In this document: positions 1 through 64,000 of the stretch, piece after piece
Layout of the letters: every line of letters begins with the position of its first letter
Numbering within the stretch: the first letter of the stretch is position 1
Source of the DNA: a virus
Virus record (IMG/VR): IMGVR_UViG_3300037156_000148
Coordinates: 5,687-69,686 of that record
Length of the DNA: 64,000 nucleotides
Strand: one strand, 5' to 3'
Program-made: the position numbers and the translations under genes
The notes under the pieces: generated by a model
Database searches by the model: none
What the model saw: only the letters and a program-made list of their open reading frames with translations
Told to the model about the DNA's origin: nothing

Positions 1-2269
1 TTGATATAATAACACTGTCTTTCTTATCTTCTAACTTCCCCTTTAAGGCTATTGCAGATTGACGTTCTCTTTCTATTTTATCCAGTTCGGTGACAATTGA
101 TTTTATTTTCGCTCGATCAAAAGGAATGTCCAAATCTTCAACCGTATCTTTATTTAAAGTATCTCCTTTTGTAGCCCTGTTTGTGCTATAATCAATCTTC
201 GGTAATATATAATACAGATATTTCTTTATGGTTTCATCTTCAACTATTAGCCCCGCAATTGCTTCATTTGTATATAATGGTTTTTCGGTAATAGCAACCT
301 TCCCTATTGATAACTTAAAGCTAAAAAGCAACGTACCTTTGGGTAAAAGCTTTTGTGGTTTTATTGCCAAATCTGTAATTTTCTCTTCCGAATCTGATAT
401 ATACATATCGTCTCCGATGTCACTGATAGACACCCATACATTTTTCCCTCCAAACCAATACGAATCATCATCACGGGGAGGCGTGAACCCCATTATAATA
501 CGATTGTCTTTTAATAGGGATTTTAGTTTGACGGTTTTCACTATACTGTCTTTCTTGATATAGTTATTCATCGACAATTTGTATTCATTAGCCGTTATTG
601 TTTTTAAGTCAACAAAGAAGGAGTTGCCGCCTTTTTTTTCCTTCCATATTTGGCGCAATAATATCAAATCATCAAGTTCGATTTTTCTTCTCCCCTTAAT
701 GCTCCCTGTTTTCTTAAATCCATCTTCATTAACATCAAAAAACCAAACCTTTTTAGTCGTTTCTCCTTTGTGGAAAATTAAAATACTTGTAGGTTGCCCC
801 GTGTAAGGCTTAAACACAGAACTGTGCAATCTGATAACAGCCTCTACATTTGTATGTTCAAGTAATAGTTTACGTATCCTTATATGCTCTTTGGTGCTTT
901 CGAATAATACACCTTCTGGAACTACAACAGCGCACCTCCCTTTGTCATTTAAACTATCATAAATATGTTTTAGAAAAACAATATTGGCATCAGTTGTAGT
1001 GAAATCATAAAATGCCCCAAAATCTGTTTTTTGAGAGAAAGCATAGTTGCTTAAAACAACATCATACTCCCCTTTTACTGGAAATTCTAAAGAGTCTTTT
1101 TGCTCAACATTATTATGCCCATCGCCGATAATAATCATGTTCATTTTAGCTACCTTAGAAGTAGTAGAAATTTCTCTGCCAAATACCGTATTGTTCTCTA
1201 GTATCTCTAAATTCTCTTTAGTGTTTTTGCACTTATTTTTTATGTTCTTGAAGGCTTCAATTAAAAATCCCCCTGTCCCGCAACAGGGATCGTATATAGT
1301 TTCATTAAATTTAAGGTCTAAAAGCTCCACCATTAACTTAACAATGTGTCTTGGGGTAAAGTATTCACCCAAGTCATTACCTACGCTTATTGAGTTCTTT
1401 AAGAAGTACTCAAAGGCATCTCCCTTTATATCTGAATTGGTATCTAGCAAATTGCCAATTTTGGATATTTTATCTACAATTTCCTTTAGATTTTCGGCCT
1501 TATTGATAAGTAGCTTTTTATTGAAAATATCGCTCGTGTGATTATATTCTTTATCGAATCTTGGTAAAACTATTGAATTGATATATGTCTGTAATTCTTT
1601 AGCGGGTTTATCAGCATAGGATTCCCAACAAAACATTGTTTCTAGCCTTCTTTTTTCGCCTCTCTCTTCACGTTGCTTTTCAATATCACTAATCAGTTTT
1701 AAGAATAGGAGATTTGAAAATTCCGTGAAGCGTTCTTTGCCTTCGCTTAGTCCATCCTTTCTTAATATATCATTTGCCTCTTGAAATATCCTTATTAACT
1801 CTAATTTAGAATGTACAACTTTCTTTTCGCTAAATATTTTGCTGCCACCATCAATGAATAACTTTACCCTTTTTTCAGAAAGAAAATCCGTTACTACCTC
1901 TGAATTGTAATATAAATAGTCATTCTCGATAACGTGATATGATTGAATGAACAATCCATCTGTTATGAATACAATTTTCACTCCTAATGGAGTAGCGTAT
2001 TTTGCGATTGTTTCTCTTAATGTTTTTTCTAAATCCTTTCCAGGCCTTTTTGCTTCAATTATAGCAATTGGGTTTTTATCAGATGATGAGTATAAAACAT
2101 AGTCTGGCTTATTTCCCTTAAACTTTTTGTTTTCAGCCACCGTTCTTGCTCTTTCCGTATAGCAGTTACAGTCTGGGCTACTTTCATCAATATTCCATCC
2201 AAGATTAACAAGCCAGTTATTGATCTTGATTCGCGTAGAACTTTCTAAGGGATTGGTGAACTTTTTCAT
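1..2269 (-). CDS. Fused restriction-modification protein (HsdR_N-like nuclease + N6-adenine MTase + TRD), type IIG-like; runs off the left edge
   Basis: Manual translation from ATG 2269 (MKKFTNPLESSTRIKIN...). PD-(D/E)xK-like KPDYVLY..IIEAKR, GEYFTPRHIV, motif I YDPCCGTGGF, motif IV SNYAFS, HsdS-like C-terminus (GFTPPRDDDSYW..KLSIGKVAI..TNEAI). Absent from the ORF track because there is no stop in the window. Confidence 0.88.
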   Translation of the reverse strand, partial: MKKFTNPLESSTRIKINNWLVNLGWNIDESSPDCNCYTERARTVAENKKFKGNKPDYVLYSSSDKNPIAIIEAKRPGKDLEKTLRETIAKYATPLGVKIVFITDGLFIQSYHVIENDYLYYNSEVVTDFLSEKRVKLFIDGGSKIFSEKKVVHSKLELIRIFQEANDILRKDGLSEGKERFTEFSNLLFLKLISDIEKQREERGEKRRLETMFCWESYADKPAKELQTYINSIVLPRFDKEYNHTSDIFNKKLLINKAENLKEIVDKISKIGNLLDTNSDIKGDAFEYFLKNSISVGNDLGEYFTPRHIVKLMVELLDLKFNETIYDPCCGTGGFLIEAFKNIKNKCKNTKENLEILENNTVFGREISTTSKVAKMNMIIIGDGHNNVEQKDSLEFPVKGEYDVVLSNYAFSQKTDFGAFYDFTTTDANIVFLKHIYDSLNDKGRCAVVVPEGVLFESTKEHIRIRKLLLEHTNVEAVIRLHSSVFKPYTGQPTSILIFHKGETTKKVWFFDVNEDGFKKTGSIKGRRKIELDDLILLRQIWKEKKGGNSFFVDLKTITANEYKLSMNNYIKKDSIVKTVKLKSLLKDNRIIMGFTPPRDDDSYWFGGKNVWVSISDIGDDMYISDSEEKITDLAIKPQKLLPKGTLLFSFKLSIGKVAITEKPLYTNEAIAGLIVEDETIKKYLYYILPKIDYSTNRATKGDTLNKDTVEDLDIPFDRAKIKSIVTELDKIERERQSAIALKGKLEDKKDSVIIS

Positions 2270-2362
2270 TTTTACCTATGCTATCGGTGTCATTGCTCTT
2301 TAATTATAGAACAAAGATACCTGCGCACTACGCAATGAACTTACGTAGTAAAATAAAATCTT

Positions 2363-2385
2363 GTACATCCAAATATATCATTGCC
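2363..2385 (-). repeat. IS1595-type terminal inverted repeat (right end) bounding the type IIG R-M gene
   Basis: Reverse complement GGCAATGATATATTTggatgtac; terminal 15 bp identical to the TIR at 7227/11363. Confidence 0.75.
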
Positions 2386-2390
2386 ATAAT

Positions 2391-3110
2391 TTATAACCAT
2401 TTATTTTCAGCTAACCGTTTGTCTTCTTCTTTCTTCCCTGCTTTGATTTTCTTCAAAGCCTCCTCACGCTTGATATTATCGCGTTGCTGTTCATTATACC
2501 GCTCCTGTACTTGAAGGGATAGCTTTTTTAATTCCTCCCCCTGTTCTAAAAGAGCCTCAACATAACCTAAAGGTATATCAATTCCAGTCTCTAGTATGCT
2601 CTTCATTGATGGCTTGGCATCATCGAACCTATATACTAGCGTCACCTCTACCCTGTCGGATTTATCAATTTGACGCTGATGGAACAGCACCTTATCATTC
2701 AGTTTGTACAACCCGTTCTTTATCTTGATTATTAATCCCTTACGAGCAACCAGTCTGCCAAATAGCTGTGATACCGTACCTCTCGTCAATCCTGATGCCT
2801 TAGAAACGTGGCTAACACTATCATTCGTCCATACAAATTGAGATTTATACTTATATAGGCTTGTCAGTGCTAAAAGTATTAATATTTGCCCATCACTTAA
2901 CCCAAACGCTTCTCGTATGTTTTTAAGGTGGACAAACAAAAAATCCATCCTGTCTATGCCCTTAACCATCCTGCCCCTTTGTACGGTACTTGTTAAATCT
3001 TCTCTGTCCGTATTATCTTGTACCTCTGGTGTGAAATTCCAATCCACCCGCTTACGAGACTGTTCAGATGTTTTTAATCTCTTTTTTATTTTATCATTTT
3101 CGTATGCCAT
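2391..3110 (-). CDS. RepL-like winged-helix DNA-binding/replication protein
   Basis: HTH segment VSHVSKASGLTRGTVSQLFGRL followed by wing GLYKLNDKVLF. Confidence 0.5.
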   Translation of the reverse strand: MAYENDKIKKRLKTSEQSRKRVDWNFTPEVQDNTDREDLTSTVQRGRMVKGIDRMDFLFVHLKNIREAFGLSDGQILILLALTSLYKYKSQFVWTNDSVSHVSKASGLTRGTVSQLFGRLVARKGLIIKIKNGLYKLNDKVLFHQRQIDKSDRVEVTLVYRFDDAKPSMKSILETGIDIPLGYVEALLEQGEELKKLSLQVQERYNEQQRDNIKREEALKKIKAGKKEEDKRLAENKWL

Positions 3111-3154
3111 TATATGTCTATATCTAATTTACCGTACACAAATGTACCTTTTTA

Positions 3155-3185
3155 TTTGGAAACTCAAAAATATTTAGTAGGTTTG
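3155..3185 (+). promoter_or_regulatory. Bacteroidota housekeeping-sigma promoter
   Basis: TTTG (3155) N19 TAGGTTTG (3178), just upstream of ATG 3190. Confidence 0.6.
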
Positions 3186-3189
3186 GGAA

Positions 3190-3465
3190 ATGAAACAAAG
3201 CACTAAATTAAACTGGAACGATTGGAAAACCTTTTGGCTGTCACACTGGAAGATGGTACGCAATTACTTTATCTACTTGTGGTATAACCTAAAGACTTCG
3301 GGCGCAGCCTTTGTAATTGTAATAGGGCATAATGTTTTTCAAAGGGGAGACACATTGAATGTGGGACTGCCATCACAAATTATAGTTCTAAAGAATCTTG
3401 GAGAAGATAATCAAGGTCATTACTCATTGATAGTCAAACTATACCAACATGAAAAAATTACTTAA
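3190..3465 (+). CDS. Hypothetical phage protein
   Basis: ORF downstream of promoter, overlapping next ORF. Confidence 0.5.
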   Translation: MKQSTKLNWNDWKTFWLSHWKMVRNYFIYLWYNLKTSGAAFVIVIGHNVFQRGDTLNVGLPSQIIVLKNLGEDNQGHYSLIVKLYQHEKIT

Positions 3466-3652
3466 CAACATCAAAACTTGGTGGAAGCACTACCTCGATC
3501 TCCGGCATCACGGGGTCAATCCGCATAGGAAGCTATACACTAATAATGGTATCATTACAATACCTAAAGGTAGACACACAATAAAACTACCTTCACACTG
3601 GGCTTCCTTTGATAACGACATCCACCAAGACGAACAACATCAAATCAATTAG
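3449..3652 (+). CDS. Hypothetical phage protein
   Basis: Operonic ORF. Confidence 0.5.
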   Translation: MKKLLNNIKTWWKHYLDLRHHGVNPHRKLYTNNGIITIPKGRHTIKLPSHWASFDNDIHQDEQHQIN

Positions 3653-3654
3653 TT

Positions 3655-3927
3655 ATGAAAGTAATGAGCCTTAGTATAAATAGAGGAAAGGATGTTTGTG
3701 TTGGAATCAGAATACGAGCATATGATGCAATATCGGGTGAAGTGGTAGGGGAGTTTGATAGTGCGACTAAAGCAGCAAATAGTTTATTTATTCATAGATG
3801 TAGCATTGGTTCTATTATAAGAAATGCTACTCAAATGGCTAAATTACAAAAAAATGGGAAAGGTAGAATGAAGGGGATAACGTCTTACAAAACTGGACTT
3901 AAATATAATTTCTCCATAATCAATTAG
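3655..3927 (+). CDS. NUMOD1-like HTH DNA-binding protein
   Basis: GEVVGEFDSATKAANSLFIHRCSIGSII matches the NUMOD1/IENR1 pattern. Confidence 0.6.
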   Translation: MKVMSLSINRGKDVCVGIRIRAYDAISGEVVGEFDSATKAANSLFIHRCSIGSIIRNATQMAKLQKNGKGRMKGITSYKTGLKYNFSIIN

Positions 3928-4022
3928 CCAACACCCCCTCAAATACAATATAATCCCTTGATCTATACCCGTTAAATAGCTAACAACTCCCCGTATAACC
4001 GGCCCCATATCCAAAATAAATA

Positions 4023-4045
4023 GGCAATGATATATCAATTTACAC
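4023..4045 (+). repeat. Solo IS1595-type terminal repeat (left end)
   Basis: GGCAATGATATATCAATTTACAC, 21/23 identical to the TIR at 7227. Confidence 0.8.
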
Positions 4046-4105
4046 TAGATAACTTATTAAAATAATCATACATTAGCTTTATTATTAAACCATAAATTAT
4101 ATATC

Positions 4106-4321
4106 ATGGCAAACGAATTATTTAAGGAAGGAGATAGGCTAAGAATGAAAGATAGTGTTACACATGCTCAAAACTCACGAGCGGAAGATGTGAGAGATCA
4201 GACATTGCTATTTGTTCATTATAGCAATAACATCAGCGATCCTAAAATGGTAGGATGTAGAATAGAAAATGGAGGTGGTGGAATTTTTACTTTCGCCGAA
4301 AATCAACTTGAAAAAATATAG
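4106..4321 (+). CDS. Small hypothetical protein, likely IS cargo
   Basis: 71-aa ORF immediately inside the 4023 IR, followed by a terminator. Confidence 0.55.
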   Translation: MANELFKEGDRLRMKDSVTHAQNSRAEDVRDQTLLFVHYSNNISDPKMVGCRIENGGGGIFTFAENQLEKI

Positions 4322-4330
4322 CCTTATTTA

Positions 4331-4359
4331 TAGCCCTCTCCAAAAGAGAGGGCTATTTT
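4331..4359 (+). terminator. Intrinsic terminator hairpin
   Basis: TAGCCCTCTC-caaaa-GAGAGGGCTA followed by TTTT. Confidence 0.7.
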
Positions 4360-5187
4360 CCTATTTGCCTTTTGCACCTGTCATGTCAGTCCATTGCTTT
4401 ATAGTAAGCCCCCTTTCCTGTACAGCTTTTAGTACGGCGCTCATTTGAGCGCCATCATATTTCTTATTATATTTTTTCTCCCAAGCATCTAGAAGGCAAA
4501 TCACCGTAATATCTTATCAAATTCGTCCTGTTACCGCCCTTGTTGAAGTAGATAGACTCGATCATGAGGCAAAGGTAATATTTCATACAACACACCGTAC
4601 CGACAGCGTACAAGGCCTAATTATACAAACATACCACCTACCGCTACTGACTGAAATTTCATAAGTGTAAGAGTGTGTTGCCTGGTGGTGGGGGGGGGGC
4701 TTGTGAGGGGCGTTCCGGGATCTACCGGGTGCCTTCCAAAAAAGGAATTTCCCGCAAAAGATTTAATAGATGGTCAAATACCTACCGTGTAAAGTCGGGG
4801 AGTATATGTCTAACTGGTCTATGGTCTGCACAATGTGGCTAAATGTAACGTATCTAAGGCGTGAGGGGAGAACTATATCAAGCCAATGGATTGTGTCATC
4901 TAGGGTTAAAGTGTCTTAGATTGGCTGTGAATGATTAAACTATGATAGATAGCACTGCGTATTTAACATAATAGTATTTTTATGTTACAATTTGACTATT
5001 GATTATCAATACTAATGTGAATAGTTATAAAGTGTTGACAGTTTGGCAGACTAATGAGGATTGAAACTATCTTAATCAAGACATTGAATATCATTCGATT
5101 AACCCTATTATTGTCTTATAAGCCTATTTGAAGTCGTTTTAAACTCGATGGATGGATTTGAACTAGGGGAATGTGGGGAGGATTGCC

Positions 5188-5664
5188 TTAAATGTACTTT
5201 AGATTGGATGGATACTTACTTACTCTTGATCCATGAAACAGGCAAACGGGGTTAATATGATAGGTGCCGGAGATTGAACTACTACATATAAGGGATGATT
5301 GCAGCAGTTCTTTTATCCCTCTTTGATATGTTCGTTTGGTTACGATTGCCTTTTTGCAATACAAATCTACATTGATGTGAATATTATCATGACCGGCCTG
5401 CAATGAGTATCCAATCCAGATCCATAAGCTCAAAGCGGAACCGGTGAGCCGCATTACGGTATCCCGAACGCGAGTATTATTAAATACCTTGTGATAATCA
5501 TCTGCATCAAGCCAGACCTCTTTAGGAGCTAAAATTGGCGACAAAATTGTCCCAACGTTCACAAGTTCTTTAGTAGGTGGAAGCATCCTAACAGGAACCT
5601 CAAATCTACTGTTAGCAAAGGGATTAGCCTCTTTTGGACCCGATTTTATTGGTATGTCTTTCAT
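5188..5664 (-). CDS. RepL-like winged-helix protein
   Basis: KRTYQRGIKELL..GTYHINPVCLFHGSR resembles the RepL C-terminal signature. Confidence 0.6.
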   Translation of the reverse strand: MKDIPIKSGPKEANPFANSRFEVPVRMLPPTKELVNVGTILSPILAPKEVWLDADDYHKVFNNTRVRDTVMRLTGSALSLWIWIGYSLQAGHDNIHINVDLYCKKAIVTKRTYQRGIKELLQSSLICSSSISGTYHINPVCLFHGSRVSKYPSNLKYI

Positions 5665-6112
5665 TTGGCAAATATACTACAAATAATAGCAATAACGACA
5701 TTGATGTCATTATAATTATTAATCATAAATAAGCCACACAAAGCGTTTAAGGGCCAATTTAACAAATAAAGAATTGTGATTGTATTATATAAGCACTATT
5801 TTTATTCAAGGAAAGCACACGCATTAGCGAGGGGGGTTATACAGTCATTCGCCTATCATTTACCTTGTGATATTTTGATAGTCCCGATTTTGTGGTCTTT
5901 TTTAAGCTGTTTAAGGCAGTTCATTATCTTCCTTGTGGATTGGTCATTTATTGGGAGTTATGACCTTGTGAGAGAGATTTAAGGCTATTTCTTGGGGTTA
6001 TATAGATTTTATTGTGGTGGATGTGCTGGATCTGCGAGATTTGGAGCTATGGAGTAGGTTAATGAGGTCTTATGATTGTTTCCGCTTCGCTCCAACTTAA
6101 CCGGCTACGCCT

Positions 6113-6304
6113 TTAAGGATTAAAAAAAACTGCAAATGTTTGATCCCATCCAGGCAGCTTTATACATAGCGCTTTTCGTCTTTGGCTTAGTCTCTGTCTA
6201 TCCTTTTCAGACAATTGCAAATGATTTGTGACCGACAATTTTAGATTTATCTCATTAATTTCGGCGTGTCTTTTGTCCTCTTTGATTGCTTCCTGGTCTG
6301 TCAT
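6113..6304 (-). CDS. Hypothetical phage protein
   Basis: ATGA overlap with upstream ORF. Confidence 0.5.
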   Translation of the reverse strand: MTDQEAIKEDKRHAEINEINLKLSVTNHLQLSEKDRQRLSQRRKALCIKLPGWDQTFAVFFNP

Positions 6305-6480
6305 AACGTGGCTTTCAGGTCTTTAATCATGAGATCATTTATATACTTCGTAGGACTAGCTTTGCCGTCCTTATTGGTATGCTTTAATTCCTTACAACGC
6401 TGTATTAGCAAGGCTTTCAAGGCTATTGGTAAGCGTCCTGATACTGCGTAATATTCTTTATTTTCTTTTAATCGTGCCAT
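6301..6480 (-). CDS. Small ribbon-helix-helix-like regulator (59 aa)
   Basis: Manual translation MARLKENKEYYAVSGRLPIALKALLIQRCKELKHTNKDGKASPTKYINDLMIKDLKATL. Confidence 0.5.
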   Translation of the reverse strand: MARLKENKEYYAVSGRLPIALKALLIQRCKELKHTNKDGKASPTKYINDLMIKDLKATL

Positions 6481-6550
6481 TATTGCATTATTTAGTTAGT
6501 GCGAATGTACTATTTATTAATTAATTCGCAAAGGTTAATTATTTAATTCA

Positions 6551-6573
6551 GGTAATGATATACAAATTTACAC
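6551..6573 (+). repeat. Degenerate IS1595-type terminal repeat (left end of an older element)
   Basis: GGTAATGATATACAAATTTACAC, 19/23 identical to the TIR at 7227. Confidence 0.7.
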
Positions 6574-6624
6574 CGAATGCCTGAAATAAAAAGCCCTACT
6601 GTTAGTAGGGACTTCGATACTCGA

Positions 6625-6693
6625 TTATCTAAAATCTATTCTCTTTGTCTTTAATACTAGCAGTAGGACTGCAATAATTATTACCGTTGTCAT
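6625..6693 (-). CDS. 22-aa hydrophobic peptide, type I toxin-like
   Basis: MTTVIIIAVLLLVLKTKRIDFR followed by hairpin at ~6591-6614. Confidence 0.35.
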   Translation of the reverse strand: MTTVIIIAVLLLVLKTKRIDFR

Positions 6694-6780
6694 CGCTGAT
6701 TTGGGTTTTATTATTTTCAATAGCAAGCAAGCCTTTCGGGTTGTCCATTGCATTGTAAATATATTAAAATCTGTCGGTTA

Positions 6781-7226
6781 TTATTTGTTCTTCTTTTTAG
6801 AACTCGTTCCCTTATTAGCTTTCTTGGGTTTCGCATCAGGGTCAACATCCTTATTCTTTGGTGGTTTTGGCACATCAAGCATTCCCTTTAGTAGCGTATC
6901 AAAGGGCTTTTCTTCTTTTGGAGTATCTTCTTTTTTGACCTCTTTAACTTCTTTGTCAGGCTCTATATCATTTACCGTTAGTTCAAGTTGACCATGTTTC
7001 CGCTGGTTCATTTTATTGAAATTCTCTAAAAACTGTTTCCAGTTATCTGAGAAACGCATGATAGCTATAACCTGATTTAGTTGCGCCGACAAGTGCGGGT
7101 TGCCTGTATCGGGTGTTAGGCTCTGAAAAAAACGCGCTGTATAATTACCAGCTTTGCTTTTCGGGGTTTTCTTCTTTAATTCCTCAAGAACACCTTTTGG
7201 TAATTGCCGATATATAACATTGTTTG
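6781..7226 (-). pseudogene. 5'-truncated P63C-domain protein
   Basis: Frame is open up to the TIR at 7227: NNVIYRQLPKGVLEELKKKTPKSKAGNYTARFFQSLTPDTGNPHLSAQL, the P63C C-terminal half. Confidence 0.8.
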
Positions 7227-7341
7227 GGCAATGATATATTTATTTACACCTCAGTCCAGTAAAAATACCATAAATTCTTGGGTGGGGATAAAATGTTAAT
7301 CAAATAAATTCGTTTCTATTTCCCGTTTCCTACTTTTAAAG

Positions 7342-8562
7342 ATGCTAAGAAATACAGCCGAATATGATGTGCTCACAAATGAAGAAAGGAGCATTACGAT
7401 TTATAAGGAAAACAACACCCCAACCGATTCTTCAAAAGTAACAGCCAAAACACCCCTTTCTGAATTGAATCTAAATTGGTCAGAAAAGGATTTGCCAGAA
7501 AGAAATAGAACAAAGCACGTTCACAGGCTACACCCGTATTTGGGAAAATATATTCCTCAACTTGTTGAAATATTTTTGAGGAAATACTTTAAACCAGGTC
7601 AAACAGTCCTTGACCCGTTTAGCGGTTCAGGAACAACGCTTGTTCAGGCCCAGGAGCTTGGCATCAACAGTGTGGGCTTTGACATTTCAGAATTCAATGT
7701 AAAATTAGGAGAGGTAAAAACAGCGGATTATAATATTCCTCTTTTAAAAACAGAAATAGCGGATATACTTAAACAAATGGAGGGTAATTTGTTTTCCGGT
7801 AATGTCGATGTAGACAAACTGGTAAAAGAAAGCAACGATTATTTGCGCCAATGGTTTGCGCCAGAAGCGCTTCGGCAGCTACTTCTGTTTAGACATTTAT
7901 TAGAAAACTATACATATAAAGACCTTTATAGAATTATCTTATCCCGATCAGCCAGATCGTCAAGATTAGTTACTCATTTCGATTTAGACTTCCCAAAAAA
8001 GCCCCAAATAGACCCATACCACTGTTATAAGCATTCGAGAATGTGTCAGCCCACAACCGAGTCTATTCAATTTTTAATAAGGTACTCATTAGACACAGTA
8101 AAACGAATTGAAGAATTTTCAAAACTAAAAACTAAAGCTACCGTATCGGTTCGGCATGTTGATAGTAGATACGGTGATCCGGGGCAAGTGGACGGAATAA
8201 TTACATCTCCCCCTTATGTGGGATTGATTGACTATCACGAACAACATACATATGCCTATAATTTATTGGGGTTAAAAGATAATTCAGAAAGCGAAATAGG
8301 GCCTGCCAAAAAAGGGTCAAGTATAAAAGCAAAAGAGGACTATAAAGCAGCTATGGCCCAAGTTTTCCTAAATACAAGTAAGCATGTAAAGGAGAAAGGG
8401 AAAATAATTGTTGTAGCTGGTGATAGAAATAATCTATATCCTGAAATTGGAGAAAGAGCAAATCTTCGATTAGATGCTAAAGTTGAAAGGCATGTTAATA
8501 GAAGAACAGGAAGACGCTCTACTCCATTTTTTGAAACGGTTTTTATCTTCACCAAAAAATAA
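7342..8562 (+). CDS. Type II DNA methyltransferase, probably N4-cytosine
   Basis: HRLHPYLGKYIPQL, motif I VLDPFSGSGTT, motif IV ITSPPY. Confidence 0.9.
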   Translation: MLRNTAEYDVLTNEERSITIYKENNTPTDSSKVTAKTPLSELNLNWSEKDLPERNRTKHVHRLHPYLGKYIPQLVEIFLRKYFKPGQTVLDPFSGSGTTLVQAQELGINSVGFDISEFNVKLGEVKTADYNIPLLKTEIADILKQMEGNLFSGNVDVDKLVKESNDYLRQWFAPEALRQLLLFRHLLENYTYKDLYRIILSRSARSSRLVTHFDLDFPKKPQIDPYHCYKHSRMCQPTTESIQFLIRYSLDTVKRIEEFSKLKTKATVSVRHVDSRYGDPGQVDGIITSPPYVGLIDYHEQHTYAYNLLGLKDNSESEIGPAKKGSSIKAKEDYKAAMAQVFLNTSKHVKEKGKIIVVAGDRNNLYPEIGERANLRLDAKVERHVNRRTGRRSTPFFETVFIFTKK

Positions 8563-8574
8563 TTCTCTCTTTAA

Positions 8575-9405
8575 ATGGCTAACGAAAATGTTGCTGAAGG
8601 GATAAAACTGGTTGTTCAAACTATGATGGACAGGGTTATGAATAACGTCCTTAATGTAGACCCCTTTCTGCCGGACGTACACAAAGCGAATAAACCATTA
8701 TACGCTGCTCTTGTCCCTGATGAAATATTTAAAGGTTCTCATTTTGAAAGAAGGTTTGTTACTCCCTTTGGTGGTGTTTGGGAAAAACTTGCCAAAGTAG
8801 TGGCCACAGAAGCATTAGGTAAATGTGAATTAGGTTTTATGATTCACGGGAATGTAGGCATGGAAAGGCTTAGAAGGATAAGCGAGGTTTTAAATAACCT
8901 TGAACATTCAACAAAAGGAAAAGATAGAATACATCCTGAATGGGAAAGGGAACTTAACTATATTTTAGAGGGCGGTGGAGAAATGATACCCGTTCATGTT
9001 ATATGTGATGTGTATGTGGAAGATGTGAAGAACAATTTGAAATACTCTTTTGAGCTAAAAGCACCTTTGCCAAATAGCGATCAAACCAAAGTAAGCAAAG
9101 AGAAGATTTTCAAGTTATATGCAATGGAGCCACGAATTATTAACGAGGCGTATTATGCTCTGCCATATAATCCATACGGTAAAAGAGAAAATTATGAGTG
9201 GTCTTTCCCGGCCAGGTGGTTCAATATGAAAAAAGACCCGTCCGTATTGATAGGGGATGAATTTTGGGATAAAATTGGCGGGAATGGAACCTATCAACTG
9301 TTTATCTCTGAGATCAACAAATTAGGGTTGGACTACCGAGAAAGAATTTATAGAGAGTATTTAGGAATTGAACCGCCAGAGGGATTTGATGATATAAAAA
9401 TATAG
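8575..9405 (+). CDS. Type II restriction endonuclease, TdeIII/MjaII-like
   Basis: FERRFVTPFGGVWEKLA, catalytic CDVYV..FELKAPLPNSDQ, ALPYNPYG; adjacent to the MTase. Confidence 0.85.
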   Translation: MANENVAEGIKLVVQTMMDRVMNNVLNVDPFLPDVHKANKPLYAALVPDEIFKGSHFERRFVTPFGGVWEKLAKVVATEALGKCELGFMIHGNVGMERLRRISEVLNNLEHSTKGKDRIHPEWERELNYILEGGGEMIPVHVICDVYVEDVKNNLKYSFELKAPLPNSDQTKVSKEKIFKLYAMEPRIINEAYYALPYNPYGKRENYEWSFPARWFNMKKDPSVLIGDEFWDKIGGNGTYQLFISEINKLGLDYRERIYREYLGIEPPEGFDDIKI

Positions 9406-9410
9406 ATCAA

Positions 9411-10358
9411 TCATTGTTTATCTTTTCTGGGTGGTGGTGTGTTTAATAGTATTGTCAACTTTTGGTCGAAGGTAGGTTCATTTTTTTTTTGATTGCTTTG
9501 ATAGTCTACAAAAGTAGAGTGCGTTTCTTTCTTTAATGTTTTAATAGTATCAAGTGAATCCAATGTTTTCCTTTGGTCTACAACAGTCTCTCGAAGAATT
9601 TTAAAACGTTCTTTTTTAGGTAATCCATTTTTTATCAAAATAGAATTTAAACTCTCTAAATTAGACAAGATAGCTAATTCATTTATGCTTGCCATATCTC
9701 TTAAATTCTCACCGTTTAAGGCCCTATCTGGATATGTTTCTCTCCATCGTTTAGCGGTAATACCAAATAAGGCAATATTCAAAAGGTCAACTTCATCAGC
9801 GTACAATAACCATTCTTTCGCCTGAGTATATCCCGCTTTGGGAACGATATAATTTTTCACAGCCTCAGTATGGATGTAATGATTTGCTTTACTAAGTATT
9901 CTTTTTACATTCCACTCTAACCCGTATTGATTGCTTTCTATCTCTTTAAGACGCTGGTACTCTTTAACGATGTATAGCTTAAATATAGGGCTTATGGCTG
10001 CCCCAAATTCAAATGCTATATCTTTGTGGGCATAAGTGCCGCCTGTTTTCCCCAATTTTGAATAAATACCTATTGCTTTCGTGGCTTCAACCCAAGTGCT
10101 TACGCTCATTGTAAATGTCGGTAAACCAGCCTCTTTTCTAAAGTGGTCAAATTCGACCACTTTAAAATTCGGGTTATAAATAGTCTCCCAAGTACCTAAA
10201 AACTCAATAGTCCCCCTCCCCCTTATCCAGTTTTTAATTACATCTGCCGCCCGTGCATCTGCTCCTTTTGCCTTTACCATATCCGTAAGGCAGATAAAAT
10301 CATTTTCAATATTTATCTCTGTACCTTGTACAACTATTTTAGTTAATTTACTGTTCAT
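9411..10358 (-). CDS. KilA-N domain DNA-binding protein
   Basis: DFICLTDMVK..IKNWIR..TIEFLGTWE..GGTYAHKDIAFEFG. Confidence 0.9.
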   Translation of the reverse strand: MNSKLTKIVVQGTEINIENDFICLTDMVKAKGADARAADVIKNWIRGRGTIEFLGTWETIYNPNFKVVEFDHFRKEAGLPTFTMSVSTWVEATKAIGIYSKLGKTGGTYAHKDIAFEFGAAISPIFKLYIVKEYQRLKEIESNQYGLEWNVKRILSKANHYIHTEAVKNYIVPKAGYTQAKEWLLYADEVDLLNIALFGITAKRWRETYPDRALNGENLRDMASINELAILSNLESLNSILIKNGLPKKERFKILRETVVDQRKTLDSLDTIKTLKKETHSTFVDYQSNQKKNEPTFDQKLTILLNTPPPRKDKQ

Positions 10359-11274
10359 TATTCTTGCTTATTAGGGTTTCGTAAGTCAATCTTTTGTCGT
10401 TCGCATTAGCCAAAACTACATTAAATCTGTCATTCGTGGTATTCTTACGAGTGTTATATCTTAGGGTGTATTCGGTCACGTATGAATTAAGATGCTCCAT
10501 GCTAACGTGGTGGTAAATTCCGGTTACTCCCCTTTGAAGATGAGACCAGAAATTTTCAATTCCGTTCGTATGTACCATACCCCGTACAAACTCTTTAGCA
10601 CTGTGATTGACTGATTCGTGAAAGTGTTTTTTATCTAAACCATTATAAGCATTGTATTGATCTGTCATAAGGATAGCCATTTCAGGTATTGTATTGTTTA
10701 TGACAGGTAGAATATGTTTTTTCTCAACGGTAGGGACGGCCTGAGCAACAACTTTGCCCCCGCGCTCCATCATACCCAATACAGGGGCTTTGGTGCTTAT
10801 AGTGCCTCCACGTTCGTTTTTTACTTTCTTATTCTCATGTTTGTTCTTAGCCTCTCCACCGACAAAGGTTTCGTCTATTTCTATAATCCCGCTAAGATGT
10901 ATATTCCCTTCTCCAAAAGCATGGCGCAAACGGTGTAAGATGAACCAGGCTGTTTTCTGTGTTACTGTGATGTCTTTAGCCAACTGGTGAGAACTGATAC
11001 CCTTCTTATGCGAACTGAAAATATACAGAGCTAAGAACCATTTTTGTAAGGGTATGCGGGTACAATCAAATATTGAATTAGTACGAACATTAAAATACTT
11101 TCCTGTATTTTTGCATCTGTATTTATTCCCCGCACACGCATACACTTTAGATGTAGGGTCAAGGGGACTAACTACATTGCCATGCCAGCGCAATTCCGTC
11201 AAGTGGTCTATGCAAGATTGTTCGTCAGGAAAGGCTTTAAGCAGGTCAATGATTGATTTGAATTCTGTGAGCAT
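10348..11274 (-). CDS. IS1595-family DDE transposase
   Basis: N-terminal Zn-ribbon-like region, KKGISSHQLA HTH, IEIDETFVGG, MTDQ, HTNGIENFWS. Confidence 0.95.
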   Translation of the reverse strand: MLTEFKSIIDLLKAFPDEQSCIDHLTELRWHGNVVSPLDPTSKVYACAGNKYRCKNTGKYFNVRTNSIFDCTRIPLQKWFLALYIFSSHKKGISSHQLAKDITVTQKTAWFILHRLRHAFGEGNIHLSGIIEIDETFVGGEAKNKHENKKVKNERGGTISTKAPVLGMMERGGKVVAQAVPTVEKKHILPVINNTIPEMAILMTDQYNAYNGLDKKHFHESVNHSAKEFVRGMVHTNGIENFWSHLQRGVTGIYHHVSMEHLNSYVTEYTLRYNTRKNTTNDRFNVVLANANDKRLTYETLISKNNEQ

Positions 11275-11355
11275 ATATTTGAATTATGGTGTAAATATAT
11301 GCCTAACTTTTGAGAACACCAAACTTATCTCAATCTTTCTGTGTAAATAAATATA

Positions 11356-11553
11356 TCATTGCCGTACTTTTACCTTATTATTGGGAGGGTCATTGTCATA
11401 TTGGCTACAATAACCATCCAGATGTTGTAAATACTCAAAAGCCTTCACCCCCTCTGGATGAATAGCCTCTCCCTCTTCCCACTCTTTTTTTATAGTAGCA
11501 AGGGGGGTATTCTTTATATACCACCTAAGCCAAGTGAGCATTGTGTTTTCCAT
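11356..11553 (-). CDS. Hypothetical phage protein whose stop codon is supplied by the IS TIR
   Basis: ORF ends in ...CGG CAA TGA inside the GGCAATGA terminus. Confidence 0.45.
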   Translation of the reverse strand: MENTMLTWLRWYIKNTPLATIKKEWEEGEAIHPEGVKAFEYLQHLDGYCSQYDNDPPNNKVKVRQ

Positions 11554-11878
11554 TTTTGATAGTTTTAAGCGTATGTTTCGATTATATAATCTTCAGGGTA
11601 CGCTATTTTATAATTATGCAATAATAATGCCGTTTTATCAATAAAACAAATTTGGATAGGGGGGTATAAGTCTAAAACAGCGGGCTCTCTCCGTGAAAAT
11701 CTCACAACATGCCTAAATCTTTTATCCCAAAATATATCTCCCTTATTCTTACCTAAAGCCCTGATAGCTCTTTTGAGTTGTGCGAAATATCCCTCAACCG
11801 AGTTAGTACAAAGGTAAACTATTTTGGAAACTTTAAAACTAAAAATAAAATATTTATTTGGAAACTTTTATCGTATAA

Positions 11879-12106
11879 ATCAAATATTCTACCTATCTTC
11901 GTTCTACAATTAAAAGGATTAGACATATTGAACCAGAGCCATTTGAAAGAGAAACGCCAACTCTTTTAACTCAGGTGGTAACTGAATATATAAAAGAGAT
12001 CAGTAAATCAATGGAAGGATTGGCACACCAATTTTCATTAAGCATGGAGGATTTTGAAGCGCGATATTTCCCGCAATCTGAAAAGCGCCTAAAAATCATA
12101 AGATAG
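11879..12106 (+). pseudogene. C-terminal fragment resembling XRE-ImmA/IrrE metallopeptidase fusions
   Basis: Frame lacking an upstream start: ...RHIEPEPFERETPTLL..SMEGLAHQFSLSMEDFEARYF..RLKIIR*. Confidence 0.4.
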
Positions 12107-12110
12107 TATT

Positions 12111-12134
12111 AAGCCCCTCACGGGGCTTTTTTTT
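12111..12134. terminator. Terminator between convergent ORFs
   Basis: AAGCCCC-tcac-GGGGCTTTTTTTT. Confidence 0.7.
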
Positions 12135-12333
12135 ATTCAACTTGTCGAGGGCCAATTGCTTCATATGCTGGAAACTCAGCTTCTCTTGGGGTCGGATATA
12201 AATCCCATATTCCTTTACATATTCTTTCGGCATCCTCCATTGAATTGGCAATAAATGTGATGTCCAAAAAGACCTGCACAACATTATCGTGTCCTCTTCC
12301 TACTGTCTGAATCTTGTAATTAAATCTTGGCAT
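12133..12333 (-). CDS. Small hypothetical protein
   Basis: 66-aa ATG ORF ending at the terminator. Confidence 0.45.
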   Translation of the reverse strand: MPRFNYKIQTVGRGHDNVVQVFLDITFIANSMEDAERICKGIWDLYPTPREAEFPAYEAIGPRQVE

Positions 12334-12488
12334 AATTATAGTTTTGCATCTAACTTACACATTTATCTTTAAATCATATATCTTTCAAGTGTTCTGAGGG
12401 GATAAGTGCCAAAATTATGGTATTTGTTTACGTTAAATTATGTATCTTTGATCCATGCTTAGATTCAGTAACCAAAAAAATTAAACAG

Positions 12489-12776
12489 ATGGAACATAAA
12501 AAGCAAGAGATTATGGTCATCAATGGAGTGTCTAAGTATTTTCATGTTCAGGTATCAGGCAACACTATATTTATGAGTAGTGAAGATTTTGAATTTATGT
12601 ATACCGTTGCTGATGACGTAGTGAAAGACGAATTTAAAGGACAGTATCTGTATATAGGTGGAATACAGCATAATTTTGAAAATGAATCCCCCGAAGCTAT
12701 CGAATTAGAAAGAAAATTGTCAGATGTGGCTTTTGCTATTATGACAACGTTAGGCAGGCAAAAACTCACTAACTAA
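12489..12776 (+). CDS. Hypothetical protein
   Basis: Likely start MEHKKQ, downstream of a TTTG..TATCTTTG promoter-like site. Confidence 0.5.
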   Translation: MEHKKQEIMVINGVSKYFHVQVSGNTIFMSSEDFEFMYTVADDVVKDEFKGQYLYIGGIQHNFENESPEAIELERKLSDVAFAIMTTLGRQKLTN

Positions 12777-13148
12777 ATAATGGCAAAAGTAATCACCGCA
12801 GCAGTCAGGGAGGGAGGAAATAAATCGGGATATATGAATATTATTTCAGTCCTAGTTTTTCTAATGTTAAAAGTTTGCTAGTCTTATATATCGCATAGGC
12901 TCGGGACTTAGCTTGAATGATACGCTCAGTATCGGCTATCTTTTGCTCGATTATAACATGGCATTGTAGTTTGTCTGATCTGGTCATGGGAGTGGTTTTA
13001 AAATGGATTTACAATTGAGTGATGGATAGTATCAAGGAAGGCCATACTAAGGCGATACAGGGCATCCCTGCGCGTCTGAGTGGGGTATCGCTTGTAACGA
13101 TAGTATAACTTTAGGTATTTCTTTCTCACGATTTGATTTTTAAACTAA

Positions 13149-13687
13149 GGCAACTATATACTTATTACACCCAAATGGGTTTTGTTATTAAAATAAGGTG
13201 ACTATATACTTATCTAACCCAATTCGAGTTTATGGTTTAAAAATTACTATCATTGAGTCAAGCGGATTGCCATTACCCATCTTCGTCCTTTTACCTGATT
13301 CATCGAGTTTTTCAAATGATATCCTACCTTTCACAAATCTTATCTCCGAGGCATTGGGTTTAATATGCTCATGAAATAGCTTTGTACTCGTGGAAACAGG
13401 GATTAACAGTACTGATGTCCTGCCTTTTTTCTTTTCATCTATCGCCTTGAGTATAAACGCCTTCTTTAATTCGGGCGAATAAGGGGGATTAACAAAATTA
13501 CATTGCCCCCACTCTATTTTTAGTCCATCATTTACTATTTCGCCTTCGCAGTATGGGCATGGATCTAAATCAAAATTGAATTCCGCGTGTAGTGGCTCGT
13601 AAACCGATAAGGGAGTAAGCCAGTTGTCATTTTCTTTTCTTTTCATTGTATCTTTTATTGTTCAGGTTGAATAAGTATATAGTTGCC
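13149..13687. mobile_element. Non-autonomous IS1595-like cassette carrying an orphan Dam methyltransferase
   Basis: 18-bp perfect inverted repeats GGCAACTATATACTTATT at 13149-13166 and 13670-13687; extra degenerate end at 13197. Confidence 0.75.
13230..13646 (-). CDS. Phage-type DNA N6-adenine methyltransferase (Dam family)
   Basis: WLTP, FDLDPC, FVNPPYS, EIRFVKGRISF. Confidence 0.9.
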   Translation of the reverse strand: MKRKENDNWLTPLSVYEPLHAEFNFDLDPCPYCEGEIVNDGLKIEWGQCNFVNPPYSPELKKAFILKAIDEKKKGRTSVLLIPVSTSTKLFHEHIKPNASEIRFVKGRISFEKLDESGKRTKMGNGNPLDSMIVIFKP

Positions 13688-13691
13688 GGTT

Positions 13692-15137
13692 TTAAAATGG
13701 AATATTTGTCTCAATAGCTTCATCCTTTGGTGTTAATCTTTTTTGCTCCACATACTCCCCGCCAGTGTCATAGTCCCAATCGTAAAATTTTACATGCTCT
13801 TTTTGAAATCTTGCAGCTAGGTCAATTGTGGCACCGTCTCTGTACTTCGCCACTATCAATTCACATAAGTCTTTTGTTTTACCGTAAAATGGATCATTCT
13901 CAATGCCGTAGTATTCGGGCCGGTGAAGGAAAACAACAATGTCAGCATCCTGTTCGAGCGATCCCGATTCCCTCAAATCTGTCAATTGTGGCTTATGGAC
14001 TGCCGACCCCTTTACGGGCCTGTTCAATTGAGCCATAGCTATCACAGGAATCTTTAACGACATGGTAAGCTGCTTACACCCTCGCGAGATAGCACTTACT
14101 TCCTGCTCCCTGTTCGCGCTGTTTTTCATGCCTGCAATCTTGCAGAGCTGAATATAGTCAATGTATAGCCTTGTGATCCCTTTTTTCTGTACCCATTTTT
14201 TAGCCTGGGATAAAATTGATCCCCATTCGAGCGAGGTATTTTCAGATAAATAAAGAGGGTATTTTCCCACTTCCTCCGAAATCAGCATTATCCTTTTTTG
14301 AGTTTCAATGTCATTTCTCCCATACTTTGAGAAGTGCCTGAGATCAATATTTCCCTCCATTGAAATTAATCTTTGACCTAGCGACACATCGGACATCTCA
14401 CCGGATATGAACCCGACCGGATCACCTCCCTTTGCCTGTTTTCGGGCCGCGTCTAAAGCAAAAGCCGTCTTGCTCATGCCAGGCCGACCGGCTATTATCA
14501 CAAAATCGGTACTTTGAATATTAACATTTACATCAAAATCACCCAAATGCATGGGATGTTCACTTTTACCCGACCTTTCAGCCGATTTAAGCACTTTTAA
14601 TGCCGACTCTTGCATTACTATTGCCATGTCCCTGTTTTTGCCCCTGTCGAAGCGAGAATTGATAATATCATAGGTTGAGCGCATATTATCCAGTACGTCT
14701 ACAAAGTCTACATCTTCGTCATAGGCCTTGACAATGGTTTCCGATGATCCCTGTATGACTGCCCGCTTGATATATTTTTCAGCTATCACCCGCGCGTGAT
14801 ATTCCACATTGGCAGAGGTCCCGACCTTATTTGTCAATTGAGCTATGTAGTAAGCACCCCCGCACATTTCGAGATTACCATCTTTTTTAAGCTGTTCAAC
14901 TACCGTCAATAGGTCAATCGGACTGCCTGCGGTGTGGAGCGTCCTCATGGCCGTGAAAATATACTGATGATTAGTGACATAGAACATGTCGGCATCGATA
15001 AAACTTACTATCTCGTCCATAGCATCAGATTCGATCATGATAGCGCCGAGGACAGCCTCTTCGAACTCCCGCGCCTGGGGAGGTAGTTTCCCCATTACCT
15101 GCAATTCCAGATCCACCCGTGTATTTTTATTGTTCAT
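13692..15137 (-). CDS. dnaB: Replicative DNA helicase
   Basis: LPPQAREFEEAVLGA, GRPGMSKT, IDYIQL, AQLNR, DLRESGSLEQDADIV, VAKYRDG. Confidence 0.95.
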   Translation of the reverse strand: MNNKNTRVDLELQVMGKLPPQAREFEEAVLGAIMIESDAMDEIVSFIDADMFYVTNHQYIFTAMRTLHTAGSPIDLLTVVEQLKKDGNLEMCGGAYYIAQLTNKVGTSANVEYHARVIAEKYIKRAVIQGSSETIVKAYDEDVDFVDVLDNMRSTYDIINSRFDRGKNRDMAIVMQESALKVLKSAERSGKSEHPMHLGDFDVNVNIQSTDFVIIAGRPGMSKTAFALDAARKQAKGGDPVGFISGEMSDVSLGQRLISMEGNIDLRHFSKYGRNDIETQKRIMLISEEVGKYPLYLSENTSLEWGSILSQAKKWVQKKGITRLYIDYIQLCKIAGMKNSANREQEVSAISRGCKQLTMSLKIPVIAMAQLNRPVKGSAVHKPQLTDLRESGSLEQDADIVVFLHRPEYYGIENDPFYGKTKDLCELIVAKYRDGATIDLAARFQKEHVKFYDWDYDTGGEYVEQKRLTPKDEAIETNIPF

Positions 15138-15930
15138 GTCCGAGGTCTTTAGCGGTTACGGGACGTACTTTTTTATCTGTAATAGCCGGCAATGGGTTTT
15201 GATTGAAATCTTTATTTCGCGAAGCCCACGTACTTAGTCTTTGCCCTAGTGACCATGTTTTTTGAAGCTCAAATCCCATTTTAGTAAAAGTTTTATTAGG
15301 CTGTATCCAGTATTCGTAAAATGCCTTAATCATTTCAATCGGATAAAGTTCCATATACGGGGTGAAGGTCATTTTAAACTCAATCGCTCGTTTTTCTAAG
15401 GATGCCTGTTTTTCTTCGATAGTTTTGCTTTGTATTTTATTATCTCCTTTACTCTCCTTTACTCTAGTTTGTGGTAAATCTGTGACAGTAATATCCTGCA
15501 TTGTGGTAGTTTCTGTGACAGTAACACCTAGTGATGTGGTAAATGTACCGTTTTTACGCCTTTGCCGACTAGCACTTTCTTGTTTTGCTTTGTGTCTTTT
15601 TTCATAAACAGGGGCTAAGTATTCATCTAATGAAGGGGAGAATAAAAACCCATCTCGTATAAATAGGACTTCTACTTTCAGGCAATACTCAATGATCTCT
15701 TTTATTTCTGTGGCAGAAACTCCAAGCTCTGAGGCGAAGCTGTCCCACTCCATTTCTACATGCTCAATCTCGTTCCCGTCGGCCTCAGTCAAATATTCTA
15801 AAAACATTGACCAAAAAGCATAACCTAAAACTTGACCAAATTTATTTCGCAGTATCTTAACCTTCTTGTGATTCCGCATAGTAGTTAGGTGCGGGAAATA
15901 ATCACAGTTATTTTTCGGAGGTCTTGCCAT
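15127..15930 (-). CDS. Phage replication initiator (DUF4373/Lin1244-like N-terminal wHTH, lambda O analogue)
   Basis: MARPPKNNCDYFPH..NHKKVKILRNKFG..GYAFW, C-terminal AFYEYW..TW; directly upstream of dnaB. Confidence 0.8.
   Translation of the reverse strand: MARPPKNNCDYFPHLTTMRNHKKVKILRNKFGQVLGYAFWSMFLEYLTEADGNEIEHVEMEWDSFASELGVSATEIKEIIEYCLKVEVLFIRDGFLFSPSLDEYLAPVYEKRHKAKQESASRQRRKNGTFTTSLGVTVTETTTMQDITVTDLPQTRVKESKGDNKIQSKTIEEKQASLEKRAIEFKMTFTPYMELYPIEMIKAFYEYWIQPNKTFTKMGFELQKTWSLGQRLSTWASRNKDFNQNPLPAITDKKVRPVTAKDLGHEQ
15469..15543. repeat. Iteron-like direct repeats inside the initiator gene (candidate origin)
   Basis: TTGTGGTA..TCTGTGACAGTAA twice plus a partial TGTGGTAAAT. Confidence 0.45.
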
Positions 15931-15950
15931 AATAAAAAATCGGAATATCA

Positions 15951-16044
15951 AGAGGGGGAGCCGCAACGACGAAGAAGAAGCTCAACCCCTCTATCAATTC
16001 CTTATCTTAAATAAATTATAAATATATAGCATGTTCGTCGTTGC
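15951..16044 (-). promoter_or_regulatory. Structured 5' leader of the replication operon
   Basis: AGAGGGG/CCCCTCT stem; the enclosed GCAACGACGAA (15963-73) is the inverted complement of TTCGTCGTTGC (16034-44). Confidence 0.5.
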
Positions 16045-16302
16045 TTATTGCGAATATAGCACTTTATTCCGTCATTGCAAATTTAATTAGAAAGAAAAAT
16101 AGTATCTAATTCTTTAGCGTGTCCTTTACCTTCTTTTTGCACCGGATACAGAATAATCCATTTTCGGGATCTTTCTTATTGTTATCGGGATCTAAAAAAT
16201 ACCATTCATTTTCCATTTTTTTTCCTTTCATTCGACAAAGTTAGAAATTAATTTCACAATCCAAACACTTTCAAATCTTTTTTATTTTATTTTCAAAATA
16301 AA

Positions 16303-16333
16303 TTTGGAAGTGTCAAAAATGTGCTTACTTTTG
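16303..16333 (+). promoter_or_regulatory. Bacteroidota housekeeping-sigma promoter of the rightward early operon
   Basis: TTTG N19 TACTTTTG; divergent TTTG..TAACTTTG on the minus strand at ~16235-16265. Confidence 0.65.
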
Positions 16334-16352
16334 TGTCGTTAAATAATAAACA

Positions 16353-16590
16353 AATGACAAGAATAGAATCAATAGAATACCAAAAAAAAATAAAATCACT
16401 CTGTAAAGAGTTCGGGAAATATGGCCATGAGCGCGTTGATGGTGGCTATTCTAACTACCATATAGAAAGTGTATTAAAAATTTCTGTCCCCAACGAATTG
16501 AAGTTAATAGGCATCCTCAAATACTTTCAAGGCTTAAAATCTGCGAAGGATGCTGAGATCGAAAAAGCCAAGTCAGAATTAACTAAGTAA
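16353..16590 (+). CDS. Hypothetical early protein (possible regulator)
   Basis: First ORF after the promoter, likely start MTRIESIEY. Confidence 0.5.
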
Positions 16591-16617
16591 CAATTTCACA
16601 ATCATAAATCAACAAAA

Positions 16618-16833
16618 ATGGACAACTCAGCATTGGTATCAACACCAAAACCCAAAAAGACGCGTGAGCGCAAACAGACAGGTAGCTATATCGGAGGATT
16701 AGCTACTAAATTATCACCGGTGCAGGATGAATATCTGAAATCGGTGCTTAAAGATCATTTCGGGACTGCTGATGTCACAGGACTATCAGTTTTCGAGAAA
16801 GAGATATTCGCAGGGATTGCGGCTATTCTCTAA
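16618..16833 (+). CDS. Hypothetical phage protein
   Basis: ORF with A-rich Bacteroidota-type translation start context. Confidence 0.55.
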   Translation: MDNSALVSTPKPKKTRERKQTGSYIGGLATKLSPVQDEYLKSVLKDHFGTADVTGLSVFEKEIFAGIAAIL

Positions 16834-17034
16834 AAATATTGATTGCGATAAGCAATTGTGGATGTGAGAAGTGTATGGCATACAGTTGGTTCAAGGCCGA
16901 CCTCACAGCATATCCCCGTTCTTAGTAAAGTAAGAGAAATGTCCGAGACAGTAACCGCTTCGTTCTCGCATGACGAAAGACAGATTTGAGAGGGTGAAAG
17001 TCCCTCCACTTTTTAAAGGCTAAAAAACAAAAAG

Positions 17035-17304
17035 ATGATAAAGTATAAGACAGGTAGTTTGTGGAGCAGCGGCATTGAACAAGTCGAGGTTGTCAGAGAA
17101 ACAGAATCGAGTGTGTTTGTTATGTATGGGACTAAGGAACGTAGGGAATCAAAGCGTACCGATTATCATAATTTCCACGATACATATGAAAATGCTATCC
17201 AGTGGTATATTGAAGGGGCGATAAAAGAAATTCATTCCGCCAAATCTAGGCTAGAAAGTGCTGAAAAGATCCTATCAGAAATCAAGGCTAAATATTCAAT
17301 CTAA
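17035..17304 (+). CDS. Hypothetical phage protein
   Basis: IEQVEVVRETESSVFV pattern common in small phage proteins. Confidence 0.6.
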   Translation: MIKYKTGSLWSSGIEQVEVVRETESSVFVMYGTKERRESKRTDYHNFHDTYENAIQWYIEGAIKEIHSAKSRLESAEKILSEIKAKYSI

Positions 17305-17313
17305 ACAATAAAT

Positions 17314-18318
17314 ATGAGAAAGATCAAAGGATTTAAAGGATTCGACAAAGACCTGAAATGCAAAGATGTCCAATTTGAAGTGGGCAAAGAATTTTCAATA
17401 CCCGACGAAATGCCTATCAAAATATGCGCATCGGGATTCCACCTCTGCAAAAATCCACTTGATATTTTCCGATATTATAAAGCGGGTAGTAGCAGATTTG
17501 CAGAGGTCGAAGGTGACGGCGATGAAAAAATACATGAAGATGACAGTAAAATAGCCGTTAGGCGCATATTTATCAAGGCTGAAATCAAAATTGATGACAT
17601 AATCAAAGGCGGTATTAAGTTCATTTTTGAGAAAATAAAAGAGATAAAGCCCGAACAATATGCATCAGGTAACTCTTCGACAGGCGCGGCATCAGGTAAC
17701 TATTCGACAGGCGCGGCATCAGGTAACTCTTCGACAGGCGCGGCATCAGGTTACTCTTCGACAGGCGCGGCATCAGGTAACTATTCGACAGGCGCGGCAT
17801 CAGGTTACTATTCGACAGGCGCGGCATCAGGTAACTCTTCGACAGGCGCGGCATCAGGTAACTATTCGACAGGCGCGGCATCAGGTGAATCTTCGACAGG
17901 CGCGGCATCAGGTAACTCTTCGACAGGCGCGGCATCAGGTTACTCTTCGACAGGCGCGGCATCAGGTGAATCTTCGACAGGCGCGGCATCAGGTTACTAT
18001 TCGACAGGCGCGGCATCAGGTGAATCTTCGACAGGCGCGGCATCAGGTAACTCTTCGACAGGCGCGGCATCAGGTTACTCTTCGACAGGCGCGGCATCAG
18101 GTAACTATTCGACAGCAATCGTAACAGGCAAAGATTCTATTGCGGTGGCTAATGGCAAAGACTCAAAAGCAAAGGGGGCTATCGGTTGCTATTTGGTTTT
18201 GAGTGAATATAAAGACGGAAATCTAATAGACGTCAAATGCAAAAAAGTGGACGGCAAAAAGATTAAGGCTGATACTTTTTACACATTGCAGGACGGCAAA
18301 TTTGTAGTTGTTAAATAA
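17314..18318 (+). CDS. DUF7666-like phage protein with AASGxxSTG repeats
   Basis: KGFDKDLKC..QFEVGK..CASGFHLC..PLDIFRYY N-domain; C-terminal VDGKKIKADTFYTL. Confidence 0.85.
   Translation: MRKIKGFKGFDKDLKCKDVQFEVGKEFSIPDEMPIKICASGFHLCKNPLDIFRYYKAGSSRFAEVEGDGDEKIHEDDSKIAVRRIFIKAEIKIDDIIKGGIKFIFEKIKEIKPEQYASGNSSTGAASGNYSTGAASGNSSTGAASGYSSTGAASGNYSTGAASGYYSTGAASGNSSTGAASGNYSTGAASGESSTGAASGNSSTGAASGYSSTGAASGESSTGAASGYYSTGAASGESSTGAASGNSSTGAASGYSSTGAASGNYSTAIVTGKDSIAVANGKDSKAKGAIGCYLVLSEYKDGNLIDVKCKKVDGKKIKADTFYTLQDGKFVVVK
17662..18115 (+). repeat. 17 x 27-bp in-frame tandem repeat
   Basis: GCGGCATCAGGT-(AAC/TAC/GAA)-(TCT/TAT)-TCGACAGGC. Confidence 0.95.
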
Positions 18319-18355
18319 TAACAAGGGATAAAGAAATAATCAAAATAAAAATAAA

Positions 18356-20281
18356 ATGAACATCAAACTCAAAAACTTAACAGCAGTCAATTTCAAAGGC
18401 GGTAAATTTGACATCAATTTTTCATCTGTCACAAATATATCCGGTGCAAATGCGGTCGGTAAAACAAGGATAGCCGATGCCTTCTTTTGGCTGATGTGGG
18501 GCAAAAATAGTGAAGATGCAAAAGACTTCTCTATAAAAGACAGCGTGAATCTGACTAACAACAAATCAGATCATGAGGTATTCGGCACCTTCGATATTGA
18601 CGGCAAAGAAGTTAGTCTTAAAAAAGTGTACAAAGAGAAATGGACAAAAAAACGCGGTGAGCCTGAGCCTGAATTTACAGGCCATGAGACGGTTTATTTT
18701 TTCAATGATGTGCCATGTTCACAATCTGAATATACATCAAAGGTAAGCGACATTTTGCCCGAATCCATAGCCAAACTTATCACCAATCCATTTGCATTTA
18801 ATAGCCTGAAATGGGAGCAACGCAGGGAGGCATTAGTAAAGATAGCCGGGAATGTAAATGATAGCGATATCGCATCTGGGAGCAAAGAATTTACCGATCT
18901 GCTATTGATGTTTAATGACAAATCTCTATCCGATCTCAAAAAAGAAATCGGGGCCAAGAAAAAGAAAATACGCGAAACCCTGGATTTCATCCCTTCGCGA
19001 ATTGACGAATCTGAAAGGGGCAAGCCAGAAACGCAGGACTTCGATGTGATTGAGAAATCTATCGAGTTTAAGCAAAAAAATATAGCTAAGATAGACGAGG
19101 CCAGTGAAGATTTAGCTAGGACGCATCGGGATGCATCGCAGATTGTAATGGTAAAAAACAATGAGCTGAATGCGCTAAAGGTGAGACTGTCCAATCTCGA
19201 AAACGAAGCATCCCAGGCGCAAGCAAAAGAACTACGCGAGATAAAAAATAAAATCAGTCAGTTAGAGCAAGAGCAATCTGACTGCAATCGCAACTTAAAT
19301 GACAAAACACAGAGGATAGCTAATCATAACAGCAGAATAGCTAATATCGAAAAGGAAACAAAAGAACTGCGGATAAAAGTAGCGGCAATAGATGCTGAGG
19401 TTGCACCTGAAATGAATGCAGATGAGACTATATGCCCTTCGTGTTTACAGCCGTTGCATGCCGATAAAATAGAAAATATCAAGTCTACTTTCCAACTAAA
19501 TTTCAATAAAAATAAACTATCTCGCAAAAATGCCACAGCCCTACAGGGGAAAGCAAATAATGAGATTGTGAAAACCCTACAATCGGAGATTTCTGAGTAT
19601 GAAGGCAATCTATCTGAATATAATAATAGGAGATATGCTATAGATAAAGAGATTGAACAATTACATTTTGAGTACAAGGCAAAAGAATTTTTAGAAGATA
19701 AGCCTGTCAGCCTTGAAGTTATTGGACTGCGCGAGAAAATAGGGACATTTGTCATCCCCACATCACCCATAATAGACTATACTGAATTTAAAGAACGCCG
19801 GACACAGTTATCAAATGAAGTATCAGACCTGAAAAGCAAGCTATCAGCTAAAGATCAAATCACAAAAGCCGACCAAAGAATAAATGAACTACAAAATAAT
19901 GAACGCAAATTGTCTCAGGAAATAGCAGATTTGGAGAGGACTGAATTTACTATTGATGCTTTCACTAAGGCAAAAATGGACTTAGTTGAAACTAGGGTGA
20001 ATGCAATGTTTAAGTTAGTAAAATTCAGAATGTTTGAAGCTCAAATAAACGGCGGGACGACTGAGGCGTGTACATGCTTAGTAAATGGGGTCCCTTTCTC
20101 TGATGCAAACAACGCAGGTAAGATAAATGCGGGGCTTGACATCATCAACACACTGCAATCGTATTACAACATATTTGCTCCTGTGTGGGTGGATAATTCG
20201 GAGGCTGTTAATGAAGTATATCCTATCAATTCACAACTTATAAAACTGGTAGTTACTACCGGCAAACTCACAATTTCTTAA
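18356..20281 (+). CDS. SMC/Rad50-like ATPase of the recombination module
   Basis: Walker A GANAVGKT, long coiled coil, CPSC hook, VWVDNSEAV. Confidence 0.85.
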   Translation: MNIKLKNLTAVNFKGGKFDINFSSVTNISGANAVGKTRIADAFFWLMWGKNSEDAKDFSIKDSVNLTNNKSDHEVFGTFDIDGKEVSLKKVYKEKWTKKRGEPEPEFTGHETVYFFNDVPCSQSEYTSKVSDILPESIAKLITNPFAFNSLKWEQRREALVKIAGNVNDSDIASGSKEFTDLLLMFNDKSLSDLKKEIGAKKKKIRETLDFIPSRIDESERGKPETQDFDVIEKSIEFKQKNIAKIDEASEDLARTHRDASQIVMVKNNELNALKVRLSNLENEASQAQAKELREIKNKISQLEQEQSDCNRNLNDKTQRIANHNSRIANIEKETKELRIKVAAIDAEVAPEMNADETICPSCLQPLHADKIENIKSTFQLNFNKNKLSRKNATALQGKANNEIVKTLQSEISEYEGNLSEYNNRRYAIDKEIEQLHFEYKAKEFLEDKPVSLEVIGLREKIGTFVIPTSPIIDYTEFKERRTQLSNEVSDLKSKLSAKDQITKADQRINELQNNERKLSQEIADLERTEFTIDAFTKAKMDLVETRVNAMFKLVKFRMFEAQINGGTTEACTCLVNGVPFSDANNAGKINAGLDIINTLQSYYNIFAPVWVDNSEAVNEVYPINSQLIKLVVTTGKLTIS

Positions 20282-20299
20282 TCAAATAAATACAATATC

Positions 20300-21319
20300 A
20301 TGGCAGTCAAAGAAACACCCAAAGCAGAAATAGTAAAAAAAGAAATATCCCAGGCCGAAAGGTTTACGGCGATGGTCGTAAAAGAGGCATCAAGTGTGGG
20401 AGATTTAAACCTCTCCCCATTCCAAAAGAAACTATGCCAAAACTATTTCATCAAACTCGATCAGCAACTAAAAGACGCTGAAATAAAGAGATTGGCACAA
20501 GATGAAAAATACCGCCCGGCACTGGAATACAGGTGGGAGAATGTCAATATGCCGGCATTGGCTTTGGGAGTAGTGGCTATGTCATCAGTAGAACTGGACC
20601 CGTCACAGCCGAATCACATATTCATGATACCCTATGCAAACAAGCATACCAAGAAATATGATATTTCCTTTACGAAGGGATACAGGGGCCTAGAGATCGT
20701 AGCCATGAAATACGGGCGTGACATACCTGAAATGGTAATAGTTGAACTTGTTTACTCCAATGACAAATTCAAGATCGTCAAAAAGGACGCAAACAATCCT
20801 GTTGAAAAATACACATTTGAGGTAGGCGATGCCTTTGATCGCGGGGAAATAGTTGGAGGATTCTACTATCACATCTATCCTGACCAAAACAGAAACAAGG
20901 TAGTAGTTATGACTATTGCCGACATCGAAAAACGCAAACCCGCTAAAGCAAGTGCTGAATTTTGGGGTGGAGAAAAGACCAAATATACCAATGGCAAACC
21001 TGACGGTAAAGAAACCGTAGACGGATGGCATACCGAAATGTGCCGAAAAACGGTCTATCGGGCCGCGTATAATGACATAACTATCGACAGCAGTAAGATA
21101 GATGCAAACTTCCAACTCATGTCTAAGATTGACCGGGAGAGCATAGATGTGGCAGTTAAAGCAGAAATCACACAGAATGCCAATACAGAGACTTTGGACA
21201 TCAGCCATGAGGAAATAATGCAGCCGGAAAAGAAAGTGGCTAATAAGGAAGATAAGGAGGTACAGGCAGTAAGCGAGGCCGGGGGCGAAGACGGAAAGCA
21301 AGAAGAAATAAAATTTTAA
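20300..21319 (+). CDS. recT: RecT-family single-strand annealing protein
   Basis: IPY..ISFTKGYRGLE, ELVYSNDKF, EMCRKTVYRAA; standard ATPase-RecT-MBL context. Confidence 0.8.
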   Translation: MAVKETPKAEIVKKEISQAERFTAMVVKEASSVGDLNLSPFQKKLCQNYFIKLDQQLKDAEIKRLAQDEKYRPALEYRWENVNMPALALGVVAMSSVELDPSQPNHIFMIPYANKHTKKYDISFTKGYRGLEIVAMKYGRDIPEMVIVELVYSNDKFKIVKKDANNPVEKYTFEVGDAFDRGEIVGGFYYHIYPDQNRNKVVVMTIADIEKRKPAKASAEFWGGEKTKYTNGKPDGKETVDGWHTEMCRKTVYRAAYNDITIDSSKIDANFQLMSKIDRESIDVAVKAEITQNANTETLDISHEEIMQPEKKVANKEDKEVQAVSEAGGEDGKQEEIKF

Positions 21320-21320
21320 A

Positions 21321-22061
21321 ATGAAACTCATCGTAGTCGGCAGCAATTCAGCGGGGAACTCTTATATTTTGCAAGGCAAAACTCAATCTCTGATTTTAGA
21401 GTGCGGAATGCCTTTGGCGAAAGTAAAAGAGGCGTTAAACTTTGATCTTAGTAATGTAGTGGCTGCATTGGTCACTCATAACCATGCTGACCACGCCAAA
21501 TACGCTGCTGACTACATGATGGCAGGAATAGACGTTGGCGCATCTATAGGCACGTTAGATACTATCCCGATAGTCGGCACTCATCGTATGCGAATATTGA
21601 AATCAAAGAGCAAATACCAATTCGGGGAGTTCATAGTTATGCCTTTTGATATTGTCCATGACGCGCCGGAGCCATTTGGTTACCTATTAAAACACGATGA
21701 GTGCGGCCTTGTATTATTCGTGACCGATACGCAATATTTGAAACCGACATTCCCTGGATTAAATCAGATCATCATTGAATGCAATTTCTCACAGGCAATA
21801 CTTGATAGCAGATTAGATGACGGCAATACAAATACATTTGTCAGGAATAGGGTGGTGCAAAGCCACATGTCGTTTAGCACTTGTAAGGATGTATTGAGAG
21901 CAAATGATTTATCGAAGGTGAATAACATAGTGCTTATACATTTGAGCGATGGCAATAGTCACGCTAAAGATTTTGTAAATGAGATACAAGGATTAACTGG
22001 TAAAAATGTATTCGCAGCTCAATCCGGCTTAGTTATTGACTTCAATATTCAACCTTTTTAA
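21321..22061 (+). CDS. Metallo-beta-lactamase-fold hydrolase (putative exonuclease)
   Basis: GSNSAGNSY, THNHADH, HDAPEP, TDT, LIHLS. Confidence 0.9.
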   Translation: MKLIVVGSNSAGNSYILQGKTQSLILECGMPLAKVKEALNFDLSNVVAALVTHNHADHAKYAADYMMAGIDVGASIGTLDTIPIVGTHRMRILKSKSKYQFGEFIVMPFDIVHDAPEPFGYLLKHDECGLVLFVTDTQYLKPTFPGLNQIIIECNFSQAILDSRLDDGNTNTFVRNRVVQSHMSFSTCKDVLRANDLSKVNNIVLIHLSDGNSHAKDFVNEIQGLTGKNVFAAQSGLVIDFNIQPF

Positions 22062-22170
22062 ACCTTTTACCCCATGACCTTCAAAGACAGAAACAAAGCG
22101 ATAGACATATTAATAGTGGGGTTCTGCTTCACTGTGATAGCATTAATTTACTTTTTAAATACGAAATGAA

Positions 22171-22356
22171 ATGAGCGAAAGAACATTAATAGCATATGCC
22201 CGAATTGAGGCAGCTAAAGCAAAGATAGAAGCTATGAAAATTGAGAATCTACAACGGGAAAACGGGGGCGAATCCCCTGCTTATCCATCAAGTTACTTTT
22301 TTGATGAAGCGAATGAGATAGAAAATGCCATCACAGAATTTCATAAAAACGGATAA
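22171..22356 (+). CDS. Hypothetical phage protein
   Basis: Operonic ORF. Confidence 0.55.
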   Translation: MSERTLIAYARIEAAKAKIEAMKIENLQRENGGESPAYPSSYFFDEANEIENAITEFHKNG

Positions 22357-22366
22357 AACCAACATC

Positions 22367-22687
22367 ATGCTAACAGACGAAATAAAAAAGATCATACGTA
22401 ATCATTCCAGTTCACCCATGACGGGACTTGTTGAAGCGGTTGAACAGACACGCCAGAACGCATTAGCTGCGGAGATACAGGAACTTATTGAGAGAAGGGA
22501 ATATAAGGCATTTGAGGCGGGCTGTAAGGGTCATGGCAATTTCATATTTGACCACATATTTTTCGAGGACTACCAATCCTCCCCCGACTATGGCGAAGTC
22601 AAACAAGTAAGCCCGATGGTAACACCGTTGTTAGCTGATATACGGGTGATAACTGATGAATACCGAGACGCGAACAATATCAAATAA
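22367..22687 (+). CDS. Hypothetical phage protein
   Basis: Likely start MLTDEIK. Confidence 0.5.
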   Translation: MLTDEIKKIIRNHSSSPMTGLVEAVEQTRQNALAAEIQELIERREYKAFEAGCKGHGNFIFDHIFFEDYQSSPDYGEVKQVSPMVTPLLADIRVITDEYRDANNIK

Positions 22688-22852
22688 TAACAAATATGAA
22701 AGATAAAGAACGTATCAAGGCAGTAATAGCGAAGATTAACAAGTTAGATTATTATTACCACAGGTCAATGAAAATGGCAGATAAATACTCCATTAAAATA
22801 GATGCTGCTTATAAACTTTTAGATAAACTTCGTAAATAATAAATTCAAAACA

Positions 22853-23668
22853 ATGAACTCACCCACAGACTTTATTCAGTCCCCGTATTTCATAAACATC
22901 ATTCTATTGCCATCGCTATTTGTGATCGCTGTGGTATTTGTTTGTTGGTGGTATGAGAAGAAACTGAAAGAACTCAATTCAAACTATCTGTACCTAAAAA
23001 ACAAAGACGAGAAATATAGGATTGAATTCCCAAAATCACAAGAGAAATGGCAGGCCGAGATAAGAAAGCAGACTGATTTATTTCAGGAAGAGCGAAAGAA
23101 AAACTATGCCCACGTAAAAACTATCCAGCAGTTCACCGATGACCGCGATATGTGGATGAATGCTACAACGGTTGCACAGAAAGCAGCGAAGATGAGAGGG
23201 GATGAACTACTTGAATTGCAAGATGCCAATGAGCGCATACAAAAAACAAACCAGTCATTGCTGAATAAGACCAATGAACAGCAAAAAGCAATTAAAGAAT
23301 TAGCTAGTGTGGTTGTGAATATCACAAAGCTAAAACTTGCGCATCAAAGCCATATCAAAGACCTGCAAGCTGAAAATGCAGCACTGTATGAAATTATTAC
23401 ATCATTAGCCCAGGATCTGCCGGAGAAGGAAGCGGTGAAAGCTGAAATGGAGTTTTATGATACGATTTCGGAGATTAAGGAAGGCGATAAGTTCCTTTGT
23501 ACTGAAAGTTATAGGTGTGGTGATACCGATTGGCACTATAAAAGAGGCACCATATATATATCCCCTTGGAATGAGTTTTTAACAGAAGAAGGTAATACTC
23601 CGATTAATTGGGCATCAACTACATGGGGTGATAAAATAAATGCTCACTTCAAAAAGATAAAACCATGA
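22853..23668 (+). CDS. Membrane-anchored coiled-coil phage protein
   Basis: N-terminal hydrophobic helix then coiled coil. Confidence 0.6.
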   Translation: MNSPTDFIQSPYFINIILLPSLFVIAVVFVCWWYEKKLKELNSNYLYLKNKDEKYRIEFPKSQEKWQAEIRKQTDLFQEERKKNYAHVKTIQQFTDDRDMWMNATTVAQKAAKMRGDELLELQDANERIQKTNQSLLNKTNEQQKAIKELASVVVNITKLKLAHQSHIKDLQAENAALYEIITSLAQDLPEKEAVKAEMEFYDTISEIKEGDKFLCTESYRCGDTDWHYKRGTIYISPWNEFLTEEGNTPINWASTTWGDKINAHFKKIKP

Positions 23669-23721
23669 GTACCCGCCCGACACAAGCCGATTTGGATAAT
23701 TTAATAATTTAAAAAAAAACA

Positions 23722-24036
23722 ATGGCAAACCAATTTTTAGAAGTAAGAACAAACTTAACGCTCGGCGTAAATTACGAAACTAGTGCAGTTGCGCCACAGG
23801 TAGAAATGATTTTTTTAACTGCAAACCCAAATTATGTAGTTGGGGAAAATAATACTATCGCAAGAAAAGTATCAATACGCGAATTCCGGATGCAACTTGA
23901 TCCAGATCACCTAAAGAGATTTATAGTTGATTTAGTAAAAATAGCGGAGAACCTTGACTCTTTTGCAAAGCTAAAGGATGCCATAAATGTGGTTGTAAAA
24001 GATGACGCAGAAATTAAAGCCACTAAATCAGAATGA
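23722..24036 (+). CDS. Hypothetical protein inserted at the 5' end of the VRR-NUC gene
   Basis: Flanked by a duplicated N-terminal coding stub (see findings). Confidence 0.6.
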   Translation: MANQFLEVRTNLTLGVNYETSAVAPQVEMIFLTANPNYVVGENNTIARKVSIREFRMQLDPDHLKRFIVDLVKIAENLDSFAKLKDAINVVVKDDAEIKATKSE

Positions 24037-24551
24037 CCAGACCCACACAATCCGACCTTGATAATTGGAAAGCAAAAGGACTGAAAGTATTCGATTCTAA
24101 GGGGGTGAAGCCTGTTGGTAAGGCAAGTATGCCAGATGCCAAAGATAAGGCTCCTGTGAAGGCGGGAGAGGGCAGAAAGCGGCATTTAGAGAGCGCAATA
24201 CAATCTGCCTGTGTCAAATGGTTCGATATGGCATATCCGAAGCTGAAATTAAACCTATTTTCTGTGCCCAACGAAGGAGCAAGGACACCCGCAAATGGGG
24301 CAAGGATGAAAGCTATGGGGAGACGCAGGGGTGTTGCTGATTTGTTTTTATCAGTACCAATGGAGGATAGCCGGAGTAATGACGGCGGTAGTGGGTGTTT
24401 CGGTTTATTCATGGAAATGAAAGCCGAAAAAGGACTGCAATCTAAAGAGCAATATGCATTTCAGTTAGCAGTCGAATCGCAAGGATACCGATATGAAGTA
24501 GTCTGGTCATTCGATGATTTCAAAATATTAATTGATAACTATTTAAAATAA
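24033..24551 (+). CDS. VRR-NUC domain nuclease
   Basis: ESAIQSACVKWF, SVPNEG, GVADL, MEMK, QSKEQ. Confidence 0.85.
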   Translation: MTRPTQSDLDNWKAKGLKVFDSKGVKPVGKASMPDAKDKAPVKAGEGRKRHLESAIQSACVKWFDMAYPKLKLNLFSVPNEGARTPANGARMKAMGRRRGVADLFLSVPMEDSRSNDGGSGCFGLFMEMKAEKGLQSKEQYAFQLAVESQGYRYEVVWSFDDFKILIDNYLK

Positions 24552-24918
24552 ACAACATGAAATCAATACTCTGGTCACACAAAGCGAATCTAATTTTTCA
24601 CCAACTATTCAAAGGGGAGGTTAAGACATGGAGAAAGTTCAAGCTGGCTTATGATATTGCAGTTATTATTGAATGCGCCGCTTAACTCCCAGCAGTATGA
24701 TAGGCTCTACAACGGAACTCACGAATTTGACCTGAGAACTATTGCGTTGATAGAATCAAAGTACAGTGACTTCCTTTTTTCTAACGGGATAGGTAATATG
24801 ATCTCAACAAACATAATGAAATGAGCAACAACACAACAATGACAGTAGCGGAAGCTCAAATGAATGCTTCACTGGCAAAGCACCCTACCTATTATGTCAC
24901 CGAAATAAAATTGACACC

Positions 24919-25365
24919 ATGAAAAACATCAAATACCCGCTTAGTATTTTAATCACGCCTACCGAAGAAGATGGATGTCATATTGATATTGTAGGTTCAG
25001 ACACTCAAATTATTGCGAGTGAATTATTAGATACCGAAACTGCTCAATACATCTGCGATACCCTCAACTCCATGCACTCCGATAAGGACGTGGAGGAACT
25101 GGCTGAGGATTGGGCAAAAGGTCAGTTTGTCAAATCTGCATCTTTAAATGTAGCGTGTAGCCCCAATCACACCTATGAATACTGGCAGAAAGAACTAGCT
25201 AAAGCCTTCCTCGCAGGTCGCGCATCCATCAAGGGGGAGAAAGAATTTACACATGATGAATTGCAGTCAATGTGGGATGCTAAGAACCCCAAGCCGCCAC
25301 TTTCCACCCTCGCCGATAGCCCGAAGGACTGCGAGGAGATAGCGAGGATGCTAGGAACAGAAAAA
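24919..25365 (+). pseudogene. Phage protein, 3' end replaced by antisense DinD sequence
   Basis: Phage-like up to EEIARMLGTEK; the remainder of ORF 24919-25503 is the antisense of the DinD fragment. Confidence 0.45.
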
Positions 25366-25610
25366 ACCTCACTTATAGCGCTACTCCCGAGTTCGACCAT
25401 TTGCGTGAAAGCACGAAAATGGTCTGGAATTGTTAGCCCTGAAGACTCACAAGCTACCTTAGCCTTCTCGATAGCGTTGGTGAAATTCTCCCACCTTGAA
25501 TAGCCGAGTAATACTTGCAATTCTCGCGCACTCCAAACTTCTAGGCCCTCATACAGATAGCAAGCCTGTTCAAATCGGTCAAAAAGCTCTGTAATTAATT
25601 CAGTTTCCAT
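25365..25610 (-). pseudogene. dinD: N-terminal fragment of a DinD/Bro-N-like DNA-damage-inducible protein
   Basis: EVWSARELQVLLGYSRWENFTNAIEKAKVAC..DHF..MVELGS, truncated before the expected LTRYACYLIAQNGD. Confidence 0.8.
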
Positions 25611-25750
25611 TTTGTAGCATTTTTTGTTTATACAAATGTAGCAAATAAAAATACCCTCAAACACGATATTAGCCCCCTGTGGATAAAATGTTAACCCAAT
25701 TTATAGCCCTTAGAAAATTATATTTGTATTTTTGTTTTAAAGAATGAAAA

Positions 25751-26263
25751 ATGGATCAATTATTTAGGAGCGATAACGACATTATAGCAGAGATAAAAGA
25801 GAAGTATAGCTATCATTTATCCTGGGCTAACAAATATAAGGCAATGCTAGATGCCGCAGATGGTGTGGGACTTACTCAGAAGCCTAATAATTCAGGAGTG
25901 CCACCTATAGTTAACAAAAGGAATGATGTGGCTCCTACAGTTTCAGGGAGAAAAAAAGAAACATTTGCGGACATCATTGTTAAGTATTTTGAAGATGGTA
26001 AGCCTAAAACTACTATGATGCTATTGACTTTATATAATCAAAATACAAACCACCCATTAGATAGAAAAAACTTATCAAGTAGGCTTTCGATTATGGCAAA
26101 ACTTACAAAACAAATTAAGAATATAGAGTTTGAGGAGGCGAGTAATGATACTAGATTTTGGTGGGGTTTATCAAGTTGGTTTGATGATAGTGGGCTTAAA
26201 CCAGATCATTCAAAATACATCTCATTAACGAAAAAATCAACTAAGATTTTAGCTTTAGATTAA
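25751..26263 (+). CDS. Hypothetical DNA-binding-like cargo protein
   Basis: N-terminal helix, linker, wHTH-like C-terminus; ends at hairpin AGCCCC-gaaa-GGGGCT. Confidence 0.5.
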   Translation: MDQLFRSDNDIIAEIKEKYSYHLSWANKYKAMLDAADGVGLTQKPNNSGVPPIVNKRNDVAPTVSGRKKETFADIIVKYFEDGKPKTTMMLLTLYNQNTNHPLDRKNLSSRLSIMAKLTKQIKNIEFEEASNDTRFWWGLSSWFDDSGLKPDHSKYISLTKKSTKILALD

Positions 26264-26529
26264 TAAAAAAGCCCCGAAAGGGGCTATTAAGATACTCCGA
26301 ACGTTGGAAAGCGTGAGGATAGACTGATAGGGGTACGCATTCGCGCTAAATCAGGTGTGTCACAGGTTTCATTTACTTGTACGTACTCATTTTTCGTAAA
26401 ATCCACCTTGTCACTTGTTGGTCGGCCTCGGAGAAGTTTGCAGCTTCTTCGGGGCTTTTGTTTAATACAAAGGTATCCCAAATCTATCGGATAACCAAAT
26501 AGCAATATCAACATAATATTTAACAATTA

Positions 26530-26575
26530 ATATTTGTAACACAAAGTTAAACGTTTAACTTTGTGTTACAAATAT
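26530..26575. promoter_or_regulatory. 46-bp perfect palindrome forming a symmetric promoter/operator
   Basis: ATATTTGTAACACAAAGTTAAAC|GTTTAACTTTGTGTTACAAATAT, with TTTG-N19-TAACTTTG on both strands. Confidence 0.8.
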
Positions 26576-26723
26576 GGCAAAAGATAATAAAACAGAGTAC
26601 GTAGGCATCCGAATGACTAAGGAGTTAAAGGATAAGTTACAGGCTATGGCAGACAAAGACAACCGTACGCTTAGTGACTATATCCATATCCAGTTAGAGA
26701 AGATTGCCAAAGTAGGCAAGTAA
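26574..26723 (+). CDS. Arc/CopG ribbon-helix-helix regulator (49 aa)
   Basis: MAKDNKTEYVGIRMTKELKDKLQAMADKDNRTLSDYIHIQLEKIAKVGK. Confidence 0.8.
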   Translation: MAKDNKTEYVGIRMTKELKDKLQAMADKDNRTLSDYIHIQLEKIAKVGK

Positions 26724-26759
26724 TATATTTTTTGTCCCTTGTGTAAAACAATGTAAAAC

Positions 26760-27287
26760 ATGAAAGCATTCAAATCAATATTAGCATTTCAAAAGCACTT
26801 CGATACAGATGAAAAGTGCAGAGAGCATTTAGAGCTTAGCAGGTGGAACGGAACACCCGCTTGTCCTTTCTGTGGCTCTATAGGTGTTCATAGATTCCCT
26901 AATGGCAGGATATTTAAGTGCAGGGATTGCCGTAAAAAGTTCTCTGTAACAGTCGGCACTATGTATGAGAATACCAAAATACCGTTGACTAAATGGTTTT
27001 TGGCAACATATATTTTAACTAATCACAGCAAGGGTATATCTTCTTTGCAGTTAGCTTCATGGCTAGACGTAACTCAGAAAACAGCATGGTTTTTAAATCA
27101 TAGAATACGCGAAATGCTGACAGAGAAAAACCCAGCACTATTAGAAGGTACTGTAGAGATTGATGAAACTTATGTTGGTGGATCAGATAAGAACAGGCAC
27201 CAGCACAAAAAGAAAGGTAAAGGCTCTAAGGCTATGTATGAATCAGAAAGGAAAGGCAAAAGCCAAAAAACTGATTATCTAAAATAA
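26760..27287 (+). pseudogene. Truncated IS1595-family transposase
   Basis: CPFC..CRDC Zn ribbon, KGISSLQLA, VEIDETYVGG; homology appears to end at ~27236 (GSKAM), lacking the later catalytic D/E. Confidence 0.88.
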
Positions 27288-27340
27288 AAAATCCTGCGCC
27301 AAATAATGACGCAGGACTATTCAAAATCAAATTCTTTTGG

Positions 27341-27700
27341 TTACTTCTTAGCAGCAGCTTTGATGTCTTTGTACAATTTAAAAGCATCAGCGATAGTAGC
27401 TACCACCTTTGCGCCTATTGCATCCTCAGACACATTCTTGACATCGGATACGATTGCAGATACGGTAGGATTGCCTATCTCTACTGCGATAGCATCAGCT
27501 ACGTCCAGTCCCGCTTCAAATAGCTCCACAGGGCTTAGTTTTGGTGTACCTGACAGTGCAGCCAGTTCAGCTACGAATGCGCCCTCAAATAGCTCCGCAG
27601 GGATATTCTCAGGGATTTGATCGAATACGCCTTTTACGGCTTTGGCTACTGCTTTGAGCAGTGCGGTTTGGTTGTCGGTTAATACTGTTTCGTCAGCCAT
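27341..27700 (-). CDS. Hypothetical Ala-rich protein, end of late operon
   Basis: Clean ORF ending near hairpin TCCTGCG..CGCAGGA. Confidence 0.65.
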   Translation of the reverse strand: MADETVLTDNQTALLKAVAKAVKGVFDQIPENIPAELFEGAFVAELAALSGTPKLSPVELFEAGLDVADAIAVEIGNPTVSAIVSDVKNVSEDAIGAKVVATIADAFKLYKDIKAAAKK

Positions 27701-27824
27701 GTGTTTGTGTTTTTGTTGTGATTAAAATGTGATGTAATGTAACGAGATTAGTTCAAATAAAAAAGCATCCCCAAAATAGGGATGCCTATTTAACTTTTGC
27801 GAGTGTCTTATTACTTCGCAGCTC

Positions 27825-28223
27825 TCATATTTTACTGAGTCGCTTGGAATACCCAGTTAGGTACTTCCTCTCGATCGGCAGTAGTTGGCTATTGTAGCAT
27901 GTATTTTTGGCGATATTAATTTTGCATAAACTTTGCCACGCAGGATGGTCAGGATAGTATCCGTATTGGTAGTTTGCATTTTCTCTTACTGCTATGCAGA
28001 TTGTCGTATTTCCCCTTTCGCTGACCTCATACGGGGCAGTTACTGATACGGTTTGCAGGCAGATTGCCGGGCCGGTTGTGATCTCATTATATATTGTGGC
28101 AGCTTGTGCCTTGTGGATTGCTGTATAGCCAGGCGGTTCGCCAGTGCTAACAGAACCGAAACAGTTTGTGGACGCTAGTGATAGCGCGACTACAAACAAC
28201 AGTCCGAGCAGTGTTCTTTTCAT
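27825..28223 (-). CDS. Secreted hypothetical protein (moron-like)
   Basis: Signal peptide MKRTLLGLLFVVALSLA..; followed by GCATCCC..GGGATGC hairpin. Confidence 0.6.
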   Translation of the reverse strand: MKRTLLGLLFVVALSLASTNCFGSVSTGEPPGYTAIHKAQAATIYNEITTGPAICLQTVSVTAPYEVSERGNTTICIAVRENANYQYGYYPDHPAWQSLCKINIAKNTCYNSQLLPIERKYLTGYSKRLSKI

Positions 28224-28387
28224 TCTTGTTTGATTTTGTGAATTAATAATATAGTTCAAATTTAAAAAAGATTATTTGAACGGCAAAATTATATTTTCTG
28301 CCAATAATAGTAAAATGAGTTTTTTCATGGCTGATAAATTTTAACAAACGGGAAAGTGTGCGTAAAAAAACATGAATTAGGTGTCAT

Positions 28388-28675
28388 CTATTTTATTACA
28401 ATTTTCGGTAACAATTGAAATGCTATTAATTCTTGAATCTTCGCCCGTTCATCCTCAGATAAGTCCATAAAGTCAATAGATACCTGCATCTCTATCTGTT
28501 GTGCCCCGAAATGAAGCCGTCTACAGTGCCTGACTGTCCTTTGCATCCTTCGCTTTAGTACTCCTTGCTTATCCGCTCCATCCCTGTTTTTGAGCCATTC
28601 CAGTATTGCAGGGGATAGGGTTTCACCGAATAGGCTAAGGTCGTCTAAAAGTTTAAAGATTAGGGTGAAGTCCAT
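28388..28675 (-). CDS. Hypothetical protein
   Basis: Operonic ORF. Confidence 0.55.
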   Translation of the reverse strand: MDFTLIFKLLDDLSLFGETLSPAILEWLKNRDGADKQGVLKRRMQRTVRHCRRLHFGAQQIEMQVSIDFMDLSEDERAKIQELIAFQLLPKIVIK

Positions 28676-28891
28676 TATCCAAATTTACAAAAAAAAACGT
28701 AAGCGGCAATGATAGCCCAGATTACGCAGACTGTGTATAGGATGATTTGACGTAGGAAGAGGGTTATTTGCAAAAGGTATCTCATTGGTCTTCTTTATTT
28801 TTCATATCCCGAAATGCTACATATATCCACAGTATCAGGACTACAATGACCGATGCGAATACGGGCGTGCTGATGTGGGAGTTATTGGTCA

Positions 28892-29077
28892 TTATTTTAT
28901 TCTCTTTTTATTCCGCTTTTGAGTGCCATTATTAGGCGGGATAAACTTACTTGTATTGAGATGGGTGACGTAAGCCATTTCACGTATCATTTTTACATGG
29001 TCTAGTACTTCTTTTGAACTTAAATGACCAATAAAACTATTGATAAAATCATCAACTATCTCAACTTTATTTTTCAT
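28892..29077 (-). CDS. Hypothetical protein
   Basis: ATGA overlap with upstream gene. Confidence 0.5.
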   Translation of the reverse strand: MKNKVEIVDDFINSFIGHLSSKEVLDHVKMIREMAYVTHLNTSKFIPPNNGTQKRNKKRIK

Positions 29078-29397
29078 ACTTTTTGTTTTTTATTATTCTC
29101 CAACGCGCCATAAGACTTTTCAAAAATATCAGGCTTGCATGGGTAAAAATCCCGATCGCCTGTGGGGAATGGCTCTTTTATAATCCAGTCGTTTTGAAAG
29201 GCTTTCATGACGCCCTCTTTAGTTTCAATTAGTAAACTAAAAATTGGGGCACCCTTACCCGCTATATATGCCGTTTCACTCTCTAACTCTACGTCTAATT
29301 TCTTACATACAAAAATCTCAATTTCTTTTAGGTTAGAGTTCCCATTCCATTGGATAGCTTCAACCACTACTGTCTTTTTTATAAATTTTTGTATCAT
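29074..29397 (-). CDS. Conserved small phage protein
   Basis: KKTVVVEAIQWNG..IETKEG..DWIIK..FYPCKPDIFEKSY signature. Confidence 0.8.
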   Translation of the reverse strand: MIQKFIKKTVVVEAIQWNGNSNLKEIEIFVCKKLDVELESETAYIAGKGAPIFSLLIETKEGVMKAFQNDWIIKEPFPTGDRDFYPCKPDIFEKSYGALENNKKQKV

Positions 29398-29560
29398 TTT
29401 ATTACAGTTGATTTATGCAAGTGCATGATGCTATTTGATCTTATACATTGTAGCCTGACTTTTGTTTCAAGTACTTCTAACACTATCCAACTTGCGCCAC
29501 TGTTCGGGATGCCTACGATTTCACCCTTGGTTACGTCATTCAATGTGCGGATTGGTTTGG

Positions 29561-30217
29561 TCATGAGGCTAGATTGAAATCGGAGAAGTCAATTAAAGTA
29601 TAGCTGATATTGCCCTGTATCTTCTTTAAGATAGGCATTACATCATTAAGGTATATTTCATCCATAACCTGACAGCCTGCGCTTAGATTATCCACCGTTG
29701 AGCCATTGTCACCCCGCCAAGAATGAAAGTTGATGCCGAACATTCCAGTGACAGACGAGAACTTATCAATAGTACCCCCCTCTGTTTTATCGCGATATAT
29801 TTTACATGGTGAAACTTGCATCAAATATTGATCCCCACTCCACCCACCTGCGGGCCGGTATGACCACATATCTTTATATTGTCCGGGCGCAAGACAAGCA
29901 CACCCGCCGACCTGTGCTACATAGGCATCATTCTTTTGGTAAGATGAACCTGGTTTGGTTGACATGGGGAAAATAAATGTATCACCTGTCCCTGTGAATA
30001 TTGCGCCCCAATCGGTGAACTGATTTGTATAATCATCCGACATTCTGATTCCTACTAAATTGGCAAAGTCATACCCTTTGGCATTGAATACAGATGAAAG
30101 TTTATCGTGAAAGATTTTAAGTGCAGCTTGTGAAGCACTCCCTAAGTCACCATCTACGGTAAGTCCCGCCTTGATAAGCTCATTCAGACCCGCTTGTGTT
30201 GATTCCTGTATTGTCAT
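29561..30217 (-). CDS. Putative endolysin: PG-binding N-terminus + YkuD/L,D-transpeptidase-like His/Cys domain
   Basis: LTVDGDLGSASQAAL; GINFH..SAGCQV; lies downstream of holin-like genes. Confidence 0.7.
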   Translation of the reverse strand: MTIQESTQAGLNELIKAGLTVDGDLGSASQAALKIFHDKLSSVFNAKGYDFANLVGIRMSDDYTNQFTDWGAIFTGTGDTFIFPMSTKPGSSYQKNDAYVAQVGGCACLAPGQYKDMWSYRPAGGWSGDQYLMQVSPCKIYRDKTEGGTIDKFSSVTGMFGINFHSWRGDNGSTVDNLSAGCQVMDEIYLNDVMPILKKIQGNISYTLIDFSDFNLAS

Positions 30218-30260
30218 ATTCCAAATGTAAGCATTATCCCGAATAGACCAAATTTATTTT

Positions 30261-30539
30261 TTAGTCCCCATCGTAGTCCTGCGCATAATTAGGATATAGC
30301 TTTGTATGCAAATTGACTATCAACTTATCCTGCCTGTGCTCACTGGTTTCCAGCTCCGTAGTCCTATGTTCGACCCTTTCCATAAAGTCGCATACCTTTT
30401 GATCGGATTTTGCCCGTTCAATACTTGTAGATAGTTGCGCTGAAAGTAGTCCTATGATGACAGTCAGCAATGTGGCGAATATAACCGTTTCGGCATTCTC
30501 TAAAAACTTTCTCCAAGCTGATTTTACGATAGGTGGCAT
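30261..30539 (-). CDS. Single-TM coiled-coil protein (holin/antiholin-like)
   Basis: TM VIFATLLTVIIGLLSA then coiled coil. Confidence 0.5.
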   Translation of the reverse strand: MPPIVKSAWRKFLENAETVIFATLLTVIIGLLSAQLSTSIERAKSDQKVCDFMERVEHRTTELETSEHRQDKLIVNLHTKLYPNYAQDYDGD

Positions 30540-30841
30540 TATGGTTTTGTTTCCGTTTGTTGATGTGGAGCAATAGAATCAAGGTCCATCGGTACATCAT
30601 TTGTTTTAGCTGTACCTGATGCTTTTTCGATAGTCTTTAAAAATCCTGATGTGGTAGTCAGGACGGTCAGGATATACACCCGCAAATCGTTAGGGATCCA
30701 TCCTGTTGGCATTGGTGCGAGCAATAGACCTATGATAGTGGACATAAAAATAAAGCCGTTAGCAATCGTTTTAAGCTGCTGTGGTGAAGGCTCTGATAAT
30801 TGAGAAACCCCTATTTTTACATTGCCTATTTGTAATGCCAT
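30539..30841 (-). CDS. Putative holin
   Basis: Two hydrophobic helices, in the lysis cassette. Confidence 0.55.
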   Translation of the reverse strand: MALQIGNVKIGVSQLSEPSPQQLKTIANGFIFMSTIIGLLLAPMPTGWIPNDLRVYILTVLTTTSGFLKTIEKASGTAKTNDVPMDLDSIAPHQQTETKP

Positions 30842-30851
30842 GATTCAGTTT

Positions 30852-32804
30852 TTAATACCAAGTTGATGTTCCGCTGTCGTATGTCAATATCTCCACACTG
30901 CCAATTATCGGACTGACTAATCCGCCTAATACTGTACCTCCTCCGTAAGTCACATTACTTACTGCTTGGTCAAATTTTATTTCAACCCTATCATTATCCG
31001 CAGGTGTGGCTGGTAAATTTATAGTGAGTGCTAAAATGGGTGCAGCGGGATTGACTATGTTCATTTGATTGTCAATCGCTGTAATGGTTGCTCCTGTAGT
31101 GGGAGTGAATATCGTATGAGGTAAATTTGGCACTTTCTGCCATGTCAGATTATTACTTGCATCAGCAACAGCTATCTGTCCTAATGTGGGTGAGGTTTTT
31201 GGCAGGTTGTAATAAGCAGGACCGATAAATTCAAATCTGATGTTATTTGTCTTCCAATTTCCTGTGATACCTACTGTTGAATCACTTGATCCACCTAAAT
31301 CTGAACTTAATATTGCAAAACCACTATCAGCAAAACCACATCCTACGACTGTATTACAATTATGAATGGAATCATTAATAAAAACAGCTCCCATTCCGCC
31401 AATGCCATTAGATGCAAATATAGCAGCTTGATCAAATGTATATAGACTTCCTACCACATTCAGCGCACCGTCACTAGCTCCTATCATATTAGGAGGATAT
31501 GATGTCCCTGCATTGCCAGTTAATCCCCATCCACCTGATCCACCTGATGTATTCACATTGCCATCTGGAGTAGCATGAACTCCATCGACGGTGAGAACCC
31601 TCACTCCGCTACCCATTGGAATGGTGTCTTTATAATTGCCTGTAAGGTATTTGGGGTAGTAAGTAGTATAGTCATTGGAATTAGTGTCCACATAAGCTAA
31701 AAAAGCACCATCTACATTTGCGACCATTGCCAATCGAGAGTTAAATACACCGCTAACAAAAGATTGAACACTGACCGCTGACCCTATTAACCCTGCTGTT
31801 GTAGCTCCATTTGCATCTAATATATTTAAACTATGCCTCTCTGCATTGAGTGAAAAAAACTGATAGCCATCCTGAAAAGCTCCGAATGAAAAGTCAGAAG
31901 TATCTTGGTGAAAAAATGATCCTATCCCACTGCCACCATTAAATATAGCCCTTTGCCAATTTACTGAATCTGCATTATTTATGTGAACATAATTGGGAGA
32001 GGACAAGGCTATTTTAGCAAAGGCATTTTGTGCGCCAATTTGGAAATAGCTTTGTCTTGACCGATCCCTGTTAATGCCATATAGTAGTCCCACTGCACTA
32101 TCCCCGAAATCAACCGGCTCTGCATCAAGGGCTAATTGAATTCCGTATGAGGAGTTGCTAAACCCCGCAATACTATCAGCTCCCGGAGCAGATAAATCTG
32201 GTTTATACCACATATTTATCCCCACCTTTTTTCTACCTGTTGAGTCAAATCTATTTTGAATCAAAGTTCCCTCATTCCCTTTCACAAAAAAGAGGTTAGT
32301 CCATCCATTAAAGATCAGCTTACTAGAAGTATCTACCGTTACCGTCCTATTAGTGTTGGCAGGGATCGTGCCGTCTGAGTTGTAGATGTTGGCTGTATGG
32401 ATACGAGCAATGGAATCTAGTTCGTATTTGGTAGCTATGTGACCGCCGAATAATGTGTCTGTGTATGGGATAAGGTCGCCCCAGGCTAAAGTATCTCCGA
32501 AGATCATAGTATTTAGCTTTCTGAATCCACTATCCATATTTGGAGCGAGGATGTATATGCTATTAAGATACCATACTGCTACGATAGAGTTGTTATAGAC
32601 ACTCGATACGGTCAGTTGTGGATACCATTGATTTACATTGTACGATACCCGCAGAGAATTTTTCGGCAAACTCAGCGAATCCGCATGGGTGCTATCTACA
32701 AATAAAACATAATTCCCCGCATCGTAGACGTTATACACATAATGGGGCTGTGCCTTTACTATTGAGCATATACAGACCAAAATTATGATTAGTGATTTTC
32801 TCAT
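30852..32804 (-). CDS. Signal-peptide-bearing tail-fibre/adhesin-like protein
   Basis: MRKSLIIILVCICSIVKA|Q; WGLTGNAGT, GQIAVADASNNLTW, TINLPATPADNDRVEI. Confidence 0.7.
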   Translation of the reverse strand: MRKSLIIILVCICSIVKAQPHYVYNVYDAGNYVLFVDSTHADSLSLPKNSLRVSYNVNQWYPQLTVSSVYNNSIVAVWYLNSIYILAPNMDSGFRKLNTMIFGDTLAWGDLIPYTDTLFGGHIATKYELDSIARIHTANIYNSDGTIPANTNRTVTVDTSSKLIFNGWTNLFFVKGNEGTLIQNRFDSTGRKKVGINMWYKPDLSAPGADSIAGFSNSSYGIQLALDAEPVDFGDSAVGLLYGINRDRSRQSYFQIGAQNAFAKIALSSPNYVHINNADSVNWQRAIFNGGSGIGSFFHQDTSDFSFGAFQDGYQFFSLNAERHSLNILDANGATTAGLIGSAVSVQSFVSGVFNSRLAMVANVDGAFLAYVDTNSNDYTTYYPKYLTGNYKDTIPMGSGVRVLTVDGVHATPDGNVNTSGGSGGWGLTGNAGTSYPPNMIGASDGALNVVGSLYTFDQAAIFASNGIGGMGAVFINDSIHNCNTVVGCGFADSGFAILSSDLGGSSDSTVGITGNWKTNNIRFEFIGPAYYNLPKTSPTLGQIAVADASNNLTWQKVPNLPHTIFTPTTGATITAIDNQMNIVNPAAPILALTINLPATPADNDRVEIKFDQAVSNVTYGGGTVLGGLVSPIIGSVEILTYDSGTSTWY

Positions 32805-33862
32805 TATTGACCTATTACTATGACGTTAAAAATATACTGTGTGGCATCTGCTAAAGCCGTACCGCCTGATGTAAAAGCTATGCCTGTTGTTGCCTCTGCG
32901 GGAGTGATTAGATAAAATGCGGCCGAGGTAGAATTTACATTCCTTGATTGAATAAATGCCAATGGTATTGCTGGATATGACGATGTGAATGCTACCGTTA
33001 AGATGTTGGAAGAAGTACTGCACCCTGTCCCTGTGGTCAGATTTACCCTAAAACCTACTGCATTGCCCGTTATCGTAGCGACTGCCCCTGTACCTGCCCC
33101 TGCGCCAAATGAGGCGGTAGGGTTGATAGCCTGATTACTGAGGATGATGGATGGCTGATATGCGGCGAGTGCGTTCTGTACAAAATTATCATTGGATATT
33201 TTAGTCGTGTTATCTCCAAGTGATTGTGTTGGTGCTGTGGGTGCGCCTGTAAGTGCAGGACTAGCTAAAGGCGCGAGAAGTGCCCTTGCGGTTGTGAGTA
33301 AGGCAGTTGTAACTACCTCTGTCGTATTGGTAGATAAAAGCAATGTAGGGGCGCGTAGCTTTGTAAAATTACCACTATTCGTCCCCTCCAATGTATCTAC
33401 TGTATTGGTAAGCTGTGACTGCGATACGTAATTCAGCAAAGTATCAGACAAGTCAGTATTGTCAGGATAGTTAGCGAGTATGCTTGCTATGTTCGCTGGG
33501 GGTGAAGTGACTGTCCATGCAGTCCCATTATAGGTGCAGGTTACAAATAAATTGACCACTCCGCTACATATCTTTGTGTATTCCTGACTGAGTATAAAAA
33601 TGCTGTGCCCGTTCGGATGGATATTAGTACCGTTGAACCAAATGGTAAACTGTGAGCCGATCAAAGGTGTACCGCTAAAGATGATGGACATATCAGATGA
33701 TAGCGTGAGGGTATCTTTGGTAAGAAATACCTGTGTGGTACTACCCGCATAGATAGTCACCGAACCGCTTTGCAGGTGCAGATTGGCGGTGTTAGGTGTG
33801 CCTACTGCGAATGTGAGTAGTGCGCTTATGCTGAATAATATGCTAAGAATTATTTTTTTCAT
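32804..33862 (-). CDS. Signal-peptide-bearing tail-fibre-like protein
   Basis: Likely start MKKIILSILFSISALLTFA; fibre repeat APLASPALTGAPTAPTQSLGDNTTKIS. Confidence 0.72.
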   Translation of the reverse strand: MKKIILSILFSISALLTFAVGTPNTANLHLQSGSVTIYAGSTTQVFLTKDTLTLSSDMSIIFSGTPLIGSQFTIWFNGTNIHPNGHSIFILSQEYTKICSGVVNLFVTCTYNGTAWTVTSPPANIASILANYPDNTDLSDTLLNYVSQSQLTNTVDTLEGTNSGNFTKLRAPTLLLSTNTTEVVTTALLTTARALLAPLASPALTGAPTAPTQSLGDNTTKISNDNFVQNALAAYQPSIILSNQAINPTASFGAGAGTGAVATITGNAVGFRVNLTTGTGCSTSSNILTVAFTSSYPAIPLAFIQSRNVNSTSAAFYLITPAEATTGIAFTSGGTALADATQYIFNVIVIGQ

Positions 33863-33872
33863 TGTCTTAATT

Positions 33873-34595
33873 TTACCAAGTGGATCTAATTGACCGTCCC
33901 CATCCACTTCCTGATTTGGTGTAGATATAATTTGCGTCCTGTACAATCATTCCTACGCTACCATATGTGTCTGCGCTTCCTGATGGCGTGTGGGTAGGGC
34001 ATATGGGTGTCCATGAGCCTAGTCCATCTGATGCACATGTAAAGGCATATCCCGCCACCTGTGTGCCGTCTACGATTTGAACTTTCCCTGCATTTTTAAA
34101 AACTGAATCACTCGCGGATATTACCTTATATTTATCATTAACGATAATACCTGTGGAATTGAAAGCTCCATCTAAATCTCCCAAAGCACATTGTATATTT
34201 GACGAATCAGCAATTTCAGATACGGCATAAAAGAGTCTATTGCCAATAGAATCAAATGTTTCTACCCCTCTAAAGCTCCTATTTTTACCTACCGATAAAT
34301 ACGTTACCTTATTACTCTTTAAAAGCAATGTCTGATAATCCGTAGTCCCCACAAAGTTCACTGCTGAATTAGTCCCCGCATTGCCGTGTAGCTTCCAAAA
34401 TTGAGCGGTGTCTAATGGTGCTGTCCATATCCCATGACAAAAGCTATCTGATGTCAGATTATACCCGTTATGACAAGTACCGACATGGATATTGACGGGA
34501 CCGTAAAAGTTCATCGTGTCCCGAAAATTCCTTACTCCCTGCGCTTGGTCAGGTATAGAAAAGAACATCGCTAATATAAATATGATATTTCTCAT
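33873..34595 (-). CDS. Signal-peptide-bearing fibre-like protein
   Basis: MRNIIFILAMFFSIPDQA|Q; WKLHGNAGTNSAVNFVGTTD; QIVDGTQVAGYAFTCASDGLGSW; DANYIY..W..W C-terminus. Confidence 0.7.
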   Translation of the reverse strand: MRNIIFILAMFFSIPDQAQGVRNFRDTMNFYGPVNIHVGTCHNGYNLTSDSFCHGIWTAPLDTAQFWKLHGNAGTNSAVNFVGTTDYQTLLLKSNKVTYLSVGKNRSFRGVETFDSIGNRLFYAVSEIADSSNIQCALGDLDGAFNSTGIIVNDKYKVISASDSVFKNAGKVQIVDGTQVAGYAFTCASDGLGSWTPICPTHTPSGSADTYGSVGMIVQDANYIYTKSGSGWGRSIRSTW

Positions 34596-34596
34596 G

Positions 34597-35454
34597 TTAG
34601 TTTGGTATGATTGCTAATGATTGAGTACTTAAAACCGACCCGCCTACCCATGTGAAGGTGCCCGTTGAACTGACATATGTGTACCTTGTCGTAGGGAAGC
34701 AAAGCAAGCCGTCTATGTACACTGAGAACCTTGCATTTGGTATGTTCACCAAAGCAGCATTGACATAGGTCGAAGTATTGTTTCCTGTGCCGTATATAGG
34801 TGTAAATGGTATTGGTGATGTCCACGATAACTGAGTATATCCCGTATTACCATCTGATGTTAATACTTGTCCAACAGTTCCCTGTGTGGGTGGGAGGGAG
34901 TATAGTATGTCTAATAACCCATTGTCATTTACAAATGCGGCGACAACATTAGATACATTAAAATTATATAGTGATAACGCATTAGTCGCAACAGCCCCAT
35001 CACCTAAGCTATCGGTAACATAAAGTGTAGAATAGGTATCGTTCCAACTAAGTCCATGATTAGACGAGAATACGCCCCCTATACTGTATTGAATGTCCCC
35101 GCGTGTACCACTAGCCCTTGGTATCTTTTTAATGGTAGCAATAGTCTTGAATGTATCCGCGAATGTCGGAATGACCGAACCCGTATCAACAAACGGGATA
35201 TAGCTTCTCAAAGAACTTACAGTAGCCAATACCGATGTATCTAATGGTGCCCATGTGATCTTACCGAATGAATCTGACTGTGCAAAGTATCCATTATGCG
35301 CGCCTAGTGACATTATCACGCGCGCCCTGAATGTTGCCGTATCTTTTAAGAACACATTATTTGTAAATACCACAGGTTGCCTCAGTGTATCTACCCATTG
35401 CCCCTTTGCAATAAGTGAACTCAAAAATATCGCTATAAATAGTATCTTTTTCAT
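34597..35454 (-). CDS. Signal-peptide-bearing fibre-like protein
   Basis: MKKILFIAIFLSSLIAKG|Q; GDIQYS, LPPTQGTVGQVLTSDGNTG..LSW. Confidence 0.7.
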   Translation of the reverse strand: MKKILFIAIFLSSLIAKGQWVDTLRQPVVFTNNVFLKDTATFRARVIMSLGAHNGYFAQSDSFGKITWAPLDTSVLATVSSLRSYIPFVDTGSVIPTFADTFKTIATIKKIPRASGTRGDIQYSIGGVFSSNHGLSWNDTYSTLYVTDSLGDGAVATNALSLYNFNVSNVVAAFVNDNGLLDILYSLPPTQGTVGQVLTSDGNTGYTQLSWTSPIPFTPIYGTGNNTSTYVNAALVNIPNARFSVYIDGLLCFPTTRYTYVSSTGTFTWVGGSVLSTQSLAIIPN

Positions 35455-35455
35455 A

Positions 35456-36406
35456 TTAGTTTGGAATTATAAATATTGGTGTTCCGACATTCACAGCCCC
35501 TAATACCCATGTGATAGTGCCCGTTGACGAAACAAATGTCCATTCAGTACCGTAACCCACAGGCATCTTGTCCACCGCTACCCAGAAATTGTTAGGATTT
35601 ATACCTATCAAAGCGTTATTCTGATATGTCGTTGCACCCGTACCTACTGTATAGATAGGGGCAAATGTGCCTGATGAACCAGTGCCGAACATAGCTACCA
35701 ATCCCTCTATCAGACCTACTCCGCTTGTGGTAGTTGCTGCATTGAAGCTCATTTGAAAGTTCACGTCGATAGCGGGATTAAAAGCCAAGTCAAACGCAGG
35801 ATATTCGCTTTCTGTTTCGATTGTACCTCCATTGACCACACCGACCATGGTATCCAAAGATCCCGATATGTAGTATTTGACAATTACCCCTATTGTTACC
35901 GTAGTCGGATTTTTAAGTTGTACCAATATCTCCGCGATATACTCCTGTGTATTTACAGATTGCGCTGATATTCTCGCCTGAATATCATGCGGTATCAATG
36001 ACATAGATATATATCCACCCGTACCGCCGTTAATTGGCGCACCTCCCTGATTTGGTACTATCCCCGCCACAGTGATTTTGATGCTATCACCTGCATTGTT
36101 CAAAGTGAACGCAGGTATGACACGGAATACATAGTTAAAGCCTCCTGTGCCTGTCGTACCGTCCCATGCGTATGGAGGATCAAGGAATGGCACCCATAGC
36201 CCACCGAATCCGCTTGTGCCTGATGGCCCTTGTGCGCCTGTATTGCCTGTCGCTCCCTGACTACCCGCCGCCCCTGTCGGGCCTATTGGCCCCTGTGGGC
36301 CTGTCGGAATAGTAGCACCATCACCCAATTCTATTAGAGTGATGCAAGTCGCATTTATCGGGCTTATTTGCCCCCTGTTGCAGTTGTTATCCCATTGTCT
36401 TCTCAT
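35456..36406 (-). CDS. Collagen-like tail fibre protein
   Basis: About 10 Gly-X-Y triplets GPQGPIGPTGAAGSQGATGNTGAQGPSGTSG. Confidence 0.75.
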   Translation of the reverse strand: MRRQWDNNCNRGQISPINATCITLIELGDGATIPTGPQGPIGPTGAAGSQGATGNTGAQGPSGTSGFGGLWVPFLDPPYAWDGTTGTGGFNYVFRVIPAFTLNNAGDSIKITVAGIVPNQGGAPINGGTGGYISMSLIPHDIQARISAQSVNTQEYIAEILVQLKNPTTVTIGVIVKYYISGSLDTMVGVVNGGTIETESEYPAFDLAFNPAIDVNFQMSFNAATTTSGVGLIEGLVAMFGTGSSGTFAPIYTVGTGATTYQNNALIGINPNNFWVAVDKMPVGYGTEWTFVSSTGTITWVLGAVNVGTPIFIIPN

Positions 36407-36621
36407 TAGCAGTCACAGTATTTGGTTATTAAACAATCCAAATCGCAATCCGTTCTACATGACCTGACTTGCGCGAGTTCATAAAGGAGTTCTAAGCTTA
36501 TCAGCTTATCTTCCAAGTGATACGTAGGCTTACCCAAGCACTTAAAGTTCTTGATAGTGCAAAAGGTTTTACCCAAACACCTCTGTATGGTTTCACATTG
36601 ACTATCCATTGTGCCTATCAT
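36406..36621 (-). CDS. Small Cys-rich tail-associated protein
   Basis: 71 aa with 9 Cys, translationally coupled to the next gene. Confidence 0.55.
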   Translation of the reverse strand: MIGTMDSQCETIQRCLGKTFCTIKNFKCLGKPTYHLEDKLISLELLYELAQVRSCRTDCDLDCLITKYCDC

Positions 36622-37939
36622 TATCAGGTGTTTCCCCGCATTCAGGGCAATCTATCATGCACTTGTCAAAAAGTCGTTCTATGTAGCCATTTATGCAGTT
36701 AATATCTGTAGTAGAGGCTGCAATGATCCCATTCAGCTCTCGCCACTGGTTATATACTTCCTGTTTTTCTTTTAGATCACACCCATGCAAAGTGCTGATT
36801 ATCTTCTTTTCTAAGCATCTCCATGTATTTGTGTATAGCAACGTGTTAATAGTTTCCGTTGCTAACAGGCATTCCGATGAATAAGGCGTGGCGTACACGT
36901 TGAATACTATCTTATATATGCCATCAGGGATGCGAGAATACAATCCAAAGCCAAGATTCTGAGGCGTAATGATTGCCGTATTATTGGCAGCATTTGGCAC
37001 ATATCCGAGATCAAAAGCTACGGTATTGCCGTCCGGCGTTGTCACCACAAATTCAGTCCTTGATACATCGGCATATGCAGGGTTTGGTGTACCATAGCCA
37101 CCAAGATTATCCGTAGCATATCCAAAAGTTTGATCTACAAAGGTCAAAATCCTGCTATCCGGGTCTTGAAGGAATACTACGTTTGCCTTTAATCCGCTTG
37201 GCAGTACCGTTCCGCAGCATGGCATTACAAAAGGTATCTGTAATGGCGAGCAGGTAATGGCATTGTCAGTGACAATAGTATATTTTAACTGATAGGTCGT
37301 ATTGCCTGTAAATCCCGTCAGTGCGAAATTGGCTGCGGTCAGGCAGATAGAAGCAAAAGGAGCCGCCGTTGGTCTGTATGTAGTAGTGTATGGGCTTCCT
37401 AGTGTCGCACCCATGCTATCCAAGAGCGTGAAGGTGACTTGGATTATATTGATGATCGCAGGGAAGTTAGGTGGGCCATACCCGTTCGGATTGATGACCC
37501 CGACGCCTCCCGAAGTTACCCCTGTGACATCAGTGAAGTTCAAACATTGCCTATCACAGTCAAACATCAATAAGCCGTCTATTACCGCAGTTATACCCGC
37601 ACACGTCTGTTGCCCACAGTTCTCATTGGTAGCCGCTATTGAGCGCGCCACATCTGAGAAAAGTATCTGTGCTGACATGGTATCAGGCGTTGATTCCGAT
37701 ACGCAGTTTGTTGATATATTTAGATATGATAGCCCTGTTTCGTGATTTGTGTCGTATTCTGCCAACCAAAGGTATGCGGGCAGTACAGATTGTAACCAAA
37801 CTAAGATAAGGGGCGTATTCTGACGAGATAGAATAAAAGGAAGTGGTGGCGTATAAACAATGCCATTGACCGTGACAGAAACTAATGTGTCCCTGTTTTC
37901 GACATGTTCAATTGGAATAGTATAATTGTATAGAGCCAC
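36602..37939 (-). CDS. Tail hub/fibre-attachment-like protein with an internal duplication
   Basis: Two similar modules (FTDVTG..NPNGYGPPN / FVDQT..NLGGYGTPN), IPDGIYKI, Cys-rich C-terminus. Confidence 0.55.
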   Translation of the reverse strand: MALYNYTIPIEHVENRDTLVSVTVNGIVYTPPLPFILSRQNTPLILVWLQSVLPAYLWLAEYDTNHETGLSYLNISTNCVSESTPDTMSAQILFSDVARSIAATNENCGQQTCAGITAVIDGLLMFDCDRQCLNFTDVTGVTSGGVGVINPNGYGPPNFPAIINIIQVTFTLLDSMGATLGSPYTTTYRPTAAPFASICLTAANFALTGFTGNTTYQLKYTIVTDNAITCSPLQIPFVMPCCGTVLPSGLKANVVFLQDPDSRILTFVDQTFGYATDNLGGYGTPNPAYADVSRTEFVVTTPDGNTVAFDLGYVPNAANNTAIITPQNLGFGLYSRIPDGIYKIVFNVYATPYSSECLLATETINTLLYTNTWRCLEKKIISTLHGCDLKEKQEVYNQWRELNGIIAASTTDINCINGYIERLFDKCMIDCPECGETPDNDRHNG

Positions 37940-37999
37940 TTTGGGGTATTTTCTCTACACTATCTGACACTATCTTGCCACAAATATAATAAACTTACT

Positions 38000-40900
38000 T
38001 TAAAACCCTGCCGTCTTTTTTGCTATATCTATTGGGTAGTGTGGTATGCCTGCCGCTTCGGTCGTAAAGTTGATGAAATCCTTTATGGCTTTCTTTTGTT
38101 TTGATCCATCTGTAATAGCATGAAATCCATCAGCAAGTGTAGTCCCTCCGTCCGTTACAATCTCAAAAGGAGCATATGAAAAGTCCCTGCCATACACGCC
38201 TGACTTGTATTTTGAGTACACCAAATCAACCACTGGTGCGGCGGCGGGTATGTTATTGAACAGACTTTTTGTAAACTCACCCTGCCATTCATCTTCGGGC
38301 TTATGTAGAGCCAGGGTAGCGGCACTACCAAGTAGCGCAAGCCTGCCCGTTGCGATAGTAGCTGATAATGCAGCATTGGTCACAAATACGTTCATGGCCT
38401 GAGTAGCCATCTTATTCAGGTTTTCTCTTGAGGGATCAGAAATGTAGTCTATGACCCGTGAGTGAAAACCATTAAATGCCGCTATCTTCTGAGTGCCGAA
38501 TAAACTTAGTGATTTGGATAAAACGTCGTTCTGTGTAGCCAACATTGACCTGTGACCGTCATCTGAGCTATGCTGTGATTCCGTGATAGCCTGAGTGTAC
38601 AAGTCCCCTACGCGCTCCCTGAATTTTGGCATTGTCGCGCCATAGTCAAAAAGCCCTTCGTCATTTGCCATCATCTTGGCTGCCGTGTAATACATGGCTC
38701 CAATAGCCTTGTCCGGTGTTTGAACGTTCTTCAAAAGGTCATTTCTATTGATTTGAAACCTATCACTTCCGAATACCTTTTTAAGTCCCTTGTTCAATAC
38801 ATCAATAGACTTACTATCCGATGTCTGCATGAATCTTTGAAGCTCGCTACTGCCGTAAGTATTTCTGTATAGGGCGTAAGGTATGCGCTCATTCATTTCA
38901 TCATAAATGGCTACGTTCTTTTTGTCTTTGCCCCACCAATCGGTGAACATATCATAGTTAGCTATGTCTTTGCCCATACTACTGAAAATGACACTTTTGG
39001 CTCGGAATAGGTATTTTGCGGGAAGAGTATTTACAGCCAAAGGGATAGCTGTCATTTGTTCGGCTGATACAAAAGGGTTCATTCCTATCTTTGATAAGAT
39101 GAAATTTGCCATCATTCCTTTGCCTGTCTTACCTAGCACCCCTTCGCTTTGCGGGTTAAACACGTTTTTCTTATAGTCCACCCACCACTGCGTCTTATGC
39201 TCTAAGCCCAAATCCTTTATTAGTTGCTCGTTTGCCCTTAGAAAATTATCAACATTCCGCATAGGGATAGTCCATGCTGCATACTTAGAGTTGCCATCCC
39301 TGTAACTTTGCATGGTTTCATAGAAGTCCCCTGCACTCATTTTGACATTTTCGGATGGGGAATATGTTTTGTGAGAGGCTATATCGTTGATCCACTTGTT
39401 TCGGTTCGTCTTATCCATTATGATATTCTCGTCACCGGCCACCGTGTGCGGGTAATAGAATCCTTTCTCTTTCTTCTCGACTTTCACTTTTTGTAGGCCT
39501 TCCGGCAAGCCTGACTGATTTTCTTCTTCGCCACCGTCTTTTGCTACAACTGCCAATTCCCTGCCGTTCTCCAATTTAAAGACACGGTTTACAAAAGTTA
39601 GCAGATGGTTTGACCCTTTCACCCATGTATCTTTTATTTGGTCAAGGTGTGGCGCAAATTCAGCCTCCATTTCCTTGTGGTCATTATAAGAAATCAATAC
39701 CTCTTTAGCATCCCTTCCCTCTATTTGACGCTTAAAAACAAAGGTCATGCCCTGCTTTTCGGGAGCTATTATTTGTGAGGCTTCGCCTTTAGTCGGGTCT
39801 GTTTCCTGTATAGATGTACGCTCCGCTTGTTTAGCATCAGTATCACCTTTCCCATACCACATAGCCGCCGAATTGCCCCTTTGCCCCTGGGCGTATATGT
39901 CAAGCCTCTCCGATGTGGTCACGGGTACACCTGCGATAAGTCTTGTTTCCAGTTCTGTTATCTTAGCATTTGGATTAGACGCGGCACTTCCTTTTCTTAA
40001 CCAGTCCGATTCATACAGTGTTTTTACCGCCCTGTCAAATGAGTTCTTATATGTCGCCTCCCTGCCAGTTGACCCATCTGCCCCCGTCATGCCACTTACT
40101 ATCTTATTGAGAAGCCCCTCGTTCAACCCTGTGAAGTTTTTAGCCCATCCGTTAAGATGTTCGGTAAGCCCCAAAACAGATTTATCAAATTTGTCGTATA
40201 GTTTTAACAGTGACGGGTGATCGCCTATCTTTTCAAGTATGCGTTTACGGAAGGTGGAAATGTCGGCTCCGCTTGCTTTGACTTGATCTTTGGATATTTT
40301 TGTTTTTTCATCCAACAAAACATCATCTTTGACGGAATCCAAATAAGCCTTTTGATAATAATGCTCAATCATATTATCATACATCTTCCTAAACTCTTTT
40401 GAGTAAACAGGTTCTCCGTCTTCTTTGGTAGCTCTCATGTCAAGCCTACCCTCATTGACTATCTGACTAGCCATAGCCTCAATATCATTGGCAAACTTAT
40501 TGCTCTCCAATATTGCCTTTGCGGGTTTTAAGTCAAGTGTGAAGTTTTTATCATTAGGGTTGCCTTCACGCCGAGAAGATGTTGTTTCTATGATACTATC
40601 CAACTTGGTAGAGAGATAGCTTCTTATTGCTTCCCTAGGCGTTACATTGGGGTTATTTGCTTCAATAGCACTTTGTACAGCACCGCCTATTCCTTGTCTT
40701 AGTCCACGCTCCTGATTAAATCCCACTTGGAATATAGGTTCCGTAGATACCCCCTCTGAGTGAGGGATAAATTTATATAGGTCGTTTTGCGGTACTGTGC
40801 CGTTTACTTCAAATCCTGTCAGTGTGGTACTGCCTTCAATGTCTGCCGTCTGTTCGCGGGTAAGTTGATCGGCTGCCCCTTCCTGTGCCAATTTATTGTA

Positions 40901-41623
40901 TATCCTGCCGGACAGATTCTCCAAACTTTCATACTGAAATCCGTCAGGTATTTTTGCCTTTGTGGTATTCTCTATATGCTTTTTTGCAGCATCGAAAAGT
41001 TTATCAGTCCACATTTCTTTAGGTATGTTCTCTAAAGGATGCTCTGAAATATCGGCTATATATTTTGACGCTACCGATTCAAGTATTTCCTTTTCACCTT
41101 TTGCGCCCCCGTCTATGGCACGTTGTATGCCTGCCCCGTCCTGCTTTGCCAGTTCTAAGCCTTGCTGATATATGTCGGCAGCAAAGGTTTTAGCCCAATC
41201 GAGCCATGACTTACCCGCCTCGTGTACTTTGGTAGCCGTGGTCATATCCATACCTGCCACATCTTTTAGTCCTACCTTACCGAGAGTGCCATCTACCCAT
41301 TGCTTAGTAGGCTCTGATATAGGTGTAGAATGAGGCGGTTCTTTTGCTATCCTACCATCTTCCTGTTGGAGCTTATTGATGTCCCTTACGTGCTTTGCTA
41401 TATTGAAAGCGTCAATAGTCTTAGAGTCAATGGAGGGATTTGCTTCTTTATAAGATTCCTTTATGTAGGGCGCGAGGTGTGCTAGTTGCTGTTTTGTGCG
41501 CTCACCCCCTTCAATAAAATAGCGAATTTGTTTTGGCAATGTATCATACCCCGCCTCAGAGAGTACTTTTGTATATTCCTCTGCCTTCGATTTTAGTTCG
41601 TCCGGTGTTAAACACTTTGCCAT
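38000..41623 (-). CDS. Large virion cargo/ejection protein (~1207 aa)
   Basis: Likely start MAKCLTP (TAATG overlap); helical, amphipathic C-terminus typical of podovirus ejection proteins. Confidence 0.65.
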   Translation of the reverse strand: MAKCLTPDELKSKAEEYTKVLSEAGYDTLPKQIRYFIEGGERTKQQLAHLAPYIKESYKEANPSIDSKTIDAFNIAKHVRDINKLQQEDGRIAKEPPHSTPISEPTKQWVDGTLGKVGLKDVAGMDMTTATKVHEAGKSWLDWAKTFAADIYQQGLELAKQDGAGIQRAIDGGAKGEKEILESVASKYIADISEHPLENIPKEMWTDKLFDAAKKHIENTTKAKIPDGFQYESLENLSGRIYNKLAQEGAADQLTREQTADIEGSTTLTGFEVNGTVPQNDLYKFIPHSEGVSTEPIFQVGFNQERGLRQGIGGAVQSAIEANNPNVTPREAIRSYLSTKLDSIIETTSSRREGNPNDKNFTLDLKPAKAILESNKFANDIEAMASQIVNEGRLDMRATKEDGEPVYSKEFRKMYDNMIEHYYQKAYLDSVKDDVLLDEKTKISKDQVKASGADISTFRKRILEKIGDHPSLLKLYDKFDKSVLGLTEHLNGWAKNFTGLNEGLLNKIVSGMTGADGSTGREATYKNSFDRAVKTLYESDWLRKGSAASNPNAKITELETRLIAGVPVTTSERLDIYAQGQRGNSAAMWYGKGDTDAKQAERTSIQETDPTKGEASQIIAPEKQGMTFVFKRQIEGRDAKEVLISYNDHKEMEAEFAPHLDQIKDTWVKGSNHLLTFVNRVFKLENGRELAVVAKDGGEEENQSGLPEGLQKVKVEKKEKGFYYPHTVAGDENIIMDKTNRNKWINDIASHKTYSPSENVKMSAGDFYETMQSYRDGNSKYAAWTIPMRNVDNFLRANEQLIKDLGLEHKTQWWVDYKKNVFNPQSEGVLGKTGKGMMANFILSKIGMNPFVSAEQMTAIPLAVNTLPAKYLFRAKSVIFSSMGKDIANYDMFTDWWGKDKKNVAIYDEMNERIPYALYRNTYGSSELQRFMQTSDSKSIDVLNKGLKKVFGSDRFQINRNDLLKNVQTPDKAIGAMYYTAAKMMANDEGLFDYGATMPKFRERVGDLYTQAITESQHSSDDGHRSMLATQNDVLSKSLSLFGTQKIAAFNGFHSRVIDYISDPSRENLNKMATQAMNVFVTNAALSATIATGRLALLGSAATLALHKPEDEWQGEFTKSLFNNIPAAAPVVDLVYSKYKSGVYGRDFSYAPFEIVTDGGTTLADGFHAITDGSKQKKAIKDFINFTTEAAGIPHYPIDIAKKTAGF

Positions 41624-41727
41624 TACCAATCTTCTGTTTCGTTTGTAATACTATGATCGGTATTTAAAATATCGTCATAGTTGTCATCCGCCGTTGGCAC
41701 TTCTATTTCACATTCATCATCATCCAT
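41623..41727 (-). CDS. 34-aa acidic peptide
   Basis: MDDDECEIEVPTADDNYDDILNTDHSITNETEDW; overlaps the ATP-grasp stop and the next start (TAATG). Confidence 0.6.
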   Translation of the reverse strand: MDDDECEIEVPTADDNYDDILNTDHSITNETEDW

Positions 41728-42994
41728 TGCTGAATAATTTAATGCCAAATTTAGTCAATTTATCCATCTCTTCCTGCGCCTTGCCCATAGTCTCTAAACT
41801 AATAACCAGTTGATGCGCCTCAATCTGTTCTGCATTTTTCTTCACATGCTCCAATGCTTCCTCCAAAGTATTGCCAAGTCCTATGACAGCCCCGATTACA
41901 TTTGTAGGGAAACTTTGTGGTGCGATATAGTATGTATCTTTTATTCTTACTGCATTCATCAACTTTACAAACTGCTTTATTTCGTCAGGGAAATAAACAG
42001 GCAGCCAATTATCCTGCGCCCACTCCGAATACATCATTATTTCTACTCCCCATTTAGCAGCCGGTATCGGATCAATAACTTTGCCTTCGCTACCGTACCA
42101 TATTATTTCAGCAAGGTTGCTATATAGTTCCTGACAAAGCTCTGTGGGGGGAGACGGACAGCGCATTGTGCCGTCTATCATGTATGCCTTTTTATCCTCT
42201 CCAACCCTTATTTCGGTTGAAAAAAATCCCCTGTACCCGTACCCCTTGAATGTGTCTGAAATCTTAGTGTTGAACTCCGTAACCTCTTTTGGGATGTCTT
42301 TATATTCGCGCATTTCCCCCACATATCCGAGGTCTTTAACCTCGATACCTACAACGGATTTAGACGGATATTTGCCGTCAATAGTATATCCATCGTAGCC
42401 GATTTCGACCTTGTTATCGAGCTTATGATCTACGATAAATTCAGTTATATATTTTAATGGCCCCATTTCATGCTCAATAGCATCCAGTTTGGGCTCTATC
42501 ATTTTATAGTTTGGAGAATTGAACGTTTCAAAGTGTCCGCGCCATTGCGATATTTTTACATAGACATCTTCGTTCTTTTTTAGGTACTCACGCAAGGCAT
42601 CCATACCCGTAACAACTTCATATTTACCAACAGGCAAGCCAAGTTTATTCATGTGCTTCTTCATGCGGTCACGGTCTATCTCCATATCTTCTCCCGTTCT
42701 ACTGCCCCATACCCGCTTACCGAGAGATTCAATGTGTTCCTGTAAGTCCCCAAAATACACACATGGGAATACAAAAATATCGACTTCATCAAAATGCTCC
42801 CAGATAGAATTTACGCGGGTGATATTAGGCATACCATATCCGATCATCCCTTTGTTCATCTTTGGATATGGTTCTTCCCATACTGTGTAGTATAGGACTT
42901 CTTTGAATGATTCGCCAAGTTTCGATGCCAGCTCTAAAAACATGCCATCATCTATGACCATGCAAACCTTATCTTTGATATTGTCCTTGGTCAT
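41720..42994 (-). CDS. PurD/GARS-like ATP-grasp ligase
   Basis: GKRVWGS..MEIDR..KKHM..LGLPV, VYVK, VEIGYDG, GYRGFFSTEIRV..YMIDGTMRCPSP, VIGLGNTLEEA follow the PurD fold order. Confidence 0.75.
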   Translation of the reverse strand: MTKDNIKDKVCMVIDDGMFLELASKLGESFKEVLYYTVWEEPYPKMNKGMIGYGMPNITRVNSIWEHFDEVDIFVFPCVYFGDLQEHIESLGKRVWGSRTGEDMEIDRDRMKKHMNKLGLPVGKYEVVTGMDALREYLKKNEDVYVKISQWRGHFETFNSPNYKMIEPKLDAIEHEMGPLKYITEFIVDHKLDNKVEIGYDGYTIDGKYPSKSVVGIEVKDLGYVGEMREYKDIPKEVTEFNTKISDTFKGYGYRGFFSTEIRVGEDKKAYMIDGTMRCPSPPTELCQELYSNLAEIIWYGSEGKVIDPIPAAKWGVEIMMYSEWAQDNWLPVYFPDEIKQFVKLMNAVRIKDTYYIAPQSFPTNVIGAVIGLGNTLEEALEHVKKNAEQIEAHQLVISLETMGKAQEEMDKLTKFGIKLFSNG

Positions 42995-43248
42995 ATTCCA
43001 AATTTATCAGAACGGGGTTTGCGCTCCCTACGAGTAATAGTTGGTTCTATCTGAGGACGCTCTTTAGGCTTGGCAGCATGAAGTGCAGCGTGGTTCTTAT
43101 TGACATGGTGCATCAGCTTTTTTCTTGATTCAGGTTCTATATTGGCAAATCTCTGATTAATAAAATTCTCCATTTTATCATCGCCAAGATAATCCTTCAT
43201 GGCAACCAAGTATTCCATACTGGTTTGTATTTTTTGCTTTTTATCCAT
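42991..43248 (-). CDS. Hypothetical 85-aa protein with basic C-terminus
   Basis: ATGA-coupled to the ATP-grasp gene. Confidence 0.6.
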   Translation of the reverse strand: MDKKQKIQTSMEYLVAMKDYLGDDKMENFINQRFANIEPESRKKLMHHVNKNHAALHAAKPKERPQIEPTITRRERKPRSDKFGI

Positions 43249-43249
43249 A

Positions 43250-46200
43250 TCAGAAAGGACAATTTTCGTCCTCGGTTTCTTTTGAAGTAGCTAAGTTATC
43301 TAATTCTTTCTTAGCTTCACCAACTTTCTTTTCTGCCACTTCTTCTGGATGTTCAGCCTCCCATTTCGCTTTTCGCTCGCCTTCCCTGTTATGCTCATCC
43401 TGTACCTTTGCTTCCGCCCTTTCGGGGATGGACTTTATTATATTCCCATTAGAATCACTGAAATCCTCTTTTAGTCCCGCCACCATGCTACTTTGCTTCT
43501 CATGGCTATGGGTAACATCAAGTATTATATTTTGCGCCTCATTCTGGTCTATTGGGTCATGTCCGCTATCCTCCCATTGGCGTTTCAAGTCCCCTGCAAG
43601 TTGGTCTAATGTTTTGGTTACTTTGGTTTCTGTGTCTTTGGTGCTATGGAATAGCCACCTTCGGTTTCTAAACTCGGCAGGATCTTCTACTTCGCCACGT
43701 ATATTTTTTTGTTTTGTGTATCCGGTGTCCTTTCTTATTTGCTCGGTGTCCTCTAGTTTACCAAAGTGCTTAAAATTCTTATTGATGCCAATAAAATATT
43801 GCATTACCAATTGACTAAAGGTTTCTGGCTCTGCGGCTGTAAGCTGCTGTATTTCGGTCCCTTTATCTTTTTTAGATTCGGGATTTTCTTTAGGACTATT
43901 TTTTGCCGCTATTGCATCAAGATCGTCAGCTAAATCAGATAGCGCATCAGACAATACCTCGTCTTTTTCAATTTCGGGTATATCTTCTTCTATTGATTTG
44001 GTAAGGGATTCTTTTTGTTCGGGAGTATATTTATCATGAGTTTCGGTAACGTCCTTTTGGAGTTGCTCTTCGGGCGAAACTTGACGTGCTTCGGGAGGCT
44101 CTTCCTGTGCGATAGGTGCTGGATTTTCAGTTGCCGAGGATTTCTCGGTATCTTCTTTTGGTGCTTTTAAATTATGGCTATACTTTGAGTTATCCACCGC
44201 TTCATTGCCGTCTACGATTTCCGTATGCTTAGTTCCATCTTCGGGTTGAAAGTAATGCTCTTTTTGTGGTTCTTCACCCGGCAATGAGTTATCCCTTTCT
44301 GCAATAGTACCTTTACCAAGTTGGCTATGTGTAACCGATTCACCGACCAAATCCTTATACCTGACACCGTTTCCATCAGGTGTTTTCCCCTCTTTAGCTT
44401 TAGCCCTTGCCTCCCTGTCAAATCCCTCCATAAGCGGGGCTATATCGGCATTAGTCTTATAGTCGTGTTTCTGTCCACTTATTTCATTCAGCTTTTGGCG
44501 TATGTCCTTAAACTTTCCCGTAGCCGTAGTCTCTGTGATATGCTTGTTTATCTCGGTGTGCTTTTCAATATTATTTGTCCAAGCATCATAGCCGTCTGCT
44601 ACTCGCGCCTGTAATGCTGAAATAGCGGGGGTGTTATTGGGGTCGGTTTGCTTCAATGATCTTAGTTGCTCCACCAGTCCCCCGTTATCTTTAGCCTGTG
44701 GATCAGGATTAGCAGGATGACTAAAGTCATGTATATCCTTTTCTATCTTTGGTTTCTCATTATTTTGGTAGTTATAGACATCATATGATGCCTCGGCAGT
44801 TACTTTATCACCGTTTATATCTTTCAAAGTAGCCGATGTTTCAGCCATTTTGTCTATCAAACCCTTCTTTGCGGGTTGCGCCTGTACTTCCGGCTGTCCT
44901 TCGGCGGCAGGTTTGCCCTCTACGGCAGGTGTACCCACCAATTCCGCGTGTTGTTCGGCAGTCATTTTGCCCTGTTTAAGCAATATGTCAGCCATTTTAT
45001 GCACCTTACCTACACCTTCCTGTGCCTTGCCTCCCCTTATTTTGCCATCAAGGTATCCGTATAATGACTGATTGACCATAGGTGTATTGAACATTCCCAT
45101 TCCCATGCCTATCATAGCCCCATAGATACCGTTTTGGGTGTCATCTATGAAGGAGTTTTTATTGACTTTGTACCCGAATAGGGATGGGCCTGCGCCTGAT
45201 GGATCATTTTCATCCACAATTTCCTTTGCGCCAAACTTACCTTTGCCCACTTCCTTGCCGTCCCCATACATATTGTCATACATCTGCTCTCCAAACTTCT
45301 GTACCGCCGATTGCATATACATCTGACCAAATTCCTTACCTGCTATTTTCGCAGTCTGCCCATTGACGAGCTTCTTTGCTAATTGAGAAAATGATTTTGT
45401 AGTGGCTTTGACCGTAGTGGCAAAATCCGCTTCTGATAGTGCCTGTCCCTTTACGCGACCCTTCAAACCTTCCAGTAAGCCCTTCTCAGAAAATTCATTT
45501 ACTACTGCACCCTCTGCACCAGGCATCTCACCTGCCAAGTATTTCTCCAACTGTCCTGCTTCTGGGCCTATTGCACCGATACCTCCAAGTACGGTGCCAA
45601 GCACCAATGATAATCTTGCGGCATCTGCGGGGTTAAGTCCTGCGTGTTGAGCTTCTTTATATATCTGTGGAGTAAATAATAGTGATCCTGATGCTGCCTT
45701 TGTCATGACGAGCTTGCTACTTGCCGCCTTGTACAATTGCGTGGCTTTAGCAAGCCCTAATTCGTCCCCTGCGGCAGTTGCTACCTTCACCGCTTCGGCT
45801 GCCTCGGCTACGTCCCCTGCGCCTCCTGTGAGGTATGCTAGGGCTACAAACTGGCCGACCATGCCTACGCCATATCCAAAACCATTGAGTACGCTGCGCG
45901 CATTGGTAAATTGAAATTCTCTGTTTCCCTTTTCATCGGTCTTGAATATTCCCTGATTATGTTCGGGGTCTATGTAAGCTGATGCGTTTTTATCTACCCA
46001 TTCATCTACGCCTTTATCAATGTCATCTATGGTCTGAGAGTGTACGCCTGCTGCATTGGTAAACAAACTAGCTAATGCTGTCGGTGTTTTGAGTAGTGAA
46101 GGCACAAGTCCATTGTACACAGATTTTACCATTTCTATGGGTGCGCTGTCCTCGCTATGTTTTTCGGGAATGTTGTTGCTATATTCAGTAGAAGGGGCAG

Positions 46201-46411
46201 TAAGTCCCTGTACTATTCGTTGTTTTTTGATGAAAGTTTCTGCTGACTTTTTTGCCTCTGCGGGTTTAAACCCTTTCTGAATCATGGTATCATAGCCGCC
46301 TTTTGCAGCTTGATTTATCTTCTGCATAGGATCAGCGGCGGGCGCACCTTGTCCTTGTGGTGGTGCTACCTGTGCATTAGGGTCTGTCGGCGGTGTAGTC
46401 GGTTCTGCCAC
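43250..46411 (-). CDS. Large virion cargo/ejection protein (1053 aa)
   Basis: Gly/Ala-rich membrane-insertion-like helices, acidic linker, crAss-like cargo position. Confidence 0.65.
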   Translation of the reverse strand: MAEPTTPPTDPNAQVAPPQGQGAPAADPMQKINQAAKGGYDTMIQKGFKPAEAKKSAETFIKKQRIVQGLTAPSTEYSNNIPEKHSEDSAPIEMVKSVYNGLVPSLLKTPTALASLFTNAAGVHSQTIDDIDKGVDEWVDKNASAYIDPEHNQGIFKTDEKGNREFQFTNARSVLNGFGYGVGMVGQFVALAYLTGGAGDVAEAAEAVKVATAAGDELGLAKATQLYKAASSKLVMTKAASGSLLFTPQIYKEAQHAGLNPADAARLSLVLGTVLGGIGAIGPEAGQLEKYLAGEMPGAEGAVVNEFSEKGLLEGLKGRVKGQALSEADFATTVKATTKSFSQLAKKLVNGQTAKIAGKEFGQMYMQSAVQKFGEQMYDNMYGDGKEVGKGKFGAKEIVDENDPSGAGPSLFGYKVNKNSFIDDTQNGIYGAMIGMGMGMFNTPMVNQSLYGYLDGKIRGGKAQEGVGKVHKMADILLKQGKMTAEQHAELVGTPAVEGKPAAEGQPEVQAQPAKKGLIDKMAETSATLKDINGDKVTAEASYDVYNYQNNEKPKIEKDIHDFSHPANPDPQAKDNGGLVEQLRSLKQTDPNNTPAISALQARVADGYDAWTNNIEKHTEINKHITETTATGKFKDIRQKLNEISGQKHDYKTNADIAPLMEGFDREARAKAKEGKTPDGNGVRYKDLVGESVTHSQLGKGTIAERDNSLPGEEPQKEHYFQPEDGTKHTEIVDGNEAVDNSKYSHNLKAPKEDTEKSSATENPAPIAQEEPPEARQVSPEEQLQKDVTETHDKYTPEQKESLTKSIEEDIPEIEKDEVLSDALSDLADDLDAIAAKNSPKENPESKKDKGTEIQQLTAAEPETFSQLVMQYFIGINKNFKHFGKLEDTEQIRKDTGYTKQKNIRGEVEDPAEFRNRRWLFHSTKDTETKVTKTLDQLAGDLKRQWEDSGHDPIDQNEAQNIILDVTHSHEKQSSMVAGLKEDFSDSNGNIIKSIPERAEAKVQDEHNREGERKAKWEAEHPEEVAEKKVGEAKKELDNLATSKETEDENCPF

Positions 46412-46414
46412 TTA

Positions 46415-47917
46415 TTAATTGTCATTCATTAAGAAATACTGAGAGTTATCGCCACCTTCATTTTCGGAATCACTTATGTTACCTGCGTTCCTTTCATAAG
46501 GAGTTTTGGACATGGTTTGTGTTTCCTGTTCTAGGCCTGTTACTACCTGCGGGTGTGGCTTTCCTTTTTCGTCAAGACCAAAATCCGATACTACATCTAT
46601 ATCCCCCGTTGCATTAGTGTCACCCATGTTCCAAAAATGTGGGCCTCCCTGATACCTTAGTCCGGGTGTTTTTTCGGCTTTGCCTCCCCAATTTGTTGAT
46701 AGCTTCAATGCTTCCAATCCTTCTTTATTCAGGTGCAATGTAAATCTTGTTCCGTGATTAATGATGTTGCTATTCTTGTCATATTGGACAGCAAGTGTCG
46801 TGCTTGGCTCTAAGGTATAACTTCCTCTCGGCAATGCTTTGATGTCAAGGTTATCGTTTGTCCCCACAATTTTCAGGTTGTTTCTTCCCACAAAAGCATC
46901 ATGATTCGCTACAACTCCCTGCTTAAACCCATTTTCTTTATTGGGCTTCTCATACTCTATCCCTGCCACATTGGTATATCCATTGCCCCACTTACCGCCT
47001 ACCTCATAGTTTGCAGTTACAATGCCATTGTCTTTATTCGTGGCAGTGCTAGTCGGTGTTATGATTGCAGCGATAGCATTTCTATAAAAGTCGCCTGCAT
47101 TTAGCTGTCCATCACCCGCACCTTTTTTATAGTTCTTATAAATCAGTGATCGCATCAATTCGTCTTTCAATGGATTTTCTGATTTGTACTGATATGGGTG
47201 TTCGCCTGCTTGCAGTCCTGCCATGTACCCCTTTGTCTCTGAGGTAGCAAATTGACGCGCATCAGCTATTGTTCTCCCCTTACCTTTCGCCGATTGGAAT
47301 ACATAATCAAAAACATCTGTCGGGCTTGCGTCTTGCGGTAACTTTTGATGGTTTCCAAAGACTTCACCAAAGTATTTACGCGGGTCTATGTCGGGTCTTT
47401 CAAATGCTCCGTTATAATTAATAGCATCCGTTTTGCCGTCATAGTATTCTTTGACATGTTCATCAAAGGTTTTATCTCCCGTCTGCCTGAGTATAAGTCC
47501 GGCCGCCGCATCTGCCTTAGCTTTGTTGTAATTGTAAAAATTACTTTGCCCCCTTTGCATTTCATTGGAGTTGATAAGGTCTTGCTGATACTCGTGTAGC
47601 TCCGTAAGTCCCCCGCTATCCATGTACCGCGATACGTCACCATGATATTTCATGATGCCATCTTTTATCTTCGTTTTGAGTTGGTCATTTACCGCCGACA
47701 CCTTTTTTTTGTCGGGATCGAGAAGTCCGGGCTTATTTATCGTGTCGTAGTATTCTGCTAATTTGGCTTGTGCGAGTTGCGAATTATGCAAACTGTTTTC
47801 TGCAATGTTCGTACTCTCACGCTGAAACTGTAAGGCACGTTCTGCCATGCCACGTTTAGCATCCCAATTGGTGAATCCACCACTCATGGCCTGTATGGTC
47901 GCTGCGTCTAATGGCAT
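46415..47917 (-). CDS. Virion cargo protein (500 aa)
   Basis: Position and helical composition. Confidence 0.55.
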   Translation of the reverse strand: MPLDAATIQAMSGGFTNWDAKRGMAERALQFQRESTNIAENSLHNSQLAQAKLAEYYDTINKPGLLDPDKKKVSAVNDQLKTKIKDGIMKYHGDVSRYMDSGGLTELHEYQQDLINSNEMQRGQSNFYNYNKAKADAAAGLILRQTGDKTFDEHVKEYYDGKTDAINYNGAFERPDIDPRKYFGEVFGNHQKLPQDASPTDVFDYVFQSAKGKGRTIADARQFATSETKGYMAGLQAGEHPYQYKSENPLKDELMRSLIYKNYKKGAGDGQLNAGDFYRNAIAAIITPTSTATNKDNGIVTANYEVGGKWGNGYTNVAGIEYEKPNKENGFKQGVVANHDAFVGRNNLKIVGTNDNLDIKALPRGSYTLEPSTTLAVQYDKNSNIINHGTRFTLHLNKEGLEALKLSTNWGGKAEKTPGLRYQGGPHFWNMGDTNATGDIDVVSDFGLDEKGKPHPQVVTGLEQETQTMSKTPYERNAGNISDSENEGGDNSQYFLMNDN

Positions 47918-50595
47918 TAGCTACCTGTTTTTTGTGTCATTAACCAATCCTGATATTTCTTATAGTCATTGTATGATGGGTCGGCAGATTTATTTGAAGT
48001 GTATGAATTTCTAAATCCACCCTTCAAAGCTACCTCATTACCACTTTTTTCGCTGTCTGCTGCCGTCTGCGCCCTTTGCAGTTCCACATCTTTTAGCTTT
48101 TGATAGTCGCTGTTCCTACCATAGAACCTATCAAACATGGCATGACTATTTACATCATTCTCTGCCATAGCCGCTAATTGCGCCCCTGACTGTTTGGTAG
48201 CATTTATGCGGTTATATTGATCTTCGTATGACTGCCTGTCTAAAGCAAGGTTCTCATTTGCTACGGGGGCATACGCTGATAGGTTGGCGCGCTTTGCTGC
48301 CGCGTCTACCGATGCCAGTTGCACCGCAGCGCGATTATGTTGACCGATTGCGGCCTGATCTCCCGCCATGATAAGACCCGCATTGCCGCCGCCGATGTTC
48401 CTGTTCCTTTCCAACATGGTTAATAGCGTATTATCGGAATCATTTTTAGCCATAGCCTTATCTGCTTCGGGTAGCCCTTCATATGATTGCTGCCTTACCC
48501 TGTCTGAGTATTGCGTCCAGTCGGGAGATATTTGATAAGTAGGCAATGTTTCATTTGCGCCGACCATTCCTAATACTCCTTTCGCTGCACTTGCTCCATA
48601 TTCACCCGCACTACCCCAATCAAAGCCGTGATTATTTTCTTGGTCGTGTGGGCCTGTGGTGTTAGATGTTAGTGGTGCTACGGGAGATGCTTGATTTGAA
48701 GATGCTGATTCATTATTTTGATCGAGTGGGTTTTTTTGGATAGGCATTTCAGCAACGGGTGTGCCATCAGGAGTATGCCTCTGCATGTATCCATTGGCAT
48801 CTGGCTTATGTGTATTCGCGCCATTCGCGAATGTAGATTTCGATAAAATGTCTCCTTCGGGGCTATCTTTGTGGATAGCGGGTTTGGTCATGTTATTATT
48901 GTACTCTACGCCCAAACGCGGTGGTTCTTTTGCTTTGGCTACTGCTTGCGCTTCATCAATGTGTTTTTGAGTGGCATCATTAGTTGCAGCATCTTTTTTG
49001 CCTGATTTGTTATAATACCAATCAAAATAATTAAACTTTTTATCGGGGACTATTGAAGCCCTCGTGCCGCTTTGGTCTGGTTTCCCAAAAACATTTTCGT
49101 ATCCATGCGTAAGCCCCCTTTTTTCTAATTCAGCATTTGCCGCATCTAAAACTTTCCCGTGTCCTCTTGCATTTATACTTGTGGCACTACTCTTTAATGC
49201 CGCTAGTTCTTCATTAGAAAGGGTAGATATTCTATCCTCTGGCGCACCACTATTTACTATTTGCTTTAACTTATCAAACTTGTCCTTATCATCATATGAT
49301 ACTTCTCCTTTTTTATCCCACTTGTCCTTTATGCGGTTATATTCGGCAAGTGCATCTTTGTAGTTTATATTCTCCATTGAAGTTACCGTACCGCCTTCTG
49401 AATATCCCGTACTGCCATCTTTATGCTCACCTTTCTTTTTTATCTGTTCGGACATCATTTTAAATGCGCCGTCCTTATCACCGCTTTCAATAGCCTTTCT
49501 AAGCGCGTCTACGTTGTCCTTAGAGAAAACAATCATTTCGCCTTTCTCTACCCGTACGCCTGTGTCCTTGCCTGTATCAGCGTGTACTAAGGCAATGTCA
49601 TCATCACCTTTACCGCCTTTGACATGGGCTACACCGCCTTCTGCGTAAGCTGTATATCCTGCCGCATCAAAACTTAATCCACCGCCACCACTATCAATAG
49701 CCGGAGCCGATAGAGTATCCATAGAGGCAGTATCACTTACTCCACCTGAACCAGACCCAAAACTATTCATCCCATCTAAGATAGGATTTGATGATTGCAC
49801 CGATCCCAAGTCGGGAGTGTTTGCTCCCTGATTGAGCATCATATTAGTATTGAAAGGTGCACCAGTACTATCGCCTCCATTGGGATTTTGGAATTGTACG
49901 CCTCCACCACCTACACCTGTATTTCCTGATACGGGTGTAAATGATTGAGTCGGAATAGTAGCACCTGTCTGTGGAGTGGCTGTATGATTAGCCAATAGCT
50001 GTTTCAATATGTCGCCACCAAATGCTCCTATACCCGCCATGCCTGCCTGTACGCCTGCATGTTGATTGGGCTGATTGACACTGTTTACGGGTCGTCCAGT
50101 TGAGCCATACGATATGCCATTGTTGTTTAAGGCATAAGCGGAATAAGCGTCCTTATAGTAGTTTTGCTGATCGTGAAATTGCTTCTCTGCATTGCGTCTT
50201 TTGTTTCCATCAGATACCGCTTTTATGGCATCGAATATCGGGCCTCCAAGTATTTCTCCAATACCTTCACCGACCTTTTGCGCCTGACCTTCGCCTTTTG
50301 TTTCCTGCTTATAATTTGAAAAGTAATTGAACTGTTGCCCGAAAGGGTCTAAAGCTGCCCCCGTTGCATCACCTCCCGCAGTATTAGTAGCCTGTATCGG
50401 TTTAGTTATAGAAGTTATGCCACTATATATCTGACCGACTACCGGCACTGCCTTTATGCCTGATTCTATGCCGGACTTAACCAAGCTCCCCGTAGGGTTC
50501 TTCCTTGTGCCGTCTGCATTGTATAAGGAGTTAGGATCGGTATTGTCGTAATACTGATATGGCCCTTGATTCCCAAATGTATTTTCTACTGGCAT
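47917..50595 (-). CDS. Virion cargo protein with YxEGG motifs (892 aa)
   Basis: YAEGG, YSEGG and VRVEKGEMIV motifs; follows the stabilization protein. Confidence 0.6.
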   Translation of the reverse strand: MPVENTFGNQGPYQYYDNTDPNSLYNADGTRKNPTGSLVKSGIESGIKAVPVVGQIYSGITSITKPIQATNTAGGDATGAALDPFGQQFNYFSNYKQETKGEGQAQKVGEGIGEILGGPIFDAIKAVSDGNKRRNAEKQFHDQQNYYKDAYSAYALNNNGISYGSTGRPVNSVNQPNQHAGVQAGMAGIGAFGGDILKQLLANHTATPQTGATIPTQSFTPVSGNTGVGGGGVQFQNPNGGDSTGAPFNTNMMLNQGANTPDLGSVQSSNPILDGMNSFGSGSGGVSDTASMDTLSAPAIDSGGGGLSFDAAGYTAYAEGGVAHVKGGKGDDDIALVHADTGKDTGVRVEKGEMIVFSKDNVDALRKAIESGDKDGAFKMMSEQIKKKGEHKDGSTGYSEGGTVTSMENINYKDALAEYNRIKDKWDKKGEVSYDDKDKFDKLKQIVNSGAPEDRISTLSNEELAALKSSATSINARGHGKVLDAANAELEKRGLTHGYENVFGKPDQSGTRASIVPDKKFNYFDWYYNKSGKKDAATNDATQKHIDEAQAVAKAKEPPRLGVEYNNNMTKPAIHKDSPEGDILSKSTFANGANTHKPDANGYMQRHTPDGTPVAEMPIQKNPLDQNNESASSNQASPVAPLTSNTTGPHDQENNHGFDWGSAGEYGASAAKGVLGMVGANETLPTYQISPDWTQYSDRVRQQSYEGLPEADKAMAKNDSDNTLLTMLERNRNIGGGNAGLIMAGDQAAIGQHNRAAVQLASVDAAAKRANLSAYAPVANENLALDRQSYEDQYNRINATKQSGAQLAAMAENDVNSHAMFDRFYGRNSDYQKLKDVELQRAQTAADSEKSGNEVALKGGFRNSYTSNKSADPSYNDYKKYQDWLMTQKTGS

Positions 50596-50605
50596 GGATT
50601 ACTTT

Positions 50606-53600
50606 TTATGCTCTATTGCTCTCTCTGTACTTTGTCTGTACATCCGTAATCCTCACAATCGTATCTGAACCATCATTGCCAATCTCATATTCCTGCACAC
50701 AATACTTTCCTAGTATCCTTGCCCTGTTCGTTAGTTCCCGCATCGGATACCGAAGGAAACCCTCTTCAAACTTCGGCCTCGTATCCACAGTTGGGTCATT
50801 CAGTGTTATAGACTGCGCCGCCGTAATAGGAGTGACCAAATTTACTGAATTTATTTTACTTGCACCCGCTAACGTTTCTACGCCTATCTCCGCGTTGTCG
50901 AAATAATTAGCTCTCAGTATTTCGGGATTGCTGACAAATTTAAGTGTTGATACCTGATTCACTCCATATATCTGCCCCTTGATACCCTCATTGTGCATGT
51001 ATATTGTCGGTATGATAGTAGCGGTTGAAATCGGCATCTGAGAGAAAAATGATTGTTTCAGGTCGAAGTACATGGTAGGGTAAAATCCATGCCTGCTTTG
51101 AAACTGACTGAGTTTAGCACTAAATTCTACGGTATGTGGATCCCCTACGGTCACTACTCCAGAACGTGTGCTATCCTCTAATCTTGTCGTAAATGTGGTA
51201 TATATGCTCTCATTCTCAGAATCAAAAACACTATGTATGCCACCTAAGAAAGTTGGGTTATCATAGTATCTTGGATTGCCACCCGTCAATGTTCCACCCC
51301 TATCAATAACTAACCAGTAGTCTCTTGTCCACTTGTTAATATTATCGTGGTAATCAAATTTATCTGAGTATGCTTCTACCCCATCTTGGGCAAATCTATT
51401 GAGCTTCCCCTTTTCTGCATCTGTCCAATAAAGAGCTTTGCCCGTATTGACTACTGACCACTGATGCTGACACCCATCTTTGATAGATAGGTACTGATGC
51501 CCCTGATACCCATTGGCGATGGCTGTAAGGAGTTCCCCACCCCCTGCGGCTATTCCAGTCCTCTCATTGAATAATATACGCGAGAAGCCATATCTCTGCA
51601 ACATATAGATACTATTGTACCCTCCCATGTATGCCATTTCGGTTATCTCCCCATATTGACCCTGCGCGAACTGTGATTTAGTAGTAAGGAATTGCCGGAA
51701 ACTATCATAACACTCCCCATATACTTTTTGATTACTGTATATTTCCATCAAGGGGAAATTGTTATTTACCTCCCCGAAACAGGCTTGAAGCGAAGTGTAT
51801 TGATTCGCGGTATCGGCTGCATTGCATACGGCAGCTATTAAAAAGTCCTCTGACTGTTTAAGCGCATCATCAAAGTACCATATACCATCTGCATTTACTA
51901 TGGTACTATTGGGATTACAATATGTACTCATAGGATCCGTCCCGTACCGAGGAAATGTAATACCCGCCCTCATGGTGTGGTTATAAACAGATTCTACACA
52001 AAACGCCATTCCTATGGCATAATCAGGATAGTTTGCCGTACTGCAATCTGGCGAAGTCTGTGTGCCTATGGCTTGATTAAAGTAAGCGGGTTCTATCCTA
52101 TCGTAGCAAAAGAAATCCACGTAGGTATCCCCATAATAAACCTCTATGTCGCTAAACGTGTATCTCTGAGTAGTAGGATTTAAGGCAATGGCAAGGGTGT
52201 CTTTATTGATAGGTATAAAGTGACCTATGTTATTATAAATTCTGTTATCGAGCCATGACTGCGTGATAGTATAGGCTCCTACACTACGCATGTAGTTCAT
52301 TAGGTAATAGGGTGTATGGCAGAAATTTCCCGTATTCCCTGTCCAGTCTTTTACCCGAAGGCTTGCTGTTTTAAGCCCCGTATTAGGAGTGCCTGCCACT
52401 GAACCCATAGCGGCATCAGATACCAATAGCATTGTATCGGAATGCGCGCGTCCCGTATAGACCTTTCGTGACGCTGAAAATGTTTGATAATCAACAGGGT
52501 AATAGTCCTGCTGTGTTCCTATCTCATAATAATTGTATCCCTGACTTCCTTGATAGCCAGGCACATTCCTTGCCTGTACGTACAGATCATTTACACTATA
52601 TGGTACGCCAAAAAAAGCATTATTGGCAGTATATGCGGGATTATTTAATTCAGGGTTACTGTCAATACTTCCGGGGAATGGCAATGAATTGGGTAATGAT
52701 ATATAGTGCTTATTGAAGAAATGCGGATAGGCTGTATATGTTTGGAGTGATCCCGCGCATCCTACGAATTGATCAGGCGAAACACCTGTGTCCGGGCCAG
52801 AATCAGGGATGACAGTAAAATCTCCCGTTTTTAGGTTATAGGGAGCAACGATGCCAATAGGGACAATTGTATCGGCACTTAATGATGTACCAAAAATAGT
52901 GGGATCAAAAAATGCATCAGGGCATTCAAATGTAAAAGCATATGGCATTACTTGGATTGGCTCACCATCCGACAACTTCCCTGCTGTACGAGCATACCCT
53001 ATCCCTAGTTGTTCATACCAGTTATAGCCCGTTACGAGGGGATGGGTTTCTTTTGTATCGTGACCTGCGTTATCTATATATTTGGTCGTATTCAAAATCA
53101 CTCCCTGCCCGATTACCGCGCCCAATCTTGGCATTTGGACAATAGCAAATCCCGATACCTGCAAATCTCCGTATTGGTCGAATAGAATATCTGTCAGGTC
53201 TATGTTCCCAAATTGGATTCCCATTATGATAGGACAGATATTTGCCCCCTGTATTGTGTTATCTAAGATAGGATCACCGCTTACATATGGTGGCTGTGGA
53301 ATACCATTTACAGAAAATGGAGTATCGGTAAGCCTGAAATCACCTACGCTATATGGGGTAGTTCCCGATGTCGTCCCCGATAGTCTAGCATCGGAAAATA
53401 TATTATTAAATTGGGCAGGGAAGGTATAGTCTGTGATATGCTGCGCCCATGATGGCTGTCCTTTTCTGTCAAACAATACAAGGGCAAACGGATAGGTATC
53501 TTGCCTCATCTTTGATTTATAAAGATGCTCCCATTGAGTTCCTTTGTAATTTGTGTAGTCCTCATGACCTACCGACCCGACCTCATATATTTCCTGATAC

Positions 53601-54907
53601 ATAGTCCCGCTACCGCCAAAAAACATGTTCCTTGTGGTAGTATCTGATATGGGGATTTGATTGGTGAAAGGCAGAGCAGATATAGGATTAAGTGTAGGAT
53701 CAGGGTTGCCATTTCCTATACCAGTCGTATCGCTAATCATCTTTTTTAAAATGGGGCAGCATACTATACCTGCCGTACTTGCTATTTGTGGTTCAGCGTA
53801 TAAATCTATATTCGCTTTATGCAAATAATTATCCCCTGTGATAGCGTCCGTTTTAGCATTTTGTATCTCGAAATATCTTTGTATAAGTGATTCTGCCGTT
53901 ATTATTTGCCCTATGTCTACGGTGTGCTGAACGAGTACCGTAGCGGGGCCTGTCTGTGGAATATCCACCTTTGAAAATATTATACCATTTAACGGAGCTA
54001 TATCAGTTGCCCAATATAGTGCCGCCACTTCTATTTGCTGAAATCTTTGATCCAGTCCTTTTATCTCAAATAGATGCCCTTTAGTCGTTGCCGACCCTGC
54101 CGAGGACATAAAGTATTGATTCCAGTCTGTAATGCTCCTATCCTGCGCCGTACATTGGATATGTGCCGTCAAAGCTGACCAAGGGGAGACATACCCGCTT
54201 TTACCGATATACCGATACGCATACTGCCGCTTGCCTGAGATAAGCGCGCCGGATATGTCGTGCTGATACTTTACTAATCCCCATGTGAGGTCAGGCATAG
54301 AATTTATCTGATGTGCACTATGCCATACAGGATAAGGCAACGTAGACCATACTGTGCCGCTTGGCGGGATTATATTGATAGTTCTTGGTTCATTGTAGTC
54401 ATCATCCCAATAAACGCGCGTAGTGTGTTCGTTTTCTACGATACCAAGCATTTTGGCGTTCCATGCTGTTTTGAGTTGTAGCCTGCCCTGTCCGGCGTTC
54501 GCGCCTACGGGTATTGGCCCATTGGGATCATTGTAGTCATTATAGATAGTTTCATATGAAAATCTACCGAACTGCGGTTGCGATATGACCCCTATTTCGC
54601 TCCACCAATTATTTGTTAGCAGCACTACGCATTGCCCATTGACCGTACACTGTCCGATGATGATATAGGGGGGCATTGCCCCACCAGGTATCGGAGGGTA
54701 TGGGACTAATGGATTGGCATGATTGACAGAAATAGTCAAGACAAGTTTTGTCCCATTGGCATTTTCCCACGCATATGTTCCGTCCTCATTATATATGATA
54801 CGTCCATTAAAACTATCCAAATAAGACTGCTTCGATTCTTGGCTTTTATCCAATCCCGTGTGCATTCCTTTCTGAAAGGTATTGATCGTTGTTTTTGTTT
54901 CGCTCAT
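50606..54907 (-). CDS. Tail stabilization/muzzle protein (crAss-like)
   Basis: NTFQKGMHT..YLDSFNGRI..ENANGT, VYWDDDYNEPRTINI, QYAYRY, YYGDTYV, GCQHQWS..YWTD. Confidence 0.8.
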   Translation of the reverse strand: MSETKTTINTFQKGMHTGLDKSQESKQSYLDSFNGRIIYNEDGTYAWENANGTKLVLTISVNHANPLVPYPPIPGGAMPPYIIIGQCTVNGQCVVLLTNNWWSEIGVISQPQFGRFSYETIYNDYNDPNGPIPVGANAGQGRLQLKTAWNAKMLGIVENEHTTRVYWDDDYNEPRTINIIPPSGTVWSTLPYPVWHSAHQINSMPDLTWGLVKYQHDISGALISGKRQYAYRYIGKSGYVSPWSALTAHIQCTAQDRSITDWNQYFMSSAGSATTKGHLFEIKGLDQRFQQIEVAALYWATDIAPLNGIIFSKVDIPQTGPATVLVQHTVDIGQIITAESLIQRYFEIQNAKTDAITGDNYLHKANIDLYAEPQIASTAGIVCCPILKKMISDTTGIGNGNPDPTLNPISALPFTNQIPISDTTTRNMFFGGSGTMYQEIYEVGSVGHEDYTNYKGTQWEHLYKSKMRQDTYPFALVLFDRKGQPSWAQHITDYTFPAQFNNIFSDARLSGTTSGTTPYSVGDFRLTDTPFSVNGIPQPPYVSGDPILDNTIQGANICPIIMGIQFGNIDLTDILFDQYGDLQVSGFAIVQMPRLGAVIGQGVILNTTKYIDNAGHDTKETHPLVTGYNWYEQLGIGYARTAGKLSDGEPIQVMPYAFTFECPDAFFDPTIFGTSLSADTIVPIGIVAPYNLKTGDFTVIPDSGPDTGVSPDQFVGCAGSLQTYTAYPHFFNKHYISLPNSLPFPGSIDSNPELNNPAYTANNAFFGVPYSVNDLYVQARNVPGYQGSQGYNYYEIGTQQDYYPVDYQTFSASRKVYTGRAHSDTMLLVSDAAMGSVAGTPNTGLKTASLRVKDWTGNTGNFCHTPYYLMNYMRSVGAYTITQSWLDNRIYNNIGHFIPINKDTLAIALNPTTQRYTFSDIEVYYGDTYVDFFCYDRIEPAYFNQAIGTQTSPDCSTANYPDYAIGMAFCVESVYNHTMRAGITFPRYGTDPMSTYCNPNSTIVNADGIWYFDDALKQSEDFLIAAVCNAADTANQYTSLQACFGEVNNNFPLMEIYSNQKVYGECYDSFRQFLTTKSQFAQGQYGEITEMAYMGGYNSIYMLQRYGFSRILFNERTGIAAGGGELLTAIANGYQGHQYLSIKDGCQHQWSVVNTGKALYWTDAEKGKLNRFAQDGVEAYSDKFDYHDNINKWTRDYWLVIDRGGTLTGGNPRYYDNPTFLGGIHSVFDSENESIYTTFTTRLEDSTRSGVVTVGDPHTVEFSAKLSQFQSRHGFYPTMYFDLKQSFFSQMPISTATIIPTIYMHNEGIKGQIYGVNQVSTLKFVSNPEILRANYFDNAEIGVETLAGASKINSVNLVTPITAAQSITLNDPTVDTRPKFEEGFLRYPMRELTNRARILGKYCVQEYEIGNDGSDTIVRITDVQTKYRESNRA

Positions 54908-54910
54908 ATT

Positions 54911-55588
54911 TTACCAGTAATAACTGCCATACCAACGTCTACGGTTTCTCACTCCCATATAGGCGCGTCCAAGGCTCAATATTTCTTCATTCGTAAATTC
55001 ATTGATGTCATGCCTGCTTTGCTTACATGCTTTAAGCCACTGTGCGTATTGGTCATCCTTCCTGTCATCACGCTCACGTACACATATTTTCCATCCGATG
55101 TAGTAAGCAATTGCTCGTTCACATAGGCTTATTATCATTGGGTAGCCATCATCATCCACCGGCTTTAAAAGGTACTGTATTTGGACAGGTGTATTGTCAG
55201 CTATTGCGGGGGTGAAGGTGATATACTCTTGGGTTATTACAAAACTATGACCCTCATTAAAGCCTCTATTTGTATATTCTATTCCCATCCTTACGTGTGG
55301 AGTAGATCGGCTATTTCTGTTATACCTAATAGAACGACCTCCGATATGTATATCTTCCAATACCTGAAAGTCGGGGCTATTCCTTATTTGATTATTGAGT
55401 GTGAGCCTTGTTTCTATAAGCATAGGTGATCCGCCAGGTTGCTTGAATACAAGGTCTTGCGCCTCGGCACTCCATCGCACTAAAGCGGATTCCTGCGTCT
55501 GCATGATATTCTCAGAGTAGCCCAAGTTTTCAAGAGCACTTTTGATGGCTACCATGCACGACATAAATATGATGTTATTCTTCGCCAT
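54911..55588 (-). CDS. Tail ring/tubular protein
   Basis: IQYLLKPVDDDGYPMI..AIAYYI motif of crAss-like ring proteins. Confidence 0.7.
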   Translation of the reverse strand: MAKNNIIFMSCMVAIKSALENLGYSENIMQTQESALVRWSAEAQDLVFKQPGGSPMLIETRLTLNNQIRNSPDFQVLEDIHIGGRSIRYNRNSRSTPHVRMGIEYTNRGFNEGHSFVITQEYITFTPAIADNTPVQIQYLLKPVDDDGYPMIISLCERAIAYYIGWKICVRERDDRKDDQYAQWLKACKQSRHDINEFTNEEILSLGRAYMGVRNRRRWYGSYYW

Positions 55589-55814
55589 GCCATTTACCCA
55601 TAGGGCACTCCATTTTTTTAAACATTGTCTTTAAGTCTATGTCACACATGCACTCATTGCAATGCCTTGTTTTTATTACGGGAACAATCGTAAAGTTTCC
55701 GCACATCTCACAGGTTGAAATCCTTTCTTGTACTACACTATCCGATGCGTAGTTGCCCTTTCTCGTTTCCTTGATGGCTTCTACTATATCCCAAATGCTG
55801 TCCCTGATTTTCAT
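55575..55814 (-). CDS. Small Zn-binding protein (DUF6171-like)
   Basis: ERISTCEMC..CNECMC..K..CPMGKW. Confidence 0.7.
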   Translation of the reverse strand: MKIRDSIWDIVEAIKETRKGNYASDSVVQERISTCEMCGNFTIVPVIKTRHCNECMCDIDLKTMFKKMECPMGKWHGEE

Positions 55815-56218
55815 GCGTATGATTTTGGCTTGTTCTTCTCCAAATATTTCATCCTGAATGACGGATCAATCTTCACATCTATGTGCTTATACCTATGCTC
55901 CATGTCTATGCTTAAATCCGTTACGCCGTACTTCAAATCCCAAACCACATCATTTTTAGAAATGAACTTTTCTGATACGATCTTCTGTCCGGTGTACATC
56001 TTAACCTCACCATACTTGATAGCCGTTGCCATCATTGCCTTGATGTAGTCAGTTGCAAAGTCCCCGTAAGTTACAAGTTTTTTAAATTCAGGTATTTTAT
56101 TATCCCGCATGGAGTTGCGTTCACGCACCATTATCATGAATAGTCGGGACATGTCAAGGATGCCGAAATGCCTTGCCACATAATTATGTCGCGGTGTTTT
56201 TGATTTCTTTATTCTCAT
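55811..56218 (-). CDS. Hypothetical basic protein (position of HU/IHF-like gene in crAss-like phages)
   Basis: Synteny only. Confidence 0.4.
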   Translation of the reverse strand: MRIKKSKTPRHNYVARHFGILDMSRLFMIMVRERNSMRDNKIPEFKKLVTYGDFATDYIKAMMATAIKYGEVKMYTGQKIVSEKFISKNDVVWDLKYGVTDLSIDMEHRYKHIDVKIDPSFRMKYLEKNKPKSYA

Positions 56219-56876
56219 TTCCCTGCGGCAAGTTAATACTTTGTAAAATAGTAGCCCATACCATATTATAACAATCCTGCTCTATGGCTGTATCTATCGG
56301 ATATTGGTCATTGTCCCAATCAAATTCTACCTCATTCCCATTTTCATCATACCTTACTACAAGCTCCGGCCGGTCAGCTAATACCCTGATATTCGCATAA
56401 CAGGGCACATTTTCTACGTCTCCATAAATATAAATGGTATCTGCAATTTGTTCGGCCCATATAGCGTCACGTTTCGGATAGCGGGTATATTTATTGAGTT
56501 GCCCGTATGAGGTGTCTGTAAGTGATATGGTAGTGAGCTTGTCTATCATGCCAAAAAAAACTACTCCTTTGTTTCGGGGCAGGTCAATTACTTTTGGTAT
56601 GATTACTTTTTTGATGGGTATGCCCCATTTGACATCGAGCGTGTCTGTGATGTCACAAGTGATAAGGGGTACGGCCCCTAGGTCTTGCTGATATTGTGGA
56701 GTGATGTCATCCCTTTGCCGTCCTGATTGAGAAAAATATCGGGAGATAATTATTTTGTTCCTTGCCGTTCCAAAGGCAAAAAGAAGCTCACGATCAGAAA
56801 AACCATATTCGCGGTTACTCTGACCACCCGCAGGGGTGTTGCGGAGGTGGAATACTATCTCTGCTGCTGTTGGCAT
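56184..56876 (-). CDS. Tail ring/head-tail connector protein
   Basis: SDRELLF..R, QDLGAVPL, IYIY, DQYPID. Confidence 0.65.
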   Translation of the reverse strand: MPTAAEIVFHLRNTPAGGQSNREYGFSDRELLFAFGTARNKIIISRYFSQSGRQRDDITPQYQQDLGAVPLITCDITDTLDVKWGIPIKKVIIPKVIDLPRNKGVVFFGMIDKLTTISLTDTSYGQLNKYTRYPKRDAIWAEQIADTIYIYGDVENVPCYANIRVLADRPELVVRYDENGNEVEFDWDNDQYPIDTAIEQDCYNMVWATILQSINLPQGNENKEIKNTAT

Positions 56877-57142
56877 TATGCGGCATTGTCACCATCAGGG
56901 CTTTTAGGTTTTACATCAAGATTGGATTCTTCTTTCGAAGTTTCATCTTCGGATTCTTTCGAAGTTTCGCCTACGGGCTGATTAAGTAACCGGCCATATG
57001 TAGCTGATGGTATATGCGACCCGCCTTTGCCTAGTTGACTAGCAGCATAGGCATTGTGTTCAGCAATAGCCTTATTCTTTTCTTCTTCGGTCTTTGCGCT
57101 GACAATAGCCAAACGCAATTCTTCGTGTTTCTTATCTGCCAT
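56876..57142 (-). CDS. Hypothetical protein
   Basis: Coupled ORF. Confidence 0.55.
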   Translation of the reverse strand: MADKKHEELRLAIVSAKTEEEKNKAIAEHNAYAASQLGKGGSHIPSATYGRLLNQPVGETSKESEDETSKEESNLDVKPKSPDGDNAA

Positions 57143-57329
57143 CGTATTGATTTTTGTAGTTAGGAATAGTGCCCGTAACAGGCTTGGTGTCGAAACCCCT
57201 GCCCGGTTGTTTCCAGTTCTTATTCATCGGATTGAACTTGGCAATCTCGGCTGATTTTTTCACGCAATTTTCGCCTGTGATACCTGTCATAGTATCCATT
57301 TTTACCCTTGTGCCAGTCATCTTTTTCAT
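57132..57329 (-). CDS. Hypothetical protein
   Basis: Coupled ORF. Confidence 0.5.
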   Translation of the reverse strand: MKKMTGTRVKMDTMTGITGENCVKKSAEIAKFNPMNKNWKQPGRGFDTKPVTGTIPNYKNQYDGR

Positions 57330-57344
57330 GATTAAGTTTTTTAT

Positions 57345-57581
57345 TTATCCGCAATTTTTACAACCTGTTTTACCAGTACCCGACGCTATCATTGTTTTTT
57401 TTTGACTTACGCTCTGTTCGCACCCCTTACATCTTCCTGCCTGATGGTCAAGTATGGCTTTCACCATCTCATCCTTTGTTCCTGCTACCTCCAATCCTAG
57501 TGATTTAGCTATATGCTTCACCACATCTTCATTCTTGGAGTTTAGCAAGTCTGCCGTTACCGTCCCCATTATCCCCATCAT
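57345..57581 (-). CDS. SAP/HeH-like small protein with two CxxC
   Basis: VVKHIAKSLGLEVAGTKDEMVKAIL; CKGC, CKNC. Confidence 0.55.
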   Translation of the reverse strand: MMGIMGTVTADLLNSKNEDVVKHIAKSLGLEVAGTKDEMVKAILDHQAGRCKGCEQSVSQKKTMIASGTGKTGCKNCG

Positions 57582-58210
57582 GCTTCCATTTTTGAGGCTA
57601 TCCTATCTCCTGCCGCCTGCATACGATTAAAGTTTTCGATGATCGAATCCTCCTGTCTTGCACAGATACTTACTATTTCCCTGCCAAGATCATCCGGCTG
57701 CTCAAAGATAGCCAATGGTGCTGCAACTAAATCTACATACTTTGGTTGCCTCACATATAGCCCCTCAATCTTTGTCGGCACTGTATCGCTATTAACCAAG
57801 AATATAGTACCGCTTACAACGGTTGCTGTCTGTACAAAAGTAGGCTCTCGGTCTGTGCCCTTATTGAATGGATCTTGCTGCAAAACGTCTACCCTGTTAT
57901 TCTGTACAGGTCTGCAACTGCGACCATCAGGATATTTAGGTGTTGTCACCTTTACCCTTGCCTCGTACCTTACATCTGGTGCTATGCTTGAAATAATAAC
58001 CTGTCGGCTATTGAGTGCTTCAAACGGTTGTAAAAGAACGCGAATCTTGTACTTATTTTCCGAATCCATCTCAAACCGCTTCCAAAGGAGCCTCACCCAT
58101 ATGTCATAGGACATATTGAATATCTGAGTGAACTCCGCCTCATTGAACCAAGGGCTTCCTGTCTTGTCGTACAGGATATTGCCGAAATCGAATAGCTCTT
58201 GGGCGGTCAT
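57578..58210 (-). CDS. Tail ring/adaptor protein
   Basis: MTAQEL..F..LYDK..E..IFN; DPFNK; YVRQP; EIVSIC. Confidence 0.65.
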   Translation of the reverse strand: MTAQELFDFGNILYDKTGSPWFNEAEFTQIFNMSYDIWVRLLWKRFEMDSENKYKIRVLLQPFEALNSRQVIISSIAPDVRYEARVKVTTPKYPDGRSCRPVQNNRVDVLQQDPFNKGTDREPTFVQTATVVSGTIFLVNSDTVPTKIEGLYVRQPKYVDLVAAPLAIFEQPDDLGREIVSICARQEDSIIENFNRMQAAGDRIASKMEA

Positions 58211-58213
58211 TCA

Positions 58214-58945
58214 TTATTTTTTATCTTCGTCAAACACCTCTTTCATCTGTTGGTACTCGTCCTTATTGTCAGGATTTTTAATCCATAGGATCGCTTCGTC
58301 CATACTGCGGCCTACCATGATGGAGTTCCACATATACGTTCCCTTGTCATTCAGGTACAGTCCACTCTTTTCGTTTGCGTCACCCTTCTCAATATTGGCA
58401 TAGTATATGTCAACAAGGTTTTTAGATGGGCTAGTAAAGTACTCTGTCAGCTTTACCAATGTAGCCGGACTTTTACACATCTCATACAGTCCTGCCAATA
58501 CCTGATTCTCTGATCCGATTATCCCTAATGCCCTTGCAGCCCTTTTGATGTCCAACGACTTCCCTTTCAGGTTAGCCACAACACCCGCCATATTCATTTC
58601 GTTCTCATTGCTTTGAAGATATGATATAGCATCTGCTTCGGGGTCAAGCCACTGGAAACGGGACTTGCCATGATTATGGAGTGTTTTCAGCGTAGGGTCA
58701 TGATGTAGTATCTCATACAATGCCTTGTGTTCGGGGTCGTCCATGTTCAATGTCGCCCCCACGCCTGGGATATGAATCACCTGAAACCGTAGCTTCATGT
58801 CAGGGTCGTCTTTTATGTGTTTAGGCAGGGATGGTGCAAAAGCACCTGTATTCCCGTAAACACCTAGTTCACGCCCGTTCATAAATTGTTTCCTCGGCTT
58901 TAAAATCCTGATATGAGGCATTGCCGCTGTTTGTACACTTTCCAT
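58214..58945 (-). CDS. Hypothetical structural-module protein following the MCP
   Basis: Synteny with crAss-like head module. Confidence 0.55.
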   Translation of the reverse strand: MESVQTAAMPHIRILKPRKQFMNGRELGVYGNTGAFAPSLPKHIKDDPDMKLRFQVIHIPGVGATLNMDDPEHKALYEILHHDPTLKTLHNHGKSRFQWLDPEADAISYLQSNENEMNMAGVVANLKGKSLDIKRAARALGIIGSENQVLAGLYEMCKSPATLVKLTEYFTSPSKNLVDIYYANIEKGDANEKSGLYLNDKGTYMWNSIMVGRSMDEAILWIKNPDNKDEYQQMKEVFDEDKK

Positions 58946-58970
58946 AAAATATATCTGTTTTTGTTTTTAA

Positions 58971-60437
58971 TTACACACCATAGAATCTGAGCAGCTTGGA
59001 TGGATCAGGCACGATAAACATATACTCCGTAGAGATATACATTTGGTATCCTCTTCCACCGTTGTTCGCTATCAGGCTGTTTGCATTGGTAGGGTCAACG
59101 AGGCCCGGAGTATATTTGAATATCCATCCGAGATTCACATCGTTATCCGACCTCATAAAGAGTTGGATAGGCGCGCCACCAGTTACCAGTTTCTCCGGCA
59201 TCACCAGTATCTGATATGATGCTTTAGGTACAAGTGTACCGTTGTACTGAAATGCGTTCATACCGAGATCATCCCACTGCGCGTTCTTGTGCAGTCTGAT
59301 ATGGAAACCGCCAAACTCATATTCGGTAGGTATAGTACCACCCTTGATGTTTTTGTCGTCCTTATCCCTGTTAAACAGTTGGATAGGCAGGTTTCCGATG
59401 CTCACCTGATACTTCTGTATCGTCTGTGTCATCAGTTGATATGACTTCGTGCCTACGATCATATCCAAGTAGATATTATCTGAGGATATGGCGTTTATGA
59501 CAGCCCATGAGCTTATCGTATCGGACATGAAATCGTAGAATGCCTGATTGGTTGCCACAGCGAATGCGGCTGCGATGTTGAAGGTATAGAAGTTGCCTGT
59601 GGCAATCTGCTCCCATACACCGCTACCTGTTGTGACCGTATTGCCTGCGGGGTCAGTGTTACCTGATGCACCCGTAGTCATGTTCGTGTTGCCTGTCCAT
59701 CCTGATCCTTCGAGGGATTTCAAAGCCTGTACACGGAGTTGTCTTTCTTCTTCTGTGATATAGAAGTCCGTACCTTCCATATTGAACCACACCGGAGTTG
59801 TTGCGCCTACGCCTGTCACTGTCTGAGTGAAGGTGAAGGTTGTGGTGAAGTTGGTGAACAGGTCAGGATACAGCACAGGGACGTTTGCCGCTTGGAAGCT
59901 GTATGCTGCCATTGCGCCTGCTTGCCATGAAGCGGGTGCGCCAGGTTGTGCTATTGCGGGATTGAGTGTTGCAGTTGGTGGGCCTACTACCTGTGCGGTA
60001 TAGTTGAAGTTACCCGCAGATGGTGTCGGGCCTGTTTCAATGAGCAGGGAGGTTGATCCACCTGCGCCATCTTCATACACAACGGTCATACCCGGAGACA
60101 GCCAGTTTTGTGCAAACTGAATGGTTATGGGTACGTTGTTCAGACCTGTACCTGATGGTGCGGCTGTGGTAGATACCGTTTGGCGATACCTGCCCATCCG
60201 CGCCCACTCCATGTAGTTCCGGCTGATGGTGTTGACCGTGAGGCCACGCGATTTGAAAATGTCAGTATTGTTTACGACAGCATCCCCTAGTGTGTATTTC
60301 AATAGGAAAAGTTGCTCTTCGTCAGCCAATAGCCTGAACATATTGGCGTGAATACTTGGGTACGCTACGTTGAATTGCGCGAGAGTAGCTTCCGATAGTG
60401 CGCTAGGCAGTAACGCCCCTGTTTGTGTTTGTGCCAT
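58971..60437 (-). CDS. Major capsid protein
   Basis: 488 aa downstream of portal and scaffold; GSGVWEQI and TEYEFGGFHIRLHKN..DD motifs. Confidence 0.75.
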   Translation of the reverse strand: MAQTQTGALLPSALSEATLAQFNVAYPSIHANMFRLLADEEQLFLLKYTLGDAVVNNTDIFKSRGLTVNTISRNYMEWARMGRYRQTVSTTAAPSGTGLNNVPITIQFAQNWLSPGMTVVYEDGAGGSTSLLIETGPTPSAGNFNYTAQVVGPPTATLNPAIAQPGAPASWQAGAMAAYSFQAANVPVLYPDLFTNFTTTFTFTQTVTGVGATTPVWFNMEGTDFYITEEERQLRVQALKSLEGSGWTGNTNMTTGASGNTDPAGNTVTTGSGVWEQIATGNFYTFNIAAAFAVATNQAFYDFMSDTISSWAVINAISSDNIYLDMIVGTKSYQLMTQTIQKYQVSIGNLPIQLFNRDKDDKNIKGGTIPTEYEFGGFHIRLHKNAQWDDLGMNAFQYNGTLVPKASYQILVMPEKLVTGGAPIQLFMRSDNDVNLGWIFKYTPGLVDPTNANSLIANNGGRGYQMYISTEYMFIVPDPSKLLRFYGV

Positions 60438-60505
60438 TTGTATGGAGATTATTTTTTTTAAATTTCTCTACACAATCAACACAACACTATCTAAATCGGA
60501 ATATC

Positions 60506-61429
60506 TTATTTTCTTATGGGGCCTTCGCCGCGTGGATATTTTTTGAGTTCACCGCTACCTGTTTGTACGGCTCCTGCTGTCGGTCCGCCTGTTGGTATTT
60601 GTTTAGCGGGAAGAGTAGCCGCAGGCTTTTTAGGCTGCCTGAGATTCTTTTCTATAAGTCCCCTCTGTTTCAAAAACACAGCAAATTCAAGGCGACTTTT
60701 TGGGTCAGCCATAGCTTTGTCAAAATCACCACTCTCGATAAATTGCCTTACCGGTTTTTCAAACTTCTCTGCAAAACTTGCATTTGTCTTATCCAACTTA
60801 AAGCCAAACACCTCGTCCAATTTATCAAATTCAGCGAGGGTATTCTTTTTCAGGTCGGGATCAACTTTTGATGCGTTCTTTACTTTCTCGCGCGCCTCTG
60901 TGATCGCGGTACGCTTTTTACCTATTTCCTGATCGGTATAGGTTTTGATGTTGGCGCGTATCTTTCTTGCTTCGTCCTCGATAGCATACTTGTTTCCTTC
61001 TTTCAGGTCTTTGATCTTCTCGTTTGCCTTTGTTGCGGCATCTTCTTTAGATAGGCCGTCAAATTGCTCATACTGATATGCGAAGGAATTGAAAACCAGT
61101 TCATCATTGCTTTTAGAAAGCAGTGACCGGTTCCTTACTATATTTTCATCTGAATCAATGTCGTAGATAGAAGCAGCCGCTATTTCAAGGTCTGCATTAC
61201 GTGCCTCCAATTCTTTATTGCGCTGATATGCGCTCTTTGTTCTTTCGGAGAAGTTAGTTTCATTTATCTCAGGATCGAAATCTCTGAATTGAGAGTAGTC
61301 GAACGGAGATGTTTTTGTAGTGTCGCCACCACCTGCGGGAGCATTAACTACCACGGTGGATTCTACCTCACCTAAGTCAAGGTCTAAAACCTGACCGCCA
61401 CCTTGTTCGTCTTTATTAAATACCTTCAT
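60506..61429 (-). CDS. Putative scaffolding protein
   Basis: Charged coiled-coil protein between portal and MCP. Confidence 0.55.
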   Translation of the reverse strand: MKVFNKDEQGGGQVLDLDLGEVESTVVVNAPAGGGDTTKTSPFDYSQFRDFDPEINETNFSERTKSAYQRNKELEARNADLEIAAASIYDIDSDENIVRNRSLLSKSNDELVFNSFAYQYEQFDGLSKEDAATKANEKIKDLKEGNKYAIEDEARKIRANIKTYTDQEIGKKRTAITEAREKVKNASKVDPDLKKNTLAEFDKLDEVFGFKLDKTNASFAEKFEKPVRQFIESGDFDKAMADPKSRLEFAVFLKQRGLIEKNLRQPKKPAATLPAKQIPTGGPTAGAVQTGSGELKKYPRGEGPIRK

Positions 61430-61450
61430 ATTTTACTTTCGATTACAAAA

Positions 61451-63712
61451 TTAAACTTTTTCTTTAATTCCTAGTACATTTTCAAATATTTTTTCTTTAA
61501 TGCCCAAATCATGAGTTATTTCCTGTTTGTCCTGCTCATGTTTGAGTTTCATATTTGTGCGCTCTGTCTCCGCTATTTCGTGCGCTGCGGCTATTCTTTC
61601 CTTACTTGCGATCTCCTTATCAAGATTAGCCGACCTGGTTTCTTCTAGTTTTTGTTTGGCTGCCATAGCCCCCTGTTGTTTCTGTGCCTCTCCTTCGCGT
61701 ATCTTATCCTGATGCTGACGTAGCTGTACAGTCATCTTCTCGAATGTCTGCAACGCCTCTGTGCTACTGACTGAATTTGCCATCTTTATGATGCCCAATG
61801 CCATCATAGGGTCATCGGCTACGGAAAGGAATTGTTTAGCCATATCCATAATCATAGCCATCCTTTGATCGGACTTCACTGAGTTATTAACACTGATAAT
61901 GTGTTTATTGCTAGGGTCGAGGTCGCCTTTCTTGATTTTGTAGTACTCCATGCCATCAAGCCCCATTATTATCAGGTCTTTCTCCCTGCCCGCATAAGCC
62001 GCCTTTAGCATATCGGCAAGCCCCTGACCGAACATCTCATAGACTAAAAACCATTTATCGAATGTAGCCTGCTGAGATAGTTGCGCCTGCATCATGGAAT
62101 TTTGCGTTGCCCCTACTGTCTGCTCTGATTTCACCATGCCTACTGCCGTCTCATTGCTACCAATGAGTTCCAGTATCATTTGTTTGAGCATACCGACCAT
62201 CCTGAATAGATCACCAAAAGCCGACGACATACCCATGTCTCTCATTTTTATACCTCCACTGCCTCCCGGCTGACTTCCCATGTATGACTCTTCCTTGCTG
62301 CTATCTACCGTCATGATACCGTGAGCCATCATGTTATAGAAGTTGTTGGGATTGTTATCCGAATCAGCTTGGTCAATGACGATTATATTTCCCTTGACCT
62401 GTGCCATCAGCCTCTCCATTGTGTATATCACTTCGGTAAGCAATCTCTGTGGGGACATAAGCATCTGCACCGAGGATGGCACAAAGTCTACAAACCCAAT
62501 GATAGGCAGGTTTTCATGACCTTCCATTTCTTCGGTCTTATAATGGAATAGGTCGGCAATTTTTATATCTCTCCATACTATATCAGGGCGAGGTTCTTCA
62601 CTGAAATATTCGCCTTCTTCTTCATTGGGTTGCCTATCATCTCCGTCCTCAATCCAATCTACGAAAGGATTGTCCTTGTCCAAAAGGTTTGGTGTGACAA
62701 TGGCTTTTTGCATTTTGATGCCCCTGAAATAGTTGAAGAAAACCATTAGCCTATCAGGAGAGTAATTTCCCCATACATCATTCCCTGCTTTTTGAAACCA
62801 CCATTTCTGCCACTCCGGCATCTGTTCCCACGCAGTCCATGTTCCTGCCGCGAAAGATTTTAGCCTTTCATCTATTTCTTTTATCTGAGCCTTGTCTAAT
62901 CCTGGGCAGTGTTGCAATATTTCATTGGAGGTAAGCATACACCAATACCCTGCACGATTTCCATGTTGTAAAAAAGGAGAGTTCAGGTCTTTGTTGTATA
63001 TAAGCTGTGATGATGGGATTGGATTTATATCAGGATTTCCTTTCCTGATACACAGTTCCCCCGCACATTTCCCGTTGCATAGGTAATTGAATAATACCTG
63101 ATGTATGAGTTTGTGAAGTAAAAACATATCCTTATTGCTCATGAGCGCAGCCAATCCTTTGGTGATAGCTATTTCGCTGTCGGCTTGCTCGGTAGTAAAC
63201 TTTGTGTTCATTACCTTTTCAATATCCACAGGCTGTACGTCATCCCCCTTTTCAATCGGACCTCCCGCCTGTTGTGATATTTTCGCCTGCTGCCGTACAT
63301 ATCTTGTCAGGTCATCTGCTGCCTTCTCGGCTATGTCATTGAGCTTGCTTATGATACTTTCTTCATCGGCTATGCTTGCTATAAATTTATTGTCTGCCGA
63401 CAGGGCGCGTGAAACCATTTTTTGTACATGGGATAAAATGTAGTTAAACTTTCCTATGACCGCAGGAAGCTCTAACTTCTCCCCGTCTTTGCCTTCACCT
63501 ACGTGCATACTTGTGATATGCTCAAATTCACTTAGCGGTATGTTTCCAAGTGCGTACAGTATAGGTAGTACATCTTGCTCATAGTTATAGCACCAAAAAG
63601 CCGACCTTGCCATAAAGTCACTTGTTTGATGCGCCCATGCTTCCCTCTCTTTTGGGTCTTCGGGGATTATATTCCCCGGCTTATTGATGTATCCCATTCC
63701 TTCTGCTATCAT
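61451..63712 (-). CDS. Portal protein
   Basis: 753 aa directly after TerL; LIGSNETAVG..TVGATQNSMMQA, C-terminal coiled coil. Confidence 0.75.
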   Translation of the reverse strand: MIAEGMGYINKPGNIIPEDPKEREAWAHQTSDFMARSAFWCYNYEQDVLPILYALGNIPLSEFEHITSMHVGEGKDGEKLELPAVIGKFNYILSHVQKMVSRALSADNKFIASIADEESIISKLNDIAEKAADDLTRYVRQQAKISQQAGGPIEKGDDVQPVDIEKVMNTKFTTEQADSEIAITKGLAALMSNKDMFLLHKLIHQVLFNYLCNGKCAGELCIRKGNPDINPIPSSQLIYNKDLNSPFLQHGNRAGYWCMLTSNEILQHCPGLDKAQIKEIDERLKSFAAGTWTAWEQMPEWQKWWFQKAGNDVWGNYSPDRLMVFFNYFRGIKMQKAIVTPNLLDKDNPFVDWIEDGDDRQPNEEEGEYFSEEPRPDIVWRDIKIADLFHYKTEEMEGHENLPIIGFVDFVPSSVQMLMSPQRLLTEVIYTMERLMAQVKGNIIVIDQADSDNNPNNFYNMMAHGIMTVDSSKEESYMGSQPGGSGGIKMRDMGMSSAFGDLFRMVGMLKQMILELIGSNETAVGMVKSEQTVGATQNSMMQAQLSQQATFDKWFLVYEMFGQGLADMLKAAYAGREKDLIIMGLDGMEYYKIKKGDLDPSNKHIISVNNSVKSDQRMAMIMDMAKQFLSVADDPMMALGIIKMANSVSSTEALQTFEKMTVQLRQHQDKIREGEAQKQQGAMAAKQKLEETRSANLDKEIASKERIAAAHEIAETERTNMKLKHEQDKQEITHDLGIKEKIFENVLGIKEKV

Positions 63713-64000
63713 AATGCTTTTTTATATTTTTGGGGATTAAGTGCTATGTCCATTTTTCTTGTATTGACTGTTACGCGCTTGCCTCCTATGTTGGCTATGT
63801 AGGAAACAAATAAAGGCTCTCGTGCCACTGCGCGGGGCTTATGCGTTACCGCATCCAGTGCGTGTACGGTTGACCATACATATGCCATACCTAAGTCAAT
63901 ATTTTTTACGGTATAGTTTAAGAGGTCATCCAAGACTTCGACAAAAACTTCATTCTCCCATGTCTTATTAAATTCCGCTATGGCAACCTCTATCGCTTTC
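63709..64000 (-). CDS. terL: Terminase large subunit, C-terminal end (partial)
   Basis: Frame open to the right edge: ..VLDDLLNYTVKNIDLGMAYVWSTVH resembles the final nuclease-domain Asp motif; ATGA overlap with portal. Confidence 0.6.
   Translation of the reverse strand, partial: KAIEVAIAEFNKTWENEVFVEVLDDLLNYTVKNIDLGMAYVWSTVHALDAVTHKPRAVAREPLFVSYIANIGGKRVTVNTRKMDIALNPQKYKKAL

Follow-up and report, generated by a model that had tools for sequence, protein, structure and literature searches.

Probable repeated insertion of cargo-carrying IS1595-type elements, three with restriction or methylation genes, in a crAss-like phage

The window analyzed here is a 64,000-nucleotide stretch of viral DNA (positions 5,687–69,686 of IMG/VR record IMGVR_UViG_3300037156_000148). 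A motif scan of the window finds exact matches to the 12-nt motif GGYRAYKATATA at 2374–2385 (−), 4023 (+), 6551 (+), 7227 (+), 11352–11363 (−), 13149 (+), 13197 (+), 13676–13687 (−), and 52692 (+). The motif is enriched as well as clustered, with 15 matches at one mismatch or fewer compared with 5.76 ± 2.26 expected, a count that none of 100 shuffles reaches. It forms the outer half of 25-nt terminal inverted repeats, GGYAAYKATATAynwnTTTACACYA, whose copies run over ∼23–25 nt, the motif included. An end profile was derived from duplication-flanked elements of other genomes (114 ends); applied to the whole 69,686-nt record, it ranks exactly nine ends at the top, the next match having an E value of 2. 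Eight of the nine are the termini listed in the original prediction, every one of which was recovered; the ninth lies at record position 5471 (+), outside the window and 215 nt upstream of it (window position −215). The ends at 4023, 6551, 11363, and 7227 have profile E values of 2.7e-7 to 2.2e-5, and the five diverged ones have values of 0.026 to 0.92. The match at 52692 (E value 5.3, outer half only) was rejected as chance, and the profile scan of the record found no end copies in the remaining 50 kb. All nine ends begin with GG, a trait of the IS1595 family. Ends of the ISfinder ISNwi1 subgroup, presumably of the form ggnnatTAT, would fit these repeats.

A pair of inverted ends, at record positions 5471 (+) and 8071 (−), delimits element A (2,601 bp, minus strand; window 1–2385, record 5471–8071), which carries no transposase and has the perfect 8-bp duplication ATAATTTA at both sides (left copy, record 5463–5470; right copy, window 2386–2393, +). 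The terminal inverted repeat on the side of the restriction-modification (R-M) gene start occupies 2361–2385 (−). The sole large gene of A, which is intact (window 2–2269, record 5673–7955, −), encodes a type IIG-like R-M fusion of 760 aa with the Pfam domains HSDR_N/HSDR_N_2, HsdM_N, N6_Mtase (8e-59), and Methylase_S. This fusion shares 63–94% identity with the frameshifted cargo of locus L110 and 79% with that of L167, an element with the duplication TAAAGCTA, such that the gene rides three vehicles, A itself being the third. Both subterminal regions of A are homologous to L219, an autonomous element flanked by the duplication AAATATTT, and the 2385-side end with 96 nt of interior recurs in L215 at 94% identity next to a different flank. 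No second copy of A is present in the same genome. A combines IS ends, a duplication, a passenger gene, and a recognizable autonomous parent type, L219, without a transposase, which is the constitution of a mobile insertion cassette (MIC).

To the right of A, the solo end E (4023–4047, +) is the best profile match of the nine (E value 2.7e-7); it points rightwards, and its own partner and duplication are absent. A truncated older element, D, is represented by a surviving terminal repeat (6551–6575, +; profile E value 6.2e-7) and by the 3′ remnant of a P63C-type accessory gene (6781–7226, −) that is cut at the left end of element B. In tblastn comparisons, the remnant is 48–50% identical to residues ∼200–330 of the P63C accessory proteins of L127, L122, and L113, with homology beginning at record position ∼12910, 2–3 nt from the repeat at 7227.

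Element B (7227–11363, −; 4,137 bp) is an intact autonomous cargo-carrying IS, or transporter IS (tIS), with a perfect 23-nt inverted repeat whose arms, 7227–7249 and 11341–11363, are 100% complementary. Within this one pair of ends lie genes for a DNA methyltransferase (406 aa; 7342–8562, +; Pfam N6_N4_Mtase, 1.7e-16; phrog_18146), a TdeIII-family type II restriction endonuclease (276 aa; 8575–9405, +; Pfam RE_TdeIII, 6.3e-67), an accessory KilA-N protein (315 aa; 9411–10358, −; Pfam KilA-N, 5.4e-18), and a DDE transposase (308 aa; 10348–11274, −; Pfam DDE_Tnp_IS1595, PF12762, 1.8e-41), as is characteristic of a transporter IS. The KilA-N gene overlaps the transposase stop, and its product bears a conserved C-terminal tail, FDQKLTILLNTPPPRK, and is 73% identical to the accessory gene product of L089. 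Comparison of the flanks of B, ATTGTTTG and GTACTTTT, reveals no target duplication. Homology to the closest viral relatives, L010 and L011, which carry a C5 methylase and a methylase–Mrr fusion, stops exactly at the repeat end at 11363.

The B transposase scores 142 bits against PF12762 (cut-off, 27), and its residues D134, D205, and E240 are invariant across 24 sequences; with the catalytic D, D, E conserved, the enzyme looks active. The zinc finger Zn_Tnp_IS1595 (PF12760) was not detected in this protein, the CxxC pairs being replaced by SPLD and CKNT. As the N-terminal region is clearly homologous, this is a degenerate form of the zinc ribbon and not a different family. A paralogue of 175 aa at 26760–27287 (+; Zn_ribbon_IS1595, 2.9e-12) retains an intact zinc ribbon and lacks the catalytic core, and the profile scan of the record found no ends around it. 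Apart from this N-terminal-only paralogue, the gene at 10348–11274 is the one full-length DDE_Tnp_IS1595 gene, as had been proposed.

Element C (13149–13687, −; 539 bp) is a decayed cassette whose arms, 13149–13171 and 13665–13687, are 91% complementary and whose left end is tandemly duplicated (13149 and 13197) in a 48-nt tandem repeat. The profile E values of its ends are 0.026, 0.1, and 0.92. Its cargo is a Dam-type N6-adenine methyltransferase (138 aa; 13230–13646, −; Pfam Dam, 3e-21; phrog_111), and the Pfam assignments bear out the earlier view that the three cargoes, a type IIG-like fusion, an M+R pair, and Dam, are DNA-modification genes. C has the layout of a MIC, and comparison of its flanks finds no target duplication now. 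None of 37 viral Dam homologues has ends of the IS1595-type family; thus, Dam is not a habitual cargo. Empty sites, which the original prediction proposed to seek in related phages, were found for neither A nor B. The sole hint is for C: a contig from X3, a run of another study, skips 547 nt at this point (539 + 8) and seems to connect dnaB straight to the far flank, although it has a low depth of 2.6x, has 27 nt on its shorter side, and was placed at 85% likeness, and such joints are flagged unreliable.

The family was followed elsewhere through relatives of the B transposase at 72 viral loci and in 451 confirmed genome stretches (79 loci kept). Of 50 Bacteroidota loci with a pair of the 25-nt repeats around a transposase homologue, 47 show 8-bp duplications; among viral loci with a repeat pair, 21/43 have 8-bp duplications versus 0/43 in a shifted control. 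A profile-based search of 1.74 Mb yielded 74 pairs with perfect 8-bp duplications, from Bacteroidota genomes and viral contigs, each enclosing a transposase; no transposase-less element with a duplication occurs among the 74, a biased sample, as the loci were transposase-centered. The 8-bp duplication of the IS1595 family is observed for A and 74 related elements and not for B or C, whose absent duplications we attribute to later rearrangement or decay. The bacterial elements are 2,065–5,929 bp long, and 7 of the 46 scanned contain R-M or methylase genes. Cargo carriage is the rule in this element family, which occurs at 72 or more viral loci and so is no rarity among Bacteroidota phages. The repeats are very probably the inverted termini of passenger-carrying IS1595-family DDE transposons that form a lineage in Bacteroidota. 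Their transposase would recognize a 25-bp end, in which the boxes GGYAAYKATATA and TTTACAC are conserved, and insert into A+T-rich 8-bp targets, which become duplicated.

Several ends had been noted to fall near, or to supply, phage stop codons, and this holds at three positions: the ORF at 2391–3110 terminates 5 nt from the end at 2385, the TGA of the ORF at 11356–11553 falls inside the repeat that ends at 11363, and the dnaB stop (13692–13694) is 4 nt from the end at 13687. A+T makes up 88% of the target duplications, and 63/74 of them include a stop triplet in one of the two strands. Ends adjoin stop codons because the target is A+T-rich, and no role in phage gene structure is demonstrated by their position.

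The second gene overlapping the transposase stop is conserved in 37/46 related elements, where the gene directly after the transposase encodes a KilA-N (14), P63C (13), RhuM (8), or Bro-N (2) protein. A strict pattern for the tail motif matches 25/37 of these accessory proteins compared with 3/251 other element proteins, and the conserved tail residues are encoded by several synonymous codons. Accessory family changes 18 times on the transposase tree (shuffled mean, 17.5). Tail type tracks two transposase clades supported at 100/99 and divides against end type as 17/1/1/17, an association that is not phylogenetically independent. A swappable N-terminal module (KilA-N, P63C, RhuM, or Bro-N) joined to a kept C-terminal tail that co-varies with transposase clade, as these comparisons indicate, is new here. 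A complex model of the tail with the transposase N-terminal domain scores 0.77, a mark reached by 116/157 solved complexes and 2/215 mismatched pairs, whereas the best of three controls scores 0.00. The modeled interface pairs tail residues 297–310 with transposase residues 4–120; the docking runs have at least 56% of contacts in common, with partner pLDDT of at least 49 and an uncertain partner fold, and no solved structure related to the accessory protein or the transposase exists. The model suggests that the ∼15-residue tail probably docks on the N-terminal DNA-binding domain of the transposase. In B and most relatives, the second gene of the core exchanges its N-terminal module freely and retains the tail; for this putative adaptor we would guess a role in target choice or regulation.

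Three sub-lineages can be told apart among the nine ends, and their cognate transposases differ. Could the resident B enzyme nonetheless have mobilized all of the cassettes, A and C included? The outer box GGYAAYKATATA is common to all ends, the B enzyme is intact, and the ends of E and D are B-type. However, the A-type ends lack the TTTACAC box and elsewhere accompany transposases only 43–46% identical to that of B, which form their own clade, have intact zinc ribbons (the zinc finger is present in the A-type parents L219, L217, and L167), and have no accessory gene. The C-type (CT) ends accompany transposases 54–56% identical to that of B. A single resident mover is accordingly unlikely, and the B transposase probably did not move A or C. 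The proposal that one transposase family acts as a cassette shuttle stands in that all ends belong to one IS1595-type family; it probably does not extend to a resident transposase moving everything, given three end sub-lineages with distinct cognates (43–46% and ∼55% identical). A would instead derive from an L219-like parent, and we infer that it was moved in trans by an enzyme of that sub-lineage, which was presumably encoded by the host.

Three further explanations of the locus were weighed. Six of the nine motif copies face a gene start 41–116 nt away (11363, transposase; 7227, methylase; 2385, R-M gene; 13687, Dam; 4023, ORF 4106; record 5471, a 69-aa ORF), as might be expected of a phage promoter or operator of early genes that happens to resemble IS ends. 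Such a regulatory site is very improbable as, in many bacterial genera, the repeats enclose transposases and are bordered by 8-bp duplications, the copies do not extend into the rest of the phage, the distant relatives L162 and L163 have the Rep–DnaB module yet no motif, and no credible gene lies downstream of the copies at 6551, 13149, and 13197. The data support the repeats as ends of an IS1595-type transposon family and not a phage operator; IS ends commonly contain promoters, and a double role of the motif is possible. In a metagenome assembly, repeated 25-nt ends could also mislead the assembler into joining different genomes that share them, an origin of the junctions that we regard as extremely improbable. 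The repeats are shorter than the reads, a 46.6-kb contig of the independent Logan assembly of the source run covers L164 positions 1–18099 with two differences and a second contig covers 18070–20000, and X2, an independent peat sample, holds 100%-identical pieces, one of which crosses end E. Nor would a chimera be expected to give A its intact duplication or to cut D in frame. It is also quite unlikely that most of the block took shape on a bacterial chromosome and entered the phage through a single recombination, with no repeated insertions into the phage. In favor of such a capture, duplications are missing at B, C, D, and E, the inter-element ORFs have no recognizable phage function, G+C is lower in the block than in the rest of the window, and the presence of duplications in about half of the viral copies versus 47/50 bacterial ones points to much post-insertion recombination in phages. 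Against a single capture, C lies 4 nt after the phage dnaB stop, where the X3 contig appears to join dnaB to the far flank, the division of the ends into three sub-lineages points to separate sources, and A keeps an intact duplication of its own.

The reading of five or more insertions of cargo-carrying IS1595-type elements into a crAss-like phage of Bacteroidota is strongly favored, although the A and C ends score weakly against the canonical profile (E values 0.1–0.9). Within 14 kb lie the traces of no fewer than five insertions from a single family, three of which carry DNA-methylation or restriction genes, and ∼10.5 kb of one 13.9-kb stretch is IS-derived. The 13.9-kb early region of the phage would have received these insertions, B and C arriving by transposition, as we infer, with no target duplication at either. 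D would be an older two-gene element that lost its transposase side when the left end of B came to adjoin it, E a solo end left by a similar loss, and C an old Dam cassette with decaying ends. IS1 is known for IS-mediated adjacent deletion, which is the most likely cause of the truncation of D and would also explain why B has no duplication; as with IS1, an intact IS end adjoins a truncated neighbor without a target duplication, a likeness drawn from a single structure. The title of Siguier et al. 2009 describes the IS1595 family as related to IS1.

The elements are of known kinds, transporter IS and mobile insertion cassette. Passenger-carrying IS of the IS1595 family (tIS) go back to Siguier, Gagnevin, and Chandler 2009, as cited in PMC3129680 and PMC8101967; tISCpe8 and MTnSag1 are described with 25-bp inverted repeats and 8-bp direct repeats (PMC5704250), and a passage of PMC8101967 gives an 8-bp target duplication for the family. 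B resembles these in its DDE_Tnp_IS1595 transposase, its ∼25-bp GG-starting inverted repeats, and its internal passenger genes, the 8-bp duplication being a likeness of the family, whereas the host here is a phage and the cargo is R-M or methylase genes, not antibiotic resistance. The Zn_Tnp_IS1595 zinc finger is reported in PMC8101967 for all IS1595 groups except IS1016; in the clade of B, the zinc ribbon is degenerate, and a further conserved gene, whose N-terminal module is swappable, belongs to the core. MICs are described in PMC3129680 as IS-related objects without a transposase that can be activated by a cognate one. Like MIC231 (from IS231), A has IS ends, a passenger gene, and no transposase, with an intact duplication and subterminal regions matching L219; it differs in that its cargo is a 2.3-kb R-M fusion and that the only resident transposase of the phage is of another sub-lineage. 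C is alike in layout but decayed.

Leclercq, Gilbert, and Cordaux 2012 (PMC3429520) report poor tolerance of IS by phages and efficient shuttling by them as unlikely. In line with this, the insertions here avoid coding sequence and lie in A+T-rich gaps beside stop codons; set against it, most of one early stretch is IS-derived and relatives occur at no fewer than 72 viral loci. The acquired methylases and nucleases may benefit the phage through self-protection of its DNA, exclusion of rivals, or addiction. The locus shows how a phage can pick up methylation and restriction genes from its hosts.

The 12-nt motif GGYRAYKATATA is matched exactly at all eight positions at which the original prediction had placed related termini (4023, 6551, 7227, 13149 and 13197, and in reverse complement 2385, 11363 and 13687) and, in a scan of the window, also at 52692. 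With up to one mismatch allowed, 15 matches are found against an expectation of 5.76 ± 2.26, and none of 100 shuffles reaches 15. The full record is linear and 69,686 nt long, the window being its positions 5687–69686, and reading all of it revealed a ninth copy at record position 5471 (+), 215 nt before the window starts. The similarity extends beyond the 12 nt: 7227–7249 and 11341–11363 are perfect 23-nt inverted repeats, and 13149–13171 and 13665–13687 are 91% complementary. The consensus of 114 ends is GGYAAYKATATA-ynwn-TTTACAC-YA, in which positions 1–12 were partly fixed by the search pattern and positions 17–23 are nearly invariant without direct selection by that pattern, pairs having been retained only if at least 17 of 25 positions were alike. 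A profile of these 114 ends, run over the whole record, ranks the nine ends at the top and retrieves no others (next E = 2). The match at 52692 was rejected as an element end, as it fits the outer box only, and a one-mismatch match at 7138–7149 (−), with neither inner box nor duplication, is attributed to chance.

The same motif flanks relatives of the resident transposase in inverted orientation. Such relatives were confirmed at 72 loci in viral contigs (of 80 pattern matches) and at 451 in prokaryote genomes (of 530 matches); the best 79 of the latter were kept, nearly all of them from Bacteroidota, the closest being 62–68% identical and from Chitinophagales such as Ferruginibacter. Around the transposase, a 25-nt repeat pair (at least 17/25 alike) is present at 50 of the 79 bacterial loci, and in 47 of these 50 an 8-bp direct repeat lies immediately outside, although the way pairs were picked favored such repeats. 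A profile-based search of the 1.74 Mb of fetched loci returned 74 end pairs with perfect 8-bp duplications, every one of which encloses a transposase; transposase-less cassettes with duplications were not found among them. At the viral loci, 43 of the 66 with a full-length gene have a repeat pair, and a duplication of at least 7/8 accompanies 21 of the 43, compared with none when the octamers are shifted outward by 10 nt. The lower retention of duplications in viral elements (21/43 in L010–L081 versus 47/50 in the bacterial L082–L160) suggests that elements, once inside phages, are often rearranged or recombined.

A phage operator or promoter was weighed as the primary explanation of the motif. 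IS ends may well contain promoters. As the primary explanation, the regulatory reading is rejected on the repeat pairs and duplications that surround transposases, on the profile result, on the nucleotide homology to the two closest viral relatives (L010 and L011), which stops exactly at 11363, and on L162 and L163, distant relatives that share the Rep-DnaB module and have no such site. The repeats are very probably ends of IS1595-type elements. At four viral loci (L018 9815–9865, L020 7238–7288, L026 10942–10992 and L038 6407–6457), facing ends lie only 51 bp apart; such pairs, located beside complete elements in gut viral contigs, resemble minimal elements reduced to their two inverted repeats, and no perfect duplication was found at them.

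The nine ends delimit five insertion units, A to E, whose cargo genes (a fused R-M, a methylase with an endonuclease, and Dam) are as originally described. Element A (record 5471–8071; 2,601 bp) has as its sole gene an intact R-M fusion of 760 aa that combines a type I-like nuclease N terminus, an N6 methylase, and a specificity domain. The octamer ATAATTTA stands on both sides of it; A moved as one piece. The outer box is preserved in the ends of A, which have (G/A)TGTAC in place of TTTACAC, a variant for which a search returned eight genome loci. In one of these, L219, variant ends bound a 3.3-kb element with the duplication AAATATTT; its transposase retains the zinc ribbon and is 46% identical to the resident enzyme, and its cargo consists of an EcoRI-like methylase and a GmrSD_N-HNH nuclease. 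Homology between A and L219 extends to the subterminal regions on both sides (76% over 101 nt and 69% over 178 nt). At a second locus, L215, the end of A and 96 nt of its interior recur at 94% identity beside a different flank. These shared sequences identify A as a mobile insertion cassette whose parent was of the L219 type.

The R-M gene itself recurs elsewhere. One counterpart is the final gene of L110, an element that has a target duplication, a transposase and KilA-N; frameshifts split this counterpart into six pieces, which are 63–94% identical to the gene of A at the amino-acid level. The gene of A is also 79% identical to the cargo of L167, an IS1595-type element with a third kind of end and the duplication TAAAGCTA. 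Homologues with 66–81% identity occur at 11 genome loci from several orders; among the nine checked for flanking ends (L174 and L175, being gene fragments, were left out), only L167 has them, and its ends came from an inverted-repeat search and not from the motif scan. Three different vehicles therefore carry the same R-M gene. One 66%-identical type IIG R-M copy (L171 5001–7295) comes from a MAG assigned to Eubacteriales, a group distant from Bacteroidota, which points either to movement of the gene between phyla or to mis-binning of the contig.

Element B (7227–11363; 4,137 bp) is intact and has perfect repeats. It carries a methylase adjoining a TdeIII-family endonuclease, a KilA-N gene that overlaps the transposase stop, and the resident transposase (10348–11274, minus strand), in which D134, D205 and E240 are conserved. 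No target duplication surrounds B, its flanks being ATTGTTTG and GTACTTTT. Directly to its left, the minus strand encodes the 3′ part of a P63C-type accessory gene, 48–50% identical to residues ~200–330 of the proteins in L127, L122 and L113, with homology that starts 2–3 nt from the repeat of B; the end at 6551 sits ~200 nt left of this remnant. The stretch GGTAATTGCCGATATATAAC left of 7227 was considered as a repeat relic and rejected, as it is coding sequence of the P63C remnant. Since the remnant is cut at the repeat of B and an end lies at 6551, positions 6551–7226 are the remains of an older element with two genes, D, which has lost its transposase side. An adjacent deletion by the left end of B would be the simplest account of both the truncation of D and the missing duplication of B, a history to which we give roughly even chances. 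Just inside the end at 6551, a G+C-rich hairpin followed by T's (6590–6615; aaaaagccctactgttagtagggacttc) looks like a terminator at the cargo-side end of D. The solo end E (4023) has the best profile score of the nine, is oriented as 6551 and 7227, and has no partner; we read it as the leftover of an event similar to the loss of D. The ORFs in 4046–6550 gave no family matches and no match to the cargo of other elements.

Element C (13149–13687; 539 bp) consists of Dam between ends that match at 21 of 23 positions and whose inner box has decayed; its second left end, at 13197, was made by a 48-nt tandem duplication. The ends are of the CT type, which elsewhere accompanies transposases 54–56% identical to the resident one. 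No target duplication is present around C, and none of 37 viral Dam homologue loci checked has such ends. C is probably a former cassette. One contig from a third study, X3, joins positions 18830 and 19378 of the phage record (L164), skipping 547 nt, which equals C (539 nt) plus 8 nt and is the size expected for an empty site with one 8-bp target copy; within the joined sequence is the octamer TTAAATTA, which three relatives have as their duplication. With a depth of 2.6, a shorter side of 27 nt and 85% likeness, this joint is only a weak hint of an empty site of C.

The arrangement is reproduced in contigs other than the record. In Logan contigs of the probable source run, which represent the same reads with a different assembler, the whole region is recovered, L164 1–18099 in one contig with two differences and 18070–20000 in a second. 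Run X2, an independent peat sample, yields 100%-identical pieces, one of them across end E; X2 gives no cover over L164 12007–14674, and X3 and X4 give little, gaps that say nothing about absence. A depth spike with many loose ends at L164 4736–4782 in all four runs is explained by a tRNA-Met gene upstream of the window (record 4728–4802, minus strand). In a search for relatives that could show empty sites at A or B, DnaB and a 239-aa HTH protein retrieved no viral relatives, and Rep retrieved only mosaic or distant ones (L161–L163). Cultured phages are at most 39% identical to the DnaB of this phage, and L010–L014 are unrelated phages, with no capsid match (a Crass_capsid match below the cut-off in only one of the five).

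Despite a record length of only 69.7 kb (57% complete by the CheckV estimate), the phage is crAss-like: its major capsid protein (58971–60437, minus strand) matches a Crassvirus family at 46 bits against a cut-off of 27, and its muzzle protein (50606–54907, minus strand) matches one at E = 1.8e-67. The runs that hold its DNA are peat metagenomes, and the closest relatives of both the transposase (among the best 79 of 451 loci) and the R-M gene are from Chitinophagales. The proximity of ends to stop codons can be rationalized by target choice. The 74 duplications are 88% A+T, against 62% in their 500-nt flanks, follow the loose consensus T-W-A-A-W-T-T-A, and contain a stop triplet on either strand in 63 cases. 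An A+T-rich preference therefore places insertions in the short gaps after TAA stops, which are also sites of insertion that the phage can survive.

As originally predicted, a single transposase is intact: there is one full-length DDE_Tnp_IS1595 protein, and the second copy (26760–27287, plus strand; 175 aa) is N-terminal-only; its zinc ribbon is intact, and no ends flank it. This paralogue stops just after the first catalytic Asp, and may be a recurrent DNA-binding form kept by phages, for example as a transposition inhibitor. ORFs of 170 aa, ~50% identical to it and with the same stopping point, are found in L071 and L078 (5989–6501). In the clade of the B transposase, all members have lost both zinc-ribbon CxxC pairs; in the A-type parents the ribbon is retained and an accessory gene is absent. 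A connection between ribbon loss and the presence of an accessory gene is speculation.

In 37 of 46 bacterial elements, the ORF whose start coincides with the transposase stop, or lies only a few bases from it, encodes a KilA-N (14), P63C (13), RhuM (8), or Bro-N (2) protein; the scan covered 46 of the 47 elements with duplications, L107 being a second copy of L106 from the same genome. P63C, KilA-N and Bro-N accessory proteins are also seen in viral elements (36 representative proteins of 50 clusters in 33 elements, with eight near-duplicate loci dropped). Most of the sequence is unrelated between the four kinds, but they have a C-terminal tail in common. A strict tail pattern is matched by 25 of the 37 accessory proteins, and by eye nearly all have the tail, versus 3 of 251 other element proteins. 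The tail takes two forms, ...F-D-x-x-L-K-G-L-L-x-V-P-P-P-x-K and ...F-N-x-x-L-K-K-G-L-x-x-N-P-K-E, and each is seen with all four N-terminal families. The form follows end type and transposase clade (17/1/1/17); there are two exceptions, L113, which the crude rule mislabelled, and L124, whose tail is mixed (FNKSLKTALDHKPPKE). In a transposase tree covering 35 of the 37 (a filter dropped L119 and L122), two clades with 100/99 support match the tail form; on this tree the accessory family changes 18 times versus a shuffled-label mean of 17.5. The transposases of L099 and L100 are near-identical (branch lengths 0.011 and 0.023) and are paired with KilA-N and RhuM, respectively, and with different cargo; here modules were exchanged very recently. 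Where tail residues are conserved, their codons still vary among synonyms (F is TTT 11 times and TTC seven times; one L has five codons), indicating constraint on the protein.

A modelled complex of the B transposase with KilA-N residues 250–315 scores 0.77, versus 0.00 for the best of three controls. By counts that apply only approximately, our own alignments having been used, this mark is reached by 116 of 157 solved complexes and two of 215 mismatched pairs. At least 56% of contacts agree between runs. With a partner pLDDT of at least 49, the fold of the KilA-N segment itself is uncertain, and the part of the interface predicted with confidence places tail residues 297–298 and 300–310 against transposase residues 4–120, the N-terminal DNA-binding region. 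A profile search found no solved relative of either protein, and the score is thus unlikely to reflect memorized structures. On balance, the model favors binding of the tail to the transposase. A literature search that included RhuM, P63C, KilA-N and Bro-N with transposase, with ISfinder and Siguier et al. 2009 outside its scope, did not return a report of the tail, nor any paper linking IS1595 with KilA-N or crAss-like phages with IS1595.

Of the 13.9 kb between record positions 5471 and 19373, ~10.5 kb belongs to A, the E-D-B block and C. The proposal that one transposase family moves the cassettes stands at the family level; the ends fall into three sub-lineages, so three transposases were probably involved. 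Cargo-carrying transporter IS and transposase-less MICs are both defined kinds (PMC3129680). The IS1595 family is described as having repeats that begin with GG, duplications of 8 bp and an N-terminal zinc finger (PMC8101967); in the members tISCpe8 and MTnSag1, the repeats measure 25 bp and the duplications 8 bp (PMC5704250). At its core, the finding is therefore another case of known element types. Phages are reported to tolerate IS poorly (PMC3429520), whereas IS-derived DNA makes up about three-quarters of this 13.9-kb early region and relatives are present at no fewer than 72 viral loci. What goes beyond the known is how dense and how layered the insertions in a single phage are, the carriage of one R-M gene on three vehicles, and, as modelled, a conserved, clade-matched docking tail on a freely swapped second protein.

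A broader reading, which we put forward tentatively and hold to be possible rather than probable, is that this Bacteroidota IS1595 lineage is a two-protein transposition system, in which a ribbon-less transposase would be joined through the tail to a swappable DNA-binding adaptor (KilA-N, Bro-N, P63C or RhuM) that sets where or when the element moves. The lineage would also shuttle R-M and defence genes between host chromosomes and crAss-like or other phages, with methylase cassettes kept because they rewrite phage methylation. The elements described here provide a base-resolved route by which Bacteroidota phages gain host methylases and restriction enzymes. If the second protein selects targets, they would constitute a small modular system of wider interest for transposon biology.

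Follow-up and report, generated by a model that had tools for sequence, protein, structure and literature searches.

Four neighbouring late genes in a 64,000-nucleotide stretch of viral DNA (hereafter the window; IMG/VR record IMGVR_UViG_3300037156_000148, positions 5,687 to 69,686) encode tail-fibre-like proteins, P1 to P4, that probably mature outside the cytoplasm, since a host secretion signal stands at the start of all four. Tailed-phage particles are normally built in the cytoplasm, and their assembly is taught as wholly cytoplasmic; a literature search found no paper describing such an export route for tail fibres. The reading that we favour, by a little over an even chance, is that P1-P4 are modular, trimeric host-recognition proteins of the fibre or tailspike type, made by an uncultured Bacteroidota phage, exported via Sec and docking at lysis.

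The first-pass annotation had located four open reading frames (ORFs) at 30852-35454, with the gene of a collagen fibre on one side and the holin/endolysin genes on the other. They are present there, late and tightly packed on the minus strand, and the flanks are as it described (below, L002 is a related phage, and a hyphen within a motif marks the predicted cleavage site):

35456-36406, minus strand: collagen-repeat fibre, leaderless, 316 aa, directly upstream of P1
34597-35454, minus strand: P1, 285 aa; leader (residues 1-18, AKG-Q), N-module in common with P2, body related to a 374-aa protein of L002, C-terminal module as in collagen fibres
35401-35454, minus strand: leader-coding segment of P1, 18 codons, a heuristic call
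34600-34806, minus strand: C-terminal module of P1, residues 217-285
33873-34595, minus strand: P2, 240 aa; leader (DQA-Q), N-module, W.L.GNAGT motif
32804-33862, minus strand: P3, 352 aa from its ATG; leader (TFA-V), N-domain, tail-fibre repeat shaft, C-terminal domain
33026-33469, minus strand: P3 residues 132-279, which match tail-fibre PHROGs and PDB 9k09
30852-32804, minus strand: P4, 650 aa; leader (VKA-Q), conserved N-module (residues 1-130, with 51% identity to the L002 374-aa protein), middle part, C-terminal domain
30855-31124, minus strand: C-terminal domain of P4, residues 561-650
30539-30841, minus strand: holin-like ORF, 100 aa, with hydrophobic segments
30261-30539, minus strand: 92-aa ORF with a single N-terminal hydrophobic, membrane-anchor-like segment
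29561-30217, minus strand: endolysin-like ORF, 218 aa

The junctions read, in series, TAA-1 nt-ATG, TAA-1 nt-ATG, TAA-10 nt-ATG and an overlapping TAATG, followed by TAA-10 nt-ATG between P4 and the holin-like gene. These junctions fix the start codons of P1-P4; the longest ORF for P3 opens with a TTG at 33946. Among the flanking genes, the collagen fibre matches 17 PHROG families, tail fibre for the most part, while its Pfam Collagen match (E 4.2e-4) falls short of the cut-off; it and a 445-aa protein are leaderless fibre candidates of the window phage. The 100-aa holin-like ORF has no family match in Pfam/NCBIfam and PHROG searches, and its residues 1-31 are 52% identical to the L002 ORF in the equivalent position. 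The 92-aa ORF may, on topology alone, be i-spanin-like. The 218-aa ORF matches phrog_3000, of unknown function (E 5.2e-12), and more weakly the endolysin family phrog_33083 (E 2.8e-5).

Leaders were called by heuristics on hydropathy, charge and the residues at -3 and -1. The Sec/signal peptidase I pattern calls for a basic n-region, a hydrophobic h-region that runs without interruption for some 7-15 residues, and small residues at both -1 and -3. By these heuristics all four N-termini, which had been quoted correctly, display n-h-c leader anatomy and fit this pattern, with short h-regions (12-14 residues). Gln at +1, originally noted for three of the four, is indeed found in P1, P2 and P4, and P3 has Val. 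A crude n-h-c test was positive in 6 of the 74 window ORFs, and four of these six are adjacent; a run of at least four adjacent leader ORFs arose in 0.09% of random placements (P = 9e-4). In L002, a check on related phages that the annotation had proposed, 4/4 corresponding genes carry a leader, all with Gln at +1. The leader sequences drift while the pattern is kept. In the P4 family, Gln follows the -3/-1 site in 88 of 101 leader-bearing proteins and in 8 of 37 leaderless ones among the matches listed, against 85 of 1010 internal windows.

These N-termini might instead have nothing to do with Sec, the proteins being assembled in the cytoplasm and the segment serving as a buried baseplate anchor or being cut off by a phage protease. 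To our knowledge, tailed-phage assembly is cytoplasmic in every established system, and the bodies of these proteins work without export in leaderless homologues. Matrishin et al. 2023 (PMC10367356) point to signal peptides predicted on capsid proteins, which prohead proteases are likely to cleave, so predictors can mislead on phage proteins. Against this explanation stand the complete n-h-c anatomy with its 12-14-residue h-regions and small -1/-3 residues, the phylum-specific Gln at +1, the persistence of the pattern in drifting sequences, and a leader-specific enrichment of glycosylation sequons that is hard to explain in cytoplasmic proteins. We therefore regard it as distinctly unlikely.

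The sequon in question is the Bacteroidota O-glycosylation motif D-(S/T)-(A/I/L/V/M/T). According to the review PMC12871550, glycosylation is confined to non-cytoplasmic proteins, and these are enriched in the motif. P1-P4 hold 22 sequons where 6.2 are expected, and the four leader-bearing proteins of L002 hold 24 where 6.6 are expected, an excess of about 3.5-fold across the eight. Sixteen leaderless window proteins have 29 against 26.4 expected, and in the four leaderless neighbours of fibre type the excess is mild and not significant (8 vs 4.5). Taken singly, P4 (12 in the whole mature protein, 2.7 expected) and P2 are significant, and P1 (P = 0.15) and P3 (P = 0.10) are not. Within the P4 family the observed/expected ratio is 2.10 for the 101 leader-bearing proteins and 1.16 for the 37 leaderless ones, among the matches listed; five control motifs gave no clear leader-specific excess in this family, the largest gap being that of D[AG][hydrophobic] (1.36 vs 1.18). 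Over fifteen loci, leader-bearing ORFs reach a ratio of 2.5 (193 vs 77.2, n=38) and other ORFs 1.26 (n=122). The contrast between leader-bearing and leaderless proteins supports real export. By their sequons above chance and their putative non-cytoplasmic location, P1-P4 probably fit the Bacteroidota O-glycoprotein class. The known substrates of general O-glycosylation likewise bear leaders, are non-cytoplasmic and are sequon-enriched, but they are host proteins, and PMC12871550 nowhere uses the word 'phage'. The predicted export, as first proposed, is supported by the leader anatomy kept in L002, by the Q-rule in P4 relatives and by an excess of this periplasm-specific sequon in leader-bearing proteins only.

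Export need not end in the virion. The annotation had offered two fates, joining the particle or acting on the cell surface, and for the second no outer-membrane route is visible. None of the four proteins has a lipobox with Cys at +1: that position holds Gln in P1, P2 and P4 and Val in P3, and the Cys residues of P4 fall within its h-region and form no lipobox. No T9SS C-terminal domain (Por_Secre_tail, type A or type B) was matched on P1-P4 in Pfam/NCBIfam at E <= 0.1. A sorting domain of a new type might be present; the C-terminal domain of P4 is found on leaderless proteins too, and the folds closest to it are those of phage spike domains. Because neither a lipobox nor a T9SS domain was found, it becomes less likely that the proteins are displayed on the surface of infected cells, where they would serve as adhesins, mask receptors or act in superinfection exclusion. 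Leader-bearing, fibre-like surface proteins are known in bacteria, such as the MAT fibres of Bdellovibrio (PMC10769870, in its available part), and a Chitinophagales MAG contains a chromosomal cluster of leader-bearing relatives. However, the missing Cys at +1 closes the lipoprotein route, the search at E <= 0.1 gave no T9SS domain or other Pfam/NCBIfam match, and the position of the genes in a late operon just ahead of lysis leaves little time for a protective role. The decoy reading faces a further objection, since the P4-type domain is present just once in each of the nine viral records that were searched and has no leaderless twin to imitate. Surface display is accordingly very improbable.

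The tail-fibre motifs that the annotation had quoted are present, APLASPALTGAPTAPT in P3, within its residues 132-279, GQVLTSDG...W in P1, and W.L.GNAGT in P2 and P4; its broader claim of tail-fibre-like bodies is borne out best for P3. This protein matches five tail-fibre PHROGs and the PDB entry 9k09, 'Tail fiber protein' (E 3.2e-8). A model of three copies of residues 125-352 scored 0.87 (best control 0.00); 20 of 30 proteins whose solved structures are pairs of one chain attained that mark, as did 1 of 23 whose solved structures are single chains. Contacts agreed to at least 92% across runs, with pLDDT of at least 89. P3 is thus a predicted homotrimer, with a score that may mirror likeness to solved fibre trimers. 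For P4 the claim holds in part, through the fold of its C-terminal domain. This conserved domain of 90 residues is modelled as a 7-strand beta-sandwich (pLDDT 91.7), and VIA ranks chains from phage spikes, fibres or baseplates in the first six places (Z 9.1-7.3), with the next row at Z 5.2. These fold matches are modest, the best Foldseek E being 2e-3 and Z being about 9 against a tool background of 7-8. P1 is likewise a partial case, through its collagen-fibre module, and P2 a weak one, through its N-module. Classical fibres and tailspikes (9k09; CBA120 TSP4; Acinetobacter phage Solidus gp83) offer a comparison. The shaft of P3 shares homology with 9k09, and the C-terminal domain of P4 looks like the beta-sandwich domains of spikes and fibres; P1-P4 are similarly modular and shuffled, with genes between those for tail and lysis. 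Classical fibres, in contrast, are leaderless and assembled in the cytoplasm, whereas P1-P4 all carry a leader.

The gene order of the window recurs in L002, where genes of 1192 aa and 443 aa precede a collagen fibre gene, four leader-bearing genes, a holin-like gene and a Peptidase_M15 endolysin. Between the two, the modules of the leader-bearing proteins have been shuffled, with N-modules conserved and C-termini exchanged. Residues 1-74 of P1 are 36% identical to the P2 N-module, beyond which no relatives of P2 were found. The C-terminal module of P1 shows 45% identity with the C-terminal end of the leaderless collagen fibre next door, and 70% with the collagen fibres P0002 and P0003. In P4, the L002 374-aa protein, P0040, P0074 and P0092, the leader is directly followed by a conserved N-module of some 110 aa. 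This layout recalls the MAT proteins of Bdellovibrio bacteriovorus, which Caulton et al. 2024 (PMC10769870) describe, in the part available, as a leader, a conserved beta-rich N-domain of about 130 aa, a phage-like trimeric fibre and a variable tip; the comparison is with the wording of that text. MATs, however, are chromosomal and sit on the predator's own surface, and P1-P4 are encoded in a phage late operon.

Leaderless homologues, which the annotation had expected to weigh against its proposal if they began downstream of the leader, do exist, but with different N-termini and not as downstream starts. The closest full-length relative of P3 (P0163) has a leader, and another homologue with the same body (P0164) has none; in the P4 family, 37 of 138 full-length proteins among the matches listed are leaderless. 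Since these homologues share the same bodies, such fibres can fold without export. The P4-type domain is always C-terminal, ends in WY and is widespread among viral contigs, where most of the proteins that carry it have a leader; it was found at 17 loci in viral contigs and 3 in 185,579 species genomes. It is single-copy per record in all nine viral records bearing it that were searched, six of them 100% complete, and the carrier ORF has a leader in the eight records examined for it.

A more serious, though still unlikely, alternative is that P1-P4 are exported and never enter the virion, remaining soluble in the periplasm until lysis frees them to act independently, possibly by loosening polysaccharide, or by blocking or destroying the receptors that debris and nearby cells present, so that no progeny would be wasted on them. 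This explanation draws on the same evidence of export (sequons and Q-rule). Among eight P4-family members scanned, four have GDSL esterase domains and one a beta-helix, typical of receptor-destroying enzymes. The module that P1 has in common with the adjoining collagen fibre would suit a competitor for the same ligand, and the leaderless collagen fibre and 445-aa protein could equip the virion. Moreover, comparison of 15 loci identified no virion-side docking partner, and besides the gene for the C-terminal domain no gene family occurs in more than four of them. On the other side, the P4-type domain is single in the nine viral records searched, and its carrier is leader-bearing in the eight examined for it, so there is no virion twin to compete with. 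Several siphovirus-like contigs place a leader-bearing protein in the usual tail-fibre slot, after the tape-measure and distal tail genes. Constant N-modules with shuffled C-termini are the pattern of N-terminally anchored fibres, and the record of the cultured Cellulophaga phage phi18:3 assigns analogous proteins to the virion on the basis of MS/MS.

In that phage (NC_021794.1), gp085, gp086 and gp087 are consecutive, 547-785 aa long, directly upstream of the lysis genes and equipped with Q-rule leaders, and the record notes them as structural/tail, 'based on experimental MS/MS proteomics analysis'. The underlying paper is reportedly that of Holmfeldt et al. 2013. The likeness to P1-P4 is the run of Bacteroidota-type leaders with Gln next to lysis genes in a tailed phage. 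Unlike a homologous set, though, the phi18:3 proteins show no detectable homology to P1-P4, the sole match covering 38 residues (E 0.002), and they are sequon-depleted (1 observed vs about 3 expected each) where P1-P4 are enriched, so glycosylation is not general.

Under the favoured reading, that of exported fibres docking at lysis, each of P1-P4 would be synthesised with a genuine Sec/signal peptidase I leader of the Bacteroidota 'Q-rule' type and translocated to the periplasm late in infection. Removal of the leader would expose Gln in three of the four proteins, a residue that hosts of this phylum cyclise to pyroglutamate. Folding and trimerisation would take place in the periplasm, with probable O-glycosylation by the host general system at D-(S/T)-(A/I/L/V/M/T), and the proteins would be retained there, given no lipobox and no T9SS domain. 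They would meet the cytoplasm-built particles only once the envelope is broken through the action of the holin-like and endolysin-like genes downstream, and would then dock on them. Export, cleavage and glycosylation are steps that we infer; docking on the virion after lysis is the least certain one. Of the fates first suggested, joining the particle at lysis appears better supported, by analogy to phi18:3 alone.

We tentatively extend this, at less than even confidence, to many Bacteroidota tailed phages of several lineages, in which heads and tails made in the cytoplasm might be joined at lysis by Sec-exported, pyroglutamate-trimmed, O-glycosylated fibres or spikes, so that virions wear host-type sugars. 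If fibres do pass through the periplasm and are glycosylated by the host, a post-lysis assembly step exists, and virions infecting a major environmental and gut phylum may carry host glycans, which matters for resistance to proteases, recognition by the immune system and host range. The receptor-binding proteins of these phages would then be missed by pipelines that drop leader-bearing genes as 'not structural', which would affect host prediction and phage engineering. The idea lends itself to a direct test with a cultured pair, phi18:3 and Cellulophaga baltica. Five Porphyromonas gingivalis phage genes also have predicted signal peptidase I cleavage exposing Gln (Matrishin et al. 2023, PMC10367356); in the available text of that paper they are of unknown function, are discussed as host-surface modifiers and are not linked to tail fibres or glycosylation. 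Against the favoured reading, two of the three cultured Bacteroidota phages examined, Fpv5 and phi38:1, have leaderless tail genes.

The first-pass annotation described four consecutive tail-fiber-like genes that begin with Sec signal peptides, and this observation was confirmed. The genes, designated P1 to P4, are real open reading frames (ORFs) arranged as a tight operon on the minus strand:

34597-35454, minus strand: P1, ORF of 285 aa
33873-34595, minus strand: P2, ORF of 240 aa
32804-33862 (from ATG), minus strand: P3, ORF of 352 aa
30852-32804, minus strand: P4, ORF of 650 aa

Upstream of P1 lies a leaderless collagen-repeat fiber gene, and the junctions from this gene to P1 and from P1 to P2 each read TAA-1 nt-ATG; P2 and P3 are joined by TAA-10 nt-ATG, P3 and P4 overlap in TAATG, and TAA-10 nt-ATG leads from P4 to the next gene. 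Because these junctions are so tight, the start codons encoding the leaders are taken as the natural ones. The database gene call of P3 (P0162) starts 15 codons upstream, at GTG; unlike this call, both full-length leader-bearing homologues of P3 start with Met-Lys-Lys. Downstream of P4 are three ORFs: one of 100 aa with hydrophobic segments, one of 92 aa whose N-terminus resembles a membrane anchor, and one of 218 aa that weakly matches an endolysin PHROG. Between a 445-aa gene and the collagen fiber gene, a 71-aa ORF with 10 Cys (36406-36621, minus strand) may encode a small assembly factor that binds metal or is rich in disulfides.

Leaders were recognized with our own heuristic, which asks for a basic n-region, a hydrophobic core of 10 residues without interruption, and a cleavage site of the -3/-1 type. 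Six of the 74 window ORFs were positive, four of them being the adjacent P1-P4, and a run of at least four adjacent leader ORFs occurred in 0.09% of random placements. The likely cleavage sites are AKG↓Q (P1), DQA↓Q (P2), TFA↓V (P3), and VKA↓Q (P4). The h-regions span only 12-14 residues and are therefore too short for a membrane anchor. A fifth leader-bearing ORF, outside the fiber cluster (27825-28223, minus strand), encodes a Cys-rich protein of 132 aa from Met-Lys-Arg, for which NCBIfam returned no family match.

The IMG/VR record is 69,686 bases long, with the window covering bases 5687-69686, and has a CheckV completeness of 57%; PHROGs identified a portal gene (61451-63712) and a major-capsid gene (58971-60437) in the window. 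Against 50,697 GenBank phage records, no match was obtained by megablast with region 29500-38000, nor by tblastn with the capsid protein, P2, P3, P4, a 418-aa protein of the related contig L002, or a 767-aa protein of locus L012. None of these deposited phages is thus similar to the window phage at the DNA or capsid-protein level. Searches of viral contigs for related loci with a 1209-aa protein and with P4 also found nothing.

The fiber-like character is clearest for P3, which matched five tail-fiber PHROGs (best E 3.4e-9). Through its APLASP..TG.PTAPT region it has homologues, some of which carry Collar, Mtd_N, and Peptidase_S74 domains, and a four-sequence P3 profile matched PDB 9k09, 'Tail fiber protein' (E 3.2e-8). 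Three copies of P3 residues 125-352 gave a predicted trimer with a score of 0.87, the best control reaching 0.00, with contact agreement of at least 92% and pLDDT of at least 89 across runs. Of 30 proteins solved as pairs of one chain, 20 attained this mark, as did 1 of 23 solved as single chains; because the PDB contains fiber trimers, the score may partly reflect likeness to these. The AlphaFold monomer model of P3, built from a 4-row alignment, was too poor for use (pLDDT 45.9). Pfam and NCBIfam searches of P1-P4 gave no match, nor did PHROG searches of P1, P2, and P4; sequence searches of the PDB gave no match for P1 and P2 and only chance-level rows for P4 (E ≥ 0.14). Beyond its N-module, P2 had no relative among 5.8 billion proteins in a word-based search. 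Atlas look-ups provided weak leads only, to viral or Bacteroidota clusters (P4 0.86, P2 0.90) and to PTL_trimer (0.88), and these were given no weight.

A related phage contig, the 64-kb IMG/VR record L002, shares the gene order of the window: ATP-grasp gene, 1192-aa gene, 443-aa gene, collagen fiber, and four leader-bearing genes. These encode proteins of 418, 362, 374, and 596 aa, each of which has Gln at +1; behind them come a gene for a holin-like protein and one for a Peptidase_M15 endolysin. Between the two phages the leaders drift in sequence while their pattern stays, as in real signal peptides; the window adds four leader-bearing genes in a row with conserved synteny. The ATP-grasp-like gene (424 aa, window 41720-42994; L002 3-1232) keeps its position upstream of the 1192-aa gene. 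Judged by sequence comparison, the leader-bearing proteins are modular and shuffled in the manner of tail fibers. P3 aligns over its full length with the 362-aa protein of L002 (47% identity), and P4 residues 1-130 align with the first 137 residues of the 374-aa protein (51%), the remainder of which resembles P1 residues 76-276 (32%). The 418-aa protein aligns with P1 residues 1-68 (42%), and the first 64 residues of P2 align with P1 residues 1-74 (36%). The last 69 residues of P1 share 45% identity with the C-terminus of the adjoining leaderless collagen fiber and 70% with the C-termini of two other collagen fibers, so that the window also adds a C-terminal module common to a leaderless and a leader-bearing fiber. 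The fourth leader-bearing gene of L002 (11125-12915) contains genuine collagen repeats (a Pfam Collagen match above the cut-off, E 2.5e-10); this collagen-like protein has a leader, whereas the collagen fiber of the window has none.

The last 90 residues of P4 form a strongly conserved domain, C-terminal in every case and ending in WY. This domain turned up in 551 cluster representatives at E ≤ 1e-3, in proteins of 141-1823 aa; three of the best 150 P4 matches (P0040, P0074, P0092) align instead with the P4 leader and N-module. A Pfam scan of eight P4 relatives found GDSL esterase domains in four and a beta-helix in one. The domain was modeled as a seven-strand beta-sandwich (pLDDT 91.7). Foldseek gave no match at E ≤ 1e-3; its top match was the C-terminal end of the tailspike of Acinetobacter phage Solidus (E 2e-3, 94 columns with 31% identity). 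The six top VIA rows, every one a phage spike, fiber, or baseplate chain, range from CBA120 TSP4 residues 75-173 (Z 9.1, rmsd 3.5 Å, 90 aligned) to residues 592-694 of Solidus gp83 (Z 7.3); below them the score drops to Z 5.2. The model is thus suggestive, but not strong, evidence for a spike/fiber-type fold.

The domain is essentially phage-borne, with 17 loci in viral contigs versus three in a set of 185,579 species represented by a single genome each, the latter in MAGs of Chitinophagales, 'Bacteroidetes', and Bryobacterales. The Chitinophagales contig (L003, 6940-19990) seems to be a setting of the P4 family outside phages: beside metabolic genes it holds five or six consecutive leader-bearing ORFs, one of which has a P4-type C-terminal domain and, like its upstream neighbor, begins like the P4 N-module; the last encodes 2192 aa with a PA14 domain. 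A role of the P4 domain as a T9SS sorting signal of a known type was rejected, given the lack of a family match, its presence on leaderless proteins, and its spike-like fold, as was a role in docking to a conserved phage partner, for which no co-occurring gene family was found.

Export, the central inference of the first-pass annotation, is well supported in silico by three independent signatures: leaders, the Q-rule, and leader-linked sequons. Most members of the P4 family have a leader. The best 150 P4-family matches comprise 101 with a leader, 37 that start with Met and lack one, and 12 fragments. At the 17 viral loci, 11 domain-carrying ORFs were flagged by the leader caller and one leader (L017) was added by eye; among the 12 distinct complete domain ORFs, nine were flagged, one was added by eye, and two have no leader. 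The phylum-specific Q-rule is obeyed as well, with Gln placed after a -3/-1 site in 88 of the 101 leader-bearing members, compared with 8 of the 37 leaderless ones and 85 of 1010 internal windows.

The third signature concerns the sequon D-(S/T)-(A/I/L/V/M/T) of Bacteroidota general O-glycosylation, a system that, according to a review (PMC12871550) and a further report (PMC8550257), acts on non-cytoplasmic proteins only. Relative to expectations from shuffles, mature P1-P4 hold 22 sequons versus 6.2 (P4 12/2.7, P2 4/1.0, P1 3/1.4, and P3 3/1.2, the excess in P1 and in P3 being non-significant alone), and the four leader-bearing proteins of L002 hold 24 versus 6.6. Leaderless proteins are close to expectation, both in the window (sixteen proteins, 29 versus 26.4) and in L002 (five proteins, 7 versus 6.5), with a mild, non-significant excess in four leaderless fiber-type neighbors (8 versus 4.5). 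Within the P4 family, members with a leader have an observed/expected ratio of 2.10 and leaderless members one of 1.16; the window thereby adds a within-family control in which sequon enrichment tracks the leader. Control motifs (reversed; Glu or Asn for Asp; a non-hydrophobic third residue; Ala/Gly for Ser/Thr) showed no clear leader-specific excess in this family, the largest gap being 1.36 versus 1.18 for Ala/Gly. Across 15 loci, ORFs of at least 150 aa gave a ratio of 2.5 when leader-bearing (193 versus 77.2, n=38) and 1.26 in the other class (n=122), which includes at least one leader-bearing protein missed by the caller. Since the sequon is enriched only with a leader and the system acts on non-cytoplasmic proteins, the enrichment reads as a signature of export. 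The mild excess in the four leaderless fiber-type neighbors and the lack of individual significance for P1 and P3 count against this reading. So do the leader proteins of the cultured Cellulophaga phage phi18:3 (L025, 2892-8584), which are sequon-depleted (1 observed versus about 3 expected each), the opposite of P1-P4; that P1-P4 are not exported at all nevertheless seems quite unlikely. Searches of full-text articles turned up no description of Sec leaders on tailed-phage tail fibers or of their host glycosylation.

None of P1-P4 carries Cys at +1, and neither Pfam nor NCBIfam gave a family match, T9SS or otherwise, so the simplest fate would be a soluble periplasmic pool that the downstream lysis genes set free and from which the proteins could dock on the particle after lysis. 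Among the fates proposed in the first-pass annotation, such periplasmic maturation and post-lysis docking is the one toward which we lean, and surface display appears very improbable. Matrishin et al. 2023 (PMC10367356) described Q-rule leaders on five uncharacterized P. gingivalis phage genes, which they proposed as host-surface modifiers. A decoy for a leaderless twin was rejected, as each of nine viral records (six 100% complete) has a single copy of the P4-type domain, with no such twin. The carrier ORF has a leader in all eight of the nine records where it was examined; the window adds a widespread spike-type C-terminal domain, found mostly on leader-bearing proteins and once per genome.

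This single leader-bearing copy speaks for joining the virion, as do conserved N-modules with shuffled C-termini and, in siphovirus-like contigs, the usual fiber position of the leader-bearing protein, after the tape-measure and distal tail genes. The closest experimental precedent points the same way: in phi18:3, the consecutive gp085, gp086, and gp087, just upstream of the lysis genes, have leaders ending in YS↓Q, SA↓Q, and NA↓Q, and the record lists them as structural proteins 'based on experimental MS/MS proteomics analysis'. However, they are not homologues of P1-P4 and are known here from the record annotation alone, which weakens the analogy, and co-purification with particles does not necessarily mean attachment. 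The tail genes of Flavobacterium phage Fpv5 and of Cellulophaga phage phi38:1, both likewise cultured phages of Bacteroidota, are leaderless, and no docking partner for P1-P4 emerged at the compared loci; both points speak against a virion location. That P1-P4 are exported without being virion proteins is a lesser possibility that still deserves some weight. The closest architectural parallel is the Bdellovibrio MAT fiber, in which a leader and a conserved N-domain are combined with a trimeric fiber of phage type. A further point in favor of a virion location is that, directly upstream of the leader-bearing fiber, three siphovirus-like contigs have a gene of 148-151 aa (L013 7284-7739, L018 1932-2378, L021 6392-6847); the L013 copy matches tail spike/fiber N-termini (PHROGs, E 1.3e-6 to 2.8e-4) and may be a virion-side adaptor for an exported fiber.
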